From positions 33,761 to 97,760 of IMG/VR virus record IMGVR_UViG_3300043432_000083: 64,000 nt of DNA, one strand, 5' to 3'. How positions within the stretch are numbered: position 1 is the first letter of the stretch; every line of letters starts with the position of its first letter. Positions 1 to 64,000 of this stretch are shown in pieces. Origin of the DNA: a virus (lineage: Duplodnaviria > Caudoviricetes). Position numbers and translations under genes: made by a program. The notes under the pieces are model-generated. The model had not been told where the DNA came from. It did not search any database and worked only from the letters and a program-made list of their open reading frames with translations.

Positions 1-345
1 CGGGTCGAACTTGGCATTTCGAGGGATGAATTCGTGGGTGTAGTCCTGGAACCCGGACACTGATGTTTGCGCGGTGGCGCTGACACTAGACTGTCCACAC
101 ACGCCCCTCAAAAAGTGCCCGATCAGGAGCGGATGTGGCTCCATCGTGACGTCTCCGCCGCCCGATTCCTTACCCGGTTGCGCGATGCCTTCTGCGGTGC
201 GTCCCACGATGCTTCCACGCCGAATCTGTTCAATGTTGGTCTGGAGCCCTTCCGAGACGATAGGTACGAAATTCCATGAGCTTGTCGCTGTCCCAAAACT
301 CTGCTGTCTCGATACAGCCAGAAATCCCAATACGCCTTCAGCCAT
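1..345 (-). CDS. Tail tube protein, N-terminal part (runs off left edge; not in ORF track)
   Basis: Manual translation MAEGVLGFLAVSRQQSFGTAT...FVPIVSEGLQTNIEQ...GGDVTMEPHP...YTHEFIP; typical tail-tube N-terminus; follows neck genes. Confidence 0.75.
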   Translation of the reverse strand, partial: MAEGVLGFLAVSRQQSFGTATSSWNFVPIVSEGLQTNIEQIRRGSIVGRTAEGIAQPGKESGGGDVTMEPHPLLIGHFLRGVCGQSSVSATAQTSVSGFQDYTHEFIPRNAKFDP

Positions 346-372
346 GTTCAGATCCTAGACGACTTCGCGTCA

Positions 373-585
373 TTATCGGTCGCCTACACCGAGACCATCA
401 GCGACAATAACTTTGATGTCGCGTTTCTCAACAAGTTTCTTCACTTCGGCATGGACAAGTCGAGCAGCTCCTCGGCTGACAAGGTCCTGTCCTCTGCTGT
501 CTTCAATCTCGAAGATGGTCCCTGGTCCGACTGTACCCACATCGGAAATAAAGACCACCTCTTTGTCGGTCCACTCTAGTTTCAT
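373..585 (-). CDS. Small hypothetical protein upstream of tail tube
   Basis: 70-aa ORF in operon position. Confidence 0.7.
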   Translation of the reverse strand: MKLEWTDKEVVFISDVGTVGPGTIFEIEDSRGQDLVSRGAARLVHAEVKKLVEKRDIKVIVADGLGVGDR

Positions 586-606
586 TTGATTATAACCCTT
601 TCTGCC

Positions 607-1260
607 TTACAGCTTAAGTAAATAATTTTGGATCGTTTGATTCACCAATTGTTCTGCTAATGGGGGCGTAGGCAGCAATGGTCGCGCTTTCAGTCCAGGA
701 TGATGCACCTCCATTCGGAACATGACAGACTGGATGTCCCCTTTGCCTTTCGGAGCGCGTAGCCCTGCTCCCTTGATGGATTTTGCAGAGACAATACCAA
801 TCTTTGGTGTCCCAGATTGCCTCCGTACGAAGGAGGTCAACTGCCCCGCGCCACCCAATCCGCTCATCGGCGGCATGAAGAACATTAACGCCTTGGCATT
901 TTTCGGTCGGATGATATAGGGACGCGTTCCGAAGTGGTGATACTCCGCCACAGAATTCTCGGGGAAGCCGACTACGACCTTGTCTGCCGACGCCTGATAG
1001 GTTACAGAGGCTCGCAGGATGCCGTTGTTCTGAAGGATCTTTGCACCTCTGCCAGATTGACGCCGACCGAACAGGGTGGAGGATGCTAGGGGCGCCCACT
1101 TCTTCTCTGAGCCTTCTGCCTGGAAATTCCGGTCGATCCATTTGACAAGCTCCACCCCGATCTGACGATGCAGTGCTATTCGATCCTTGATCCGCCCGCC
1201 AGTCTGGGAGATCAGCGCCCGCGCCTCCGTTAATCCTTTGGCAATGATCCCGAGGCCCAT
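607..1260 (-). CDS. Virion morphogenesis / tail completion protein (Mu gpG-like)
   Basis: NFQAEG..KWAPLA..ST, ILQNNGILRASV, AEYHHFGT, HHPG..ARPLL motifs. Confidence 0.85.
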   Translation of the reverse strand: MGLGIIAKGLTEARALISQTGGRIKDRIALHRQIGVELVKWIDRNFQAEGSEKKWAPLASSTLFGRRQSGRGAKILQNNGILRASVTYQASADKVVVGFPENSVAEYHHFGTRPYIIRPKNAKALMFFMPPMSGLGGAGQLTSFVRRQSGTPKIGIVSAKSIKGAGLRAPKGKGDIQSVMFRMEVHHPGLKARPLLPTPPLAEQLVNQTIQNYLLKL

Positions 1261-1760
1261 TATCGGCTTCCGACAGTGGTGTCGATCTGCAAGGAGAGGA
1301 AGTCTGAATTCGCCAGCACCACCGAGGAGAATGTCACGCGCTGAAACATGATTCCTTGTGCGCTGCTCGCATGATTGAATGTCCCAGCCTCGACGATGGA
1401 CACAGACGCGACGCTATCCGCAGATCCACCCCAAGTGGTGATGACAGTCCACACGTTGCCGTTCAATGAAACGACATCATACGCTTTCCGTTTGACTTCC
1501 CCAGTTAGCGTCGCATTGGTCAGAGTCGCAGCGGTCGTAACGGTGCCGATGGCAGTGTAATACATCGGAGAATTTGTTCCAACTGCTCGTGAGCCAACCC
1601 TTGAGGCCAGATAGTCCATACCATTGCTGACAATGAGATTGTCGCGTTCCTCTCGCTCGGTCATTACGACCGATCCGTTAGGCATCGTACGCCAGACTTC
1701 CTTGATCCATCGCCCATGCATCGGGAATACGCCAGCATCCGTGAAAATCAATTGTGACAT
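1260..1760 (-). CDS. Putative virion structural protein, paralog of 3306..3833
   Basis: NLIVSNG..AIGT..T....L.GEVKR..EAGTFN..G.M..R pattern seen in tail-collar/fibre-attachment-type proteins. Confidence 0.6.
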   Translation of the reverse strand: MSQLIFTDAGVFPMHGRWIKEVWRTMPNGSVVMTEREERDNLIVSNGMDYLASRVGSRAVGTNSPMYYTAIGTVTTAATLTNATLTGEVKRKAYDVVSLNGNVWTVITTWGGSADSVASVSIVEAGTFNHASSAQGIMFQRVTFSSVVLANSDFLSLQIDTTVGSR

Positions 1761-1793
1761 AGGTGCCCGCCATTCGCCATTCGAGGCAGTATT

Positions 1794-2036
1794 TTAGTCT
1801 CGCCGAACTGTTCTCATATTGACCAGATCGTCCCGTCCTGGACGCTGGGTGACGAAGCTTGCAACCAATGAGACCCCATCCCTGTAGACGACGCCTCGCC
1901 ACTTGCAGGATCGGCATTGGAAGATATTGATCCCAGACAGATGTTCTGCCAGCACTGCATTGCAATCCGGGCAACGGATGCGATGGCTTTCATCTGGAGT
2001 TCGTAATCGCAAGGCTTCTACAAATGCGTTCGTCAT
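1794..2036 (-). CDS. Com-like zinc-ribbon protein
   Basis: IRCPDCNAVLAE...FQCRSCK matches the Mu Com-type RCxxCxxLL..CxxC pattern. Confidence 0.65.
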   Translation of the reverse strand: MTNAFVEALRLRTPDESHRIRCPDCNAVLAEHLSGINIFQCRSCKWRGVVYRDGVSLVASFVTQRPGRDDLVNMRTVRRD

Positions 2037-2479
2037 AATGTGGCTGTCACCTCCGCTGCCAGGTCTATGGCTGCCTGTGCCCAGAATCCGTTATCGCCAG
2101 GGCCTCCGCCATGCTCGCCTCCGTTGATTTGCAACTGCCTCGATATCAGCGCGCCGCCAAGGGATCGATCAGTCATCAGGGCCAGCTCGACATAGCCCAG
2201 CAATTCGTCTCGCTGCGCCATCGCATCCTCGATTCCTGCCCCTGAAAAGGCGGCTACGACCACCTGCCATCGGTATAGATATCGTGTCCTTGTGCCTGCG
2301 GCAATAGGCTGCGTGGTCGGATCTCGCCGAAGCTCAAAAATATTGATATGGGGTGATGCGCTGATCGGAATGACCGCCCTGGCGATCTCTATCGTTGCTT
2401 GAAGATCACGAACATTCGCATCATTCGCGATGGTGGTTTTCGTCCCGTTCAATATCGCGGTGTAATTGATGCGCGCCAT
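2033..2479 (-). CDS. Putative tail terminator/completion protein
   Basis: 148 aa, P.INI and ALMTDRSLGG motifs, directly after head-tail adaptor. Confidence 0.6.
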   Translation of the reverse strand: MARINYTAILNGTKTTIANDANVRDLQATIEIARAVIPISASPHINIFELRRDPTTQPIAAGTRTRYLYRWQVVVAAFSGAGIEDAMAQRDELLGYVELALMTDRSLGGALISRQLQINGGEHGGGPGDNGFWAQAAIDLAAEVTATL

Positions 2480-2973
2480 TAGCTGTCCGCGTCCTGGTCG
2501 TCTTGCGCCTGGTCAATTCGGTTCGGCGAAACGCGCTGGTCGATGGCGTCCAAGATATTCATCGTTGGCGCGTACTGTTTAGTGCTGCTCCAGAATTGCA
2601 AGCTCTTTGGTGTCGTCTTGGAAAGGATTGTCCCCGAACTTGTGACGATGTCCGCTTCTCCGTCGAGCAAGGCTTTCAGCAAGGCATCATATCGGTCATT
2701 ATATTGCTTGCACCACTGACTCACGCTCGGATCTTCCATACTGATCTTCGAGGCGATGATGTCGGCTGCTGTCCCGAGCTTCGTCAAAGTCTTGAGCATT
2801 GGCGGCGCGCTCCCGGAGAACTGCGCCGTGTTCCAATACCGTCCGATGCGAGAATCGATTTCATCCTCTCGTGTCTCGATGAAGAATTCCACTTCGCCCG
2901 GCGTCATGCCTGCGGTGCTGATCAACGCGGGCAAAATGCTTTGCACCTGTCCTGCATCAACATAGCGTCCCAT
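2479..2973 (-). CDS. Head-tail adaptor (Mu gp36/DUF1320-like)
   Basis: N-terminal Y....V, EIDSRIGRY, PP.LK, RYDALLKALLDGEADI. Confidence 0.75.
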   Translation of the reverse strand: MGRYVDAGQVQSILPALISTAGMTPGEVEFFIETREDEIDSRIGRYWNTAQFSGSAPPMLKTLTKLGTAADIIASKISMEDPSVSQWCKQYNDRYDALLKALLDGEADIVTSSGTILSKTTPKSLQFWSSTKQYAPTMNILDAIDQRVSPNRIDQAQDDQDADS

Positions 2974-3297
2974 TTATTGCGTCCTCCCCTGCTCAAATGG
3001 CAAGGTCTTCGTCACCTCAAACACCTGCCTGGTGATGAATGGCGACCGACTGTTGGCATGGGTCGATTGTATCGCCGTCCATTCCTGCATCAAGTGACAA
3101 GGATATTTGCCGAACGAATCTGGAATAGTGACATAGACATACCAGTTGCCGGTCCCAGAGGTCACTGCCGCAAGGCTGGCTACCAGGGTTTCCGATGCTG
3201 TTTTGATCGCCAAACTGAGTGACAAAGGGTCAGTCGCGGCTGACCATGTGAATTGCTTGGTATCCCCAACTTCAACTCGTATATAAGGCGCTGCCAT
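2974..3297 (-). CDS. Putative beta-sandwich virion protein
   Basis: Start reassigned to MAAPYIRVEVGDT (AAGGA RBS); G.WY.Y strand pattern. Confidence 0.6.
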   Translation of the reverse strand: MAAPYIRVEVGDTKQFTWSAATDPLSLSLAIKTASETLVASLAAVTSGTGNWYVYVTIPDSFGKYPCHLMQEWTAIQSTHANSRSPFITRQVFEVTKTLPFEQGRTQ

Positions 3298-3305
3298 GCT
3301 GTCCT

Positions 3306-3833
3306 TTACAGACTTCCGACGCTGATGATGACTTGGACCGCCGCGATGTCGCTGTTCTGGAGGGTGAACGTCGCCGCCAATGGAGCGCGATTCAGCATGA
3401 TCCCAGCCCCACTGCCCGCAGCATTCCACACGCCAGCCTCGCCAATCACCACGTTGACCAAAGAGTCTGTTCCGCCACCAAAGGTCGAGACGGCACTCCA
3501 CGAATTATTAGTCGTCACCGATACCGCAGAAAACGTGAGGCGCTTGACTTCGCCAGCAAGGTTGGTCTGGTTGACGGAACCTACTGTCGTTGCTGTACCG
3601 ACTGCGATGTAGGCCATTTGAGAATTTGCACCGACCCCATAACTGGAAATCCATCGAGCCATCATCGACAAGCCGGTCTGTACGACCACGTTGTCGGCGC
3701 GATACTGTTCAGTAGTTCCGAAGTTCGAGAATCCTGGAGTTCGACGTTCCACGTTGATTAGATACGTCCCCTTCATAGGGAATCCAACGAGAGGAGAATT
3801 CGATACGGCTGTCTGCAACGGGGTCTTTGCCAT
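3306..3833 (-). CDS. Putative virion structural protein, paralog of 1260..1760
   Basis: DNVVVQTG, YIAVGTATT, LAGEVKR, GEAGVWN, GIMLNR align with the 1260..1760 product. Confidence 0.6.
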   Translation of the reverse strand: MAKTPLQTAVSNSPLVGFPMKGTYLINVERRTPGFSNFGTTEQYRADNVVVQTGLSMMARWISSYGVGANSQMAYIAVGTATTVGSVNQTNLAGEVKRLTFSAVSVTTNNSWSAVSTFGGGTDSLVNVVIGEAGVWNAAGSGAGIMLNRAPLAATFTLQNSDIAAVQVIISVGSL

Positions 3834-3899
3834 GAGGATCGGTCCTTATGTCCGACTAAGCGGCACAATTAACCATGTTACACAATACGTTGTCGTTTA

Positions 3900-5951
3900 T
3901 CATTCAATGCTACTTTTGCCCCCCCCAACGGCTATAACGCCGCGTCCAGCATGACTTTGTCCTATATGGGCGGACTGTCCCATATCGGCCTTGATATGTC
4001 CAGTCGTTACTATACCACCTTGCGACCCTGGACGCACAATCGACACAGTCCATGAATCGGCAACCGCCCCAGATTCCCCACGCTCGCGTTGGCTGATAGT
4101 GAGAGCATCCAGTCGGTCGATGAGTGACATCAGTTCTGTCAAGACACGATGGTAATCATCCTGCCCAATATTTGCAATTGTGCTGTCTTGCGCCAGTACC
4201 TGATCGAGCAGACTTCGGAGTACGGACGCCGCACTGCGAGCCGTATCTGCCGTGAATGCCTGCTCAGGCAATGTTCGGCTCAGCGATAGGATGCTTGGCA
4301 GCAAATCTCCTGCAAGGGATGTCTCAGTGATGTCACGCCGGATATGCAGGACAGAGGCTGGTTGACTTCCCAGCGTAAACTGATCGAAGGTCTCGCGTGA
4401 CTGTGTAACAGATCGGTGGGCATGATCCCACCCAAGCACCTCATCAAGCAACGCTCGGAAGGATATGAGGGTGTGCTGTTCTTTATCATCTGTTGGGATT
4501 GCATCCAATACAACTTTCAGATAAGTAAGCTGTGCGGTCAGAAGCCAGACGTCTGGCACATGAACACGCTCAACAACTATCCGGGATAACGCAGACAGCG
4601 ACTGAATTACATCCATCGCAGATGTGTCGTCAGCAATCTCGCGGTATCGTGTTGTAATTTGGGAGGTTAAGTCTGCCCATGCCGACGACTCGCAGAGAAG
4701 TCTTACGAGAGTCGTCGATGCCTTGAATACTTCCGACGCTTCGCAGGCGTCTATCCAGTCTCGCAGGATGACCGTCTGTTGTGATGTGGCATCAATACCC
4801 TGTAACCCATCAAGCAATGCGCGTAAATGAACAACTGCCGCTGCCGACAGTACCGCATCATTCGCCGCTAACCCATCTAGCTGCGTTCTAGCCATCGCCG
4901 CATATCGTGCGATCACATCACCATACTGCATCACTTCTTGAAGTGTGCGGCTCATATGCAGTGAACGGCTCGGATCGTCTGCTGCAAGCATGCCCTCAAT
5001 GAGATTTCGCGTCGCGCCTACGGTTCGATTATCGCTGTCCTGGGTGCGGAACATCTCCGACACATCGCGCATGACCGATTGAGACACTGGAAGATTGTCC
5101 AACAGCGCGAAACCCTCATTGTACGTTCGATTAATAGACAACAGAGTATTGAGAACTTCCGTGTGTATCATCGAATCGAGAATCATTCGAGAGTAGGTCT
5201 GTGATAATTCTGGAACATAAACCGATGCGCTGAAGGTATCTGCCGCATTGCCCGCGACATCCGACAACTGGCGAATAGCCCATACTTGCGCCGAAACGTC
5301 GTCTTGCATGACTGGCACATTCGCAAGTGCGGTATCGAGTAATGCTCCAAACTGCGCCGTGATGATCGACGCGGAGGTGCCAGTCGAGATCAATGCATTG
5401 CGGTTGACGTTCCCCCAAGCGGTCGAGATCGCCCAGGCCATCTGGACGAAGAGATATTCGCTGTTCGCCGTAAATTGGCCAGGACTGAATGAGAGGGTGG
5501 TCAATCGCCCAGAGGTTGTCGTGCTTAAATCTCTTAGAGTCGAGCATTGCACATTCGTCGTGATCTCTGTCGCGGACGACCCATTTTGGTTGGGGCTGCG
5601 ATAGAGCCTGACGCGCATATAGCCGCGCCCGGTGGTATCGGCACTGGTGTCACCGATCAGGAAGGCAAACGACCAGGCTTGGTTTCCAAATGTCCCATAG
5701 TAGGCGCTTTGCGTCCTGAAGGCATCTCTAGTCCCAAGCGTTCCAGCGTTCGGCAACAGTCCGTTAGATGTGAAGCTACCCGTAGGAGCTGTTTGCAATG
5801 CACCGAGTAACGCAGACTTCGAGGCGGCCTGTGTCCCATGCGTCCAGCCGGTCCCGGTCTTGAGACTGGCAGGGGCTGTAGCCGTCAGCATCATATGGCT
5901 GCTGACGCCTGCGACGGTATTTTGAAAATACAGTTGGATTGTTGAGGCCAT
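3900..5951 (-). CDS. Ser/Thr-rich virion protein with ~20-aa degenerate repeats (fibre-like)
   Basis: S/T/G-rich ~200-aa N-domain, then many R-x-[LI]-x-[DE]-x5-D units. Confidence 0.6.
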   Translation of the reverse strand: MASTIQLYFQNTVAGVSSHMMLTATAPASLKTGTGWTHGTQAASKSALLGALQTAPTGSFTSNGLLPNAGTLGTRDAFRTQSAYYGTFGNQAWSFAFLIGDTSADTTGRGYMRVRLYRSPNQNGSSATEITTNVQCSTLRDLSTTTSGRLTTLSFSPGQFTANSEYLFVQMAWAISTAWGNVNRNALISTGTSASIITAQFGALLDTALANVPVMQDDVSAQVWAIRQLSDVAGNAADTFSASVYVPELSQTYSRMILDSMIHTEVLNTLLSINRTYNEGFALLDNLPVSQSVMRDVSEMFRTQDSDNRTVGATRNLIEGMLAADDPSRSLHMSRTLQEVMQYGDVIARYAAMARTQLDGLAANDAVLSAAAVVHLRALLDGLQGIDATSQQTVILRDWIDACEASEVFKASTTLVRLLCESSAWADLTSQITTRYREIADDTSAMDVIQSLSALSRIVVERVHVPDVWLLTAQLTYLKVVLDAIPTDDKEQHTLISFRALLDEVLGWDHAHRSVTQSRETFDQFTLGSQPASVLHIRRDITETSLAGDLLPSILSLSRTLPEQAFTADTARSAASVLRSLLDQVLAQDSTIANIGQDDYHRVLTELMSLIDRLDALTISQRERGESGAVADSWTVSIVRPGSQGGIVTTGHIKADMGQSAHIGQSHAGRGVIAVGGGKSSIE

Positions 5952-5954
5952 TGC

Positions 5955-8900
5955 CTAGATGTACTCCTCGTCCCAGATTACAGCCAAATCTCTGACACCA
6001 CCCATCACCAAGGTCTCCAAATCTTTCTTGTCAGCCATTCGCCCAGTGTAGACGATCTCCCGTGGCTGGCCATCTACACCGCCCACCTTCAAGACGATTT
6101 GCACCTCAAACCCGCGACGGAGGACTTGCAAGGCTTCGTTGTAGTATTGCAATCCATCTGTGGCCATCTGATGTGTCGCGCCCAGGAAATCCTTGCGATA
6201 TGCCTCAATCGCAGTCTCCAGATACTGAATAGCCGATGGTGTCAAAGCTCCTTGATTCCGCTCCGACTCGTATCGAGCCAAATGAATCCAGTCACGGATC
6301 ATCAGGAATTTGCCGAGGATACGGTCTGGATACTGGGCTCGATCACGGAACATGAGTTGGATATTCCGGTCGAAGCGACCGCGCCGCCCGGTCTCCGTGA
6401 GGTAGCCGTCATGGGCGATATGGACATCAGACAGGACGATACTCTGGCCGACGGAGTGGTTCAGGGCTAATTCTGGATGCTCATGCACAAACCCGTAGCA
6501 CCTGATTCCCGTTTCCTTCCCATTCAACCATATTCGTCGGAAGAATCGCACTGGCAAGTCCGGCTTAAAAGCATTCGCTGGCACTGCACTGAAATGATGT
6601 TGCTGAATCGCAAAACCGTTATAGATCGACCATCGAAGATATTTCGGCAAGTTCTGAGCGTCAAGAAGCTCCTCGTCTGCGTCGATCCAATGAATAAAAT
6701 CTCCGGTCGCTCGCTGCCATCCTCGGTTTCGCACAGCATCAAATCCAACTTGCAATGGATTCTGTCCCTGCCCAGGCTCAATACCAAACCGTCGCAGTAT
6801 TTCCGGCGTCGTATCAGTTGAGCCGGTATCATCAACGATGATCTCGTCACAATAGGGAGCAATCGACTTCAGGCACCGCGTCAGCAAGGATTCCCCATTC
6901 TTGACGATCATCGCTCCAGTGAGGCTGAGTTGTGGCGATTGAAGCCACTTGCGACGTTCCAAGTTGAGCGTGCTGACAGGCATCAAGGCTTTCTTTGTAT
7001 AGCAATTCAACAGCCACGCCAGGGGTCGGTTGTCGTATTTCGACAAGGCCCCACCTTCGACAATCATCGCCAACAAGTCAGACTTGCCACCCAACATTTC
7101 CTTGACATCATGGCCGTCAAAGACCCATCGGCGCTTTCGTGGCTCGCCTCGATGGAGTCTGTCTTGCTGAACCCCAGGACAGGCCGTTACGAAGCAGATA
7201 TGGCCGCCATCATTCGTCAGATATTCAGCATCCTTGATATGCTTGAGTGGATCGATTGAGCAATCAAGGCTTTCAACGCCAACCACGAAATCCGCCTTGC
7301 CATCCCGCACCGACTCTGTGCTAAGCATCTGTGCAAGATGGTCCGCGATTATATCGCCATTCGCGCCAACGCCCCTGATGGTCTTTGGTTTGTATTGTGC
7401 CGCAACATTTGCCACGGCATGATAGAGATGGTCGGTTGGCAGCCGTGGAGCATCCTGCTCCATACGCTCGACTTCATCTTTATGACGGAATGCGGTTGTT
7501 TGTTCAGGCGTCAAGTCTGGTAATATCTTTTCAACGCCGTTGACATCGCCCAATCGCCACCAGTGCCTGACCAGCCTGAGTTTGTCCTTCGACCGTAGCT
7601 CGATAGCCCCAAGCAGGAAGTGCTCCCAATCTTCCGCTGCTCCTGACCAATCGTAGTGCTCGGCCCCATTCCGGCCAGCGTCTGACATACGCTTGTTCAG
7701 TAGATCATCGCTGATGACGTCCCAGGCGGCGTCAACGAATCGATTGACGAAGTCCGGCGTGGCAGACTTGCTAGGATGCTCAACTAATCTAGCGAATCCA
7801 TCAGCAAGACTGGTCGTCTCTGGCAAGGCTCCGAGGGTGGATGCGACCACCGGAAGTCCGCAGGCAGCAGCTTCCATCGTAGTCAAGCACGAGACTTCCT
7901 CGAAATTGTTAGATGGGTATAGAAGCACCCTCGCCCTCGAATACAAGCCATACAATTCAGACTTCTTCAACGCCCCAAGCCATTTTGCTCTTGGTCCCAG
8001 GTTCGCCATAAGCTGCTGACAATGCTGGTAAAATGGGGCGAGCGATTCGACGGTATTATTGTAAGCGGCCACATATAGCGTCAGGTTCGGATTGCGCTCC
8101 AAGAGTTTCGGGAACACCTGGGACAACAACACATCCAGTCCTCGTTCAGGACGGGAGGCATAGACGATGGCATTTTTGTCCTTCTGGCCACGCTTATCTA
8201 TCGACTTCCTCACGAAATCCAAATCAATCCCGTTCCGCATTGGGGCCATGATCTCCGGTGGTAGATCGTAGACCTTGCAGAGTTGTCTCGCGTGCCAGTT
8301 CGAGACTGGGACAATATAGTCCACGTTCCATAGGCTTGACCGGAACGGCACATGGAACCGTTTCAACCCAAGGTCATGGCACCACAAGATATTCAGCTTG
8401 CTCTGCAACGCCAGATTGAACCCGGTCGGCTCCCGCTGGATGATACTGATGTCGTGTGGGGTCGAGCTTGCATAACGGACATAGTCTCCAATAGGCAAGT
8501 AGGTCACGCCATCGAATTTCCCTGGCTGTCCTGGTAGATTCGAGAACACAGTAACACTGTGGCCCCGCTTCGCCAAAGCTCTGCATAGTCCAATCGCTGC
8601 TGACTCTGAACCGCCAAGGTCCTTCGTCCGATCTGTCTGTCCATCAAATGGCATCCCGGCGACCGCCATCAAGATTGACAGCTCCTTCACCGGAGGCGTC
8701 GAGGTGCAGGATGGCACCGGGAAACGGTCAGGGAGCGGTTGGGCTTCGATGATTGGCGCGGTCGCTGTCGGTGCAGTTGCTTTATCAGTGTTGATCTTGC
8801 CACCGCACACGTCCCAGAGATAGCTCGCCATATCAGCCCATGATGTTCCTGCGCTACCTGTCGAGCCTTCAACATCGTATGGCCGTTCCTTGAGCACGCG

Positions 8901-10661
8901 GACCAATTCAGCGGGGAATCGTTCATGGCCACACTTCACGCCATGCTTGACGGTTTCACTAAGCACCATCGTCGGGACTACCACCGGATAGCATCCAGAC
9001 CATTGCGCCTCCAGCGCCGTCTTGCAGCATAGCTCTCCGCCCGTGCAAGGATAGGCCCAGACTTCAGCTTCCGCAAATTCTTTCAGTGCATCAGTATGGG
9101 CAATGCGGCCAAGGTGAACGACGCCGGGCTGCTGCAACATCTGCTCAATCCTGCCGCGCTCACGTTGCATGCTCTCCCGAACAGGAGCCGCAACGACGGC
9201 TTCAGACCGTTTCCAGAAATCCCAGCCATAGGTGACATGCAGTTCGGCATCAGGAACTTGTGCCTTCACGTTCGGCCACATCTCTAGGAGTTGTGCCAAG
9301 CCACGGTCATAGGAGGACGCATACAGCACCCGGTTCCTAACTTTTGGATGGGCAGCAACAGCTTCAGCGATCTTCTCTGTATCTACACCAAGCCAGTGTT
9401 GATAGGTCTTGGTCGGATTAACCCACGGACAGGCTTTAAGAAGTTCCTGCCGATGGTACTCACTGATACAGAGGACCGCATCGAGGCTGTCCATCAACTT
9501 CGGCGGCAAGAAGGTGGCCGCTTGTCCAGGAGCAGGAAGATCGGTGGTCCAGAAGACCTTCGTCGCTGCTGGGATATGCACCATATCCAATGATTTGAAC
9601 AGGATCAGTACGTCCCGGTCGGCCTTTGGATTCTGATCGCGGCCAAGGTAGGTCACGCCGCCGATTTCTAGGCCGTTATCCGGGCCGTTCTTATAGACTG
9701 TGACCTCATGACCCTGTATAGCCCAGGCTTCAGCGACCTTGACGACCATCTCCTCGGACCCGCCAAGGCTCTCAGGCTGAAGCGGCGTCCATCCACCAGT
9801 GACATGACCACAATGGATGCTCACGGTGGCCCGTCGGAAGCTGATCGTCCGGTTCGCGTAGGACTGGCCCTGATCCTGTTCCTCGATCAATTCGTGATCG
9901 ACCACCTTGTGCAATCCAGCCTGCTTCGCCAAGTCAATCAGGTCTTGCTCGCTGAAGACGCGCAGATGCTCTCTGGCATCCTCTAGCTTGCCGTGATGCG
10001 GGATTGGGGTTGCTGGAACGCTGATGTACAGGATGCCGCCTGGGGCGAGGTGCTTGGTTGCTGTCTTGAGACAGGTTAGAGGATCAAGGACATGCTCCAA
10101 GACTTCGGAGATGAGGACTGCGTCGAATTTCGGAAACATTGCGACAGAGCCGTCTCGCTGTGTCCATTGCTGCAACTCAAATTCTTCAATGGGACACTGG
10201 ACGAATGTGAGATCGAACCCCCACTTGTTTGCTCGTTCCTCAGCAACATCAACGGCTTTGGTACACAAATCGACCCCGACACCCTTGATCCCGCTCGCCG
10301 CCAAATTGAGCAGCTGCCACCCGTCCAAACATCCCAAGTCCAAGACCGTCTGATGCTTCCGCTCCAGGATCAGTTCACGAATCTTGGCGAACCGTTTCAC
10401 TTGTTCATGGCGTCGGAAGATTTGATCCTCTGGACAGACCCCACCTCGCATCGTCCTGTAATACTCCTGATAGGCTTCAGGAGAGTTTATGTGTGCCGTC
10501 AAGGATTCGATTTCTTGGCGAACAGGATCGCTTGTTGGCAGAATTGATACGCCAAGCCGCGCCTTTATCGCCTGATCCCGCTCGATCAGTCCTTTCGGAT
10601 CGTTCATCACTTCTTTATAATCTGTCAATTGCTCTGGGTCCGTCATTGAGTTTTCAGTCAC
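5955..10661 (-). CDS. Multidomain SAM-methyltransferase / GT4 / GT4 / degenerate MTase / GT2 protein
   Basis: VLDLGCLDG and SEVLEHV (class I MTase); two GT-B units (YASSYDRGL..ELCCKTALEA; YASRPERGL..EVSCLTTMEA); GT2 (MIVKNGE..DTGSTD..WIDADE). Start reassigned to GTG 10661 (GGAGG RBS, GTGA overlap). Confidence 0.9.
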   Translation of the reverse strand: MTENSMTDPEQLTDYKEVMNDPKGLIERDQAIKARLGVSILPTSDPVRQEIESLTAHINSPEAYQEYYRTMRGGVCPEDQIFRRHEQVKRFAKIRELILERKHQTVLDLGCLDGWQLLNLAASGIKGVGVDLCTKAVDVAEERANKWGFDLTFVQCPIEEFELQQWTQRDGSVAMFPKFDAVLISEVLEHVLDPLTCLKTATKHLAPGGILYISVPATPIPHHGKLEDAREHLRVFSEQDLIDLAKQAGLHKVVDHELIEEQDQGQSYANRTISFRRATVSIHCGHVTGGWTPLQPESLGGSEEMVVKVAEAWAIQGHEVTVYKNGPDNGLEIGGVTYLGRDQNPKADRDVLILFKSLDMVHIPAATKVFWTTDLPAPGQAATFLPPKLMDSLDAVLCISEYHRQELLKACPWVNPTKTYQHWLGVDTEKIAEAVAAHPKVRNRVLYASSYDRGLAQLLEMWPNVKAQVPDAELHVTYGWDFWKRSEAVVAAPVRESMQRERGRIEQMLQQPGVVHLGRIAHTDALKEFAEAEVWAYPCTGGELCCKTALEAQWSGCYPVVVPTMVLSETVKHGVKCGHERFPAELVRVLKERPYDVEGSTGSAGTSWADMASYLWDVCGGKINTDKATAPTATAPIIEAQPLPDRFPVPSCTSTPPVKELSILMAVAGMPFDGQTDRTKDLGGSESAAIGLCRALAKRGHSVTVFSNLPGQPGKFDGVTYLPIGDYVRYASSTPHDISIIQREPTGFNLALQSKLNILWCHDLGLKRFHVPFRSSLWNVDYIVPVSNWHARQLCKVYDLPPEIMAPMRNGIDLDFVRKSIDKRGQKDKNAIVYASRPERGLDVLLSQVFPKLLERNPNLTLYVAAYNNTVESLAPFYQHCQQLMANLGPRAKWLGALKKSELYGLYSRARVLLYPSNNFEEVSCLTTMEAAACGLPVVASTLGALPETTSLADGFARLVEHPSKSATPDFVNRFVDAAWDVISDDLLNKRMSDAGRNGAEHYDWSGAAEDWEHFLLGAIELRSKDKLRLVRHWWRLGDVNGVEKILPDLTPEQTTAFRHKDEVERMEQDAPRLPTDHLYHAVANVAAQYKPKTIRGVGANGDIIADHLAQMLSTESVRDGKADFVVGVESLDCSIDPLKHIKDAEYLTNDGGHICFVTACPGVQQDRLHRGEPRKRRWVFDGHDVKEMLGGKSDLLAMIVEGGALSKYDNRPLAWLLNCYTKKALMPVSTLNLERRKWLQSPQLSLTGAMIVKNGESLLTRCLKSIAPYCDEIIVDDTGSTDTTPEILRRFGIEPGQGQNPLQVGFDAVRNRGWQRATGDFIHWIDADEELLDAQNLPKYLRWSIYNGFAIQQHHFSAVPANAFKPDLPVRFFRRIWLNGKETGIRCYGFVHEHPELALNHSVGQSIVLSDVHIAHDGYLTETGRRGRFDRNIQLMFRDRAQYPDRILGKFLMIRDWIHLARYESERNQGALTPSAIQYLETAIEAYRKDFLGATHQMATDGLQYYNEALQVLRRGFEVQIVLKVGGVDGQPREIVYTGRMADKKDLETLVMGGVRDLAVIWDEEYI

Positions 10662-11488
10662 TTGGACACCTCCTGCATCATGCGGTGAGTGGTTTGATTC
10701 TGCGATATTACCGTATTCGCCCAATACCGTTCCTTCATCATGTTGTACACGATCTGATCTGGTCGATGATGATTCACCATCACGTCTGGTCGATGTTTCC
10801 ACTTCTCCGCGAACCGCTCCCAGTCCTGGATTTCAATGTCGGTGTCTTGGCTGGCAGTGTGATCCGCTCGGCGACTACGCTTATCAAGGTGCAAACATCT
10901 CGCGGCATCCGTTACGCCGTATTGCAGACCAGCATCACGGACTCGCTGTGCATAATCTGTGTCTCCATAACAGACATACATTCCTGAGTCGAAGTAGCCG
11001 ACCTTCTCGATGCACTCTCTGGTCATCAGGAATGCGGCTCCGTTGTAGGTTGAATAATCGACCTTCTCCGCTGGCTCAGGCTCCTCATACAGTTTCCACA
11101 GATCGTCGAATTGGTCGCTGACGACTCTAGGTCCAAGGAACGCGCAACCCGAATCGTCCTGAATCGCATCTAACAACGCCAAGGCGTCAGGGGCCAGCAG
11201 GATATCTGAGGTCAAGATGAATATCTTCTCCGATTGTCCAGCCAATACCAGCCCCCGGTTCAGCGAGGTCCAGACGCCAAGATTCTTCTCATGCCGGATG
11301 ACCCGCGCCCCACGTCGCATGGCGTCAGCGAAGACCGCATCCATCCCTGGCGCCGTTGAGCAGTTGTCCAGCAAGACGACGGACGACACCAGCTTGTCAT
11401 GATGGGCGTTCGCCCAGTAATGGGCCAGCGTCGCCGCGAGGATAGCAGGAGCGTTCCTGCACGGTATCACCACGGACACCCTACTCAT
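10658..11488 (-). CDS. Glycosyltransferase family 2
   Basis: VSVVIP, LLDNCS, NLG...SLNRG, TSDI, GAAFL..EKVGYFD..YGDTDY. Confidence 0.9.
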   Translation of the reverse strand: MSRVSVVIPCRNAPAILAATLAHYWANAHHDKLVSSVVLLDNCSTAPGMDAVFADAMRRGARVIRHEKNLGVWTSLNRGLVLAGQSEKIFILTSDILLAPDALALLDAIQDDSGCAFLGPRVVSDQFDDLWKLYEEPEPAEKVDYSTYNGAAFLMTRECIEKVGYFDSGMYVCYGDTDYAQRVRDAGLQYGVTDAARCLHLDKRSRRADHTASQDTDIEIQDWERFAEKWKHRPDVMVNHHRPDQIVYNMMKERYWANTVISQNQTTHRMMQEVSK

Positions 11489-11588
11489 GTCTCTTGTCCT
11501 TTTTCAACTGCTCCCACCGCTTCAAGCACTGCTCGCACAAGGGAGGAATGCCAAGGCATACCGGACAGACGGAACGAATATCGGTCAA
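11481..11588 (-). CDS. 35-aa CxxC...CxxC micro-protein
   Basis: TTG-start MTDIRSVCPVCLGIPPLCEQCLKRWEQLKKDKRHE fills the gap, overlapping both neighbours. Confidence 0.5.
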   Translation of the reverse strand: MTDIRSVCPVCLGIPPLCEQCLKRWEQLKKDKRHE

Positions 11589-12376
11589 GGCTTCCACCCT
11601 TCCGCCAGCTTCACCTCAAATGCCTTGACCTGCTCCGGTGTGCCGAGACCATGAAACTCCTCAACTGGAATCGCCCGGATGTTGCGTTGGTGTCGTTGGG
11701 CATGGTTCGCAGATGGGGCCAGATAAAATTCCCCGTTGGTTCGGTCGTTCTTGACGACCATTGAGCAGATCGCAGTTACCAGATCACCGGTCCTCCGCCA
11801 CCAATAAGCTCCACACGTCGCCATATCTGAGACCTGCTTCTTTTCCACGACCTGCACCACCATATCGGTCCCGTCTGTCACCACGTAGCTCCATTGAGGC
11901 CCGGTTCCAGGAAACGTCAAAATGAATCCATCAAGGTTATCAACCATCGCCTTGTTGTGAATCGCTTCCAGATTGCACTTGATCCACTGATCGCTGTTGA
12001 GGATCAGCACAGGATCATTCGGGGGCAATCCCACCGCAGCCGCTAGGACAGACATGGCTGCACCTTGCGTCGGACCTGGGATGACACAGGTTCTGATGGA
12101 TGGCCATTGGCCGCTATCATCAGTCCAAGACCAGTCCCATAATTCGTCTTGCAACAATCGCCCATCGCTGTTATCTTTCACCACCGCAATAATTCCGTCT
12201 CGCCAAGCAGAGGGCACCACATCCAATACCCAGTCCAGCATCCGCCGCCCGCCAACCGGGATCAGCGGCTTCGGCTCTTTGTAGCCTTGGTCTTTGAAGC
12301 GTTTGCCTTCGCCGCAACACGGGATGATGATGTGCGGGATGCTGTCTTTTTCACGGGTGTTTTCGGCTCTGTCCAC
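11585..12376 (-). CDS. Sugar-phosphate nucleotidyltransferase (GT-A fold)
   Basis: IPCCGEGKRF..PKPLI, NSDQ, WSYV, EKK.VS, NGEFYLAP, GLGTPE. Confidence 0.88.
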   Translation of the reverse strand: MDRAENTREKDSIPHIIIPCCGEGKRFKDQGYKEPKPLIPVGGRRMLDWVLDVVPSAWRDGIIAVVKDNSDGRLLQDELWDWSWTDDSGQWPSIRTCVIPGPTQGAAMSVLAAAVGLPPNDPVLILNSDQWIKCNLEAIHNKAMVDNLDGFILTFPGTGPQWSYVVTDGTDMVVQVVEKKQVSDMATCGAYWWRRTGDLVTAICSMVVKNDRTNGEFYLAPSANHAQRHQRNIRAIPVEEFHGLGTPEQVKAFEVKLAEGWKP

Positions 12377-12421
12377 GATTGGGAACCCTCCTGTGTGAGA
12401 TATTCGCCATAGTGCGTCACG

Positions 12422-13111
12422 TTATGCCACCACTGCTTGAGCTGGTGCATCCATGCCATGTTGTCGTGCTCCACCCGGCAATAACCTGCCGCGTCCAAGA
12501 ATGCGATGGATCAACCACGGTTCGACTTCATGTGGTCCTGCGACTTCAATCAACCGGCATCCGGCCTGCCGAGCCGCTTGCTTGCCTGCGTCCCCATCTT
12601 CAATGACGGTCATCTGTTCCGGCTGAATATGCCAGATATGGGCGGCCTTCTGATACATTTGTGGAGAGGGCTTGGCGTGCAGCACATCCTCATTGCTGAG
12701 GTAGAAGTCCATAAAGTTAATAATCCCCATGTTCAGCAGCACGGCCTGCACTGTGGCTCGAATGGAGTTCGAGCAACAACACATCTGCCAATTGGCATGC
12801 TTCAGCGTTAGCAGCAACGCGGTCACCTCCGGCCTCGGCTTCGTATCTGCCACCGCAATCAGTGTCGCTTCCTTCTTGCGGTGTTCAATGTCAGTTATAA
12901 CAGCCAGGTTATTCGGTATCCTCCCTATCTGCACCAACAGATCCACCTTGCGGCGCGTCGGCAGACCCTTAAAGGTGGACAAGTGTTCCTCCCAGGTGAT
13001 CGGCGGACAGTATGGGATCAATGCGTGGTTGACCGCCTCAAAATGGGCGACATCACTATCCCAAATGCAATTGTCGAGATCGAGCGCCAAATATCCCGCT
13101 ACATCACGCAT
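12422..13111 (-). CDS. HAD-family phosphatase
   Basis: DLDNCI (motif I), CSNS (II), KPSP (III), IEDGDAG (IV). Confidence 0.9.
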   Translation of the reverse strand: MRDVAGYLALDLDNCIWDSDVAHFEAVNHALIPYCPPITWEEHLSTFKGLPTRRKVDLLVQIGRIPNNLAVITDIEHRKKEATLIAVADTKPRPEVTALLLTLKHANWQMCCCSNSIRATVQAVLLNMGIINFMDFYLSNEDVLHAKPSPQMYQKAAHIWHIQPEQMTVIEDGDAGKQAARQAGCRLIEVAGPHEVEPWLIHRILGRGRLLPGGARQHGMDAPAQAVVA

Positions 13112-14120
13112 GGCAGAATTCCTCTAATGTTGGTCTGATCGTTCTCAAATCGGATGGTTTCGAGTATAGTATGGTCAACAAACGGTATCCCGCTTTTATG
13201 TATGCAGTATTTCTCTTATGATCTTTGTCTATATTTTTGTGCCAGTAGCTACCATCCAACTCCACGATCTTGCCTTGAGTTTCAGACAGAAAATCTGGAT
13301 AATGTCCAGCAACGCGCTTCGCATGACGACCCCCACCAGTAAACACCCACAACTCAGGCTGAATTTCGTCAAGCATGGCAAGTATAGCCTTCTCAGTGTT
13401 ATTTGGCTTTGCCATTGAAATCATTGATCTGGCACCATTTAATAATTGTTCGCGTTGAGCTGGGTCATTCCATCGTGCAAGTGTTTGCTTGCTAGTCTTC
13501 TTACGATTTTCAGGTAAACACTTCACTGCTTGTATTTTCTTAGATACCCTCTCTTTGTATTCAGGATCTTGCCATCTCGCTTTTACGGCTCTTATAATTT
13601 TCTGTTTTTCCTCTTCTGACTTTTTGCGACTCATGCGACCCTTCCAATTTGGATCGGAGGCTATTTGCTGCATTCTAATACGATGTTTCTTTCTGTATTC
13701 CTCATTATCCCAAATTTTCTGAAGTCTATTTGTCCGACGTGCTGCAATCTCAGGATCAGCCCATTCCTTTTTTCTTGCTTTACTCAGATTCTTCCGATAT
13801 TCATCAGCCTTCGGACTGTTCAGCAATTCCTTGATAGCCTTCTTATGAGATTCTGAAAATCTCTGCAATACTTCAGGCCGAGTTTCCTTACGTCCTTTAT
13901 TCCACGCCACTTGGCCAAGATGAGATATTCGCAATTTCTCTCTTGTCTCGGCTGATGCTTTTCTCCCAGTATTGGCTCGACCTATTTTCTCAAACATAGC
14001 TGCTTTTGTCTCAGGCGTCCTCCTGTTCCAAGCACCTTTTGACGCAGCACTTCTTCGTTCCTTTGTATATTTGCCAAGTGGATCAGTAGGATTTACTTTT
14101 TCCGCTGCTATCCGCTTCAT
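13104..14120 (-). CDS. Free-standing homing-endonuclease-like protein (NUMOD3 repeats + Vsr/DUF559-type nuclease)
   Basis: SAETREKLRISHLG..WNKG repeats; C-terminal YPDF...IVELDGSYWH..D..RN....GY; AT-richer than flanks. Confidence 0.8.
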   Translation of the reverse strand: MKRIAAEKVNPTDPLGKYTKERRSAASKGAWNRRTPETKAAMFEKIGRANTGRKASAETREKLRISHLGQVAWNKGRKETRPEVLQRFSESHKKAIKELLNSPKADEYRKNLSKARKKEWADPEIAARRTNRLQKIWDNEEYRKKHRIRMQQIASDPNWKGRMSRKKSEEEKQKIIRAVKARWQDPEYKERVSKKIQAVKCLPENRKKTSKQTLARWNDPAQREQLLNGARSMISMAKPNNTEKAILAMLDEIQPELWVFTGGGRHAKRVAGHYPDFLSETQGKIVELDGSYWHKNIDKDHKRNTAYIKAGYRLLTILYSKPSDLRTIRPTLEEFCHA

Positions 14121-14224
14121 TGCCCAATCCTGATTGTATCGATGATGATATACAGCGACAGTGCAGTGACAAGAAGACCACAAAGAATCAGCACCACAAG
14201 CATGATCCCCTCAAGCGATTTCAT
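14117..14224 (-). CDS. 35-aa single-TM micro-protein
   Basis: MKSLEGIMLVVLILCGLLVTALSLYIIIDTIRIGQ; ATGA overlaps at both ends. Confidence 0.55.
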   Translation of the reverse strand: MKSLEGIMLVVLILCGLLVTALSLYIIIDTIRIGQ

Positions 14225-14382
14225 GCGGCCTCCACTGGCTGCGGAATATGCTCCCATGTCCATTGACATCCTGGTGTCTGGCAGGACTGGGACAGTATCA
14301 TGTCACGACTGTCCAATGACCCGATCACTCGGTTGAGGCATTGCGGACAAATCAGCACCCACGGATAATCTTGCCTAGCCAC
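14221..14382 (-). CDS. Small Cys-rich hypothetical protein
   Basis: CPQC...CQTPGC; GTG start after GGAG RBS. Confidence 0.5.
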   Translation of the reverse strand: MARQDYPWVLICPQCLNRVIGSLDSRDMILSQSCQTPGCQWTWEHIPQPVEAA

Positions 14383-14650
14383 CAAACTCCCTCCTTGCCT
14401 TCGCCATGATCGATTCACAAGGAATGCCAGCTAACGCGCACCACATCTCCAGCAACATCGACGGAGTTTGCAGCCACTGCCTCGCCTTGTCGCTGTCGGC
14501 GTCCAGTGTGTTCACCCTCGCATCCAGCCATGCTTGTTCGATTACTGATTGCGCCAAGCTGACGTAGCCGCTGTGCCGCAGTATCTCATTCTCTCGTGTG
14601 CGGGTACGCAGGCGGAACACATCGTCCAGCGGGTTGCTTTCCATCGTCAT
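14375..14650 (-). CDS. Conserved-type small phage protein
   Basis: LAQSVIEQAWLDA..ARQWL..WCALAGI pattern common in phage hypothetical proteins. Confidence 0.6.
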   Translation of the reverse strand: MTMESNPLDDVFRLRTRTRENEILRHSGYVSLAQSVIEQAWLDARVNTLDADSDKARQWLQTPSMLLEMWCALAGIPCESIMAKARREFGG

Positions 14651-15384
14651 CGCGCAAACCAGGGATACCATTCCATCTCGTTAACCTTCGGCTCAGGGAT
14701 CTCGCCAGAGGCCAGCATGCCGATGACCGACGCGAACCCACATCCCCATTTCGTCTCCAACCACGTCCGGTTGAAGCCTTGTGCCTGCATGTTCTGGGTT
14801 GTTGGAGTCCCTCTATCCATGTGCTGCCAATGTCGATCTAATCCAATCGGATGATGACTCCAACCATGGGCATCAGAAATTGAGACCCGGTCTTTACTGA
14901 GTCCCCGAATTGCCCGCGCCTGCCAATCCCATTCCTGGAAGCCATTGACCACAAACCGCTCGTCGAACCAGCCAACCTCTCGCAGTACCTTGCGATTAAA
15001 CAGGAACGCCAAGTCCCCAGCCGGAGCGACATAGAGATCAGCATCATGCTGGGAGATCAGCTCGACCCATCCAACTTGAACCTCTACATCGTCCATCGAA
15101 CATAGCAGCCATTCGACTTCAGGATCACGGAAAGCCCACAGCATCGCGGTATTCCAGGTCCGCGACATATGGCCTGCCGACTCCGGCGTCCGCCCCATCG
15201 AAATGACCTGGCTGCGCTCCGGCAGTTCCACCCCTCGTCCCGTCTCTGGATGCCCGGCCAACAGATACAGATGGCGATACGTCGGAATCGTTCGCATCCA
15301 TCCTTGCAGCGTTCGCTCCAGCAATTCATTGCGCTTATGCCCAGCTATCGCTATGACTGTCTTTGAGAAGTTTACGCTGGGCAC
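14647..15384 (-). CDS. GT2-like glycosyltransferase
   Basis: SRTWN, SMDDV, VGWFDERF..GFQEWDW. Confidence 0.8.
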   Translation of the reverse strand: MPSVNFSKTVIAIAGHKRNELLERTLQGWMRTIPTYRHLYLLAGHPETGRGVELPERSQVISMGRTPESAGHMSRTWNTAMLWAFRDPEVEWLLCSMDDVEVQVGWVELISQHDADLYVAPAGDLAFLFNRKVLREVGWFDERFVVNGFQEWDWQARAIRGLSKDRVSISDAHGWSHHPIGLDRHWQHMDRGTPTTQNMQAQGFNRTWLETKWGCGFASVIGMLASGEIPEPKVNEMEWYPWFAR

Positions 15385-16229
15385 GATTCCATCCTTTTTA
15401 TGTCGACTGCAATCTCCGCCTCTATTGTCTGTCGTAGACCCTCGCTCAACGTCTTGGGCAGCCAGCCAAGTTTTCTTAGTTGGTAAGGGAAGGCTTCAAT
15501 CGCCATGGGTTCCCCACTTCGATAAGGCAATGCGCCAAACAACAACTTGCTGGTAGATCGTGTGTGGCAGCGCACTATCGTAGCAACTTCTTCGATAGAG
15601 GTGATATAGCCTGTTCCGCAGTCTAGCGTCACCGACTCCCCCTCTCCGCACAACTCCTTGCCACGTTCCGCCAGCGTCAGGAACGCCGACGCCACATCGC
15701 TGACATGAATGAAGTCCCGGTACTGCTGACCCGGCGTCAACGGTATGTCCTGATTACTGAGGCACTGCCTAATGAGATCATGAATAAACTTGCCGTCATG
15801 ATCCCCTTCGCCGTAGACATAATGCAGCTTGACGTTCAGGAATCGGGTAGAGGTACCTTGGCAGGCCAGCGTTGCCCATTTCGCAAAGGTCTTTTTCGAT
15901 AAGACATAAGGGGCCATATGCGTCGAATCTTCGGGCAGTGCCGTATCTGCTGCGATGAACAGCGGAACCTTGTTGACAATAGCTCGCTCCAACAGTCTTA
16001 GCGGACCATTCACGTTGTCCACCAACACATCTTCCAAACGGGATAAATTCTCACATCGTCCATGATTTGTCGCCAAGTGAACAATCGCATCGAGCCCACC
16101 GAACATCATCCCATATCCAGGTATATCGCTGTGTGGCAGCCGATACACATTCCAGTTTACCAACTCAAATGCTTGGCGGACATGCTGTCCAATGAATCCG
16201 CTGGCTCCGGTGATCAAAACGTCTGGCAT
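15372..16229 (-). CDS. NDP-4-keto-sugar reductase (SDR; abequose/paratose synthase-like)
   Basis: ITGASGFIG, YVLSK, VYG, GQQYRDFIHVSDV, FGALPYR. Confidence 0.85.
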   Translation of the reverse strand: MPDVLITGASGFIGQHVRQAFELVNWNVYRLPHSDIPGYGMMFGGLDAIVHLATNHGRCENLSRLEDVLVDNVNGPLRLLERAIVNKVPLFIAADTALPEDSTHMAPYVLSKKTFAKWATLACQGTSTRFLNVKLHYVYGEGDHDGKFIHDLIRQCLSNQDIPLTPGQQYRDFIHVSDVASAFLTLAERGKELCGEGESVTLDCGTGYITSIEEVATIVRCHTRSTSKLLFGALPYRSGEPMAIEAFPYQLRKLGWLPKTLSEGLRQTIEAEIAVDIKRMESCPA

Positions 16230-17497
16230 CAGACGACCTCAATCTCTGGAATTGGGATGATGAACTTGCCTCCACGTCGGCGATACTCGGCCTGCTGCGC
16301 CAAGATTTCCTCCTTGAAGTTCCATGTTAGCAATAAGGCGTAATCGGGCTGATCCTCTAACAACCGCTCAGGTGTATAGATCGGCAGCCGTGAGCCTGTC
16401 ATGTATCGACCCTGCTTCGCTGGGCTTTTGTCCACAACGTACTCGATCAGCTTGGTGCTGGCTTCAATTCCGCAACTGTTCAACAGGGTTCCCCCTTTGG
16501 CCGCTGCGCCATACGCCACAACGCGCTTGCCCTTCACAGCCAAATCAGTCAGGCATTGGATCAGGTTCTCCTGTGACTGCTTGACTCGTTCCGCGAATGC
16601 TGCGTAGGTTTGATAATCCTTGACGCCCCACCGATCCTCTTCATTGAGGAGCTGTATCAATCGAGGGCTCATCCGCCGAGTGGTCAGCATGTGGTAATGT
16701 TGGGCGTAGATGCGTAGGGACCCACCATGCGTCGGCAACTGCTCCACATCGAAGATGGCCAGCCCATGCGATAAGAACAAGGCTTTCAGCGCCTTCAGGG
16801 AGTAATAGCACAGGTGTTCATGATAACAGGTGTCAAACTCGCATCGGTCAATCAGTTCCTTAACATGCGGAACCTCGAAAACCGCCACACCCTTCTCTGC
16901 GAGGAGAGTGGCGACACCAGCTACGAAGCCGTTGGTGTCTGCGACATGCGCCAGCACATTGTTGCCCAGGATCACGTCGGCGTAGATCCCCTCCCAGGCC
17001 AATTCCTGTGCCAAGGTCTTTGTGAAGAACTCATTGCGGGTCGGGATGCCCTTCGCTATAGCCGCCCTAACTGGCCCTTCTGACGGATCAATACCGAGGA
17101 CTGGGATGCCTCTCGCCACGAAATGCTGAAGTAGATAGCCGTCATTGCTGGCAATCTCGACTGCTAGGCTTTTCTTGTTGAGTGCGAACCGATCAATCAG
17201 TGCATCTACATTCTGCTTGCAATGGTTCACCCATGCCTCAGACACCGAGGAGAAATAAGGATAATCAGTCTGAAACACCTTTTCCGGCGCAACCGTATGG
17301 ACAAGTTGCACCAGTGAACACTCTGAACAGAAGGCCAGGTCCATCGGATACCGAGGCTCCCGCTGGTCAAGCTGATCCTGCCTCAGCAAATGCCCGGACA
17401 GCGGCAGGTTGCCAAGGCTGAGGAATGTCTTGATGTCCGGCGAGCCGCAGGCCCGACAGACGGTAATGTCAGCATCATACTGTGCTTGGGTCTGCAT
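16229..17497 (-). CDS. NDP-hexose C-methyltransferase (TylC3/NovU-like)
   Basis: CRAC..CSECSLVQL Zn site, EIASNDG, NVLAH, YHEH, HGGSLR, YGAAAKG; start reassigned to MQTQ (TGATG overlap). Confidence 0.92.
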   Translation of the reverse strand: MQTQAQYDADITVCRACGSPDIKTFLSLGNLPLSGHLLRQDQLDQREPRYPMDLAFCSECSLVQLVHTVAPEKVFQTDYPYFSSVSEAWVNHCKQNVDALIDRFALNKKSLAVEIASNDGYLLQHFVARGIPVLGIDPSEGPVRAAIAKGIPTRNEFFTKTLAQELAWEGIYADVILGNNVLAHVADTNGFVAGVATLLAEKGVAVFEVPHVKELIDRCEFDTCYHEHLCYYSLKALKALFLSHGLAIFDVEQLPTHGGSLRIYAQHYHMLTTRRMSPRLIQLLNEEDRWGVKDYQTYAAFAERVKQSQENLIQCLTDLAVKGKRVVAYGAAAKGGTLLNSCGIEASTKLIEYVVDKSPAKQGRYMTGSRLPIYTPERLLEDQPDYALLLTWNFKEEILAQQAEYRRRGGKFIIPIPEIEVV

Positions 17498-18231
17498 CAA
17501 TCCTCCCAGGTTTTCCATGCTGCCTTGCCACTTTGCCACATGGCCTCCAGTTCTCTCCAATCCCGCTCGGTATCCATGCACTGCCAGAATCCGTCATGCT
17601 GATAGGCGGCAAGTTGGCCGTCCTTCGCCAGTCGCTGCATTGGGTCCTGTTCCCATTGGGTCTGATCGCCGTCGATGTAGTCGAAGACACCAGGCTCGCA
17701 GGCGAAGAAGCCCCCGTTGATCCAACCTCCGGAATGCTCCGGCTTCTCGGTGAAGGACGCCACGTCGTTGCTTGTCAGTATCAGTTCGCCAAATCGACCG
17801 CGAGGACGAACTGCTGCCACCGTACAGAGTTTGCCCTGCTCTCGATGGAAGGCCAAGAAGTCAGTCAGGTTCAAATCCGTCACGCCATCACACCAACTCA
17901 TCAGGAACGTCCCACGATGTTCCAACATGGGCTTGAGCCTAAGCAATCGACCGCCATTCTGCGTCCCATAGCCGGTTGAGCCTCGGTAGACCTTCCAATT
18001 GGATGGGAAGGCCATCGGGTCTGAGCAGTACCAATCGATCACCCATCCCATATGTCCCAGCGCCAGCATGAAGTTCTTGAACCCATGCCGACCGAAGTGC
18101 TGCATGATGTGCCAGAGGATCGGCTTGCCGCCAATCTCGACCATTGCCTTTGGTCGATCTGCGAAGGTGGCCTTCAGGCGCTCGCCGTTACCGCCACACA
18201 GTATGACGACTGGAACCGTGTTAGCGTCCAA
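17497..18231 (-). CDS. rfbF: Glucose-1-phosphate cytidylyltransferase
   Basis: LCGG.G.RL, PK.MVEIGGKPILWHIM, WINGGFF, GFWQCMDT.RD. Confidence 0.9.
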   Translation of the reverse strand: MDANTVPVVILCGGNGERLKATFADRPKAMVEIGGKPILWHIMQHFGRHGFKNFMLALGHMGWVIDWYCSDPMAFPSNWKVYRGSTGYGTQNGGRLLRLKPMLEHRGTFLMSWCDGVTDLNLTDFLAFHREQGKLCTVAAVRPRGRFGELILTSNDVASFTEKPEHSGGWINGGFFACEPGVFDYIDGDQTQWEQDPMQRLAKDGQLAAYQHDGFWQCMDTERDWRELEAMWQSGKAAWKTWED

Positions 18232-19363
18232 ACGCCCCGCTCCTTCCTGCGTCGCTATTCAACAGATGTGCCTTGCGGTCACATCGGCAACCACAATCCG
18301 CCATCCACGCTTCCTGTCGCGCCATCCATTCGGCCATCTGCTCAGCGGGATAGTCGTAATACAGGTCCCAGAATCCCTTGTCGGCCAGATTGCCCAATGC
18401 AATGGGTCGGAAATCCGGCGCTGCCGACTGCGAACAGGGATACAGCCAGCCGTCATAGCCGATGGTCGGGAAGACAAACCGGGAGACGCAAGGGAAGGTC
18501 CTCGATTGTCCGATCAGATCACGCTCCTGATCAGTGTCTGAAAACATGGTCTGGCACTCGGCGCTGCTCTCCTTATCCGTGACCGTCTGGATCATGTCCG
18601 CCCAGCGCAACCGCTCGTCTGGCGTTAGGAGCAAATCGGTGGCGCAATTGCCGCGAGGTTCCTGCGGGAAGGCGAAGCGCAGCACATCACAACCTGCCTC
18701 TCGGAAGTCCTGCACAAATCTCTGCATTTCCCCAAGTCTAGCATTCTCGCGGAACACCAAATAGGTCGCAGCGAGTTCAAATGGTCGCAAGAGCCATCCC
18801 CTCCGGACTTGGCTCAACGCTTCAACATTCTCCAAGACTCGACGGTATAGTCCGGTCCCGTAGACGCCCTGATGCACAATGCCGTAGATTGCATCTGATC
18901 CTGCATCAACGCTCACACTGACATAGCTCTTCCGGTGCATCATGCCAGATTCCAAACTGTTTAAGAGGGCATCTGACACTTTCAACGCCTTCGTGTTGAT
19001 TCCGACCGTGATGCCGCGACACACCGCCGCATTGAATAGATAGTCGAAGTCTGGTGAGTGCAGGGGGTCGGTTGCGTACCCGGCAAAGATGATCTTCTGC
19101 ACACCACCATCGATCATCTCAGTCAGCACGTCCAGCGCCCGGTCTAACGGGAGTCGGTCAGATACAGCTTGCGCAGATCCGCCATAGCAATGCGGACAGG
19201 GGAGCCAACACAACTTATCGGTCGCCGGTCCAGGCTGCCATTCAATCTGATGCGGCATCACAGTCTTGTTGAGGACCGAGGTCTTGAATACGGACCAGTC
19301 CGGTACATAATCTGCCGCATACTGATACCGGGCCAAAAAGAACTCTTCCATCATCACGGTCAT
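18221..19363 (-). CDS. Radical SAM enzyme with C-terminal SPASM/twitch-like Cys cluster
   Basis: CWLPCPHC (Cx3Cx2C), SVDAG, C...DGWLYPC..LGN, C-terminal CGCRC. Confidence 0.88.
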   Translation of the reverse strand: MTVMMEEFFLARYQYAADYVPDWSVFKTSVLNKTVMPHQIEWQPGPATDKLCWLPCPHCYGGSAQAVSDRLPLDRALDVLTEMIDGGVQKIIFAGYATDPLHSPDFDYLFNAAVCRGITVGINTKALKVSDALLNSLESGMMHRKSYVSVSVDAGSDAIYGIVHQGVYGTGLYRRVLENVEALSQVRRGWLLRPFELAATYLVFRENARLGEMQRFVQDFREAGCDVLRFAFPQEPRGNCATDLLLTPDERLRWADMIQTVTDKESSAECQTMFSDTDQERDLIGQSRTFPCVSRFVFPTIGYDGWLYPCSQSAAPDFRPIALGNLADKGFWDLYYDYPAEQMAEWMARQEAWMADCGCRCDRKAHLLNSDAGRSGAFGR

Positions 19364-19980
19364 GCCCACCATGCCCCTTGTGGATGGACAACAGCATCCT
19401 CGCGATTCAGTATCCGCTCGTACAGTGCTGGGTAATCTGTCACGATGCCGTCAGCCTGCATCCACTCTTCCAGCTTGGCCAGATCGACCGGTCGTCCGTG
19501 CAGTTCAGGAGATAGGACATAGGCTCGGAAATCATGCTCATGCAAGAGTCGAATATCCTCTGCTGACACCCAATCTTCATCCGGCTGTTCAAGCCATGCA
19601 CCCTGCTCGATGGCGTTCACATCTATCTGCTCACGCTGTGTCACAACCGTCAATGTCCCAGAGAGACCACAATAGGGATGCAGTGGACTGATAAATATTT
19701 GCATATTCGTCCATCCCTGCTTTGCGAGGGTGATCCTCATGTTCTGCACCGTCTCTTGGCTCTTCAGATGCAGGAACACTTGCTTGCTGAACTCTGACTT
19801 TGGGATTTCCCACCAGATCTCCGGTCGATCATGGCCCACGCGGAGGAAATTGTGATGCGCGCCCCAGACATCAACCTCCACACCCCACCCCTTATTTAGA
19901 GCCTCGTCAAGCGCACAGGGGTGATTCTGGTGACGTTGTTCTGGCCACCAACTTCCCCTATGGCAGATGATCTGTGTCAC
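19360..19980 (-). CDS. PLC/GDPD-like phosphodiesterase-fold protein
   Basis: ICHRG, EVDVW, GHD, HLK, SPELHGR, GIVTDYP. Confidence 0.75.
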   Translation of the reverse strand: MTQIICHRGSWWPEQRHQNHPCALDEALNKGWGVEVDVWGAHHNFLRVGHDRPEIWWEIPKSEFSKQVFLHLKSQETVQNMRITLAKQGWTNMQIFISPLHPYCGLSGTLTVVTQREQIDVNAIEQGAWLEQPDEDWVSAEDIRLLHEHDFRAYVLSPELHGRPVDLAKLEEWMQADGIVTDYPALYERILNREDAVVHPQGAWWA

Positions 19981-20210
19981 TTGGCCTCCGCTGCTTTGCG
20001 TGACAGTTGATCGATCTGGAATCGGAGGCTCACGATCTCAATCTCCCGCTGGATTTGTCTGGCGAAGTCCACCAGGGTGGATTCAAGCGCCTGTGACCGC
20101 GCTTGGCATATTGCCAACTCCTTCGCAGCCTCCGGCTTCTCCTCCGCGAACGCCATCACCGGCATCAGCATCAACAGCTCAATTACAATCAACCATCGTC
20201 TTACGGACAT
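19977..20210 (-). CDS. Small coiled-coil protein with predicted signal peptide
   Basis: MSVRRWLIVIELLMLMPVMAFA|EE then heptads. Confidence 0.6.
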   Translation of the reverse strand: MSVRRWLIVIELLMLMPVMAFAEEKPEAAKELAICQARSQALESTLVDFARQIQREIEIVSLRFQIDQLSRKAAEAK

Positions 20211-20539
20211 ACGACCTCATGGCAGGTTAGCAGGTTCTCGATCTTCAGCTTGATCCCGTCCGTAGTCGTATCCGCCGCCTTCCGCAACTGCTCGTCCTTA
20301 TATGTCTTCGCCTGCGTCACCACGCCGTCCACCCACTGCGTCAGCAGATACTCCACGTACTCTCGGCGCGTCCAAGCCACAGACGGCGGGGTCAGGGCGG
20401 CGCGCTCAGCATTGACTTTTTGCAACAAGACGCCAATCGCCCTATCTTGGTCGTCAGTGGTTGTCAAGATCAATGATCCCGCCCACGCCGGGTGGCTGAG
20501 GGCGAGGAAGAGTAGGGTCAATCCAATCAGTCGTCGCAT
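20201..20539 (-). CDS. Hypothetical protein with predicted signal peptide
   Basis: Start reassigned to MRRLIGLTLLFLALSHPAWA|GS; AGGAGG RBS. Confidence 0.65.
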   Translation of the reverse strand: MRRLIGLTLLFLALSHPAWAGSLILTTTDDQDRAIGVLLQKVNAERAALTPPSVAWTRREYVEYLLTQWVDGVVTQAKTYKDEQLRKAADTTTDGIKLKIENLLTCHEVVCP

Positions 20540-20549
20540 GCAATCCTCC

Positions 20550-21332
20550 TTAACTTGTGGGCGCCACAGGTTCGTCATAGACCAACTCGAATCGTATGCG
20601 CCCAGTGGCATCCGATGGAGTGGCGTTCGGCGTAATGGTGATAGTTTGCGCAGCAACACCCACATAATTGGTTCCCCACGCCCTCGTACCTACATCAGTC
20701 GTATTGATCGCGGTCGAGGCCGACGCGCCTTGCTGCAAGACCGTGCCGGACGTGGTGGCAGTAATGACCATCACGCGCCATGCCACGCTTCGCAGGATCG
20801 CGTTGGCGGGAATGGTGATCGTCGTCGCGGTAGTCGGGGAAGCGGCGATGGGGGTGAGTTCGGTCTTGTGGCCCTTTTTAAACTCCTGCCCGTTGGCACC
20901 AGCGAGTGTGATCCCGGCTCCAGCCAAAGGGGAGAGTGTCAACATTGTTGCGCCAGCAGAGTTTTTGATGTTAACAACAAAGCTCCCAGTGGGTTGCCAT
21001 GTCAGATGGTGTGCGGTGTCTTTGAAGAATCCCCATTTGCTGACTCCATTATCGTAGAAATATAGGGACGCATATTGTGCGGCACCGGGCGTATCGAGAA
21101 TCAGATTGTTGTCATTTCTCGTGATCGTAACGGCTCCCCCACTCACCGTCAGCCCTGCCTGCATGGTTTGGAGGGCTTTCCACTCATTCGGACGATTCAG
21201 TGCAATTCCGCCTCCGCTGCCTTGGTACCCTGGAGACGGGAAGAAGCCTTGGGCTGAGGCGAGGCGCGGGAGCAGGGCCATACACAAGACCAGCCACAAC
21301 ACAGGAGCAATCCTCAGTCGCCGCTGCATCAT
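20550..21332 (-). CDS. Fibre-like beta protein with predicted signal peptide
   Basis: MMQRRLRIAPVLWLVLCMALLPRLASA|Q; N.W...QT...GL and FYDNGVSKW motifs typical of phage fibres; T/A/G-rich. Confidence 0.6.
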   Translation of the reverse strand: MMQRRLRIAPVLWLVLCMALLPRLASAQGFFPSPGYQGSGGGIALNRPNEWKALQTMQAGLTVSGGAVTITRNDNNLILDTPGAAQYASLYFYDNGVSKWGFFKDTAHHLTWQPTGSFVVNIKNSAGATMLTLSPLAGAGITLAGANGQEFKKGHKTELTPIAASPTTATTITIPANAILRSVAWRVMVITATTSGTVLQQGASASTAINTTDVGTRAWGTNYVGVAAQTITITPNATPSDATGRIRFELVYDEPVAPTS

Positions 21333-21637
21333 CGCGCCTCCATGATCCGCACGTTGCCGCTGCCCACCACCCAAACCGCGACCGACTGCGTCAAGGTCCA
21401 ACTCGCGCCAGTGTTGGCAGGGATGATGTAGCCAGCCCCTGAGGTGGCGGTGGCGGAATTGAAGCCCCAATAAACATGATCCGAGGTGTTGTTGAACACC
21501 GACAGCATCTTACGTCCCGAGAATGGGGTGGCCCCCACCCGCACCTCCTGCGCTGAGGTGACGAGTGAGAGCGTCCCGACCGTACCGCTTTCGCTGATGG
21601 TGACCCGCTGATCTGCTCGATACCAATCACGAGGCAT
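21329..21637 (-). CDS. Small beta-rich putative virion protein
   Basis: RK.L.VFN....VYWG......G..I..G.....V.IME pattern; downstream of capsid. Confidence 0.55.
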   Translation of the reverse strand: MPRDWYRADQRVTISESGTVGTLSLVTSAQEVRVGATPFSGRKMLSVFNNTSDHVYWGFNSATATSGAGYIIPANTGASWTLTQSVAVWVVGSGNVRIMEAR

Positions 21638-21649
21638 AGTTCACCCTCC

Positions 21650-22072
21650 TTATGGATTGACGATGAACCAGCCCACGTCGATGTTCGCCGCCACGCCACT
21701 CTGCGTTCCGAGGTAACCGAGCGAAAAATACCCACCGGACCCCTGCGGAGCTACGGTCGTCACCACGACCTGCCCGATCAGGTTGTAGGATGCTACCCCA
21801 GCACCCAACAGCACCGGAGACACCAACACCACCGCGCCGGAATTCAGGGCGGTCGTGCTCTGTGTGGCGGAGGTCGCTCCGGAGTTGATTCTGGTGATGC
21901 CCGCCACTCGGTTCGCCCCGCCCATCGCGGCTCTCGGCGGCACATTGTGGATCAGTGCGGACGACAAGGTCATCGTTGCATTGACGGCCATTGGACCGTT
22001 AAAGCCGACAGAGCCGGTAAAGGTCGCTCCGTCAGCGGCGACCAATTTCCGTCGAATTTTATGCACGGCCAT
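21650..22072 (-). CDS. Putative head fibre/decoration protein
   Basis: G/A/T/V-rich, ends IDVGWFIVNP; two genes after capsid. Confidence 0.5.
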   Translation of the reverse strand: MAVHKIRRKLVAADGATFTGSVGFNGPMAVNATMTLSSALIHNVPPRAAMGGANRVAGITRINSGATSATQSTTALNSGAVVLVSPVLLGAGVASYNLIGQVVVTTVAPQGSGGYFSLGYLGTQSGVAANIDVGWFIVNP

Positions 22073-22143
22073 ATTGATTCACCATTCTGTCACCCTGGAC
22101 ACCTTTGCGCTTCTGCTTCACTGGGTCCCTGTGTCCCGACCAG

Positions 22144-22449
22144 TTATAGCTCTGCTTGCTTGGGCTTGTTCCGCCGACGACGAGGTTCTGGAACGTCTAC
22201 CTGCTCGAACTCTTCGAATGACTCTGGTGTATTGACAGGCTCCTGGCCCATCTCTGCTCGAATCTGCTCGTCGGTCTTCCGGACAATGCAGCCTTCGCCG
22301 TACTGCTCTTTCAGATATCGAACATTACTTGGGTCTTGCCACGCCGATGGCAGCTTCTCGCCTTTGCGGCACACCAAGGTCCTGAAATTGAAATCCCGGT
22401 TCGCGTACCAGTTGCTTCGTGCAAAATCATCGCCCCATCCAGAGGACAT
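22144..22449 (-). CDS. Hypothetical protein following capsid gene
   Basis: Start reassigned to MSSGWG (AAGGAG RBS); acidic then basic tail. Confidence 0.6.
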   Translation of the reverse strand: MSSGWGDDFARSNWYANRDFNFRTLVCRKGEKLPSAWQDPSNVRYLKEQYGEGCIVRKTDEQIRAEMGQEPVNTPESFEEFEQVDVPEPRRRRNKPKQAEL

Positions 22450-22469
22450 GATTACTTCACTCCTTCTGA

Positions 22470-22556
22470 AAGAAGAACAGAAGCGGAGGGAGCACTGGGT
22501 ACGACGCCCATCGTTGTGTCCTCGTTGTCGTGAGGCTGCGTCATGGCTCCCTCCGC
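22470..22556 (-). terminator. Terminator-like branched hairpin after capsid gene
   Basis: GCGGAGGGAGC (22483-22493) pairs with GCTCCCTCCGC (22546-22556), followed on the minus strand by TTCTGTTCTTCTTTC. Confidence 0.55.
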
Positions 22557-22568
22557 CGCTATTTGTTG

Positions 22569-23570
22569 TTACGCCACCACCGAGCTCAGCAGATAGGTCA
22601 GCTGCGTTGCGGTGATCCGCTCGTCTTGGAAGTAGTTCACCCGCTTGAGGCGGGCCTTGATGTCGTCGTCGTCCTTGGTCTCCACGAGGAAGTCCGTGAA
22701 GCCCTGCGGCCGCCACCGGAAGGCATACACGCCCGACGGCGTGTTCCTGGCGGGCCGATCTGCCGCCACAAACAGGCTGGCGTTCTTGCCCCAGATGAAG
22801 GTCATGCTCGACGCGCTGGTCGGCAGGCCCTCCGCCGCGTTCTGCTTCGGCGTTTTGCCCACAAAGTACCGACCCACCTGGAACACCGGCGCGATGACCG
22901 CCTCGATATTGCCAGCAGTGGCCACCTGCGCACCCTTGACACGGTCAATCATGTCGGGATGCAAGAGCAGCGAGTCATGCACTTCCTGTCCCACGACCAT
23001 GGTGAATTTGCTCTGGCCGGTCTCCTTCATGATCCACAGCCGACCGGTCGTGACGTCCGAGACCGGGTCGCTGTTGGCACGATCCGACCACTGCGCGGTG
23101 CCAGTCAGGGCATTGCCAGACCCGACGTTCGCGGCGGTGGTCAGCAGATTCGCCACGCGATTCTCCATGTCTAACATCAGGAGCTGCATCACGTGACGGG
23201 CCGCACTCTCTTCAAGCGCCAGAGCTTCGTCGGCGTTGTCCAAATCCTCATACGCAATGAACTCCTCCAACGCATAGTTCTTGGCATAGTAGGTCGCGCT
23301 GGAGACCGCAGTTTCGACTCGGTTCGGGCGGGTGCCGCGAGCCCGGTTGGTGTCAGGCACCTTGAACCAATAATCCTTATCCCAGGTCCGGTATATATCA
23401 GACTGCTTGGCTACTGGAACCACCGGAATGATCTGCGGAGCCAAGAACTGACTGGGCTCCACATAGAACTGAATCGACATTTCGCTCAAGGGTGAATCGA
23501 TGTGCCAGTCTGTGTCGCTGGCTGCGTATCGCCGCTCTGCGGAGAGGGCGGCCATTCGTGGATCACTCAT
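22569..23570 (-). CDS. Major capsid protein (HK97 fold, phage E-family-like)
   Basis: 333 aa; LAPQIIPVVPV, W.D..NSDPVSD, LLLHPDMIDRVK; follows protease and cement genes. Confidence 0.88.
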   Translation of the reverse strand: MSDPRMAALSAERRYAASDTDWHIDSPLSEMSIQFYVEPSQFLAPQIIPVVPVAKQSDIYRTWDKDYWFKVPDTNRARGTRPNRVETAVSSATYYAKNYALEEFIAYEDLDNADEALALEESAARHVMQLLMLDMENRVANLLTTAANVGSGNALTGTAQWSDRANSDPVSDVTTGRLWIMKETGQSKFTMVVGQEVHDSLLLHPDMIDRVKGAQVATAGNIEAVIAPVFQVGRYFVGKTPKQNAAEGLPTSASSMTFIWGKNASLFVAADRPARNTPSGVYAFRWRPQGFTDFLVETKDDDDIKARLKRVNYFQDERITATQLTYLLSSVVA

Positions 23571-23592
23571 AATTAGTCGCTCCTTTCTCCGC

Positions 23593-23970
23593 TTACGCGG
23601 CGCCCGTCAGTTGAGGATTGAGGATCATCGAGAAGGTGCCCGATGCCACCACGCTCTCTCGTGCGGTCCCGGCATAGTTCGATCCTACCGCCGTGCGGAA
23701 GTAGCCCTGGGCGTCGCAGTCCAATCGGTCGCCCCGAGTGATGGCGGCTCCGGCCACTGCCTTCGTGATGCCGCTCATCCGGACCCGAACCGTCCGGCCC
23801 GATCCTGCCTTGGTCTGCGTGACGCCGATGATCGCGCCGCCCGACAGACTCGTCACCCGCACCTGGTTGTCATTCACCGTCGATAGGCGAACGCCTCGGT
23901 ACTGATGACTCGACAAATCCCATTCGGCCACTGCCGAGAATTCCGGCATGCCACCAATGCTCTCAGCCAT
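23593..23970 (-). CDS. Capsid cement/decoration protein (DUF2190-like)
   Basis: AIIGV, GITKAVAGAAITRGD.L..DAQG, G.ARES. Confidence 0.8.
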   Translation of the reverse strand: MAESIGGMPEFSAVAEWDLSSHQYRGVRLSTVNDNQVRVTSLSGGAIIGVTQTKAGSGRTVRVRMSGITKAVAGAAITRGDRLDCDAQGYFRTAVGSNYAGTARESVVASGTFSMILNPQLTGAA

Positions 23971-24111
23971 CTCTTATATCCTAACCCACTCAGGGGCATT
24001 CATTGTCGCAATTCAATTTAGTGCTTTCTAAGTCCCTACGAATTCTGTCCGATACGGACAGCCTGAAATCCTATCGACCTGCGACACGCAGATCAATTCC
24101 ATACCTAGTCC

Positions 24112-24783
24112 CTATTTCTTGAACATCCGACCCATGCGGGCCGCTCCAGCATCCTGCTTGGCCTGTCCTTGCGGCGTGATACCCGCCGCCATGTCCTTCA
24201 GGTCCGGATTGGCGTCATAGATCGCCTTCAGCGCCACGCTGAACACCTTCTCATTCTTGTCCTTCATGTACTGTTTGGCCTGCTTGGTCGCTTCGGCCTT
24301 CGCCTCAGACGGTCGCAGCAGCTCAAGAGTCCCAGGCTGGCCCGCCGTCTCGGTCGCCTCGCCGCTGGACAGCTCCTTGAACAGGAAGGTCCCAGGCTTG
24401 CGCGACTCGAACAGCGACTTCAGGGCGTCCAGGTTGGACAGCTCCTTGCCGTTCTGCGAATAGGCTTTGACCTGCCCACCGGAGAGTGTGTCATACAAAT
24501 GCTCGACGATGGGCCGCTCAACCGGGAGGATCTTCAGATTGGACTCACTGGTCAGGGAGCTGAACCACGACTCCTTCTCGGTGACGCGGTTCCGCTCGGC
24601 CAGCTCCGCCTTTTCCTTCTCCAGCTCGACCACGCGCTGCTGGGCGGAGGTTTCCTTCTGGCTCAGCTCAGTGACCCTGGTGGAATGCTCCTGAATGGTG
24701 TCCGACAGTTCTTGATTCTTGTTCGTGAGTTCCGCGATCTGGGCCTGCAATGCCTCGACCGTCGGAGTCTGTCCGTCAGCCAT
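24112..24783 (-). CDS. Internally initiated scaffolding protein (in frame with protease)
   Basis: GAAGGAG RBS ~8 nt before in-frame ATG of MADGQTPTVEALQAQIAEL; Mu gpI/gpZ-type arrangement. Confidence 0.6.
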   Translation of the reverse strand: MADGQTPTVEALQAQIAELTNKNQELSDTIQEHSTRVTELSQKETSAQQRVVELEKEKAELAERNRVTEKESWFSSLTSESNLKILPVERPIVEHLYDTLSGGQVKAYSQNGKELSNLDALKSLFESRKPGTFLFKELSSGEATETAGQPGTLELLRPSEAKAEATKQAKQYMKDKNEKVFSVALKAIYDANPDLKDMAAGITPQGQAKQDAGAARMGRMFKK

Positions 24784-25749
24784 TGCGTGTGCTCCTTCCG
24801 TCGGGGCAGATGCGCCCACTGGGGTTGTGTCCGGGCCTAATTCGCCATCGGACTGCATGTTGTTTTTCGCTTTGCTGATCTGTATGGCTTTCTCCTGTGC
24901 TTGCGCCTCTGCTTCCGAACTATGGGTACCCAAGACCTTACCGGTAGACTCAGAGATCAGCACCCACTTGTCTCCTTGCTGCTCAATAATGTATCGCCTT
25001 TCTGCCTGTTGTCCAAATATCTGAAAGGCTTCGTCTGGTTCATAGAGATCGCAGACCTGTCCCGAGGCACATTCCCCTTCCACCAAAGAGCAGCAGGCAA
25101 TATATTGATTTGTGCCCTTGGGATCGGAAGGCCCACAAAAGAATTCACAATTGCCGCAGCAATCCATCAACCCATCATCATTTGCATCCTCGCCGCCTGC
25201 TCGATAATGAACTACGGCTTTGTCCTTCTTGTTAACAGTAACTGGAAGCGACCATTGCGCGGTGGATGGGGCAGACCCGTCCATCATGCCCATGTCATAC
25301 CGCTTGAACGGACGCTGCTCGCCATCGTACAGCGTCTCCAATGCCGCGAGGCTGGTCACAGCCGGGATGTCCGCGCCAAGCAGTGAGAGCGCCTTGACAA
25401 CCCGTGGCCATGTCTTGCCATTGCAACTGTAGTCCCAATATATCTCTGCCGACACCCTATTGTATGCGCGCCGTTTGATCGCTTGGTACACCTGCTTCGG
25501 CAGATCGGTCAGGTCGCAGTAGAGCTTGTCCCCGATGCGCCGGAGGTTCCTCACCCAGCCGATGGCAGGCATCCCGTCCGACTGGGCCAAGGGCTGTGAG
25601 GCATCGTGCCCCAGCTTCATCGGCGGATCGAATCCGACCTGTCCGAAGGCAGCGACCATATGGTCCAGATCCTGCTCGGAATAAACATCACGATTCCACG
25701 TGCCAACGCTGAAGATGGGCACCTGTTTTAGCTCAAAGGTTTCACTCAC
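24112..25749 (-). CDS. Prohead protease/scaffold (Mu gpI-like) with inserted domains
   Basis: IF.VGTW, PMKLGH, PAIGWV..L, Y.RVSAEI, LSLLGADIPAV; C-terminal coiled coil. Confidence 0.88.
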   Translation of the reverse strand: MSETFELKQVPIFSVGTWNRDVYSEQDLDHMVAAFGQVGFDPPMKLGHDASQPLAQSDGMPAIGWVRNLRRIGDKLYCDLTDLPKQVYQAIKRRAYNRVSAEIYWDYSCNGKTWPRVVKALSLLGADIPAVTSLAALETLYDGEQRPFKRYDMGMMDGSAPSTAQWSLPVTVNKKDKAVVHYRAGGEDANDDGLMDCCGNCEFFCGPSDPKGTNQYIACCSLVEGECASGQVCDLYEPDEAFQIFGQQAERRYIIEQQGDKWVLISESTGKVLGTHSSEAEAQAQEKAIQISKAKNNMQSDGELGPDTTPVGASAPTEGAHAMADGQTPTVEALQAQIAELTNKNQELSDTIQEHSTRVTELSQKETSAQQRVVELEKEKAELAERNRVTEKESWFSSLTSESNLKILPVERPIVEHLYDTLSGGQVKAYSQNGKELSNLDALKSLFESRKPGTFLFKELSSGEATETAGQPGTLELLRPSEAKAEATKQAKQYMKDKNEKVFSVALKAIYDANPDLKDMAAGITPQGQAKQDAGAARMGRMFKK

Positions 25750-26018
25750 CCTCTGTCCTCCTCAGCCAGCCTCGGCATCAGTCGCACTCTTGCACCCTCA
25801 ATCGCTGAGGAGCTTTCAACGGATCGTCGCAGTAACTTGTCGCGCATCACTCTGTTGCTCAGATAGTGATTGGTCTCGATCCATGGCTGAAGAATCGCGG
25901 TCGGCGCGGACGCAGGACAGGACCCCGTGGCCTGGTCCGACAAACACATAGGGGAGGAGGCGGCATAGGGAAGGATGCCGACCTGTCCTGCCGCCGACAG
26001 CGTAGTCCTCTCACTCAT
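25746..26018 (-). CDS. Hypothetical protein
   Basis: ORF overlapping protease start. Confidence 0.4.
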   Translation of the reverse strand: MSERTTLSAAGQVGILPYAASSPMCLSDQATGSCPASAPTAILQPWIETNHYLSNRVMRDKLLRRSVESSSAIEGARVRLMPRLAEEDRG

Positions 26019-26069
26019 GCGAAGCACTGAGTCCACTGCATTACCAACTCCACCTCCGCCACCGACGAC

Positions 26070-26255
26070 TCATCTTCGGTTTGCCTCTTTCTCCGTCTGC
26101 TCCCATGGATTGTGCACCCTGACACCCCGGTCCACGGTCGTCCCTGCAAGCTGCGTCTTGCCACACTTCCCACATCGTACACCAGGCTTGCCGCCGATCC
26201 AGGTGCGGGAGAATCGACCGCCGCAATTGCTATGCACTGTCCCTGGTGAGGCCAT
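26070..26255 (-). CDS. Small Zn-ribbon protein
   Basis: HSNCGG...CGKCG; GGAGG RBS. Confidence 0.55.
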   Translation of the reverse strand: MASPGTVHSNCGGRFSRTWIGGKPGVRCGKCGKTQLAGTTVDRGVRVHNPWEQTEKEANRR

Positions 26256-26256
26256 C

Positions 26257-26523
26257 TTAACATCCCTCCTTCTCGCCCAACTCGTCTGGAGTGATCTTGC
26301 CATACTCTAACACTGGTTTGTCGAATGCCTGCGTGATGTACAGCAGATCGTCCTTGAGCTCCTCTAAACTGTCTGCGCACAGCGGGATCGGCTCCTCGGT
26401 ATAGCTACAAATGCTACCATCGTCATCGTCATAATAAACTTCATGGATGCCGTAGTGCTCGATCTCATCTGGGCTGATCTCGCTCCGCAGATAGCGATGA
26501 AGAATGCGATAGTTCCACGTCAT
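26257..26523 (-). CDS. Conserved-type phage hypothetical protein
   Basis: MTWNYRI...YGIHEVYYD...AFDKPVL. Confidence 0.7.
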   Translation of the reverse strand: MTWNYRILHRYLRSEISPDEIEHYGIHEVYYDDDDGSICSYTEEPIPLCADSLEELKDDLLYITQAFDKPVLEYGKITPDELGEKEGC

Positions 26524-27398
26524 ACCGCACCATGTGCAGCGATATGGACGTTGCAAGGCGCTTGGCTGGTTCGATCCCAGCAATTCGAGCAGACTGGATA
26601 GCCCTGTACCATAGCATAATCCTCCTGAAGTTCTATGTGTCGATAACAACGCGAACAGCCCGGCATGATGACAGAGTCTTGCAATCCTTTTGGCTCTACC
26701 ACCGCCAGCAATTCCTTCGGCAAGACCATCCGCGCCACGTCCCCGAACTGCTCAATCAAGAACGCGGCTTCTCGGAGACGTTTGGCTTGGTGTCGAGAAA
26801 CATCATAATAGGCATCCTCCGCCCCGAACCGGCTCCGATCTGCCTGTTGTCCTGGCTGCACCCCGTCCTGCGCCCACGGTGCTTTCGTATGTCGGACAAT
26901 CACGGCATCTGTTTTTGCGCAGCGCCATCCCTTCGCCCGCGCTTGCAAACTGAGGTATAGATCGTCCAAGGTCTGCACCCTCACATCAGGCTCAATCCCA
27001 CTTTCCCGATCTATCACCATGCAGAACCCGCAGCAGTAGGCCAGCTCCAGCGTGGAGTCTATCAACATCGCTTCTGGAATCTTCTCGTCATGCTTAATCG
27101 CCTCTGCTGGATTCAGCAAGGCAATGTTCGGAAGGGCTGACATGCGACAGATCAGATTAACCAGCCAGCCGTCATGCAGCACCTCTGCATCATCTTCAAT
27201 AAGGCACAGATAACGGGCTTGTGACCGGCGGAACAGGCGAATGCGCTTCTCGACTTTCGTCAGTTGCTCCCCCTTTTCGATATACACATCGGCCAGCATC
27301 CCCGCTGAGATGGTTTCGAGGGACTTGAGTAGTCGAGCGAGCCAGGGATTGCTCTCGGAGTCCCGCACGCTGATCCCGATGTCCACGAGGTTCGGCAC
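26520..27398 (-). CDS. GT2-like glycosyltransferase
   Basis: CLIEDD.E....GWL, GFCMVI, DDLYLSLQARAKGW, VRH. Confidence 0.75.
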   Translation of the reverse strand: MPNLVDIGISVRDSESNPWLARLLKSLETISAGMLADVYIEKGEQLTKVEKRIRLFRRSQARYLCLIEDDAEVLHDGWLVNLICRMSALPNIALLNPAEAIKHDEKIPEAMLIDSTLELAYCCGFCMVIDRESGIEPDVRVQTLDDLYLSLQARAKGWRCAKTDAVIVRHTKAPWAQDGVQPGQQADRSRFGAEDAYYDVSRHQAKRLREAAFLIEQFGDVARMVLPKELLAVVEPKGLQDSVIMPGCSRCYRHIELQEDYAMVQGYPVCSNCWDRTSQAPCNVHIAAHGAV

Positions 27399-27559
27399 TA
27401 GTCTGATTCCTTATCTAGTGCCAGCACTGTGTCCCCTTCCTCATCGTCATCCTCATCCTCCAGTCCGATACTGGCATCCACCTCTTGGTCGAAGCTCGCT
27501 TGTGCCAACAGGTCCCGCGTCTCCTCCATCTGATCTAATTCCACCAATAACTCCATCAT
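27398..27559 (-). CDS. 53-aa highly acidic protein (not in ORF track)
   Basis: MMELLVELDQMEETRDLLAQASFDQEVDASIGLEDEDDDEEGDTVLALDKESD; 21 of 53 residues D/E; GGGAGG RBS. Confidence 0.65.
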   Translation of the reverse strand: MMELLVELDQMEETRDLLAQASFDQEVDASIGLEDEDDDEEGDTVLALDKESD

Positions 27560-27566
27560 CCCCTCC

Positions 27567-30377
27567 CTATGCCGCCTTCAACACAGTGATGCCGAACTTG
27601 TGCTCTATCGGCGCCCAGACTATCGGATTGATGTAAGCGCTCTTCGCCACCGACGGCGTGTTCCGCAGTGTGCTGGACACTTGCTTCGCGACATTGGCGA
27701 CCAGTTTCTTCGCCTCGGTCTTGGTCGTCGGTGGAGGGGCAGACTTCAAGGCTCGTTGCGCCACGCTGGTCCCGATCAGTGTGCGTAGGTCCTTCGCAGA
27801 GCATTTGCCATATCCCTTGAGATAGCCATTGACCTGTCCTGCCGAAACCGAAAAGACTTTGTCGGAACCCGACTTACCTACCAAGCGGGATCCGATGGCT
27901 GAAGCCAATGTTGGATCGGTGATCGTTCCTTGCCATGCCATCCCTTTCTTGCCGATGAAGTCGAATTTCACAATGTCTCCAGTGACTGTTAAGTGTCGAG
28001 CTTCCAAGGTTGTGGCGCCATACGCTTTGACATTGGCCTGGGTGTCGGCATCTGAGCCGACGCGCATCGCGGTCGCCAATATCAAGCCGGTGACCACCGC
28101 CTCCTCTTTGCCTTTGGCCAGGTCTTGCTCGACGCCCCGCACCAGCTTCGGATAGACCTTGCTCAGCTCCGCCACCCGCTGGAACTTCGCCGCCGCCCGC
28201 TCTCCGGTCGCCTTGGTGCTGTAGAGATACTGCTGACGACCTTTGCTGTCAATGCCAGTGGCTTGCAAAGCACTATTCGGATTATCGCTCACTTCCACAC
28301 CAGTCCATTGCGGTGGAATATGCAGTGCTTTAATCCGATCCAAGGCGTCTCTATCAGTGATAACCTGCCCGTCCCCGCCCACGAAGGCGCGTCCGCCGAC
28401 CTGATACTCATCGCTGACAGCAGCTCCGGCTCCCTCAACGGCGGTCCACTTGCCTGACTCGTCACGTGCCTGATCCGGGTTGAAGTCGTAGTCCCGCGAG
28501 GCGTGATCGCCGCAGAAGCCGCGTCCAGACAGCTCGATGCCCTTGGCTACTTCAGACGGCGTGATGTACTGCACAGGCCCCTCGTCGCGGGTGATGGGCG
28601 TCCATAGGCTTCGGCAGTTGTAATGGCGCGGTGGGCTGAGTCGATCTTCTTCTGGACTCCCTGGCCGCATGATCTTCTGATCCAGATAGTGACAGACCTC
28701 GGTGGTCCTGGCATCCAAGATCGCGCTGTACTGCATTCCGATAATGAAGCCCGACTCGACCTCCGGCGCAAACATCGCCTTCCGGCCCTCGTTGAGCGCC
28801 TCGATGGTGTTGGTCCGCACCATTGTCTCCAGCCGGTACGGGGTCAGCAGCTTCTCGTCGATGGCCTGATCCGGGTCTCCCAGCCAGGGCAGGAACACAT
28901 CGGACAGGGCCTGCTGCACGTCCCGCAGCGGGAGACCCTGCTTGATCGCGTCGTACAGCACAGCTTTGGCGTCGGACAGGATCGGGTCGCGGAGCTGGGC
29001 ACCCCACAGGGACGCTTTGGACTCGAAGAACTCCAACGCCTTCTCCGGCGGCAGGCCCTCCAGGGTATGGCGGACTTGATAGTCCTTCGCCTTCTGCCGC
29101 TTCAGCTCAGCTTGGGCATCCTTGCCACCCATGCGGAATGCCGCCCCCAGCACCTCCCGCAGCGTCGGCACCAACTGACCCAAGCCCCGCAGCTCCAGGT
29201 CATTGACCAGTTTGGTCGTCAGCTCCTTGCCGTTCAGCTTGCGGGTGATGAGGGCGATCAGCTTGTCCCGGCCCTGTGCCAAGATCGCACGGATACGCTG
29301 CTTGGACTGGGCCTCCAGCGCGTCCAGGTTGGTCCGAATAGCAACGAAGTCTACTTTGCGCTCATATTGGGTCAGGTCGCGGGGCAGGTCGGGAATGTCG
29401 GCGTAGTCGTGCTCATCACTTTCAGTATTGCTTCCTCCGCCATCCATCCACTTGCCACTGTCATCCCTAGCTTGGTTGGGGTCGAAGTCGTACTGCTTTT
29501 TTACTTTCAAGCCTTTTGCAGATACAAGAACTTCCTTATCCCCGCCTGCATTCAGATTTCCACTACTATATGCAGACAACAGAATATTTTTGATGGGGAC
29601 CTTCATTGCAACGACTATTCCTTTTTTGCCGGCATATTGTTTCGCTATTCGCAAACTTGATGTCCAAGATTCTACCGGATATCGAGTTTGCAGCACTTGC
29701 TTCACATCTTCAACCTTTCCAATTCCTCGATATAATACAATAGATTGTATTTTACCTCCTTCAGACATTCGCCATTGAGTATAAGCTATTCTCTTTATTG
29801 CATGGTCGGCTAATTTATCAAAATAGCGTTTACCCAATTGAGTCTTTCCCATAGTCCCTAGCAATGGAGAGCTGGCCCCGCGAGGCGTTCCTATATGTCC
29901 ACCAACTAATTTCTCAAATTCATGATATGTCTTATCCTGTGTTAATTCATTAAATAATTGATCCCTCCTATCCGAGGAATACCGACCAAAACTTTTATAC
30001 GCAGCTTCTATTCTATCTGAATTGATAAGGAGTAGGTGAGAATCTTGCCAGTTCTTGCCTACACCTTTCTCTTCGCTGCCTACACCACTACCACCACCCT
30101 CGGTCCACTTCCCATCCTCATCCCTGGCCTGGTCCGGATCGAAGTCGTACTGCTTGCCAGTCAACCGCTTCTTCAGCTCGGCCTTGACCTGCTCGGCGTC
30201 CCAGTCGGGATGCTCAACCACGATGGCCTGCGCCAACTTGAGGAGGTCTATTTTCGACTCGATGACGGAGACCTGCGTCGTCGGCTTGTCCTTACTGTAC
30301 ACCTTCACAGACTTGACTCGCCACCACGGCAGGCCCCCGTAGGTCTTCAGCCAGGTGCGATCGCTCGCCAGTGGCAT
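27567..30377 (-). CDS. MuF head morphogenesis protein fused to ADP-ribosyltransferase-like and DNA topoisomerase IB domains
   Basis: MuF core (RLETMVRTN, YSAILD.RTT..C..LD, PP.HYNCRS); ART R-S-E motifs (LYRG, ESWTSS, KEVLV); TopIB motifs (MRVG, FIGKKG, KDLRT, NTPSVAKSAYINP). Confidence 0.9.
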   Translation of the reverse strand: MPLASDRTWLKTYGGLPWWRVKSVKVYSKDKPTTQVSVIESKIDLLKLAQAIVVEHPDWDAEQVKAELKKRLTGKQYDFDPDQARDEDGKWTEGGGSGVGSEEKGVGKNWQDSHLLLINSDRIEAAYKSFGRYSSDRRDQLFNELTQDKTYHEFEKLVGGHIGTPRGASSPLLGTMGKTQLGKRYFDKLADHAIKRIAYTQWRMSEGGKIQSIVLYRGIGKVEDVKQVLQTRYPVESWTSSLRIAKQYAGKKGIVVAMKVPIKNILLSAYSSGNLNAGGDKEVLVSAKGLKVKKQYDFDPNQARDDSGKWMDGGGSNTESDEHDYADIPDLPRDLTQYERKVDFVAIRTNLDALEAQSKQRIRAILAQGRDKLIALITRKLNGKELTTKLVNDLELRGLGQLVPTLREVLGAAFRMGGKDAQAELKRQKAKDYQVRHTLEGLPPEKALEFFESKASLWGAQLRDPILSDAKAVLYDAIKQGLPLRDVQQALSDVFLPWLGDPDQAIDEKLLTPYRLETMVRTNTIEALNEGRKAMFAPEVESGFIIGMQYSAILDARTTEVCHYLDQKIMRPGSPEEDRLSPPRHYNCRSLWTPITRDEGPVQYITPSEVAKGIELSGRGFCGDHASRDYDFNPDQARDESGKWTAVEGAGAAVSDEYQVGGRAFVGGDGQVITDRDALDRIKALHIPPQWTGVEVSDNPNSALQATGIDSKGRQQYLYSTKATGERAAAKFQRVAELSKVYPKLVRGVEQDLAKGKEEAVVTGLILATAMRVGSDADTQANVKAYGATTLEARHLTVTGDIVKFDFIGKKGMAWQGTITDPTLASAIGSRLVGKSGSDKVFSVSAGQVNGYLKGYGKCSAKDLRTLIGTSVAQRALKSAPPPTTKTEAKKLVANVAKQVSSTLRNTPSVAKSAYINPIVWAPIEHKFGITVLKAA
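28446..28490 (-). repeat. Head-protein tag copy YDFNPDQARDESGKW (precedes TopIB)
   Basis: One of four 45-nt/15-aa copies. Confidence 0.92.
29448..29492 (-). repeat. Head-protein tag copy YDFDPNQARDDSGKW (between ART and MuF core)
   Basis: One of four 45-nt/15-aa copies. Confidence 0.92.
30105..30149 (-). repeat. Head-protein tag copy YDFDPDQARDEDGKW (precedes ART)
   Basis: One of four 45-nt/15-aa copies. Confidence 0.92.
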
Positions 30378-30619
30378 CAGGCGTTCCCCTTCTCGATCAG
30401 CAGCTTAGTGATCGGCGTCACCACGATCTGCCCGAACTGCGGAATGGTCGCCAAGGCATCATCCTTGACAGCAACAAAGTCTCCGCCTAACGCATTGCCC
30501 ATCGACACCGCAAGCGCATAGTCGACGAAGGTGCCGAGCTTCGTCCACAGCACTGCGTCTTCGGTCTGGGCCAGGAACTTGCCGACGATCCAAATCCCTT
30601 GGCTAGGCATTGATTTCAT
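30377..30619 (-). CDS. Small hypothetical protein between portal and MuF
   Basis: 80-aa ORF, stop overlaps MuF start. Confidence 0.6.
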   Translation of the reverse strand: MKSMPSQGIWIVGKFLAQTEDAVLWTKLGTFVDYALAVSMGNALGGDFVAVKDDALATIPQFGQIVVTPITKLLIEKGNA

Positions 30620-30622
30620 TTG

Positions 30623-33600
30623 TTAGGATCGTTGTGGCCATCGCTTCCATCCATACTCGTCTATTTTAGTCCCGTTTCTACCAATTGAATTAGGAACTAC
30701 TTCGCCAAAATATCTGTACTCACGCGCCCCTATCGATCCCAAAGTGGTATCGACAATTCTATCTGCTTTATCAAGATTCCATGCATGAAATGTTCGATCT
30801 GCTATAAAACTACCTGACGACTGCTTTTCCCAAATAGCACCAATTACAGTTCGAAAACCTTTCTGACGATTGGTTCGCGCGCTGTTATCTTGACATTGAC
30901 CTTGCCTACCTGGTGGGATATTTGGCGCTATCTGTGTCTGCTCTTGCCATTCTTTCGGTATTCTATAAGGACGAGATTTTGTCTCCTTTTTATCTCCACC
31001 ACCTGCACTCCCACCAGCAGTCCACTTCCCATCCTGATCTCTCGCCTGGTTGGGGTCGAAGTCGTAGGACTTCTTCATTGCCTCTACGATCACAGCGTCC
31101 AGCTCATTGTCCTGCGGTATAGCTGTTCCGTCCTCAGTCGGCGCCATAACTCCTACTTGCCCTGCTCCGGTCTGCTCTACCTTGGCTGCCTCGATGTCCT
31201 CTGCCGACTTCTCAGGGAACTCGGTGATCAATCGAATATGCGCCTCATCCTCCGGCGTGCTGGTCACGCCCCCTGCTGCAATGGCCTGGAGCCACAAGGT
31301 CAGCAAATTCGCCTTGTCCGACTCCGTGAACGGCAGGAACACGAACTTGGGATAGTCCTCCACTTGATAGTTCAAGTCCACCAAGCGTCGGATCACTTGC
31401 TCTCCCATCACCGTCTCAGCCAAATCCCGCTGGAGCTTCTCGATGATCAGGATGAAGACGTCGAAGTGCTTCTTCGCCTGCCCATAGCTGCCGGTGTCCC
31501 CCTGAGCGCTCAAGCCCAGCAGGTTCGGCAGCAACAAGGAGCGGGCGATGGCCATGTCACACAGCGCAAAGGTCCGCTCGAATACCGAGGAGCCCTGAGC
31601 GCTGATGCCACTGGTCGGGAATTGCAAGGTGATGAAGTCAGGATGAACATAGGAGGTGGCGGCCTGAAGATTCTCTAAGGAGGTCCGCACATCATCCACT
31701 GTCCCTTCTGGCACCATCCCAGAGGAGGGGACAATGCCCTCGGCAAGAGGGACGCTGTTTCCGGACCAACAGGCTTTCCCGTTCCTCCGCACATATACCA
31801 GATGATGCGGCGGGACCGTCACGCAGTAGATCATGCCAGAATAGTCCATCCAGGACCGCCTATCGTCTGGCCTATTGCAGAATGATGCCCCAATCCGAGC
31901 CTCATTTCTGCTGACGGCATACAGCGGAGAACCATCAGGACAAGTTGTATTCCGCTTCTTGACTCCAGCCCACCCACACTTCAAGATGATCTCCTGTACA
32001 TCATCCGCCAATCGCTCTGATTTCGTGCAATACCCTTGATCGCTTCCGTCACCCAGCCATAAAGCATCAAGCAGAATTCGTAATTGTCGTTGAGATATTT
32101 GCTTCAATTCAATGGGAACAAACTTGTCCCCAGCCTTCCCGAATTGCAGCAAATATTCGAAGAGCTGGCGGTCCTTGATCGTGAATGTCCGCATCCCATG
32201 CTTGTCAAGACTATCCTGCGCGTGAAGTCCGGCGGCGGAAATCCATGAGGCGATTCTATCTGCATCAGGACCGTTTTTCTGGCCGATCAACACCCTTTTG
32301 CTTCCACCGGGTGTTTCATATGCACATCCTTCTGCCAGCCAGACACCAAAGAACCGAAGCCAATCATCCATCGGCATTGTACGCTCTGGATAATCCAGCG
32401 TCCGAACTCCTTTGGTCAAGCCAAGATGATTCGAAGTCTGGTATTTCACAGTCAAGGCAGGCAAAGTAAAATATTCTTGTTCTACTCCGTGCCATATCGC
32501 ATCCCGCTTGTACGCCACACTTCGAGGCAGGTCCTTCGCCTCAATGAACCGGAACCGATAGTCCGGCCTGTCACGCAGATTCGTCTCGGTCGAGACCCAC
32601 ATCCGATGATTCGGCGTCACCAGCAGATCGATGTATCGCCCGCCCTGATGCAGCATCTTACCGCGATAGTGATCCGCGAATGTGTCTGTGACTGATCGGT
32701 ATTCCATTTCCCCGGTGTCCGGACTCAATGTAGCAACCTTGTCCCCGACCTTTGGCTCCGAAATATTTCTCCATCCCTGCTCCGTCAGGATCTCTGTGTC
32801 ATCCGAATAGCAATACCGATCAAGGAACATGCCCAGCCAGGTCCAGGCATTCGTCTTCAGCCACCAGGCGCGATACGCCGCACGAAGATCGGAGGTGCCA
32901 TATTGATTCTGATGCTCCCCCATGTAGCTCATCAGGGCAAACTTCTCGGTAGGAAGTCGCTTGCCCCATTGCTCGATGCCATCCGGCAAAAGGTTGTCAT
33001 GGCCATCCGTCACGAAGAGGAAGCCATGTGGGAGCCTGGACTTGATCGACTTCAGGCCCAGCTTCCCGTTATAGGGACCACTGTCCAGTTGACGGTACAG
33101 CAGCTCGCTAACACTGAAGCCGTATGCAAGTGAACAATTATGAAGAAACACAGAATTTGCTACAAAGTTCTGCACTTCTGGCACATGCATGTCATACACA
33201 TCAGCAAATCCCCAAGGTTCAATAGAGATCACTTCATGATTGTCCCCTTGAGTTTGTACAGCCCTTTGCTTTTCATGGTAAGCCAACATAGCCAGGCGTT
33301 GGCTTCTCCCTTTCTTACGCCGCATATCGTCTGTCCAAATGCGCTTTCGATTTGCGTCAGCAAGCTTGGCTTTTCGCTCCGGAGTCCAAGCAGCTTTGAA
33401 TCCAGATCGCATCCGATCAACTATTTTTGCATCTCCCCACAAGGCACGACTCTGACGCGAAAGACGCGCTCGCTGATTAGGTAAAGCCATAGTCTCAATC
33501 TGCTTTTCCCTCGCGCGTCGGACCCAATCAGCTCCGGCAGCCAATCCCTCTGCCTTGGCCTTGAGCATAGCCTTAACATGATTTTGTAATTCCTGCTCTG

Positions 33601-34516
33601 TCATCTTTGACAAACGATTGCGGGTGTGCTCGCTAATATGTCTACCGTGCCCTTTGATCTCCAAGTTTTCAGGAGCATCATCCGCTTTTTCCTCATTCCG
33701 ATGGTGTACAGCAGAACCTTCCGGAACTGGCCCACACACCTCTGTATAGACCCAGTTAGCCCTCTTACACTGTCTCTCGTGTGGAGGCTTGATCCGAACA
33801 TACCCATCTTTGCTTCTCTGCTGATCAAATGGCATCAGCCGATCTCCCGATCTCAACAGACCAGCTCGTTTGTAACTACCATTACGAAGCAAAAAGGGGT
33901 GATTATCAGTGCAAATAATAGAATCCTCTTTCCATACAAATCCCCATTTCCGATTACCAGTCCGCCACCGATATGTCACACGTATGCATGGCGCATTCTG
34001 CTTACTCAACCACACTTTGCTAGCTCTCGCAAGCGTCATGCGTCCATTAACATAACTATAAACCAGAGGAGTTGTCCCTACAAGCTCTCTGATCGGCCTA
34101 TCTCCGTCCGGAGAGTGAATAATAGTATCTCCATGCAGACATAGCATCTCTTGCAGGTTCTGGTCCAGGCACCCGTCCATCTTGGTGAAGTTCCACTTGA
34201 CAAACTCCGCCACCTCCACACTGTCCGACTTGTCATCCACTGGCTCGATGTCCCATCCGGTGGACAGGATGGCATGCTTCTTCATGGCGAGGGCGGCCTT
34301 GACGGCATCATCGGTCTGCATCTTCTGGTAGATGGACAGGCCCTTGCGGCCCACGAGGTCATCGGAATTGACTTGTCGCTCTAGGTTGGAGGGGAAGAAG
34401 ATAGCACGGCGGTTGACGCTGACTTCGGTGAGGAGCTGCTGAAGAGAGGCTCCTCCCGACTGAGGAGTCGAGGTCCGCGTCCTCCGAGGGGGAGCCTGCT
34501 GAGCCGCTACAGACAC
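30623..34516 (-). CDS. Portal protein (Mu gp29/DUF935-like) with two inteins and a C-terminal extra domain
   Basis: YQKM.TD..V, YGFSVSE, YGTSDLRAAY..W, GSYGQA..H, IRRLVDLNY...YPKF; about 610 aa after splicing. Confidence 0.9.
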   Translation of the reverse strand: MSVAAQQAPPRRTRTSTPQSGGASLQQLLTEVSVNRRAIFFPSNLERQVNSDDLVGRKGLSIYQKMQTDDAVKAALAMKKHAILSTGWDIEPVDDKSDSVEVAEFVKWNFTKMDGCLDQNLQEMLCLHGDTIIHSPDGDRPIRELVGTTPLVYSYVNGRMTLARASKVWLSKQNAPCIRVTYRWRTGNRKWGFVWKEDSIICTDNHPFLLRNGSYKRAGLLRSGDRLMPFDQQRSKDGYVRIKPPHERQCKRANWVYTEVCGPVPEGSAVHHRNEEKADDAPENLEIKGHGRHISEHTRNRLSKMTEQELQNHVKAMLKAKAEGLAAGADWVRRAREKQIETMALPNQRARLSRQSRALWGDAKIVDRMRSGFKAAWTPERKAKLADANRKRIWTDDMRRKKGRSQRLAMLAYHEKQRAVQTQGDNHEVISIEPWGFADVYDMHVPEVQNFVANSVFLHNCSLAYGFSVSELLYRQLDSGPYNGKLGLKSIKSRLPHGFLFVTDGHDNLLPDGIEQWGKRLPTEKFALMSYMGEHQNQYGTSDLRAAYRAWWLKTNAWTWLGMFLDRYCYSDDTEILTEQGWRNISEPKVGDKVATLSPDTGEMEYRSVTDTFADHYRGKMLHQGGRYIDLLVTPNHRMWVSTETNLRDRPDYRFRFIEAKDLPRSVAYKRDAIWHGVEQEYFTLPALTVKYQTSNHLGLTKGVRTLDYPERTMPMDDWLRFFGVWLAEGCAYETPGGSKRVLIGQKNGPDADRIASWISAAGLHAQDSLDKHGMRTFTIKDRQLFEYLLQFGKAGDKFVPIELKQISQRQLRILLDALWLGDGSDQGYCTKSERLADDVQEIILKCGWAGVKKRNTTCPDGSPLYAVSRNEARIGASFCNRPDDRRSWMDYSGMIYCVTVPPHHLVYVRRNGKACWSGNSVPLAEGIVPSSGMVPEGTVDDVRTSLENLQAATSYVHPDFITLQFPTSGISAQGSSVFERTFALCDMAIARSLLLPNLLGLSAQGDTGSYGQAKKHFDVFILIIEKLQRDLAETVMGEQVIRRLVDLNYQVEDYPKFVFLPFTESDKANLLTLWLQAIAAGGVTSTPEDEAHIRLITEFPEKSAEDIEAAKVEQTGAGQVGVMAPTEDGTAIPQDNELDAVIVEAMKKSYDFDPNQARDQDGKWTAGGSAGGGDKKETKSRPYRIPKEWQEQTQIAPNIPPGRQGQCQDNSARTNRQKGFRTVIGAIWEKQSSGSFIADRTFHAWNLDKADRIVDTTLGSIGAREYRYFGEVVPNSIGRNGTKIDEYGWKRWPQRS
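31022..31066 (-). repeat. Head-protein tag copy YDFDPNQARDQDGKW (precedes portal C-terminal domain)
   Basis: One of four 45-nt/15-aa copies. Confidence 0.92.
31757..32812 (-). mobile_element. Intein 2 in portal (352 aa, LAGLIDADG-type endonuclease)
   Basis: Begins CYSDDTEILTEQGW, block B VTPNH, FFGVWLAEG and LDALWLGDG, ends ACWSGN|S. Confidence 0.92.
33137..34141 (-). mobile_element. Intein 1 in portal (335 aa, HNH-type endonuclease)
   Basis: Begins CLHGDT, block B CTDNHPF, VHHRNE.K.D..PENL, VYDMHV..VQNFVAN, ends FLHN|C. Confidence 0.92.
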
Positions 34517-34563
34517 TCTGCTGATCGTCGTGCTCCTTGTCCATTGAGGATACTATATGCAAA

Positions 34564-34608
34564 AAGCCCAGCCAACGAACACGAGAGACTCGCTCATTGG
34601 CTGGGCTT
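34564..34608. promoter_or_regulatory. 12-bp inverted repeat upstream of portal
   Basis: AAGCCCAGCCAA (34564-34575) / TTGGCTGGGCTT (34597-34608). Confidence 0.5.
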
Positions 34609-34629
34609 CGGTATTTCCGATGACCCAAG

Positions 34630-34680
34630 CTATTCTATTTAGCTTATACTATACTTTATGGGAAAAGTAAAGAAAAAATA
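34630..34680 (-). promoter_or_regulatory. Candidate promoter for head operon
   Basis: AT-rich intergenic; minus strand TTTACT-17 bp-TATAAG. Confidence 0.35.
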
Positions 34681-34692
34681 TCAGATCCTGAA

Positions 34693-35187
34693 TCACACGC
34701 CCTCCCGCACGCGCCGCAGGGTTTCGGTCACGGCATCGCGGTAGACCTGAAGCGCCAGATCTTTCGTTGACAAACCAGAGGACATATATGTCCATTGATA
34801 ATGCTCGCGCTGTTGTTCTGTCAGCTCCGGCACTTCGATGTTGGCAGCAGCGGCGCGGCCTTGGTGGTAGCCGTACTCGAAGCTCCGCGTGATCACCTTA
34901 TGAATTGCCTCCAGATCCTTGCCGCACACCTTCGGCGCATAGGTCAGCAAGACGCAGCGAACCTCCCAACTCAGCTCCGGCCCTGTCGCCGTTGGCTCCG
35001 ACTGGGCGGCAGGCGCCGAATTGCGGCCCGCTTGGTACACAGTGCGCACCAGCCAGTACAGATCAATGCCGACGCCAGGGATATTGCTCGCCGCGATATA
35101 CCCGCGGACTTGCTGGTCAGTCAGGACGCCAGGATCACGCCTGGGTTCGTCGTAGTCTTGCTGCGTTACGGTCTGTGTTTCACTCAT
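34693..35187 (-). CDS. Hypothetical protein
   Basis: 164-aa ORF with RBS; recurring Y..G helices. Confidence 0.6.
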   Translation of the reverse strand: MSETQTVTQQDYDEPRRDPGVLTDQQVRGYIAASNIPGVGIDLYWLVRTVYQAGRNSAPAAQSEPTATGPELSWEVRCVLLTYAPKVCGKDLEAIHKVITRSFEYGYHQGRAAAANIEVPELTEQQREHYQWTYMSSGLSTKDLALQVYRDAVTETLRRVREGV

Positions 35188-35199
35188 CGCCTCACCTTC

Positions 35200-35358
35200 C
35201 TATCTCCACTCCAATTTTATACACCCATAGCCATGCAACTTCGCCGTATACAACTTGAAGATCACCTGGATAATCGACTCCCCCTCCCACCAGAGGCGAT
35301 ACTTGTATCCAAGTTTCACGTCTGGCACCCACACCTCTATGGTCCACCTATGCCCCAT
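35200..35358 (-). CDS. 52-aa hypothetical protein (not in ORF track)
   Basis: MGHRWTIEVW...GESII...GYGCIKLEWR; GAGG RBS; fills gap. Confidence 0.6.
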   Translation of the reverse strand: MGHRWTIEVWVPDVKLGYKYRLWWEGESIIQVIFKLYTAKLHGYGCIKLEWR

Positions 35359-35386
35359 CGCCTCACCCTCCGAGCGCCGAGGGGCG

Positions 35387-35761
35387 CTATTTCACTAAGA
35401 TACGCCTGCCCAGCGGATCAACCGGCGGACCTGGATCGGACACAACTGGAGCCGGGGCGGGCTCGAAGATATGCGGCGGAATCATGATCGCCTGCTGAAT
35501 CGACTCCTGCATCTGTTCAAGCTGCCCGTGCCAGTCTGGTCCCTGCGGAACAGGGATGGGCTGCCAGTGCGGAGAATAGTATATCTCATATCGACCCCTA
35601 TACTGATCCCAATAATAACGTGGCTGAGTGTCTCTCGCTGAACGATATTGCTCAAATGTCTCCTCAGCCTTCATCAGCACCGTTCCAAATTCCTCCAGTC
35701 GATCAGCGGTCCCATCGGCAGACTCTATCCACAGCTGTCCCCAATTTTTCATGTCTGGCAT
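35387..35761 (-). CDS. Hypothetical protein ending LGRRILVK
   Basis: Start reassigned to MPDMKNW (GGGGAG RBS). Confidence 0.6.
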   Translation of the reverse strand: MPDMKNWGQLWIESADGTADRLEEFGTVLMKAEETFEQYRSARDTQPRYYWDQYRGRYEIYYSPHWQPIPVPQGPDWHGQLEQMQESIQQAIMIPPHIFEPAPAPVVSDPGPPVDPLGRRILVK

Positions 35762-35763
35762 CT

Positions 35764-36363
35764 TTACTCCCCTTCTGGCCGAACCAGTATCCGCTGGCCC
35801 AGTTGGATTGTTAGTTCCTTTGCCTCGCTCTTCTGCCTTTTCTGCACCCTGCCAAAATGTAGATGCGTGAACTGATCCCATAGTGGCTCTGTACCCCCTC
35901 GCTTCTGATATTCGTCCAACAGAGGCTGCGCCCCGATAATATCGTGGTATTGAAGAAATTGCAGACTATAATTGAAATTGAACATCAGGGAATTCCCATC
36001 GAAGATCTCGGACATATCTTGGACAATCGCCTCACCCACCGTTCCAGTTCCAATAACAGCATAAGGAAAAGCCTCTGTCTCCTTGAATTTCGCTTGCAGA
36101 TAGCCCAGCAAGACCTCCACAGAATCGTAACTGGAATAACATCTTCTTATCCCTTGTCCTATCGATTCGCGATCCATCACCTCATACGGAATCTGCACCT
36201 CCACCTCAGCAGAAAGTCGCTGTGGCCCGATCTGAATTGCTCTTCTAGAACCTTCCACGCGATACATATTCTCCATCGGAATGTCTTGTCGCATCTCTAT
36301 CCGCCTGACGTATCCAGTGTAGTCCGTTCTATTCATCACGAAGATATGCTGCATGCCAATCAT
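35764..36363 (-). CDS. Hypothetical protein ending LGQRILVRPEGE
   Basis: Start reassigned to MIGMQH (AGGAG RBS, ATGA overlap). Confidence 0.6.
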   Translation of the reverse strand: MIGMQHIFVMNRTDYTGYVRRIEMRQDIPMENMYRVEGSRRAIQIGPQRLSAEVEVQIPYEVMDRESIGQGIRRCYSSYDSVEVLLGYLQAKFKETEAFPYAVIGTGTVGEAIVQDMSEIFDGNSLMFNFNYSLQFLQYHDIIGAQPLLDEYQKRGGTEPLWDQFTHLHFGRVQKRQKSEAKELTIQLGQRILVRPEGE

Positions 36364-36866
36364 AGCAATTTCTCCTGTGGGACTAAGATACGGGAGTCCA
36401 AGTCGATTATCGTTATGCCCGGCGCGTCTCTGCGAACAAGCGGACCTCGACAACTCATCACGGTCGGAGGGGACTGCCTGAAATCTACAAAGACCGGCTG
36501 AGATCGAGCGCGAATATTTGCAAGAACATCCCGAGCCAAGATGCGAAAGCACACGCGACCTATATACTCATAAGGAAGGGAATAGTGCAGATAATAAGCC
36601 GTATCAGTATGAAGATCCTCATACGCGCTGTATGCAATAAAGCTGGATCTTTCATCTTCAACACTCACCTGCAAATCAAATCGAGCGGTTTGCCATATAA
36701 TAGCATGCTCATCATCGAAATAGGGTCGGAATGATGATCCAGCAAAACGAAAAATCAATGTAACCCCTGAGAAACTGGATATTTGCTCACAAAACAGTTC
36801 TGGCTCGAATGGCAATACAGGCTTCTGCTCTGGCTCTTCTTCGGACTTGATCAGTCTATTCCACAT
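36360..36866 (-). CDS. Hypothetical protein ending LDSRILVPQEKLL
   Basis: Start reassigned to MWNRL. Confidence 0.55.
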   Translation of the reverse strand: MWNRLIKSEEEPEQKPVLPFEPELFCEQISSFSGVTLIFRFAGSSFRPYFDDEHAIIWQTARFDLQVSVEDERSSFIAYSAYEDLHTDTAYYLHYSLPYEYIGRVCFRILARDVLANIRARSQPVFVDFRQSPPTVMSCRGPLVRRDAPGITIIDLDSRILVPQEKLL

Positions 36867-36969
36867 GACCCAAGAGTCTCCAGAATACGAAGCTGGCCAA
36901 GAGGAATGCCGCGATCCCAATGCCGGACGCGAAACACACCGAATCCATTAGCTCCAGACAATCAATCAT
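36856..36969 (-). CDS. 37-aa single-TM micro-protein
   Basis: MIDCLELMDSVCFASGIGIAAFLLASFVFWRLLGHVE; GGAGGAG RBS. Confidence 0.5.
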   Translation of the reverse strand: MIDCLELMDSVCFASGIGIAAFLLASFVFWRLLGHVE

Positions 36970-37371
36970 TTACTCCTCCTTCGGCGGCTTGATCGTCCGC
37001 TCCTCCTCCAGCACATGCGGAACTCCGCATTGAAAGGTCATCCGCACTGCGCCGTAGTCGACATTCTGCCATCCCGTCTCCGCCATCTCCGACGCTAGAA
37101 TGCGTCGTGTCTCTCGAATCAGTCCGATCTGTCCCGGCGCACTCATCGTTATTGTCAGGTCTCCGCGATATCCGTTGCTCGGGTCGAGCCACTTCCCTAG
37201 TCGGTCCGCGACCCACCGAGGCAGCAGCAGCATCTGCATCGGCGCTTGTTCCGTCGAATTGACGATGGTGTGCTGTGCTTCGATCTGGTGTTCGGCATCC
37301 AGACGCCCAGGGCGGAAGCACACATCCTGGAAGATCGGGCAGTGATAGCCATAGATCGGATGCTCAGTCAT
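36970..37371 (-). CDS. Hypothetical protein with C-terminal DUF2292/YezD-like segment
   Basis: YGAVRMTFQCG.P..LEEERTIK. Confidence 0.5.
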   Translation of the reverse strand: MTEHPIYGYHCPIFQDVCFRPGRLDAEHQIEAQHTIVNSTEQAPMQMLLLPRWVADRLGKWLDPSNGYRGDLTITMSAPGQIGLIRETRRILASEMAETGWQNVDYGAVRMTFQCGVPHVLEEERTIKPPKEE

Positions 37372-39169
37372 CTGCGCTCAGCCTCCTTCCTCCAGGAGTC
37401 CATAATCGCTTTCCCGCTCCCTCTTGACTCAGCCGCTGTCCGCCAGTCTTCCCTGCCATATACATGCCGGTGGTCATGCCGATGCGCGGAGGGCCTGCCG
37501 GGAATCGCGACCACACCCAATACTCAAAATCATCGCTCAGATGAGACAAGCCAAGCTGCTTCTGCACCCGGTCGGACTTGTCCTTCAGTCCGTCAGAACC
37601 CAGCGGCATCTGCTCAAACTCCGCAATCATCTCGATGCATCGAGGCGCGACCTTGACGAAGCGTCGCTCCTGTCCATTCACGCGATAGCAGAGCATCTGG
37701 TTCGCCCGGTTCAGTCGATCCCGCAGCGGCGGATTCGCGCTCCCAGGCTGCACCATCAATCGAAATCCAGGCACGTGCTTGCAGTAGTCCATCACAATCT
37801 GATAGCTGGTGATCCCTGCTGAAGTGCGAGAGTGTCCAGTCGCATCTCCGTAGATCCATACCCCGCCCGTATGGCCATTGCTACGGAGGTATTCAGGCAA
37901 GCGGCTGCCTCCTGTTCCGTACCGACGCAAGAATTCGATGCACGTGTCCGGCGTGGCGGCAGTCGGCAATGCGATCACATCAAGAATCCACCACTCCTGC
38001 CCATAGTCCTCCGGTGCCTGCTGCAAGATAAAGCTACACATCTTCATGTTGATGCCTGGATTGAAGTCCATGCTCCATTCCAGCGGCTTTCCCGGTTGCA
38101 CCTCTGGATTGAACGGCAGGATGTTCCCGACAGGCGCAATGGAAGAGGAGAAAGCCCAGAATGCTCGGTTGCCGACTGCCGTTCCTGGCTTCTCGCACAA
38201 GAACTGCACCAGGCGACTCTGCGCATTCGCCTTCATCCAATGATCGGCCATCACTGGGATCGGGACATGCCCCTGTGACCGACGCGCTTTCTCGCCTCCA
38301 CAGACCGACCTGATCCGAACAGTTCCATCCGGTCCGACCTCCTCCATCTCATACAATGGACAGCGCCCGACCGTCCCATCCAACAGCGGAACTTCATTAC
38401 AGTCATACGTACAGGTGCGTAAACTTTCGAACATGCAGAAGCGGCGGACCGGTAGAAAGGGAAACTCTTGAAGGATACGATTGACCGTACCTGTGCTGGT
38501 GTATTGTGTACTCGTCTCAATGAACTGTGCTCGTGGACCCATTGGTGTCTTCAGAAACTGCTGCCGCACATCATAAGGGATCAGATCCAATTCATCCAGT
38601 ACCGACAGCTCCGGATGTGGACCGGATGCCTGCGCCAGTGTCCCAGGTAGCCACTCAATTTTGCCACCATTAAGAAATTCCGCCTTTTCATGTCCGGGTT
38701 CCGACGTCGTCAGCATCTCGCTCCATGGCTTGATTGAGACCTGGCTATGAAAGTAATCTCTAGCGCGGTTCGCCTGATTTTCCACTGCGCCCATATGCGC
38801 GATGGAAAAGTGTCGGAACCGCATCAGCATATGCTCCAGGAAAGCCAGCATCAATGTCTTACCTGCGAATCGACTCGCGATCAAGATTTCATGGCGAATC
38901 AGTCCGGACCACAATTCCCACAGCACATCGAGCGGCGCATCGTGATCGGGGCATATTGCTATCGGACTGAATGTCAATCCAGTCTTGCCTTCTCCATTGC
39001 ATTCCGGACAGATCATCACACCGTTGATGTTGGCATACTGACCTGCGCCTTTGCAACTCCCGCAAGGGAACCGACAGACTTCCTTGGCATAGAGATAGAG
39101 CTCCTCCTTTGTCGTCGGAGGGCGAGTCGCCAAGGCGGCCAGCATAATGTCATGTTCTGTAGTGCGCAT
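37364..39169 (-). CDS. Terminase large subunit
   Basis: Walker A ASRFAGKT, Walker B VLDELD, nuclease MDFN, YGDATG, SHLSDDFEY; start MRTTEH (TGATG overlap). Confidence 0.88.
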   Translation of the reverse strand: MRTTEHDIMLAALATRPPTTKEELYLYAKEVCRFPCGSCKGAGQYANINGVMICPECNGEGKTGLTFSPIAICPDHDAPLDVLWELWSGLIRHEILIASRFAGKTLMLAFLEHMLMRFRHFSIAHMGAVENQANRARDYFHSQVSIKPWSEMLTTSEPGHEKAEFLNGGKIEWLPGTLAQASGPHPELSVLDELDLIPYDVRQQFLKTPMGPRAQFIETSTQYTSTGTVNRILQEFPFLPVRRFCMFESLRTCTYDCNEVPLLDGTVGRCPLYEMEEVGPDGTVRIRSVCGGEKARRSQGHVPIPVMADHWMKANAQSRLVQFLCEKPGTAVGNRAFWAFSSSIAPVGNILPFNPEVQPGKPLEWSMDFNPGINMKMCSFILQQAPEDYGQEWWILDVIALPTAATPDTCIEFLRRYGTGGSRLPEYLRSNGHTGGVWIYGDATGHSRTSAGITSYQIVMDYCKHVPGFRLMVQPGSANPPLRDRLNRANQMLCYRVNGQERRFVKVAPRCIEMIAEFEQMPLGSDGLKDKSDRVQKQLGLSHLSDDFEYWVWSRFPAGPPRIGMTTGMYMAGKTGGQRLSQEGAGKRLWTPGGRRLSADD

Positions 39170-39888
39170 CACTCCGGCTTCTGGCGACTCTTCGCCATCT
39201 CCAGCATCAGCCCGACGAACTCCGTGCTGGTCAATGTCGCTACCTTCTCCTTCATTGCGGTCATTGCCGCAATCCGTGACAGCGTCTCCATCTCTTCTGT
39301 ACTGTCCTTGCGCTTCTTGTCCTGTGAATCCCCGACCTCCTCGCGGATCTCGCGCAAACACTCCAGTGCCCGGTCCCAGGCCTCCCGAGCGAACCGAGGA
39401 GGTGAAGACATCTGTGACAGCCGGAGTACATCCAGCTCAACCGACTCTGTCCCGATCTCCCATGCTTCAACATCCTTCGGCAGTGTCCAGCCCAATCCCT
39501 GACAGTCCTTGCACTCCCTCTGTCCGATCACACCCTTACACTTCTTACACGGCAAACGATAGAACTCCCGAAGCGTCAGCGAATACAACCGAACCAGCTC
39601 ATCCAACCGCGTCCGACGATAACGCAGCGGAACCGCCTCAATCTCCTGGTTCCACAGTTCCCGACGTTGGCGAAGCTCGTCTTTATGAACAATCAAGTAG
39701 GCTCGGATCGCCCCCTCTCCAATCTCCACACCCTGCTCTTCGCGCAGAATATTCCGAATGCGTCCTGGCTTATACCCCTGGGCCAGCAAGGACAACACAT
39801 AATCTTGCTGCGCGATGGACAGCTTGGGGCCTTTGGTCGGGAGGAAGGCTCGACGTCGAGCGGGGAGCTTTGGTGTCGTTCGCTTCAT
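39169..39888 (-). CDS. Putative terminase small subunit
   Basis: N-terminal HTH (KLSIAQQDYVLSLLAQGY..I..ILREE.GVEI), RL.EL, L.EIREEVG; directly upstream of TerL. Confidence 0.65.
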   Translation of the reverse strand: MKRTTPKLPARRRAFLPTKGPKLSIAQQDYVLSLLAQGYKPGRIRNILREEQGVEIGEGAIRAYLIVHKDELRQRRELWNQEIEAVPLRYRRTRLDELVRLYSLTLREFYRLPCKKCKGVIGQRECKDCQGLGWTLPKDVEAWEIGTESVELDVLRLSQMSSPPRFAREAWDRALECLREIREEVGDSQDKKRKDSTEEMETLSRIAAMTAMKEKVATLTSTEFVGLMLEMAKSRQKPE

Positions 39889-40208
39889 GCCGAGGCTCGG
39901 GATCGATTGACGATAGCCGCTTTCGCAATGCTGCGTTGTCGACACAGCGTCCGCTTGCAGATCCCGTAATCAGGACTTTTAGATTCCAGATAGGCCATCA
40001 GCTTCGCATTCTCCGCCTTTGTCAAGCATACTTCGCCTTCCTGCCAGTCGGCGCCCATATCATTAATCTCCAGTCGCTGCTTCCACGCCCCGCCCTTGCC
40101 TCGGATGAGCATCTGCCTGTCCTCCATTTCGACCATGCTGTTGACCGAATACAGTGTGCAACCAAAGTGGATAGTAGGCATAACAATATCCATTCCCGAT
40201 CCAGCCAT
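39885..40208 (-). CDS. Hypothetical protein (start uncertain)
   Basis: Stop overlaps TerS start. Confidence 0.4.
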   Translation of the reverse strand: MAGSGMDIVMPTIHFGCTLYSVNSMVEMEDRQMLIRGKGGAWKQRLEINDMGADWQEGEVCLTKAENAKLMAYLESKSPDYGICKRTLCRQRSIAKAAIVNRSRASA

Positions 40209-40343
40209 TCTCGTTTAGAAATTGTCGAAACGCCCGCTCATACTCGTTGCTCGGCGGCAAGATATCATGGGATGGATCATGATGACACTTCTCCGTTCCG
40301 GACTTGCCACCCGCAATCGTCAGCCAATCAGAGAGATCCTGCC

Positions 40344-40682
40344 TCACAGAACGCACTCGCTCATAACCTCCACATAGGACTCTTTCAAGACAAGGACCAA
40401 ATACCAGACTCGCAGCCAAACCCTCGGATCAGGAGAGAACATCGCCAGCCTTATCCACTCGTGGTTCCGCTTGATCTCATCCAGCTTCCAATTCAAACGA
40501 TACCACTCGTCGTCTATATTATCCGCTCGTTGCATCATCTGAGACAGAACAGTGTCCCAAGGGTTCCAAATATAGATTTGCTGCTGTCTGGTACACCAGG
40601 CCAGCCAAATGACCTGCAATACGCAGTACAGAACTATAAGAGGATATATAACCAAAAAGATTCGCAGAAACAGATCACCCAC
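40344..40682 (-). CDS. Hypothetical membrane-anchored protein
   Basis: GTG start after GAGGT RBS; hydrophobic N-terminus. Confidence 0.5.
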   Translation of the reverse strand: MGDLFLRIFLVIYPLIVLYCVLQVIWLAWCTRQQQIYIWNPWDTVLSQMMQRADNIDDEWYRLNWKLDEIKRNHEWIRLAMFSPDPRVWLRVWYLVLVLKESYVEVMSECVL

Positions 40683-41289
40683 ACGCCACCTCGCTGATGC
40701 CATCTCGCTGCTTGACCTCAAAGGTCCGATCTGCGAACTCCGACAGCTCCCGCGAATGGGTCACCATGATGATCTGCAACCCAAATCGGTCTGACAATTC
40801 CCGAAGCATCTGCCCAGCCAATGGCAACCGAGCGGCACTCAAGAATCTGAACGGCTCGTCTAGTATCAGCACCGCTCTGCTGCGACGTGGCGAGAGACGC
40901 CACAGCGCCACCCGCAGTGCGAAAGCTGCCACATCCACCGCTCCGCCGCCCGATGCGCTCAGCGGATCGATCTCCTCCCCGTTCCTCGCAAATACGATGT
41001 CCGCTTCGGTTTTGCCTCGCCGCACGACGAAATGCACCTTGAGCTGATACGGATCCGGAAACACCGAGGCCAATGCCAGAGTGACCAGCTCAGAAATATG
41101 GTATTCCAATTCTTGCTGCGTTTGTTGCGCAATCTGCTGAATAATAACCTGGGCCTGCTCTGCGAATCCGATCTCCCGGCTTAGGACACGAACCTGCTTT
41201 GCCGTGCGATCAAGCTGCTCCTTCACCTGGTCTCGCCGACCCGTCTCGCGTTCCAGCTTAGTTCGGAATTGCAGAATCTCAGAAGGCAT
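40675..41289 (-). CDS. Rad50/SbcC-like ATPase, C-terminal half
   Basis: Coiled coil, signature SASGGG, Walker B LILDEPF, MVTH. Confidence 0.88.
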   Translation of the reverse strand: MPSEILQFRTKLERETGRRDQVKEQLDRTAKQVRVLSREIGFAEQAQVIIQQIAQQTQQELEYHISELVTLALASVFPDPYQLKVHFVVRRGKTEADIVFARNGEEIDPLSASGGGAVDVAAFALRVALWRLSPRRSRAVLILDEPFRFLSAARLPLAGQMLRELSDRFGLQIIMVTHSRELSEFADRTFEVKQRDGISEVACG

Positions 41290-41518
41290 AGGACTCCCGC
41301 ATCTCCGTCAACTTGCGCTCCAACACTATCTGCTTATCCTTCAGCTCCTTGGATAGAGACTGCTGCTTCGCTTCCCCTTCCTCCAGCGTCTTGCAATTGA
41401 ATTCAGATCGAAGCCGATCCTGAAGCGAAGACAGTTTACCTTCTAACCGAGACTTCTTGTCCTTCGTCTCTTCAATCCTGCGCTTCATCTTCAGCAATTC
41501 CGACGCAATATCAGCCAT
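41279..41518 (-). CDS. Small coiled-coil protein in the Mre11/Rad50 cluster
   Basis: 79 aa, heptad-rich. Confidence 0.7.
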   Translation of the reverse strand: MADIASELLKMKRRIEETKDKKSRLEGKLSSLQDRLRSEFNCKTLEEGEAKQQSLSKELKDKQIVLERKLTEMRESYAF

Positions 41519-42476
41519 CGATGTTCCTCCATACCTCTTCCCGCACAGCCTGCCGAATCCCGTTCTGCTCCATGAACCGCTCCAGGTTCTGCCGAAAACT
41601 CAATCCCAATTCGATGCCTTCCCCACCCAGCCGAGACAGGAACGCCTCCATGCGCTCGTTTTTCTCCTGCTCCTGGATCACATGATCGTCCCGCATGACG
41701 CCCTGCTCAATCGGCACATCGACCGCTTCGACCGACCCATCCTCATACCAGAGCCACACCTGCGGCTGTCGGTTCTTCTCGTCGGCGGTCATGCGCAGAA
41801 TGCCCCCAGGATTGACCAAGGCTCGCCCGTCCTCTGTCCGATGACAGAACGACCGATGATAGTGTCCCGTAACGATCAACCGGAACGATTCGCACTCCCG
41901 ATGCAATGCGGCATCCGTCAGCCCTTCTCGTTCTGAGCCCGGCCAGGGCATCCGGCCAGACGGATACACCAGTCCATGATACAACAGAATAGGTTTGCTA
42001 TTGAATGAACACGCCTTTCTGAAAGTCCTCCAGAAGGTCTCCGTAGTCGAAAGGTCTCCTCCCCACGGAATGCCCCATCCGACAAGGTCCTTCCAAGCCT
42101 CAATGCAGTCATTCAGCCCCAGCACCGTCACATGCCGCCCAGTCCTCAGCGTATTCAATCCCGACCGATGGAATAGATCGAGACTATGCTGCGGCAGATC
42201 GTGATTGCCAGGGATGGTGAAGAACGGTTTTGGCAGATTGTTAATGGCAAATGAAATCAAAGCCGGACTTGGCTTGTGAAGGTTGAAGGTATCTCCTGCA
42301 TCCAGCACAGGGACGCCTCCACACTTCTGCTGAAGCTCCTTGAGCCAGGACAGTTTCCGCTCCAACGTCGTCAGAACCTCGTCTGTCCGGCAGACCGGCG
42401 TATCCTCCCGGAGGTGCAGGTCCGAGGTCAGGATTGCCTGGACATTTGCTCGCTTAGTTGGGGAAGTTCGTTTCAT
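41511..42476 (-). CDS. Mre11/SbcD-like metallophosphoesterase nuclease
   Basis: SDLH, AGD, GNHD, GHYH, NPG motifs. Confidence 0.9.
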   Translation of the reverse strand: MKRTSPTKRANVQAILTSDLHLREDTPVCRTDEVLTTLERKLSWLKELQQKCGGVPVLDAGDTFNLHKPSPALISFAINNLPKPFFTIPGNHDLPQHSLDLFHRSGLNTLRTGRHVTVLGLNDCIEAWKDLVGWGIPWGGDLSTTETFWRTFRKACSFNSKPILLYHGLVYPSGRMPWPGSEREGLTDAALHRECESFRLIVTGHYHRSFCHRTEDGRALVNPGGILRMTADEKNRQPQVWLWYEDGSVEAVDVPIEQGVMRDDHVIQEQEKNERMEAFLSRLGGEGIELGLSFRQNLERFMEQNGIRQAVREEVWRNIDG

Positions 42477-42734
42477 TTATGACATGCTTTCAAGTGCCTT
42501 TATCGTTTCATTCGCGCCCCAATAATCATTAAATTCCTTGGCCTTCAAGAAAACAAGATGATACTGATGACCTGTCAGAAGTGTTCGAAGGTCCTCAGCA
42601 AGCGATTCCACAAAACGGTCTCTCTCTTCTTGAGAACCCATATTCTTTATTCGAACTTTACGCGCACGACTATCTGCTAAGTCCAGCGAACGAAGCGTTA
42701 CTGCATCTTCCTCAGCTTGGGATAAGTATGGCAT
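42477..42734 (-). CDS. Hypothetical protein
   Basis: 85-aa ORF with GGAG RBS. Confidence 0.55.
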   Translation of the reverse strand: MPYLSQAEEDAVTLRSLDLADSRARKVRIKNMGSQEERDRFVESLAEDLRTLLTGHQYHLVFLKAKEFNDYWGANETIKALESMS

Positions 42735-42785
42735 ATTAATATCTCCCTCTACTTATTCATGCACGGAGTGATTAACTTCACATTG

Positions 42786-43199
42786 TCACCAGCTTATCGT
42801 GAAAATCTTCTTGCCAATATGCTGTCCCAGAAACTCGCAAACACTGTCCGCCGATGCCACAGAATACCTTGTCGTATTCTCAATCGACATCGCTTCTCGA
42901 ATCTGCTTAATCAGTTCCTCTGTGATAATCGGGAACTCCTCTCCAATTAGCTCTGATACCCTGGCGACCGCACCTGGTATGTATGTCTCTTCCTGATCAA
43001 ATAGATTCGCCTTCAGCCAAGACACTTCTCCAACCCACACACCGGCAGTGTTCCGAACGCACTCGTTGCTGGGGTCGTCATATCTCCTATTCGCATCTAT
43101 ATCAAAAAATTTCGAACCAAGCGTCGAGCTTTTGAAATACGCGACATCCTGCTCGCTGGCATATTCAAGGATATGTATGTGCAAATCAGCCGCCATCAA
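42786..43199 (-). CDS. Hypothetical protein
   Basis: 137-aa ORF coupled to upstream stop. Confidence 0.65.
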   Translation of the reverse strand: MMAADLHIHILEYASEQDVAYFKSSTLGSKFFDIDANRRYDDPSNECVRNTAGVWVGEVSWLKANLFDQEETYIPGAVARVSELIGEEFPIITEELIKQIREAMSIENTTRYSVASADSVCEFLGQHIGKKIFTISW

Positions 43200-44254
43200 T
43201 GATCTCCCTCAATTACCTGCCCACACAATGGGCACTCGTCGGGCATGTTCTCGTGATATTCCACTTCCAGTTCCTGCACCTCTCGCTCCATCTGCCCAAC
43301 CTTCGCCTGCTCGCTGCGATACTCATCCAACAATCCATCTAGCCTCGATAGCCGATCCCATCCTGCCGCCAGCGCCTTGCTGTCCAAAATCCACACGTCG
43401 TAGAGCATCCCAAGCCCATCAGCATCCGGCAGCCCGATCAAGTCCGCCTGCGTTGCTTTCAAGTCTCGCAGGACAGCGGACAAGGTGTGTTCCTTCTCTG
43501 TCAGCTCGAAGACCTGTTGAGATAGTCCGGTAACTTCCACAACCAATCGCTCAGCGCCCGACATGTCCGGCAGATCGGACAATAGAGATTGTAGCTCATT
43601 CCACTCCCTCACGATCCCATCGATCTGGACAGACAATGCCGACAGATCCTCGACTGACTGCTCCAGCAGCTCTGCGTCCCGAACATCCCGCTCCATCTGA
43701 TCCAGATAGTCGAACTGCTGATGCTGCTCCTCCAGGCTCGCCTTTTGCTGCTCCGCGACTTTCAGCTCGGCATTTTTGTCCCGCAATCGCTTGGCGGCAT
43801 TGAACAGCGCCACGTCAATCTCGTCCAGGTGGGCGATCCGGTTCAGCGTCTGCGCCACCTCGCCCGGCGACACCGACAGGAGGAACGGCGCGTCAAGCTG
43901 CCGCTGCACATTCAGGTCAGGATCGAGGTTCAGCAACTTCTCTACTTCCTCTGGCACGCTTGTCCCAATCGCCGACAGTGTCGTCCCGTTGACGACATAA
44001 CCCCGCCCATCCATGTTGCAAAACCGCATCACGACATCATGCGCATCGGTCGTGATCGCCACCGAGACGTCGCTCTCGCCGTGGCGCAGAAAGGCATTGC
44101 CCAGCGGACGATTGGTCAGGACCCAATTAATCGCCCGAAGGACAGAAGACTTACCGGAATCGGACTCACCGACTATTACATTGATTCCTGGCGCGAACTC
44201 CAGGACAGAGTCCTGATGTGATTGAAAGTTGGAGATTATCAGACTAGAAATCAC
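43196..44254 (-). CDS. Rad50/SbcC-like ATPase, N-terminal half ending in Zn hook
   Basis: Start reassigned to GTG 44254: NFQSH, Walker A GESDSGKS, Q-loop QRQLDAPFLL, C-terminal CPLCG. Confidence 0.88.
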   Translation of the reverse strand: MISSLIISNFQSHQDSVLEFAPGINVIVGESDSGKSSVLRAINWVLTNRPLGNAFLRHGESDVSVAITTDAHDVVMRFCNMDGRGYVVNGTTLSAIGTSVPEEVEKLLNLDPDLNVQRQLDAPFLLSVSPGEVAQTLNRIAHLDEIDVALFNAAKRLRDKNAELKVAEQQKASLEEQHQQFDYLDQMERDVRDAELLEQSVEDLSALSVQIDGIVREWNELQSLLSDLPDMSGAERLVVEVTGLSQQVFELTEKEHTLSAVLRDLKATQADLIGLPDADGLGMLYDVWILDSKALAAGWDRLSRLDGLLDEYRSEQAKVGQMEREVQELEVEYHENMPDECPLCGQVIEGDH

Positions 44255-44826
44255 TTGAGCATCCCTATCGCCTTCGGATCGACTTGTTCCAAGAATGTCT
44301 CCAGTCGAAGGAACACCAGCGGCATCTCCGTCAACTGCTTGTCGTCCAGCGTCGCGGTATATCCCAGGATCGGACAGTTCAGCTTGCCGCGAATCTCCTC
44401 CAGCCCCAACACCACGGTAGATTCCAGCACGACTACTGGCTCGTGGAAATCCCGCTTGAAGATCAGCATCGGGATGCGTTTGCTCAGTTCGGCATCCCGC
44501 TGGCACTGCGTCCAGAACTCCAGGATCTGCTTCTTCCCATCCAGCTTCCCGTCGATCAGGTCCAGCAGGTCCCAGGGAATGTTGCGCATCCGTGTTCCCT
44601 TGCGCGTTTTGGAATAGCCATTCTTCGTCTCGATGTTGATCCGCTCGATCAGCGGAGCGCCGACCGCCTTCATCGCCATGATGTCGCCAAGCTGATGCTT
44701 CGCGTCCGGACTCTGTTTCGTCGCCCGCGTCCGGTTGCGCCAGAACACGTCGGCGTCCTCATCATCTGTCCACCACAACGACAGCATCCGACAGACCTGC
44801 CGCTCGAAGTCCGCCCCTTTACCCAC
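44251..44826 (-). CDS. Holliday junction resolvase (Hjc-like PD-(D/E)xK)
   Basis: KGADFER, GDI, IETK, FW.Q...A, PMLIFKR. Confidence 0.82.
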   Translation of the reverse strand: MGKGADFERQVCRMLSLWWTDDEDADVFWRNRTRATKQSPDAKHQLGDIMAMKAVGAPLIERINIETKNGYSKTRKGTRMRNIPWDLLDLIDGKLDGKKQILEFWTQCQRDAELSKRIPMLIFKRDFHEPVVVLESTVVLGLEEIRGKLNCPILGYTATLDDKQLTEMPLVFLRLETFLEQVDPKAIGMLK

Positions 44827-44834
44827 TTAGCGTC

Positions 44835-45011
44835 CTACATGCAGTTCGCATAATATTCATCCCAGCGCTCATTCCAATAGTCATCAGCATCCTTCTGGCA
44901 GGACGGACAGAGCGTGGCCCAATTACTCTCATCATCGACATAGTCCGTTCTCTGCCGAGTTCGATTCGCTCCTGAGCATCCACATTGTTCACAGATTTTA
45001 GCATCACTCAT
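44835..45011 (-). CDS. Small Zn-finger protein
   Basis: CEQC...LCPSC. Confidence 0.6.
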   Translation of the reverse strand: MSDAKICEQCGCSGANRTRQRTDYVDDESNWATLCPSCQKDADDYWNERWDEYYANCM

Positions 45012-45283
45012 AATGCACTCGCCGACCGGCATTGATACCGGCAACTGTCTGTTCGGCTTTTCTCGCCCCAAAGGGGCTCACCAGTCTCGCCGCCACACAT
45101 CCCGACTGGCAGGCTCAGCGATTGTATCCACCACGTGTTCATCCACGTTGCGGCGAGCGCAAAGAATTCTTTCCGACCGAATGAATTGCAGACAGGCATA
45201 GGGATCTTGTTGTACCAAAGGCAGACCGAACCCGCTACCCCCAGCGCGTCACTTAAACCCTTGGCCTTGATCTCATTCCCCAT
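45008..45283 (-). CDS. Hypothetical protein
   Basis: ORF fills gap. Confidence 0.35.
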   Translation of the reverse strand: MGNEIKAKGLSDALGVAGSVCLWYNKIPMPVCNSFGRKEFFALAATWMNTWWIQSLSLPVGMCGGETGEPLWGEKSRTDSCRYQCRSASAL

Positions 45284-45349
45284 CGCATCTCACTTTCGCA
45301 GCGGGTGACGATGTCCCGCACGATTATGCCTGCCCGCATCACCCCAATC

Positions 45350-45535
45350 CTACTTCGCCTTCTTCTTGCCCCCGCTACCAGCCTTCTTCTTCGCCACCTG
45401 TTCGATCACCTCCTTTCTGATCAAATCAATGGCTATATCCAGCGCTGACCGAATTTCTGGCAGATTAACACTGCCACACAGCCTCAATGCCCTTACATAA
45501 TGCAAAGCCTCTTTTAATTCCATCTGCCTACTCAT
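45350..45535 (-). CDS. Small basic hypothetical protein
   Basis: Overlaps recA-like stop. Confidence 0.5.
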   Translation of the reverse strand: MSRQMELKEALHYVRALRLCGSVNLPEIRSALDIAIDLIRKEVIEQVAKKKAGSGGKKKAK

Positions 45536-46643
45536 ACTTTGGCTTCCTGTTCAGCCGAACACTCTCCTCAATCTCCTGCCAGGCGACCTCGGTCCGATTG
45601 ATCAGCCATTCCTGCTCGCCCTGCTCCTCGATGTTCTGAATGACCTTCTGCCGAGTTCCATTCAGCGACTCCATCGGCGTGAGGATGGTGTTCCCCTTCT
45701 TCTGCCACTTCCCCTCCTCCAACAGAAAATCGATGCACGCTCCAAGATCGTCCACACCGTAGTCGTAGTAGACGCTGAACTCGACCTCCCGCAGCTTCCC
45801 AGTCAGCTTGTTCTTGCTGACCTTCGCCTTGATGTTGGAGCCGATGACGCGCTCCTTGGATTTGATCTTCCCCTTCACCGCCAGCCAGATCTCGTGGCTC
45901 GCGTAGAATCGCAGCGCCTTGCCTCCGCTCCGGGTCCGCTTCTCAAAGCTCATCGGATCGATGTTATCCCGCGTCTGCGAAATGACCAGCAGCATCGACT
46001 TGGTGGACTTCAGCTTCGACAGGATTGTCCGCAAGATCTCACCAATCAGCTTCGGCTTCTCCATGCGATAGGAGCCTTTCAATTCCTTCCCCTGCCGAAC
46101 AGCCTGGACCTGATCCTCCAGGCGTCCCTGCTCGTCAGTGCTGGACAGGGCGTCCAAACTGTCCAGCACATAGACGAAGGGCTGGCCCCGCTCGATGACC
46201 TCAAACACATTGGCATGAAACTCCTGCACCGTCTCGCTGTATTTCGGCAATGCCTCCCCATCGCCATCCTGCACCGTATACGGCGGGATCACGCGCTCAG
46301 CGACCTTCTCACTGAACAATCCCTTGATGTTGAACTCGCACGCCTGCTCCACGTCATCATAGATGAAGGCATAGTCATCGAACCGGGAGTCACGCGCCAT
46401 CTCCGCAAACATGGAGAACGCCAGCAAGGTCTTGCCGCTGCTGCTGTCTCCGATCAGATTGACGATCTTCCCAGCGCCGTATCCGCCAGACCCCGTATCG
46501 GAACAGGCCAGGTTCAGCATGATGGAGCCGGTCGGGATCAGCGGACACGACAGCTTCTGCTGCTCAGGCGACGCTACGTCCTGTTTCGGCTTGCGCATCC
46601 GCTTCATGACACGGTCCGCCATGGCTTGCAATTCCTCACTCAT
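45528..46643 (-). CDS. RecA/UvsX-like recombinase
   Basis: IPTGS..LN, GDSSSGKT, VLDSLDAL, ISQTR, SGGKALRFYAS, VSKNK. Confidence 0.92.
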   Translation of the reverse strand: MSEELQAMADRVMKRMRKPKQDVASPEQQKLSCPLIPTGSIMLNLACSDTGSGGYGAGKIVNLIGDSSSGKTLLAFSMFAEMARDSRFDDYAFIYDDVEQACEFNIKGLFSEKVAERVIPPYTVQDGDGEALPKYSETVQEFHANVFEVIERGQPFVYVLDSLDALSSTDEQGRLEDQVQAVRQGKELKGSYRMEKPKLIGEILRTILSKLKSTKSMLLVISQTRDNIDPMSFEKRTRSGGKALRFYASHEIWLAVKGKIKSKERVIGSNIKAKVSKNKLTGKLREVEFSVYYDYGVDDLGACIDFLLEEGKWQKKGNTILTPMESLNGTRQKVIQNIEEQGEQEWLINRTEVAWQEIEESVRLNRKPKYE

Positions 46644-46646
46644 GCT

Positions 46647-47666
46647 CTACCTCTTCTTACCAGCATCCCGCTGCTTCTCCTGTACATCTACGCACCGCTC
46701 CCACAAATCGCAATCCTTGCATTCGTCATACTCGTCGCAGTCCGTTCCGAAGGTCCCGTCCTTCACCGGACAAGTCAACACCTCACTTTTAGCAGAGGGC
46801 TTCTCTCTCTTTCCATCGGTGCGAACAGTCTCTGTTGTAGATCGCTTCGGCGGATCTACTTTCCGCTCCTCCTGAGGCTTCTCAGGCGCGTCCTCGACTT
46901 CAGCAGGTCCGGAGGAATTCGGGTCGTCGTCCAATTCCAGGAAGATCCGCTCCAGATCATCATACGACTGAACTTTCAGGATCGTGTCCAGGTCCAGCGC
47001 CTTCGACAGAATATCGTCGTCCAGGGCATCCCGATCTGCTGTGTCGATGCGGGTCACTTCCATGAACTTGTTCTGGCCCATCGCCTTCTCGGACGCTCGC
47101 AGCTTCAGGATGCATCCACCATCCCGCTCCGCGAATCCAGCATCCACATTCCCTTCTAGCAGCTCCTCCTCTAACTTACGCTGAAACAGATAGGCGCTGT
47201 AGTCCCAGAGCTGTACCCCCTTGTCTGGGTCGTCGTGGTCATAGACATTATAGATTTCCCGCTCCTTGGGCTTCAGCGCCTGGAGCAGCTTCTCATCCGG
47301 CTTGTCCTGCTTCATCGCCTCAGCCCGATGCTCACAGATCGGACACTTCTTCTTCACTGTCTTCAGGCACAGGTAGCCCTTCTCCTCTGCGCCGACGTTA
47401 TAGTGCACGAAGACAGTCCGCTTATACCAGTCCTCACCCTTTGGCACCTGCTCTGGGTGATCGTCAACCGACACCGCGTAGGGCACAATGCTGATCGCCG
47501 CATGTCGCTTCAGCGTGAAGAAGTTGACGCCGTCAGGCAGATTGTACTTGGTCCCGCCTCCGCCCTGCTTCTCCCGCTCCTCCGCCCGCTGCTTGATCCG
47601 ATCCCGCATCCCTGCGTGCTTTGCTCGCTTCTGATCTCGCTCTGTCCGTCTCGCTGATCGCTCCAC
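46647..47666 (-). CDS. Single-stranded DNA-binding protein (T4 gp32-like)
   Basis: VH....YLC..T.KKKCPICE, YNV.D, acidic linker; extra Cys-rich C-terminus. Confidence 0.75.
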   Translation of the reverse strand: MERSARRTERDQKRAKHAGMRDRIKQRAEEREKQGGGGTKYNLPDGVNFFTLKRHAAISIVPYAVSVDDHPEQVPKGEDWYKRTVFVHYNVGAEEKGYLCLKTVKKKCPICEHRAEAMKQDKPDEKLLQALKPKEREIYNVYDHDDPDKGVQLWDYSAYLFQRKLEEELLEGNVDAGFAERDGGCILKLRASEKAMGQNKFMEVTRIDTADRDALDDDILSKALDLDTILKVQSYDDLERIFLELDDDPNSSGPAEVEDAPEKPQEERKVDPPKRSTTETVRTDGKREKPSAKSEVLTCPVKDGTFGTDCDEYDECKDCDLWERCVDVQEKQRDAGKKR

Positions 47667-47685
47667 CTACTCTCCTCCTTATTGG

Positions 47686-47811
47686 TTAGTTGCCCAAGAT
47701 GTCCTTACGGGACCGATACCAGCCTGCTCCGGCAAACCGCGCCACTGCATAGCTCCACACCGGCCCGAATAGAACCACGAACACCACCATCCCGCTTCCC
47801 CACAGGTCCAT
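47686..47811 (-). CDS. 41-aa single-TM micro-protein
   Basis: MDLWGSGMVVFVVLFGPVWSYAVARFAGAGWYRSRKDILGN; TGATG overlap. Confidence 0.5.
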   Translation of the reverse strand: MDLWGSGMVVFVVLFGPVWSYAVARFAGAGWYRSRKDILGN

Positions 47812-48002
47812 CACCGCTTCCGCGCCGCCAGTCTATTGGTTGGCGACTTCGCCTCCTTCACCACATTGACTTGGATTTGATCGACTACAATTACAGTATT
47901 GACTGTCCACGGCGAGATCGAAAGGCCCTTCCACATTTTTATCTCCTTCAATGACAGGCCCGTCTCCGTCTCAATGGAAATCACTACCTTCCTCGGCTTC
48001 AT
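47811..48002 (-). CDS. Hypothetical protein
   Basis: 63 aa, RBS, ATGA overlap. Confidence 0.6.
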   Translation of the reverse strand: MKPRKVVISIETETGLSLKEIKMWKGLSISPWTVNTVIVVDQIQVNVVKEAKSPTNRLAARKR

Positions 48003-48226
48003 TCTCCCTCCTTCTTGCTCTTAACTGCCCACATCGGCGCTTGGATCGTCTGCATGAGTAATGCATTCATCTCCAGGATCTTCCCGTTCTGCTCGACGAT
48101 CCGCTTCGCGACTTCCATCACATCTGCAGAAAGAGTCAACGGCTCAAACGTAAGTGTATAATTCCGTACATCTTCCAACAGCCTCTCTGCCACACTATCC
48201 TCTGTCTTCTTACTTGACTTCGCCAT
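47999..48226 (-). CDS. Hypothetical protein
   Basis: 75 aa, coupled. Confidence 0.6.
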   Translation of the reverse strand: MAKSSKKTEDSVAERLLEDVRNYTLTFEPLTLSADVMEVAKRIVEQNGKILEMNALLMQTIQAPMWAVKSKKEGE

Positions 48227-48693
48227 TATCCCCTCCGCATCCCATCCCGCACCATATTCCGCGTGACCCGCTTCGTCCCTTCTGCACCGTCGCCAGACTC
48301 GGCTTTCGGCATCGAGTAGTATTCCATCCCGTAGAGCCGCACCAGGTTCTCTAACGCCGCCTTGCGCTGATGGAATCCTTCCACCGCCACATCCAGTATC
48401 TCGCAGCTGTTCTTCGCCTCCAGGTACTGCTTGTTTGCCTCCTGATAGCGCGGATGCTGGAGGATCGCCGCCTTGACTGCTGCCTCTGTCATTTTCAATG
48501 TCGTCTGACGAACGTGGCTATCGACCTCTGCCTCGGTCAGCTTCAGGCGCTCCTTCGCTTCATCGACCTCGGCCCGCGCCTCCCTCGCGGCCTGGGCGTA
48601 CTGCATGAACAGTTGCGGCTGATTCACCCACTCCTGATCCAGCCGATGCTCGTTGATCTGGATGTCCTGCATGTAGTCCAACTCTCTTGCCAT
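48226..48693 (-). CDS. UvsY-like recombination mediator
   Basis: IN...LD.E...QP..F..Y, TEAAVKA.I...P.Y, FHQRK.AL..L; clustered with RecA- and gp32-like genes. Confidence 0.7.
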   Translation of the reverse strand: MARELDYMQDIQINEHRLDQEWVNQPQLFMQYAQAAREARAEVDEAKERLKLTEAEVDSHVRQTTLKMTEAAVKAAILQHPRYQEANKQYLEAKNSCEILDVAVEGFHQRKAALENLVRLYGMEYYSMPKAESGDGAEGTKRVTRNMVRDGMRRG

Positions 48694-48710
48694 TCACTCC
48701 CTCCTTACTC

Positions 48711-48740
48711 TTATTATACTGTCCGACCCGAAAACCACAG
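48711..48740 (-). promoter_or_regulatory. Repeated phage promoter motif, copy 1
   Basis: CTGTGGTTTTCGG-N7-AGTATAATAA upstream of uvsY-like gene. Confidence 0.7.
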
Positions 48741-48925
48741 TTATTTTTTGCCCCTGCATTGGATTCCACCAATGCTTTCTCGGACGGGCTCGTCCGGGCC
48801 ATTTGTCTCCCAGAGTTACTCGCAGATTATTGTCTACGAGACATATCATAGGGTTCCGACCCCTACTCCCTTCACATCAGTCCTCGGCCAACGAGCAGGA
48901 ATCAAACCTGCACTTTCTAAGCGAT

Positions 48926-49843
48926 TCATTCCCCGCCCACCACCTCATATGCCGCCATCACAATCCCCGGCCAGCCGATGTCATAGGTCGGGGGACGAAA
49001 AGCGTCGAGCACGACATACGCCTTCGGCTCATCCTCGTTCAGCAGTACCGCCGAACAGTAACCCAGAACAGCCCGACGCACATCCTCCGGAGCCTGATCC
49101 TTGAGTCCCTGAAGAATCTTCTTCACCTGCTTCCAATCCGCTTTTTTCATCAGGCAGCGACACAGATCAATGACCTGGCTCTGCTCGACCGCCGCCTTCT
49201 CCACTGTCCGCAGCATCGACTCTTCCGGCAGGTCAATGGTCCTGTCCAGCATCACCAGGGCTGCCCGAGGATGCCCCAGGCTGTTCATGGCGATCTTCTT
49301 CAGCACCTCCAGCGGGACCGACTTGCCCTCTGCTCGCACCACCCGGCGCAATAGCCGAACGATCTGCTCCTCCTCCAGCGGAGCCACCTTCAGTTCAGTG
49401 CAACGACTCAGGATTGTCGGCAGGAGCTTCTGCGGGTCGGTCGTCGCCAGCATGAAATAGACATGGGATGGGGCATCCTCCAGCATCTTGAGCATAGCAC
49501 TCATGGCATCACTGGTTTGACGGTGGCATTCATCGATGATCCACACTCGGCAGGAGCCTCCCAACGGAGCTAATCCAATCTTGCTACGGATGTCCCGAAT
49601 TGTATCAATGCCGCGAAAGTCCGCCGCATCAATCTCCACAAGATCATGCTCGGAACAGCCCAACCGAAGCGCGGCGACTCGTGCCAACGTCGTCTTTCCG
49701 CAGCCAGACGGTCCAACAAATAGAAACGCTTTCGGGATTTCCTGCTTCGGCTTGTTCAGCAGTCCCTCGAATGCCTCCACCACAGACGCATTGCCTACAA
49801 ACTCCTGTATGGTATTCGGTCGGTATTTATTGTACAGCGCCAC
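48926..49843 (-). CDS. Clamp loader, DnaX (gamma/tau)-like AAA+
   Basis: LYNKYRP, GPSGCGKTT, EIDAA, IIDECH, LATT.PQKL..TILSRC. Confidence 0.9.
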   Translation of the reverse strand: MALYNKYRPNTIQEFVGNASVVEAFEGLLNKPKQEIPKAFLFVGPSGCGKTTLARVAALRLGCSEHDLVEIDAADFRGIDTIRDIRSKIGLAPLGGSCRVWIIDECHRQTSDAMSAMLKMLEDAPSHVYFMLATTDPQKLLPTILSRCTELKVAPLEEEQIVRLLRRVVRAEGKSVPLEVLKKIAMNSLGHPRAALVMLDRTIDLPEESMLRTVEKAAVEQSQVIDLCRCLMKKADWKQVKKILQGLKDQAPEDVRRAVLGYCSAVLLNEDEPKAYVVLDAFRPPTYDIGWPGIVMAAYEVVGGE

Positions 49844-49852
49844 GCACCCCTC

Positions 49853-50821
49853 CTATGAGATTAAATCCCAATCGCTCTCTGCCATCTCCGACACCAACTC
49901 CGAGAAGGATACTGTGGGCTCCCAGCCCAGCAGACGCTTTGCCTTGCTCGCATCTCCGCACAAAGAGTCAACCTCGGCACGCCGATGAAGATGTGAGGCC
50001 GTCTTAACATATTTCGCCCAGTTGTCATTGAACCATCGGAAAGTCTCCTCTGCAAACTCCCGAACGGAATGCTGCTGTCCGGTTGCAATGACATAATCAT
50101 CAGGCGAGTCCTGCTGGAGCATCAGCCACATCGCCCTGACATAATCCTTGGCATGACCCCAATCCCGACGAGCCTCCATATTGCCCAACACCAGCTCCTT
50201 CTGCTGTCCGCAAGCGATTTTCGCTGCTGCCGAGGTGATCTTCCGCGTCACAAACTCCATGCCGCGACGCGAACTCTCATGATTGAACAGAATGCCAGAG
50301 GAGACGTGCATCCCGTAGGCTTCACGATACAATCGCGCCAGATTGAACCCCGCCACCTTCGTGATGCCATAGACCGACCGAGGATGAAACGGCGTCTGTT
50401 CATGCTGCGGACTCTCCGACACCTTCCCGAACATCTCGCTCGACGCGGCGAAGTAGACTCGACAATCCCCAGCGCAGTCCCGCAGCTCCGACAGGACATG
50501 GTGCGTCCCGGCCACATTGACCTGCATCGTCGTGAATTCGTCATCGAAGGAATTGCCAACGAAGCTCTGCGCCGCCAGGTGATAACACTCGACCGGATTC
50601 ACGTCCCGCACGATTCGATGCAAACTCGGTAGATGCTCCACGCAACCGGAGTGCAGCACCACGCGATCCTGAAGATGTCGAATGCGCCAGAGGCGGTGCT
50701 CAGGACGCTCCAACGCCATTCGACGCACGATGCCGTGCACCTCATAGCCTTTCTCCAACAGAAGTTCTGCCAGATACGACCCGTCCTGACCGGTGATCCC
50801 GGTGATCAACGCCCGTTTCAT
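49853..50821 (-). CDS. gmd: GDP-mannose 4,6-dehydratase
   Basis: ALITGITGQDGSYLAE, ASSEMFG, PRS.YG..K, ILFNHES, FVTRKI, RDWGHAKDYV. Confidence 0.95.
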   Translation of the reverse strand: MKRALITGITGQDGSYLAELLLEKGYEVHGIVRRMALERPEHRLWRIRHLQDRVVLHSGCVEHLPSLHRIVRDVNPVECYHLAAQSFVGNSFDDEFTTMQVNVAGTHHVLSELRDCAGDCRVYFAASSEMFGKVSESPQHEQTPFHPRSVYGITKVAGFNLARLYREAYGMHVSSGILFNHESSRRGMEFVTRKITSAAAKIACGQQKELVLGNMEARRDWGHAKDYVRAMWLMLQQDSPDDYVIATGQQHSVREFAEETFRWFNDNWAKYVKTASHLHRRAEVDSLCGDASKAKRLLGWEPTVSFSELVSEMAESDWDLIS

Positions 50822-51015
50822 TGTTCCTCCTCGATATACTGGCTCAGGTCCTCTACCAGACTAGGATCGCCACATCGCTTCAGATAGTCCTTTCCTCCGT
50901 CCACCGCAATCCCTCCGCAGGAGCACCACTTGAAATCACGCCGATACTCAGACACCAACACATCCCCGCAGCGGCGGCATCGCGCTGAATTGGTTTGTAT
51001 TCGCTGCGCGCTCAT
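50818..51015 (-). CDS. Small conserved-type Zn-binding phage protein
   Basis: CRRCGD...S....DF..CSCG...VDGG..Y. Confidence 0.7.
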   Translation of the reverse strand: MSAQRIQTNSARCRRCGDVLVSEYRRDFKWCSCGGIAVDGGKDYLKRCGDPSLVEDLSQYIEEEQ

Positions 51016-52382
51016 TTCGCAATCTCCACCGGCTTCTTCTCCCACCAACTCGCATCAATAGGGGCAAACTCCGCTTCCACGTCCATGGACACCACTATAA
51101 ATTTCCAGGCATCCCGAATGTCCTGTGTCATGATCTGATAGGCGCGACTCAGGACCGTTCCCAATTCCTCCGGATGAGCGTCCATCGTCACTTCATCATG
51201 GATCTGCCCGATGATCTTCGTCTCATACTGGCCTTCCTTGAGCCATCGGTGCAGTCGAATCAGTGACCAGAGCAGGCAGTGAAAGGCAGTACCTTGGATG
51301 GCCAGATTCAACACGACGTTCTTCCGCATCACGCCGGAGCAAGTAAACCCAGTGAACATATGTATCTTCCCGGTTTTCTCATATCGGCGATACCACTCCT
51401 CCTTCCATTTTGTATAGCCACGAAAGCGATCATTCCAGAAGCGGCCCTCCACCTTCTGCATATGGTCCTCAAAGCCCTGATAGCTCCGAATCCGCTTGGC
51501 CTTCAGATGCTCGCGCATCGGCATCCCGTCCGCTCGCTCCAGCTTCAATGTACCAATAGCTTCCCACAACCTCTGAGCGCATGACTTATACCAGTCCCCG
51601 TAGAACTGGGGGAATACGAACATGTTTTTCGCCGTGTATCGAACCTGCTTATGAACCTTTTCATTCTGATCCAGACAGTAGATTTCCCGTGCCATGTCCC
51701 TATGCATGTCCTTGTTCGGATCATTGATATACGCGAGCATCTCCTTGTCTTGGTGATAGCACGCAGCGATCCGGACCTCGGCGCCAGAGATGTCCACACC
51801 ACCGATTTGATGTCCAGGACGAGGCAAGAAGGCCTGCCGGATCAATTTCGCATATTCCCCCTCGCGGATAGGTTGATTTTGGAAGTTCGGCGAATCCGCG
51901 CTGCTTCGAAAACTAACCACTGTGTGTAGATTAAAGAACGGACGCAGAAACCCGTCCTCCGACACATTCTTCACAATCCCGCCGATGTAGGTGTCCCGAA
52001 CCTTCGTTAGCTTGCGCTGCTGGAGCAGCAGCTTCACGAACGGCACATCCAGCTTGCCCAACACTTCGTCATCTACCTGCGCATTGCCTGCCGCCGTCTC
52101 CTTAATTGGCTCCAAGCCCTTGTGCTTGAACAGGTACCAGGACAACTGCGGATTGGAGTTGATATTGAAATCCTGTCCCTTCAATCGACGCCATTCCTGC
52201 ACATCAACATCGTCCATGAGCTGCTCCGTCGTCCGGGTGATGCGGCGACCCAGGAGCCGCTGCTGCCGCTCGCAGTAGTCCCGGTCAATACGGATACCGG
52301 TCCGCTCAATCTCCGCCAGAACCAAGGCCCCATCATGAAGGAGCTGGTAGGCCGCTTTCGTGTCAGGCTTGATCGTCAGCAT
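51012..52382 (-). CDS. Family A DNA polymerase, polymerase domain (split gene)
   Basis: PNFQNQP, motif A DISGAEVR, motif B R..AKN..F...YG, IQGTA, motif C QIHDE. Confidence 0.93.
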   Translation of the reverse strand: MLTIKPDTKAAYQLLHDGALVLAEIERTGIRIDRDYCERQQRLLGRRITRTTEQLMDDVDVQEWRRLKGQDFNINSNPQLSWYLFKHKGLEPIKETAAGNAQVDDEVLGKLDVPFVKLLLQQRKLTKVRDTYIGGIVKNVSEDGFLRPFFNLHTVVSFRSSADSPNFQNQPIREGEYAKLIRQAFLPRPGHQIGGVDISGAEVRIAACYHQDKEMLAYINDPNKDMHRDMAREIYCLDQNEKVHKQVRYTAKNMFVFPQFYGDWYKSCAQRLWEAIGTLKLERADGMPMREHLKAKRIRSYQGFEDHMQKVEGRFWNDRFRGYTKWKEEWYRRYEKTGKIHMFTGFTCSGVMRKNVVLNLAIQGTAFHCLLWSLIRLHRWLKEGQYETKIIGQIHDEVTMDAHPEELGTVLSRAYQIMTQDIRDAWKFIVVSMDVEAEFAPIDASWWEKKPVEIAK

Positions 52383-52498
52383 AGAGCTTTGATCGGAATT
52401 GTTTTAATCCATATGTAACAAGGAGCCAGATAATGAAGTGCAAATAATAAGATCAGTATTATTCCAATCAATAAAAATTCACAGATAAAATCACGCAA
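52376..52498 (-). CDS. 40-aa hydrophobic micro-protein between polymerase halves
   Basis: TTG-start MRDFICEFLLIGIILILLFALHYLAPCYIWIKTIPIKALC; AT-rich; overlaps both neighbours. Confidence 0.4.
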   Translation of the reverse strand: MRDFICEFLLIGIILILLFALHYLAPCYIWIKTIPIKALC

Positions 52499-53690
52499 TC
52501 CCAATACCCTCCATCTGCCGCATCGCCAAATGATACTGCACCAAGGCATCCATCCCGCAATACTGCAGTAGGTCGCGCAGCGGCGCTTCCTTGACTCGGT
52601 TAAACTTCTCCCCTTCCCTTGTGCTCAGATAGGGCTCGATCTTCGATGAGTAATCCCCCACCCCAAAATTCACATAGGCTTGGAACTTGAGTCCAGACAC
52701 GCCGGGCCGGTTGTCTAGCAGATGGGAGCCAAGCATCGAGCAGAAGGCCCAATTCCTCACCGGATGCCCAAGGATGACGTTCGTCCATTGGGTCTCAAAC
52801 TTCAAGTTGTGCGCGGTCTTGGGAATCCGCTCCGACATCAGCAGCCGCTTCAGCCATCGACGCAGGTCCAGATTTGCCGTCATCTCAAACGCGAACGCCC
52901 CCAGTTCCGACGCGATCCCACAACAGACGATCTCATGCCCCGAATCGTAGGGACGCAGGCCGGTTGTCTCATAATCGAACGCCATCAGCCCTCCAGTCGA
53001 AGGCAGCACATAATGCAACTTGCGCAACTCCTCAACCGCTTCGTCCTCTGTCTGCAACAGTCGAACGCTGTCCTCTGACAACGATGGAGGCAGCGGCTTG
53101 TCCAAGCATCCCAGCGCTGTCTCGATATCCTGCCGAAAGACGGTCTCGACCACCGGCTCGCCCCTCGACCGCAACAGGAAGCTCGGATGGTAGGTCGGCA
53201 CCACCCAACAGTTGGCGTCCCGGTCCGGGATTGTCCAACCCCGCCATTTCGTGATCCCACCCAAATCCTTCTTCCATCGATGCCCCAGGAAGCTCTCCAA
53301 CGCCACGCCGCCCAGCAGCAGAATCAGCGACGGACGGAAGTCCCGAATCTCCTCCCACACGCGAGAGCGGCAGGCTGCGACCTCCTTATCCGTCGGGGTG
53401 CGATTGCCAGGTGGTCTGCATGACACGCTGTTCGTCTTCCTACAATCCCGGTCCAGGTCGATATCATAGTCCCGAAGGATACGGCGCAGAAGCTGTCCTG
53501 CCTCGCCGACAAGTTGCTTGCCTTGTGCATCCTCGGTTTTCCCTGGAGCCTCTGCAATGATCAGAATCCCCTTCTTGCCCTCGCCGGACGGCGGCATCGC
53601 TGGGGAGTTACAGGACTGGGACAGGGAGCAGCCGACACAGGACAAACCATTGTTGATGTCAGAATCGGAAAAGAACATAGGAACTGTCAT
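52491..53690 (-). CDS. Family-4 uracil-DNA glycosylase-like domain fused to 3'-5' exonuclease (N-terminal half of PolA)
   Basis: CVGC.L, AEAPG..ED..G...VG.AG, CRPPGNR.P, TYHPS; exonuclease FDYETTGL, HNLKFE, YCGMDA. Confidence 0.9.
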   Translation of the reverse strand: MTVPMFFSDSDINNGLSCVGCSLSQSCNSPAMPPSGEGKKGILIIAEAPGKTEDAQGKQLVGEAGQLLRRILRDYDIDLDRDCRKTNSVSCRPPGNRTPTDKEVAACRSRVWEEIRDFRPSLILLLGGVALESFLGHRWKKDLGGITKWRGWTIPDRDANCWVVPTYHPSFLLRSRGEPVVETVFRQDIETALGCLDKPLPPSLSEDSVRLLQTEDEAVEELRKLHYVLPSTGGLMAFDYETTGLRPYDSGHEIVCCGIASELGAFAFEMTANLDLRRWLKRLLMSERIPKTAHNLKFETQWTNVILGHPVRNWAFCSMLGSHLLDNRPGVSGLKFQAYVNFGVGDYSSKIEPYLSTREGEKFNRVKEAPLRDLLQYCGMDALVQYHLAMRQMEGIGIA

Positions 53691-54682
53691 GCCTCCGGGA
53701 CATTTACTGAGCACGCATGCAGGAAATTCTCGCCCTGAAACTTCAGGAGGCCAGGACAGACCTCGACCGTCTTGAGCTTGCCGCTGATCTCCCGCAGGAA
53801 CGCCGGGCGGATGCGGAACTCGATCTTGTCCCCTTTGTACCGGACCCGCACCTGCTCCTCAAACCAGCCCACCGGCCCCCTCGCCTTCACCGTCAACGCA
53901 TTGGCCGCCAGACCAATCTCTGCCATCCCATCAATCTCGTCCTTCACCAGCACCTCCGCCCGCTCTAGGACATCCGGCAATTCTGCTGGCAGCTCCAATG
54001 TGAAGCCATCGTTGGCAATCAGTTTCGACAGATCGGGATAGGTCCCCTCGAAGGTTCGGGCGCTAAAGACAACCTGCTTCTCGTTGCGGAAATGAATCCA
54101 TCCCTCCGACGTGGCATAGTCGGTCGGCGCATAGGCCGGGAGCTTGTCGGCAGCGCTCTCTGGGATCAGCAGATCATCAGCAATAGACTCACCCAACGTC
54201 CATCGCCCAAGCCGATAGTTATCGCAGCTCTCCATCACATTGCCCTTGACATGGATGCTGGTCAGGACCGGCTTCGTCATGTCCTTACCAACGCTCATCC
54301 CGCAGAACTTCAGCCCATCGGCGAATCCCTTGGGTAACGGCTTCCACGCCTTCTCGCCTTTCAGCGTATCCAGCGGCAGCCGAACCTCGGTCTGCAAGGC
54401 CACTCCCGCCTTGCGCCGCTTCCCCTGTATCACCAGCTCCGTCTTCGTGACCTCCGTCTGGACCTCCTCGTCCGGGAACTTAGTCAGCAGAGAATACAGT
54501 TCCCCGGCCCGGACTGCCCCAGTGATGCCGGGTGGGACGGGATGGGAGATGCTGATCTGGTCATTGTAGGTGTAGACCATCCCGTCATCGAACACAAAGC
54601 TTCCGGACTGCTCTAGGATCTCCCGGCTTGCCAGACCTGGGCGGACAGCCGCCAGCGCATCAATCAAGACTTGTCGATTCAT
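53687..54682 (-). CDS. Sliding clamp (beta-clamp-like)
   Basis: KPVLTSIH, SCDNYRL, SAR..EGTYPD, VLERA. Confidence 0.82.
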   Translation of the reverse strand: MNRQVLIDALAAVRPGLASREILEQSGSFVFDDGMVYTYNDQISISHPVPPGITGAVRAGELYSLLTKFPDEEVQTEVTKTELVIQGKRRKAGVALQTEVRLPLDTLKGEKAWKPLPKGFADGLKFCGMSVGKDMTKPVLTSIHVKGNVMESCDNYRLGRWTLGESIADDLLIPESAADKLPAYAPTDYATSEGWIHFRNEKQVVFSARTFEGTYPDLSKLIANDGFTLELPAELPDVLERAEVLVKDEIDGMAEIGLAANALTVKARGPVGWFEEQVRVRYKGDKIEFRIRPAFLREISGKLKTVEVCPGLLKFQGENFLHACSVNVPEA

Positions 54683-55596
54683 TACTTCTCCTTTTTGCCA
54701 ACAATCAGATACTCATGCATTTTCGCAGTGACTTTCCGCGATTCAACCTGCGACGCAAATATCTGTCCATAACAGTTCTGCCATTTCACAATCACAATAT
54801 CCCATAGTGTAAACCCCGCTTGCTCAAACAGTCTTGCGACATCAGCATGGTACATATAAAACCGACCATTCTTCCGAAAATCATTAACATTAAATACACA
54901 GAACTTGTCCGGCTTGAGCACACGATGACATTCTGTAATTACCCGAGACATACCAGATAAAAATTCATCATAGGACTTTCCATACCCAAGCTGCTCAGAC
55001 TCCTCACCATAGAATTCGATATCCCAATATGGCGGGGACGTATACACCAAATCAATCGTGTTCCCATCTTCCATCATATTCTCGCTAGATTGCTTATGCA
55101 GAATGATGGCACTTTCATTCTTTATGAGAACATTTCTCGATAGCAGCTTTTCTTTCACCTGTTCATTAAATGCCATATATCGTTCTGATACATCATAACC
55201 GATATAAGATCGATTCTTCTCATAAGTAATTTCCATGCGAGAATTGTGACCTGCGCATGGGTCCAGGATTGTATCTCCTTCAGAAGAATAAAAATCCAAG
55301 ATGAACATTCCTAATGCTGGGGGAAAGGTAGAAACGCCCCCCGCTTTACCAACAGCATTTCCAGAGATAGCAAAACCCTCTTGTATAACCCCATGGTACA
55401 TAACATGCTCTTTATTTTTCTTTATTCGTTCTCTCTTTATTTGACCATGGGCTCGATCACCCTCAAACACCATAACAGGACGGAAATTAAAAGACAGTTT
55501 CGGTTCTATTATCGAACAAGGCACAAACCCATACTTTTGAATAATCCTTTCTCGCTCTTTTCGAGAGTCTGCTAACGCATCAAGTGTTTTCCCCAT
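54682..55596 (-). CDS. Amino (N4-C/N6-A) DNA methyltransferase
   Basis: STFPP, ILDPCAG, TSPPYW, HEYLIV.KK; AT-rich. Confidence 0.85.
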   Translation of the reverse strand: MGKTLDALADSRKERERIIQKYGFVPCSIIEPKLSFNFRPVMVFEGDRAHGQIKRERIKKNKEHVMYHGVIQEGFAISGNAVGKAGGVSTFPPALGMFILDFYSSEGDTILDPCAGHNSRMEITYEKNRSYIGYDVSERYMAFNEQVKEKLLSRNVLIKNESAIILHKQSSENMMEDGNTIDLVYTSPPYWDIEFYGEESEQLGYGKSYDEFLSGMSRVITECHRVLKPDKFCVFNVNDFRKNGRFYMYHADVARLFEQAGFTLWDIVIVKWQNCYGQIFASQVESRKVTAKMHEYLIVGKKEK

Positions 55597-55597
55597 A

Positions 55598-56380
55598 TTA
55601 CATCTTGCTATGGCCGGGCTGCCACTGGCAGGTGCCGTCGGGTAGCGGGATTGCGGTAAAATCCCCGAAGAGATTGGGGGCCTCCTTCGTCATCATCTCG
55701 GCCACCTTCCCGAAGACGCTTCGGATTTCCACTTCAGCTCCTGACGTTGTTCGCGCCTCAATCACCCATCGGAGTGTCCGGGCATTGGCCGTCCAGATAA
55801 GGGTTGTCGCTACTCCGTCCGGGGCGATCCGCCGCATGGCGGAGGTGAGGACCTTCTTCTCGTGAAAGGGCCGCCCTTCGATCTTCAGGGCCTCCGCCAA
55901 CTGTTGTTGCGCCTTCTCACCGTTGATTATTGCCTCCTCGAAGATTGCGCGGGCCTCCGGATTATCGCGGATTTCGGGCGGCAGCCACATGGGGATGTCG
56001 GTCAGACGCACGAAGCGTAAACTTTCCTGGCTGATGGCGGTTCCGGCCCGGTGACGCACCAACTCGTGGGTGAAGACCCGGCTGACATGGAAGAAAGCGA
56101 AAGTCCAGTTGGCGTGCTCCAGGACGCTGCCATGCTTCACCTGCAGGATATTCTGCAAGTAGGCTTGGCTGCCATCCCTGACCTTGGTGACATTAGGGTT
56201 GAGGCCGGGCTCGAAGGAGCGATAGCAGGCGCGCCCCGCCACTTCGATCAGTTGCTCGGCCGCTGAGGGAGCATCGGTTGTCCACCCGGGGGCACCGACG
56301 GCCTGCAGATAGGCGGCAAGCCCCTCGGTATCGATTGTCGGTCTGGCTAAGAGAAAGACCTGTGGTTCTATCCACTCCAT
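55598..56380 (-). CDS. thyX: Flavin-dependent thymidylate synthase
   Basis: AGRACY.S, H.SVLEH, SRVFTHELVRHR, SQESLRF, NAR, EIR. Confidence 0.95.
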   Translation of the reverse strand: MEWIEPQVFLLARPTIDTEGLAAYLQAVGAPGWTTDAPSAAEQLIEVAGRACYRSFEPGLNPNVTKVRDGSQAYLQNILQVKHGSVLEHANWTFAFFHVSRVFTHELVRHRAGTAISQESLRFVRLTDIPMWLPPEIRDNPEARAIFEEAIINGEKAQQQLAEALKIEGRPFHEKKVLTSAMRRIAPDGVATTLIWTANARTLRWVIEARTTSGAEVEIRSVFGKVAEMMTKEAPNLFGDFTAIPLPDGTCQWQPGHSKM

Positions 56381-56919
56381 TATACAGCCTTCTTTAATTG
56401 TATCTGATATGTACCATCTTCATGCTTCGTTATCTTATGCCCCGCCTTCCCCATTTTCTTCAGCGCTTCATAGAACGTCGTCCCCATCGCCTTCTTCACA
56501 TCGGACATTGTTTTACCGGATATCAGCAATTTAATCGCCTTATGTACTTTCGACCCCATCATAAACCCGAACTCATCCCGTTTTCCCTCTCCCCTATCTG
56601 ACTTTACATCCTTCGCATCTTTCTTTACCTTACTCTGTTCCTTCGCCTTCACATCCATCTCACTCCCATCCATCTCACTCCCATCCTTCCCATCCGACTT
56701 CTGCTCTGCAGCCGTTCGTAGATCGCCGCTCCCATTTTTCAGCGCAGCCAGCGTCGCCAGCGTTTCATCGGTCAGCTCGTCCCCTTCAGCAATCAATCCA
56801 GATGCCTCCAACACCGCTGCCTTGACCTGCCCGACCGCCAGTGTGATGTTGATCACTGGGTCCAGACCAAGCACCTCGTTCAGCTCCTTCGCCGCTCGCA
56901 CAATCTCTTTCCGTTCCAT
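56380..56919 (-). CDS. Hypothetical protein with basic C-terminal putative DNA-binding segment
   Basis: Strong RBS; charged linker with a 15-bp tandem duplication. Confidence 0.65.
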   Translation of the reverse strand: MERKEIVRAAKELNEVLGLDPVINITLAVGQVKAAVLEASGLIAEGDELTDETLATLAALKNGSGDLRTAAEQKSDGKDGSEMDGSEMDVKAKEQSKVKKDAKDVKSDRGEGKRDEFGFMMGSKVHKAIKLLISGKTMSDVKKAMGTTFYEALKKMGKAGHKITKHEDGTYQIQLKKAV

Positions 56920-56957
56920 TCACTCCTCCTTCGCCATTGTTATACACCACTCTGTAT

Positions 56958-56987
56958 TTATTATACTGTCCAGTCCGAAAACCACAG
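56958..56987 (-). promoter_or_regulatory. Repeated phage promoter motif, copy 2
   Basis: CTGTGGTTTTCGG-N7-AGTATAATAA. Confidence 0.7.
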
Positions 56988-56993
56988 TGACTT

Positions 56994-58397
56994 TTATTCT
57001 GCCACTTTCTGTTTGCCATCATCCACATAGTCCCACTGCGCCGCCGCATGGAACTTGCCGATGGGTAGGCACCGATAGACCGTCACCGGCTTGCTGGCGG
57101 CTTGCCCATGCCGCACCAGAATCTCTTCCACCACCACTCGGTCCTCCTTCTTGTCCTCCTCGGTTTGGGTTAGTCCATACAGCGCCGTCACGTGATCATT
57201 CTTGCGCCGATCGCCGGAGAAGTTCCGCATCCCGATCTTGCGCTTGCCGTAGCTGTCCGCATCCCCCTGCGTCGCCGTGATGACCAGGCAGTTCCGCCGC
57301 TGGGCCAAGGCTCGCATGTAGGTCCAGGTCTCGTTGATCTCGTTCCGCTCTCCGTTGTCCCCTCGGCTTCGGATCGGCGACAGCAGATCGGCGTAGTCAA
57401 TCACCACCAGGTCGGGCACAAAGGTGTAGAAGTGCTGCCAGTTGTCCAGGACACCTTCCAGATCCCGGATGCTCTTGCTCCCGGATGGGAAGCAGTCGAT
57501 ACGCAGATGCTTACCCTTGACCTTTTTCTTCCAACCCTCCTCAGCATTCAACACATCTGTCAGACCGAACGCCTCCACCTCCTTCTCTTCCCATTCGATC
57601 CCATTACCGTTGCGATGATAGAGTTTGATCAAACCCTCTTTGCGATACTTCTTCGACTGCTTCTTCGTCATATGCTGGGCCATCCGCTCCTTGACATCTC
57701 GCATCGACATATCTCCGACAACGAAGTAGGCCACATTGCAGCGCTGCCACCAGGCGGTCATCGCCAGCTCTTGGAGCGCCCAGGACTTGCTCACCTTGGC
57801 CGACCCGAACAGGGCGATGAACCGTGTCCGGCGGAGCTGGCTGTTCATCAGCTGACCCAGCGGACCGGACAGCCGGAACAGCGGGCGGTCCTCATCCTCG
57901 AACAGCTCCATGAAATAGCCACGATCCATCGGCCCAGCCCCGCCGCCGTCGTGGAACCGGACCGGAGTATACTGCACAATGGCTTGATCGCCAACATCTG
58001 CATCCTTGCCAGTGACCGCCGCCCGCAGATCGTCAGAGAGCCGCTTCAGCTTGCGAAGCTTTAGATATTTCTCTGCCACCGACAGCACATAATCATCGTT
58101 CGTCGGCAGTTGTCCAGCCTCATACTCTGTCAGCACCTTCTCGATGGTCTTTTCTACTAGGTCCAGCTTCGACTCATCCTCGTCAGAGTCCTCTCGGTAG
58201 ATACGCCAGAGGTCCTGGATGCCTCGACCCGGCGCGACCTGGTGCTGCTCAAAATGACTGGCACAGAGCTGGGCGATGGTCTTGAAGATCCGGCTGTCGA
58301 TCAGTGGCAATGGATCCAGCGACAGAAACTGTCGGAGGAACCGCTCGCTGCCGATCAGCCCCAGGATCATCAGATGCTCTTCGTGGGCAGCAGCCAT
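56994..58397 (-). CDS. DnaB-like replicative helicase
   Basis: Variant Walker A GSAKVSKS, VVIDYADLL, ITATQ, K..HV. Confidence 0.85.
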   Translation of the reverse strand: MAAAHEEHLMILGLIGSERFLRQFLSLDPLPLIDSRIFKTIAQLCASHFEQHQVAPGRGIQDLWRIYREDSDEDESKLDLVEKTIEKVLTEYEAGQLPTNDDYVLSVAEKYLKLRKLKRLSDDLRAAVTGKDADVGDQAIVQYTPVRFHDGGGAGPMDRGYFMELFEDEDRPLFRLSGPLGQLMNSQLRRTRFIALFGSAKVSKSWALQELAMTAWWQRCNVAYFVVGDMSMRDVKERMAQHMTKKQSKKYRKEGLIKLYHRNGNGIEWEEKEVEAFGLTDVLNAEEGWKKKVKGKHLRIDCFPSGSKSIRDLEGVLDNWQHFYTFVPDLVVIDYADLLSPIRSRGDNGERNEINETWTYMRALAQRRNCLVITATQGDADSYGKRKIGMRNFSGDRRKNDHVTALYGLTQTEEDKKEDRVVVEEILVRHGQAASKPVTVYRCLPIGKFHAAAQWDYVDDGKQKVAE

Positions 58398-58595
58398 CTA
58401 GGAAAGCTCGACAGGAGGCTCTGGCAACGGCATCCATGCGACAGGAACGTCGAACCCATAATTGAAATCCAGCATCCCATGAGCCCACCACGCATCCCCA
58501 ATTCGCTCAGCTACCTCCATCGACCCATCATCGAACACCACGAGAACATATTGAGACTCTTTCGGCAACTCTTCTTTTATCCATCTCCACACCAT
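58398..58595 (-). CDS. DUF551-like protein
   Basis: W..IKEELP...VLV...VAWMPLPEPP. Confidence 0.75.
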   Translation of the reverse strand: MVWRWIKEELPKESQYVLVVFDDGSMEVAERIGDAWWAHGMLDFNYGFDVPVAWMPLPEPPVELS

Positions 58596-58599
58596 CTTG

Positions 58600-58830
58600 C
58601 TATCTCCCGACATATTCGATGCGACAGGTGTTCTCGATCTCGTCAAGCCGGATCGACTTGATCTCCGCCCGCGTTTGCTTCAGCCGCCTCAGCACCAGAC
58701 CCAGCCTGCTCGCCTTGTTGTATTGCCGCTTCTCCCGAATCTGCTTCCGCCTCTTGCAGTACCATCGGGAAATGTAATAACTCTTTTCCCACGCCGCATG
58801 CGCACGAAGAACAATCTCGCCTCCCACCAT
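58600..58830 (-). CDS. Small basic hypothetical protein
   Basis: 76 aa, GAGG RBS. Confidence 0.45.
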   Translation of the reverse strand: MVGGEIVLRAHAAWEKSYYISRWYCKRRKQIREKRQYNKASRLGLVLRRLKQTRAEIKSIRLDEIENTCRIEYVGR

Positions 58831-58840
58831 AGTTCCTCTC

Positions 58841-59176
58841 CTACAGAAAGAGCTTCAGTTCTCCGCGCTCATGCTCGATCAGCAGCGCTTTTCTATCTCC
58901 CTCTTTGACTTCCTTGATATCAAGTAACTTCGATTTCTTCGACTTATCCAGCCCCAGTCCTAAGCCCTCGTCAGCGGAGCGTTTCTCGCAATCCAACAGC
59001 CGAAGATACAAACGCTGCACCAGGTCCGGCGGCTTGTTCCTGTATTTATCATCGTTGACCAGACTGTCGCATACCGCCCGCATCCGCAGCCCCTCTGTCC
59101 AGGAGGAGTGATCGATGCCGCACAGCCTATAAATGTCTGATCGCGTCGGTTCCCCTGCCATATCTTCTCTCCTCAT
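58841..59176 (-). CDS. Hypothetical protein
   Basis: 111 aa directly after promoter motif. Confidence 0.6.
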   Translation of the reverse strand: MRREDMAGEPTRSDIYRLCGIDHSSWTEGLRMRAVCDSLVNDDKYRNKPPDLVQRLYLRLLDCEKRSADEGLGLGLDKSKKSKLLDIKEVKEGDRKALLIEHERGELKLFL

Positions 59177-59180
59177 GACT

Positions 59181-59210
59181 CTATTATACTGAGTTCACTG
59201 ATTTTCACAG
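59181..59210 (-). promoter_or_regulatory. Repeated phage promoter motif, copy 3 (variant)
   Basis: CTGTGAAAATCAG-N7-AGTATAATAG. Confidence 0.55.
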
Positions 59211-59244
59211 TCATATCAATTCTGCCATACGACAAGACATCCGC

Positions 59245-60165
59245 TTAGGTCCGAGCTTCAATCCTTCGATGATCATCCCCATCCACAGGCAAGAACTGAC
59301 ACATATCGGCCAAACGAGAAGCAATGCGCTCCCCAAGTGAAGCGACAATGCCCGCTATATTTCGATTCGATGTTGCAATTATAGGGCTCCGATCACAGTA
59401 CCGTCCGTGAATCACGGCACGCAAAAAATCGCGCTCCCATTCAGAGGCGGAAGACACTGCGATATCATCTAATATCAGCAAGGGAATGTCCCTCAGCTCT
59501 TCCACCCAGTCATACACATTACTCTCTCGCCGATCAAAGCAGTCGCGCCGAACTCGCAAAAACAAATCCACCATATCAAACCATCTAACGCCGGGCTCCC
59601 AAGCCTCCTCATAATCGTCGCCGACAACAAAACCATGACGACTCCATTTAGTAGGATTCCTCTTGTAAAGTCTTTTCTCTTGCACCATCCACCGCTGACA
59701 GCATAATTTCGCCAAGAGGCTTTTCCCTGTGCCGACTGTCCCGTAGAATAACAGGCCCAGCTTCTCGCCCCGGCCATAGCACCATCGCCTTGCCTCCCTC
59801 AAGGCAAGAACCTGTCCATCCCTTGGTACAAAATCCTCCCAGGTCCGCACGCGCAGCAATTTTCTATCCAGCATACCAATCTCGTGCAAGTACCAATTCA
59901 TATGCTGTTCAAAGTGCTGCCTAGCTCGTTCTTCAGCAGGAATTCCCCTCTTTGGCGGAGCCTCGACAATTCCGTGCAATTTGTTCAGCTCTCGTGTCAG
60001 CTCCTCAGGAGTAATGTCCAAACGATCATAAAGCTCCTGCTCTTTGTCGCAGAGCAACTGCTGATCCGGAGTCAACGCTAGGCCCTCCCCATCTTCTGAT
60101 CCTTTCCCTCCTGCCGACTCCACACTACCAGGGGGTGGTGGAATAGCAGAATCCGACTCCCTCAT
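59245..60165 (-). CDS. DnaC/IstB-like AAA+ helicase loader (start approximate)
   Basis: GTVGTGKS, LLILDDI, IATSN, GERIASRL.DMC, G.DHR. Confidence 0.88.
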   Translation of the reverse strand: MRESDSAIPPPPGSVESAGGKGSEDGEGLALTPDQQLLCDKEQELYDRLDITPEELTRELNKLHGIVEAPPKRGIPAEERARQHFEQHMNWYLHEIGMLDRKLLRVRTWEDFVPRDGQVLALREARRWCYGRGEKLGLLFYGTVGTGKSLLAKLCCQRWMVQEKRLYKRNPTKWSRHGFVVGDDYEEAWEPGVRWFDMVDLFLRVRRDCFDRRESNVYDWVEELRDIPLLILDDIAVSSASEWERDFLRAVIHGRYCDRSPIIATSNRNIAGIVASLGERIASRLADMCQFLPVDGDDHRRIEART

Positions 60166-61288
60166 CGACTCGCTTTCCTCTGCCACTGTTATTGATCCTC
60201 TCTTTGATTGGAGTTGGAATGCGCTGAGACAGCCGCAGCAGCCAGCTATCCTGATTGTGGGCACTGTAGATGAAGTCCTCGAACGACAGCCCCTTGAGGA
60301 AGGAATGCTCCTTGTCGGTGGGCCAGAACGCCTTGCTCTCCACCATCAGGCGAAGGCGCCGGTCTAGGATGTTGCAGACCTCCTGCTCCGTCCATCGCTT
60401 CGAGAGCAGCGACGGGGACACTTTGTAGTCGCCTGTCAGCTCTTTCCTCAGATCGAAGATCGTTGCTGGGAAGGCTCCTTGATACAGGTTCTGTAGCAAC
60501 TTCACGGAACGATCATAGACATGCTGCTTTGTCATTTTCCGAACCAGCGACAGGCTATGCCAGATCTGTAACGGTTTTGGCATCGCTTCTATGGGTGGGG
60601 CTGATGCTTTATTCTGTAGTGTAGGTTTCCTTCGTTTGATTCTTTGAGCATCCTGTAGGACTTTCTGTCCCATGGAATTTTTTGCCTCAGAACCAGAAGG
60701 AAGGTTTGAGGCTTCACGTTCGTCAGGACGTGAACTCATATCCGAAGGATATGTACTATTAGGTTCCTTATTAATATACTTATTTGAAACCGTTTTAATA
60801 CCCCTCTTGAAACGGTTTGTAGACCCTCTTAAAACGGTTTCAAGGGGAGCAGCCTTTTGAAGACCCTTGGTTTTGTACAGGCGACGACCCATTAACGCGC
60901 CCCAAATGGCTCGATATTCCAGGAAGAAAAACTTGAAAACCTCACCAGTCGGGGACTTGTCCATCCTGACTCTCAGCAGACGATTCTGCTCCAGCGCCTT
61001 GATGGCCTTCGTCTGATAATACCGGGACAGACCGGTGGATGCCGTCATGTCCTGCGCGGTTCGATAATACCAGTTTGTTGGGGAATCAAGCTGCTTCTTA
61101 GAGACGAGATAGGAAACCAGGTTCAGATGGTCGGTCAGGATCAGAGCGGCATGGAGACCGAAATGCTGGATGAATGTCCGTCGCAATGGAAGATAACCAC
61201 CCTTCTCTTCTGAGAGCAGGACCTTCAGCGCCTTCTCTGCTTCTGCCAACGAGGGGGAGCGTTGTTGCTGCTCGGCGTTCACTTCCAT
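60125..61288 (-). CDS. Phage replication initiator
   Basis: N-terminal wHTH (WYYRT......TGLSRY.Q..AIK.L); central low-complexity linker with iterons; upstream of DnaC-like gene. Confidence 0.75.
   Translation of the reverse strand: MEVNAEQQQRSPSLAEAEKALKVLLSEEKGGYLPLRRTFIQHFGLHAALILTDHLNLVSYLVSKKQLDSPTNWYYRTAQDMTASTGLSRYYQTKAIKALEQNRLLRVRMDKSPTGEVFKFFFLEYRAIWGALMGRRLYKTKGLQKAAPLETVLRGSTNRFKRGIKTVSNKYINKEPNSTYPSDMSSRPDEREASNLPSGSEAKNSMGQKVLQDAQRIKRRKPTLQNKASAPPIEAMPKPLQIWHSLSLVRKMTKQHVYDRSVKLLQNLYQGAFPATIFDLRKELTGDYKVSPSLLSKRWTEQEVCNILDRRLRLMVESKAFWPTDKEHSFLKGLSFEDFIYSAHNQDSWLLRLSQRIPTPIKERINNSGRGKRVDEGVGFCYSTTPW
60750..60845. repeat. Candidate replication origin (iterons + AT-rich tract)
   Basis: CCCTCTT[G/A]AAACGGTTT at 60802 and 60824 (22-bp period); perfect 15-bp IR 60784-60798 / 60829-60843. 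Confidence 0.6.
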
Positions 61289-61665
61289 AGCCGACTCCTT
61301 TCTGCGATGATCTGATAATCGAGGACCAGTTTGTTGTCCTCCCTAATGCGAATGGCTTTTGTCTCGAAGAGCGTTTGCAAGGCGCGCTCTTGATCTGATT
61401 TGGAGAGGCCCGTGCGCCAGGTGATCGATTCGTTGTCGATTAGGATGCCTTTCGAGTGGTCCTCCAGATCAATTAGCATCGGTAGAAGCAGTGCCACAGC
61501 AGGGCCGAACGCCTCGACAAGAACAGGCTCCACGACACAGGGCACTAATGGGTGACCGGTGTAGGCTGGAGATTTCTCTGCGGTCTTAGACACGGATGAT
61601 GGCTCCAAATCCACAGTGGGATATATGAAGGGTTTCTTTTTCTGCAAGACTTTCCCAACGCCCAT
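61279..61665 (-). CDS. wHTH protein resembling initiator N-terminus
   Basis: FG...AL.L, TGLSK..Q.RAL..L shared with 60125..61288. Confidence 0.55.
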   Translation of the reverse strand: MGVGKVLQKKKPFIYPTVDLEPSSVSKTAEKSPAYTGHPLVPCVVEPVLVEAFGPAVALLLPMLIDLEDHSKGILIDNESITWRTGLSKSDQERALQTLFETKAIRIREDNKLVLDYQIIAERSRLWK

Positions 61666-61671
61666 CCTACC

Positions 61672-62112
61672 CTACTCCTTTCCTTCTACCTGTCGTAATG
61701 TTGTTAGAGCCAAACCATATTTTGTTTGTCGGTCATGGTCCTTCATCGTAAATTCTTTGCCGCGCATCCGCGATAGATCCATATTGTCCTCCAGGTCGGC
61801 GATCTTGACCTTGCGGGCGAGCGAATGCTCGGCGACGCGTCGGATGTAGTCCTGATAGGGTTCATGAGGCGTTCGAGTCAGGATCTTGATCGCGTCGAGC
61901 AGATGCTCCGGGAAAGATGCATCGAACAATAATTCCCAATGCGGGCCATCCTCCAGTACGTCATGCAGAACCGCGACAACCCGTTCCTCCTCGGTTTCCA
62001 TCGCCAGCATGACCCGGAGCGGATGGAGGATATAGGGTTGTCCAGCGAGATCGGTCTGACCAGCATGGACCTTGACAGCGAGGGTAATGGCATCATCGAG
62101 CAGGCTTGGCAT
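61672..62112 (-). CDS. HD-domain small alarmone hydrolase-like protein (RelA/SpoT hydrolase fold)
   Basis: HAGQ.D..G.PYI.HP, AVLHDVLED, VKIADLEDN. Confidence 0.82.
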   Translation of the reverse strand: MPSLLDDAITLAVKVHAGQTDLAGQPYILHPLRVMLAMETEEERVVAVLHDVLEDGPHWELLFDASFPEHLLDAIKILTRTPHEPYQDYIRRVAEHSLARKVKIADLEDNMDLSRMRGKEFTMKDHDRQTKYGLALTTLRQVEGKE

Positions 62113-62371
62113 GTCTGAACCTTTTCTGATTGAGTGGTTTGGCGGACTGCTTCATAGCTTTCTGTTTTGGTCGGAGTGTCGGATCAACTTGCGGTAGGGC
62201 TGGTGTCGAATGGCTGTGGGCAGTTAATCGGACATAGGGGGATTTGCTGGCAGTAGTCGCCACCTTCTCTCTGGCAGGACGCCAAGGGCGCTTCTGGTCG
62301 AGGCTCCGCGCATAGCTTAGCACCTGTCGTATCGATGCCTGTCCAAAATCAGTTGGTTTGAGAATCCCCAC
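62093..62371 (-). CDS. Hypothetical basic protein
   Basis: GTG start with GGAG RBS. Confidence 0.45.
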   Translation of the reverse strand: MGILKPTDFGQASIRQVLSYARSLDQKRPWRPAREKVATTASKSPYVRLTAHSHSTPALPQVDPTLRPKQKAMKQSAKPLNQKRFRHAKPAR

Positions 62372-62556
62372 CCTGCTCCACCTTTACTGCACGTCGTTAC
62401 AGCATCGGCACTACGGCCAGAGGATTCTATCGGTTATCTCTGTGACAAGATAACCGATAGGGGACGGTGGAACGGCTGAGGAAACCGGCCATGTCCCCGT
62501 CGAGGACCTATCGGCGTCAGCAGGACCTCTGCAGAGGAAACTCTGCTGACAAGTTT

Positions 62557-62585
62557 ATTATATTAGGCTCCAAAGGGAAAATCAA
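62557..62585 (-). promoter_or_regulatory. Sigma70-type promoter
   Basis: Minus strand TTGATT-17 bp-TATAAT. Confidence 0.6.
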
Positions 62586-62627
62586 AGTTTTAATTCCTAT
62601 CATATATTCAAAATCGATAGGTTTTCC

Positions 62628-63515
62628 CTATAACCCCAGCCACCGCCTTATCTGCTTGACTTGCTGCTCGTCCAGACTGCCGGGGTCCTCCGCTGGACAG
62701 TCCACAATCTCCGCCTCTGTGCCAAGCGTCGTCAATTCATCCATCAGTTTCTCTGCCTGCAACTGTGCCCGCTCCTCCGGATCATACAATAGGAACACCA
62801 TCTCAAACCGGCTGAGCAGCTCGACCTGCGGCCAGGTCCAGGTGATGCCCATGGTGGCAACTGATCCGATCCCCATCCGCCAGGCATCGGTCGGTCCCTC
62901 CACCACCAAGACGCGGTTCCGCCCTTCGCAGCGGTCCAGGTCATACAGCCAGGACTTGGCGGGATAGCCTTCCTCCTCCTGGAGACAATTCTTATAGCGG
63001 GTGTCCGACTTGTCAGTGATGTCGCGTCCGGTGTAGCTGATGAGCTGCTCCTGTCGGATGATAGGGACGATGATCCGCCACTTGTAGGGACCGAGCGGGC
63101 CGGTGGCCTTGAGATGATAATCGTGCACGAGCTGCTCAGGATCGAATCCGCGATCTGTGAGATAATGGTTGTGGCTATGACAGAGGTGTCTTGATCCATA
63201 CGGTAGGCTGATGGCCTTCGGCGCTTCCCGCCGCGCCTTGCGCTTGTCCAGGATCAGGCGGCTGGCTGGTATCTGCCCGAGTAGCAGCTTGACCTCTCCG
63301 CTGGATTTGTGCAGCAGCTTGCACAACACAGCGACTCCTCGATGGCCGCCGCATCGCCAGCAGTGGGCCACCTGCCCATCCAGCCGGATGCCGAGGTGAT
63401 AGTTGTCGTCCCCACAAAACGGACAATGGACCTGCACATGCCCTGACGTCGCGTGATGGTGCTGCGTCGTGTGGGGGATGCCGTGGTCCGAGAGGATCGT
63501 CAACAGGTCAGCCAT
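62628..63515 (-). CDS. DNA primase (Zn finger + TOPRIM)
   Basis: CPFC..D...HL...HCWRCG, YL..RG, GR, VVEGPTDA, YD; start reassigned to MADLL. Confidence 0.88.
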   Translation of the reverse strand: MADLLTILSDHGIPHTTQHHHATSGHVQVHCPFCGDDNYHLGIRLDGQVAHCWRCGGHRGVAVLCKLLHKSSGEVKLLLGQIPASRLILDKRKARREAPKAISLPYGSRHLCHSHNHYLTDRGFDPEQLVHDYHLKATGPLGPYKWRIIVPIIRQEQLISYTGRDITDKSDTRYKNCLQEEEGYPAKSWLYDLDRCEGRNRVLVVEGPTDAWRMGIGSVATMGITWTWPQVELLSRFEMVFLLYDPEERAQLQAEKLMDELTTLGTEAEIVDCPAEDPGSLDEQQVKQIRRWLGL

Positions 63516-63519
63516 GCCC

Positions 63520-63550
63520 TTATTATACTGGGCTAGGCTGAAAACCCCGT
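63520..63550 (-). promoter_or_regulatory. Repeated phage promoter motif, copy 4 (variant)
   Basis: ACGGGGTTTTCAG-N8-AGTATAATAA immediately before primase ATG. Confidence 0.55.
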
Positions 63551-63673
63551 TAAAAATTCTATGCCCCTTTAGAATCAATGGGTTAGGATGATATATAATG
63601 CTTTCCTTATGGATGGGCCTGCTGACCTATAAAATAATTTATATAAAATACCGCATAAAACGTGATTTAATGC

Positions 63674-63702
63674 TTGACTTATGGGTATAGGTAAACTATA
63701 GT
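63674..63702 (+). promoter_or_regulatory. Divergent sigma70-type promoter
   Basis: TTGACT-17 bp-TATAGT in AT-rich intergenic region. Confidence 0.6.
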
Positions 63703-64000
63703 ATATTCAGTTAGAGGGTACGGGGCAGGCGGTGACGGGTCCCGCCACTGGAACCAAAGCGCAGCAAAAGCGGGTGGCCCCAAGCCCAAAAGAAAGCGAT
63801 CTTGCCAATCGCAGCAGCCAACGACGGGGGCGGTTAGCAGTACCCAGTGTGACGGCGTTGGACGAACAGAGCGAGCCAGGGAGCGCGGCGTGATAACCAT
63901 CCGCGTCCCACCTGGTAACGGGGTCGCAGCGGAGGGGCTGCTTGGCCAGGTCCCGGAGAGGCTCGCGGGGAACATCAAAGGTCCTGCTCGGAGAACAAAA

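Follow-up and report, generated by a model that had tools for sequence, protein, structure and literature searches.

A type IB topoisomerase fused to a MuF head protein, a probable capsid-internal cargo of an uncultured freshwater phage

The C-terminal 282 residues of a 936-aa head protein (P0001) from an uncultured freshwater phage form, on sequence and modelling evidence, a complete two-domain bacterial-type topoisomerase IB (TopIB) with its catalytic pentad intact. We consider it fairly probable (roughly 0.6) that the whole protein is a capsid-internal, MuF-anchored multi-enzyme cargo with a competent TopIB, loaded via the portal and acting early in infection. The gene lies in a 64,000-nucleotide stretch (the window) of the IMG/VR virus record IMGVR_UViG_3300043432_000083, whose genome is complete (97.6 kb, direct terminal repeats, CheckV 100%). 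Among sequencing runs, the stretch was present only in the source freshwater sample, which adds no independent support.

The ORF occupies 27567..30377 on the minus strand, with an uninterrupted reading frame, and encodes from N- to C-terminus a leader, a tag, a low-GC ADP-ribosyltransferase-like (ART-like) module, a second tag, MuF, a third tag and TopIB. The span of the original prediction, 27567-28445, comprises residues 645-936, all that lies beyond the third tag, together with the stop codon. When read on the plus strand, this span gave stops only and none of the motifs, so the feature belongs to the minus strand. The N-terminal leader (30153..30377, minus strand) comprises residues 1-75, and its first ~20 residues (MPLA..WLKTYG.LPWWR) are kept in the relative L001.

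The TopIB domain (27570..28415, minus strand; residues 655-936) was recognised by Pfam, by phmmer against the PDB, by AF2 and by Foldseek. On the same strand, its N-terminal clamp domain lies at 28248-28385 (residues 665-710) and its catalytic domain at 27639-28214 (residues 722-913). Pfam matched Topoisom_I (PF01028) at E 9.6e-25 and Top1B_N_bact (PF21338) at E 2.7e-14, and phmmer matched the Deinococcus radiodurans TopIB structure 2f4q at E 1.2e-29. All six motifs quoted in the original prediction were found in this one minus-strand ORF, far beyond chance on the Pfam and phmmer E values; motif starts are at residues 687 (IPPQW), 704 (LQATGIDSKGRQQYLYS), 771 (MRVG), 807 (FIGKKG), 862 (KDLRT), 906 (NTPSV) and 913 (SAYINP). 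In the phmmer alignment, the pentad R772-K810-R865-N906-Y915 (minus-strand codons 28062-28064, 27948-27950, 27783-27785, 27660-27662 and 27633-27635, respectively) pairs with R137, K174, R239, N280 and Y289 of D. radiodurans. Across 27 fused homologues, R, K, R and Y were invariant and N was at least 90% conserved. The pentad had been described as bacterial/poxvirus-type; Arg-Lys-Arg-Asn-Tyr is indeed that of bacterial TopIB, and the poxvirus label does not apply, as poxvirus enzymes have His at the fourth position.

The AF2 model of the domain had a pLDDT of 93.7, and the top Foldseek matches were all TopIB, with TM 0.77-0.79 to variola TopIB-DNA complexes (2h7f, 3igc, 2h7g) at an rmsd of about 3.2 Å. 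Structure prediction of the C-terminal part, a check named in the original prediction, thus recovered the TopIB fold, and sequence, pentad and predicted fold together bear out an intact TopIB. Tyrosine recombinases and protelomerases were rejected as an identity, since such folds reached only TM about 0.3, with E values of 2e-3 or worse, far below the TopIB matches in Foldseek. From sequence and model, we infer that the enzyme is catalytically competent and apparently active. The D. radiodurans enzyme (2f4q/3m4a) has the same two-domain clamp (PF21338 + PF01028) and R-K-R-N-Y pentad, and is about 30% identical to the phage domain over 257 residues. However, it is free-standing, about 346 aa long and chromosomal, whereas the phage domain follows a conserved tag at the C-terminal end of a head protein. 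The variola/vaccinia enzyme gave the best structural superposition on the phage domain, but it is about 23% identical, is unfused to any structural protein and comes from a virus of eukaryotes.

N-terminal to TopIB is a MuF / SPP1 gp7-like minor head protein region (28482..29420, minus strand; residues about 320-632) with VCHYLD and HYNCRS motifs. Its Pfam core (28608-28964, minus strand; residues 472-590) scored 42.7 bits with PF04233 (cut-off 29.6), TIGR01641 scored 37.5 bits, just below its cut-off of 39.65, and PHROG head-morphogenesis families matched the MuF region at E 6e-14. The proposed fusion of TopIB to MuF held, being in-frame within one ORF and kept in the relatives P0002, P0063, P0064 and P0067. 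The nearest relatives, at 67%, 56%, 55% and 46% identity, keep the fusion and form a supported clade. SPP1 gp7 and Mu gpF likewise combine PF04233 and TIGR01641 with a gene adjoining the portal gene; unlike P0001, they have no topoisomerase domain. In the window, one 80-aa ORF stands between the fusion gene and the gene for a Mu-like portal of 1297 aa with two intein-type insertions (30623..34516, minus strand). Downstream of the fusion gene are those for a 545-aa prohead protease / scaffold fusion (24112..25749, minus strand; PHROG 976 and 3894) and the major head protein (22569..23570, minus strand; PHROG 1005, E 2e-60). While the procapsid assembles, MuF would bind the portal in the manner of SPP1 gp7, and could thereby draw the attached TopIB and ART-like modules into the head.

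We investigated how often TopIB is carried in this way. In an exhaustive search, 89 of the best 150 TopIB cluster representatives had TopIB at the C-terminus, preceded by 120 aa or more of extension. Among 50 distinct fused IMG/VR viral ORFs, the carrier was a portal domain in 24 and MuF in six, and a related tag usually preceded TopIB. At some loci a separate TopIB gene directly followed a gene homologous to the N-extension of the fused forms. There were at least 19 carrier changes on the TopIB tree, as counted by a quick search with incomplete carrier labels, and named bacterial TopIBs were left out of that tree. No fusion appeared when the whole protein was compared by tblastn with 50,697 deposited phage records, where matches were MuF-only or TopIB-only. 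The only TopIB matches in that set were the stand-alone genes of two jumbo phages, Pseudomonas phage Lu11 and Burkholderia phage BCSR5, which are about 27% identical and, unlike the gene studied here, unfused to head proteins. A megablast of 18 kb against cultured phage records gave no match, P0064 as a query found no close relative in IMG/VR, and we found no paper describing a MuF/portal-TopIB fusion.

These data bear on whether the enzyme enters the capsid at all. MuF could serve assembly only and be lost or cleaved off, in which case TopIB would stay unpackaged and act late in infection in the cytoplasm, with replication intermediates or concatemers among its possible substrates. The phage does encode its own DNA polymerase, DnaB-like helicase and SbcC-like nuclease, yet no type IA or type II topoisomerase was found in the genome, so that TopIB is its only detectable topoisomerase. 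However, the fusion gene sits among the head genes and outside the replication module, and repeated independent fusion of TopIB to portals and MuF would be unexpected for a cytoplasmic replication enzyme. We regard an unpackaged enzyme as very improbable.

Residues 97-296 (module 2; 29490..30089, minus strand) probably constitute an ADP-ribosyltransferase-like domain. The module has candidate motifs in R-S-E order (YRG 216-218, WTSS 238-241, KEVLV 281-285), and its ESM Atlas structure neighbours were DRAT and MuF+ART clusters (TM 0.60-0.67). It also aligned in register, weakly (BLASTP E 1.1), with the PF03496 domain of an ART-bearing relative, P0016. Its GC content is 0.40, against 0.55 for the genome. 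There was no Pfam match and no PDB sequence match by phmmer, a search for near-length homologues returned only P0001 itself, and AF2 run on the single sequence gave a model too poor to use (pLDDT 39).

P0001, encoded next to the portal gene, combines MuF and TopIB with a putative ART-like module and so qualifies by its sequence as a polyvalent protein. Polyvalent proteins likewise combine several enzymatic modules and MuF in one polypeptide encoded among head genes (Iyer et al. 2017, PMC5512222). InPase, NUDIX, 2H and ART-PolyVal domains also occur in the fused IMG/VR ORFs, and such co-occurrence of ART, InPase, NUDIX and 2H with TopIB in relatives resembles that in polyvalent proteins (PMC5512222). 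No peptidase family was found in P0001 with Pfam, PHROGs or NCBIfam; the processing peptidase MPTase is frequent, not obligatory, in polyvalent proteins. TopIB is absent from the domains described by Iyer et al. (PMC5512222), where 'topoisomerase' occurs only in a reference title, and that paper describes neither an inter-module tag nor an acidic partner. We propose that TopIB is a new cargo on the known MuF/portal-fused polyvalent proteins.

The modules of P0001 are separated by three copies of a 15-aa tag (consensus YDFDPDQARDxxGKW), and a fourth copy is found in the portal. Tag 1 (YDFDPDQARDEDGKW; 30105..30149) lies between the leader and module 2, tag 2 (YDFDPNQARDDSGKW; 29448..29492) between the ART-like module and MuF, and tag 3 (YDFNPDQARDESGKW; 28446..28490) immediately upstream of TopIB, all on the minus strand. 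The portal copy (31022-31066, minus strand) precedes a low-GC C-terminal domain of ~130 aa (30623-31021, minus strand), which had no informative neighbour in the ESM Atlas and no match in NCBIfam or Pfam. Three tags are also found in the relatives P0064 and P0068. A tag was located no more than 90 aa upstream of TopIB in 30/49 fused ORFs, compared with 12/222 control windows. We considered whether the tags are DNA recombination sites maintained by gene conversion, which is unlikely because their synonymous sites have diverged; those of the four copies in the window differ, for instance in the use of all four Ala codons. Kept at the peptide level, the tags may instead mark module boundaries and act there as a processing or targeting signal, judging from position alone.

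A 53-aa, very acidic ORF (21 D/E; 27398..27559, minus strand) follows the fusion gene and is a candidate TopIB partner or inhibitor. It starts 7 nt past the TopIB stop, behind GGGAGGGG, and its own stop overlaps the next start; a syntenic 53-aa homologue is found in L001. A small acidic gene directly followed TopIB in 35/76 IMG/VR loci. From this analysis we defined an acidic 'LGFDP' family (LPD.HFG...DWR...TP.DV...LGFDP). In a reverse search with a degenerate DNA pattern, matches to TPxDVxxxLGFDP lay directly after TopIB in about 70 of about 75 assessable cases. The ORF in the window scored a non-significant 4 bits with the family HMM, and shares position, size and charge only. The protein that it encodes could keep the TopIB DNA clamp inactive until DNA arrives.

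The acidic gene is relevant to a further explanation, in which TopIB stands at the portal vertex and relieves the twist of packaging, or covalently holds and protects the genome end. Portals are the commonest carriers, with the enzyme at their C-terminal end, and MuF proteins are themselves located at the portal. TopIB becomes covalently joined to DNA in a 3'-phosphotyrosyl intermediate and can be caught in this state close to DNA ends, which would suit an anchor. However, a conserved acidic blocker of DNA binding is hard to square with an enzyme that works while DNA is being packaged, unless the blocker departs together with the scaffold, and to our knowledge most tailed phages package without such an enzyme. 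We think a packaging swivel or end anchor improbable.

The original prediction had also called the enzyme a DNA-handling cargo rather than a toxin. This contrast is too sharp, given the ART-like module in the same polypeptide and the acidic gene at the position where MuF toxins have immunity genes. These two features make it possible that the protein is an effector or resembles a toxin, with a partner that neutralises it. TopIB might then be injected to nick or relax host DNA or to trap cleavage complexes, and the acidic protein would be an immunity protein in the producer. The layout resembles that of MuF polymorphic toxins, in which MuF is joined to a C-terminal enzyme that varies and a small gene comes immediately afterwards (Jamet et al. 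2017, PMC5576092). Among the different carriers studied here, the acidic partner shows tight linkage to TopIB. On the other hand, the full pentad, including the religation residues, is conserved in fused homologues, as expected for a complete topoisomerase cycle and not for a nicking poison. MuF toxins were described in temperate phages (PMC5576092), whereas no PF00589 integrase was found in this complete genome; P0001 also differs from them in having an extra module N-terminal of MuF. That paper does not mention topoisomerase, and TopIB is not among its toxin domains (PMC5576092). As the phage's sole topoisomerase, the enzyme fits a role on the phage's own DNA, and on balance we consider an injected effector unlikely.

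Under the cargo reading that we prefer, TopIB would exit with the genome and relax or re-join incoming or host DNA early in infection. The closest functional analogy is the poxvirus TopIB, a component of the virion core that supports early transcription, and we liken the proposed early role of the phage enzyme to that of this encapsidated enzyme. More tentatively, the tag, TopIB and acidic partner may together form a self-contained, mobile 'capsid cargo cassette'. The tag would load the enzyme on any head-internal carrier (portal, MuF or none), the acidic protein would act as a DNA-mimic plug that shuts the clamp until packaging or ejection, and the enzyme would then act on the entering genome.

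Small TopIBs are known from poxviruses, whose virions contain them, and from a minority of bacteria of scattered distribution. In the present data, a large and diverse pool of TopIB belongs to head-internal proteins in uncultured phages, preceded by a common tag and followed by a dedicated acidic partner. If the cassette reading is true, small TopIBs would have their main reservoir in uncultured phages, and the sporadic TopIB genes of bacteria, perhaps also those of poxviruses and mimiviruses, could plausibly have come from there. The acidic protein may be a naturally occurring protein inhibitor of TopIB, and the tag is a short peptide with a possible general use as a signal for capsid loading or processing. 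The known phage-delivered effectors would also gain a DNA-topology enzyme. Should the enzyme prove to be packaged and ejected, one solution, a swivel delivered with the genome, would be common to phages and poxviruses, and this would offer a testable case for what an incoming genome needs: relaxation for early transcription, circularisation or end protection.

P0001, the 936-aa ORF at 27567–30377 (−), is an intact type IB topoisomerase (TopIB) on a MuF minor head protein domain, in the head module of a complete lytic-type phage without any other topoisomerase. Six TopIB motifs had been quoted for 27567–28445; none was readable in the plus-strand translation of that span, which is the stop codon plus residues 645–936 of P0001, and all six are present on the minus strand, towards the C-terminus of the ORF. 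Here Pfam placed Top1B_N_bact at residues 665–710 (E = 2.7e-14) and the Topoisom_I catalytic core at residues 722–913 (E = 9.6e-25), both (−). The top phmmer match among PDB sequences was the D. radiodurans TopIB (2f4q/3m4a; E = 1.2e-29, residues 665–921), followed by 6z01, titled 'DNA topoisomerase I', and then by variola and vaccinia TopIB. The pentad R772, K810, R865, N906 and Y915 aligned to D. radiodurans R137, K174, R239, N280 and Y289 in the phmmer alignment. Across P0001 and 26 fused homologues both Arg, the Lys and the Tyr were invariant and the Asn was at least 90% conserved, a pattern repeated in 50 fused IMG/VR ORFs. An AF2 model of the domain, with the 26-homologue alignment as input, had a mean pLDDT of 93.7 and a pTM of 0.86. 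Foldseek against PDB placed only TopIB structures at the top of its list (D. radiodurans, E = 1.7e-15; variola TopIB–DNA complexes, TM 0.77–0.79, rmsd 3.1–3.5 Å), with tyrosine recombinases and protelomerase far below (TM about 0.3). The domain therefore passed the structure-prediction check proposed for it, and the original prediction of an intact TopIB fused to MuF was borne out by the pentad, the Pfam matches, the predicted fold and a reading frame shared with the Pfam MuF match.

That match, Phage_Mu_F, covers residues 472–590 (−) of P0001 (E = 1.1e-10; 42.7 bits, above the cut-off of 29.6). PHROGs assigned the MuF part to head-morphogenesis and minor-head families, and the NCBIfam SPP1 gp7 domain scored slightly below its cut-off. 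SPP1 gp7 and Mu gpF are portal-bound minor head proteins. Upstream of P0001 lies a Mu-like portal of 1297 aa (30623–34516 (−)) with two intein-type insertions, the first an Intein_splicing match at residues 196–460 with an HNH_3 endonuclease at 255–286, the second, beginning near residue 569, a Hint domain. An 80-aa ORF (30377–30619 (−)) separates the portal and MuF genes. Downstream follow, in order, a 53-aa acidic ORF, a 292-aa ORF (26520–27398 (−)), a protease/scaffold fusion and the major head protein. Neither the 80-aa nor the 292-aa ORF matched a family in Pfam, PHROGs or NCBIfam; L001, the locus of the nearest relative, has a 265-aa ORF in the place that corresponds to the latter. In a rival reading, TopIB would act as a swivel or covalent end anchor while DNA is packaged, rather than at DNA entry as we propose.

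The whole genome is a 97,760-bp IMG/VR record that has direct terminal repeats and a completeness rating of 100%; bases 1–127 and 97634–97760 are identical (127-bp overlap), consistent with a circular assembly or a terminal repeat. Only two sequencing runs contained the stretch, both from the source freshwater-metagenome sample. The phage has its own DNA polymerase, DnaB-like helicase and SbcC-like nuclease. No tyrosine integrase, type IA or type IIA topoisomerase was found in the complete genome, and P0001 holds its only TopIB copy. Alongside these replication genes, TopIB might instead be an unpackaged enzyme of late replication; we favour a packaged cargo, given the MuF fusion. The DNA polymerase is split over adjacent ORFs, 51012–52382 (−) and 52491–53714 (−), which match successive stretches of PHROG 17 (profile positions 479–825 and 832–1235). 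A 1615-aa protein (5955–10802 (−)) has a methyltransferase-like region and two glycosyltransferase-like regions.

Three copies of a 15-residue tag, YDF[DN]P[DN]QARD[ED]xGKW, at residues 77–91, 296–310 and 630–644 (−) split P0001 into a 75-aa leader, a 200-aa module 2, MuF and TopIB. The six-frame scan of the window gave a fourth copy near the portal C-terminus and no further one. At the DNA level the four copies are identical at 36–45 of 57 nt, use all four Ala codons and diverge freely at synonymous sites. This divergence rules out recent DNA copying as their origin and indicates that the tag peptide is under selection. Most TopIB fusions have a related motif before TopIB, approximately [FYW]-[DN]-[PE]-x-[QH]-[PA]-R-x(2-9)-G-x-[FW], and after it a stretch rich in Gly and Ser; even a majority consensus built from the 50 fused IMG/VR ORFs shows the motif. 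In 30 of 49 fused ORFs a strict pattern lay at most 90 aa ahead of TopIB, compared with 12 of 222 control windows taken from other places in the same proteins, and it also occurred near the N-terminus in 9 of 20 stand-alone TopIB genes. The homologues P0064 and P0068 have three copies each, like P0001. Thus, from its place in fused and stand-alone forms, the tag travels with the TopIB cargo, also where that cargo is a separate gene, and we infer that a targeting or processing signal fits it better than a mere linker.

The fourth tag, SYDFDPNQARDQDGKW, stands at the start of 30623–31066 (−), the portal's C-terminal end, ahead of a domain of ~130 aa in which Cys (QCQDN), His (FHAWN) and Asp (DRIVDTT) occur. 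No assignment for this domain came from Pfam, PHROGs, NCBIfam or Atlas; it may be another tagged cargo, perhaps an enzyme of papain- or transglutaminase-like type. Its GC content is 44%, and that of module 2 is 40%, against 62.5% for MuF, 57% for TopIB and 55% for the genome. By composition, module 2 and the tagged portal domain look like recent insertions and TopIB looks resident; TopIB is common to the window and L001, whereas module 2 is not. Module 2 yielded nothing usable from Pfam, a PDB sequence search or a single-sequence AF2 model. Its motifs YRG, WTSS and KEVLV follow the order of R-S-E ADP-ribosyltransferases (ARTs), BLASTP against the PF03496 ART domain of a relative (P0016) gave a weak alignment with the three motifs in register, and the Atlas model of P0001 had DRAT and MuF+ART clusters as structural neighbours (TM 0.60–0.67). 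Module 2 is thus probably ART-like. In P0002, the nearest relative (L001 2965–6825 (+)), module 2 is unrelated to the window's, no tag separates it from MuF, and an intein with a DUF559-type endonuclease splits MuF inside the conserved HYNCRS, between HYNC and RS.

A word-indexed search limited to proteins of 514–1638 aa turned up 58 proteins related to the TopIB part, whose precomputed Pfam domains included the portals PF06381 (16 times), PF06074 (6) and PF05136 (3), and also MuF, ART, NUDIX and 2H. An exhaustive HMMER search of 1.84 billion cluster representatives gave 7019 matches with E ≤ 1e-3. Of the 150 best, 89 had TopIB at the C-terminus after an extension of 120 aa or more, 12 had it at the N-terminus and 11 internally, and 38 were of stand-alone size. 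The closest relatives are MuF–TopIB fusions (P0002, 67% identity; P0064, 56%; P0063, 55%; P0067, 46%), two of the four with inteins within MuF. One peptide pattern placed a relative on at least 161 IMG/VR viral contigs, and the domains in 50 distinct fused ORFs from 80 of these loci included portal (24), MuF (6), InPase (5), NUDIX (3) and 2H phosphoesterase (2). Further domains, seen in single fused ORFs of this alignment, are Rubrerythrin or EncFtn-like, DUF3626, Mu-like_Pro and ART-PolyVal; among encapsulin cargoes, EncFtn is a classic example. Where TopIB is a gene of its own, the gene immediately before it is in some cases a homologue of the N-extension found in fused forms (48–52% identity for the neighbour at locus L025). 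A quick ML tree with a short search grouped the window's TopIB with P0002 and P0061–P0064 in a supported clade. The carrier label, missing for many tips, changed at least 19 times on this tree against a possible minimum of 6, so the TopIB cassette has switched from one carrier to another. No deposited cultured phage gave a match in fused form; in the jumbo phages Lu11 and BCSR5, TopIB is a separate gene.

The 53-aa acidic ORF (27398–27559 (−); 21 Asp/Glu) starts 7 nt past the TopIB stop, is preceded by GGGAGGGG, and its stop overlaps the start of the next gene; L001 has a syntenic 53-aa homologue. Acidic ORFs (40–100 aa, at least 24% D/E, at most 12% K/R, −25 to +80 nt after TopIB) followed 35 of 76 assessable IMG/VR TopIB genes, fused or free alike. 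Twenty-seven of the 35 form the LGFDP family (consensus LPD.HFG...DWR...DPD.DEEL..TP.DV...LGFDP), which has no Pfam match. In the reverse direction, a degenerate DNA pattern for TPxDVxxxLGFDP had 80 matches across all IMG/VR: 41 in small acidic ORFs directly after TopIB, about 29 at the N-terminus of a longer ORF starting right behind TopIB, 5 at locus edges, and 2 (L096, L106) with upstream DNA present yet no TopIB there. The longer ORFs (270–690 aa; loci within L081–L159, e.g. L087, L088, L098 and L129) are, at a guess, protease or scaffold. The family HMM gave the window's ORF 4 bits, which is not significant; position, size and charge are what tie it to the family. In another rival reading TopIB is an injected toxin and the acidic partner its immunity protein; we favour a partner that, much like a DNA mimic, would inhibit or chaperone the TopIB clamp.

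The domain families and the fusion of effectors to MuF are already known. In the polyvalent-protein survey (PMC5512222) 'topoisomerase' occurs only in a reference title and linkers or tags are not described; in the MuF-toxin paper (PMC5576092) topoisomerase goes unmentioned. Full-text searches found nothing relevant on phage MuF or portal joined to topoisomerase IB; within the literature searched, nothing describes TopIB as a cargo, the tag or the acidic partner. Particular to the window are a MuF carrier with three tags and a fourth on the portal, a low-GC ART-like module on the N-terminal side of MuF, and an acidic partner of divergent sequence. By comparison with SPP1 gp7, Mu gpF and phage-type polyvalent proteins (PMC5512222), MuF would bring P0001 into the procapsid. 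The prohead protease may then cut it at the tags, the acidic partner would act on the TopIB clamp, and the protein would leave the head together with the DNA. Encapsidated poxvirus TopIB is thought to serve early transcription, and by analogy the phage TopIB is predicted to relax or re-join DNA at entry.
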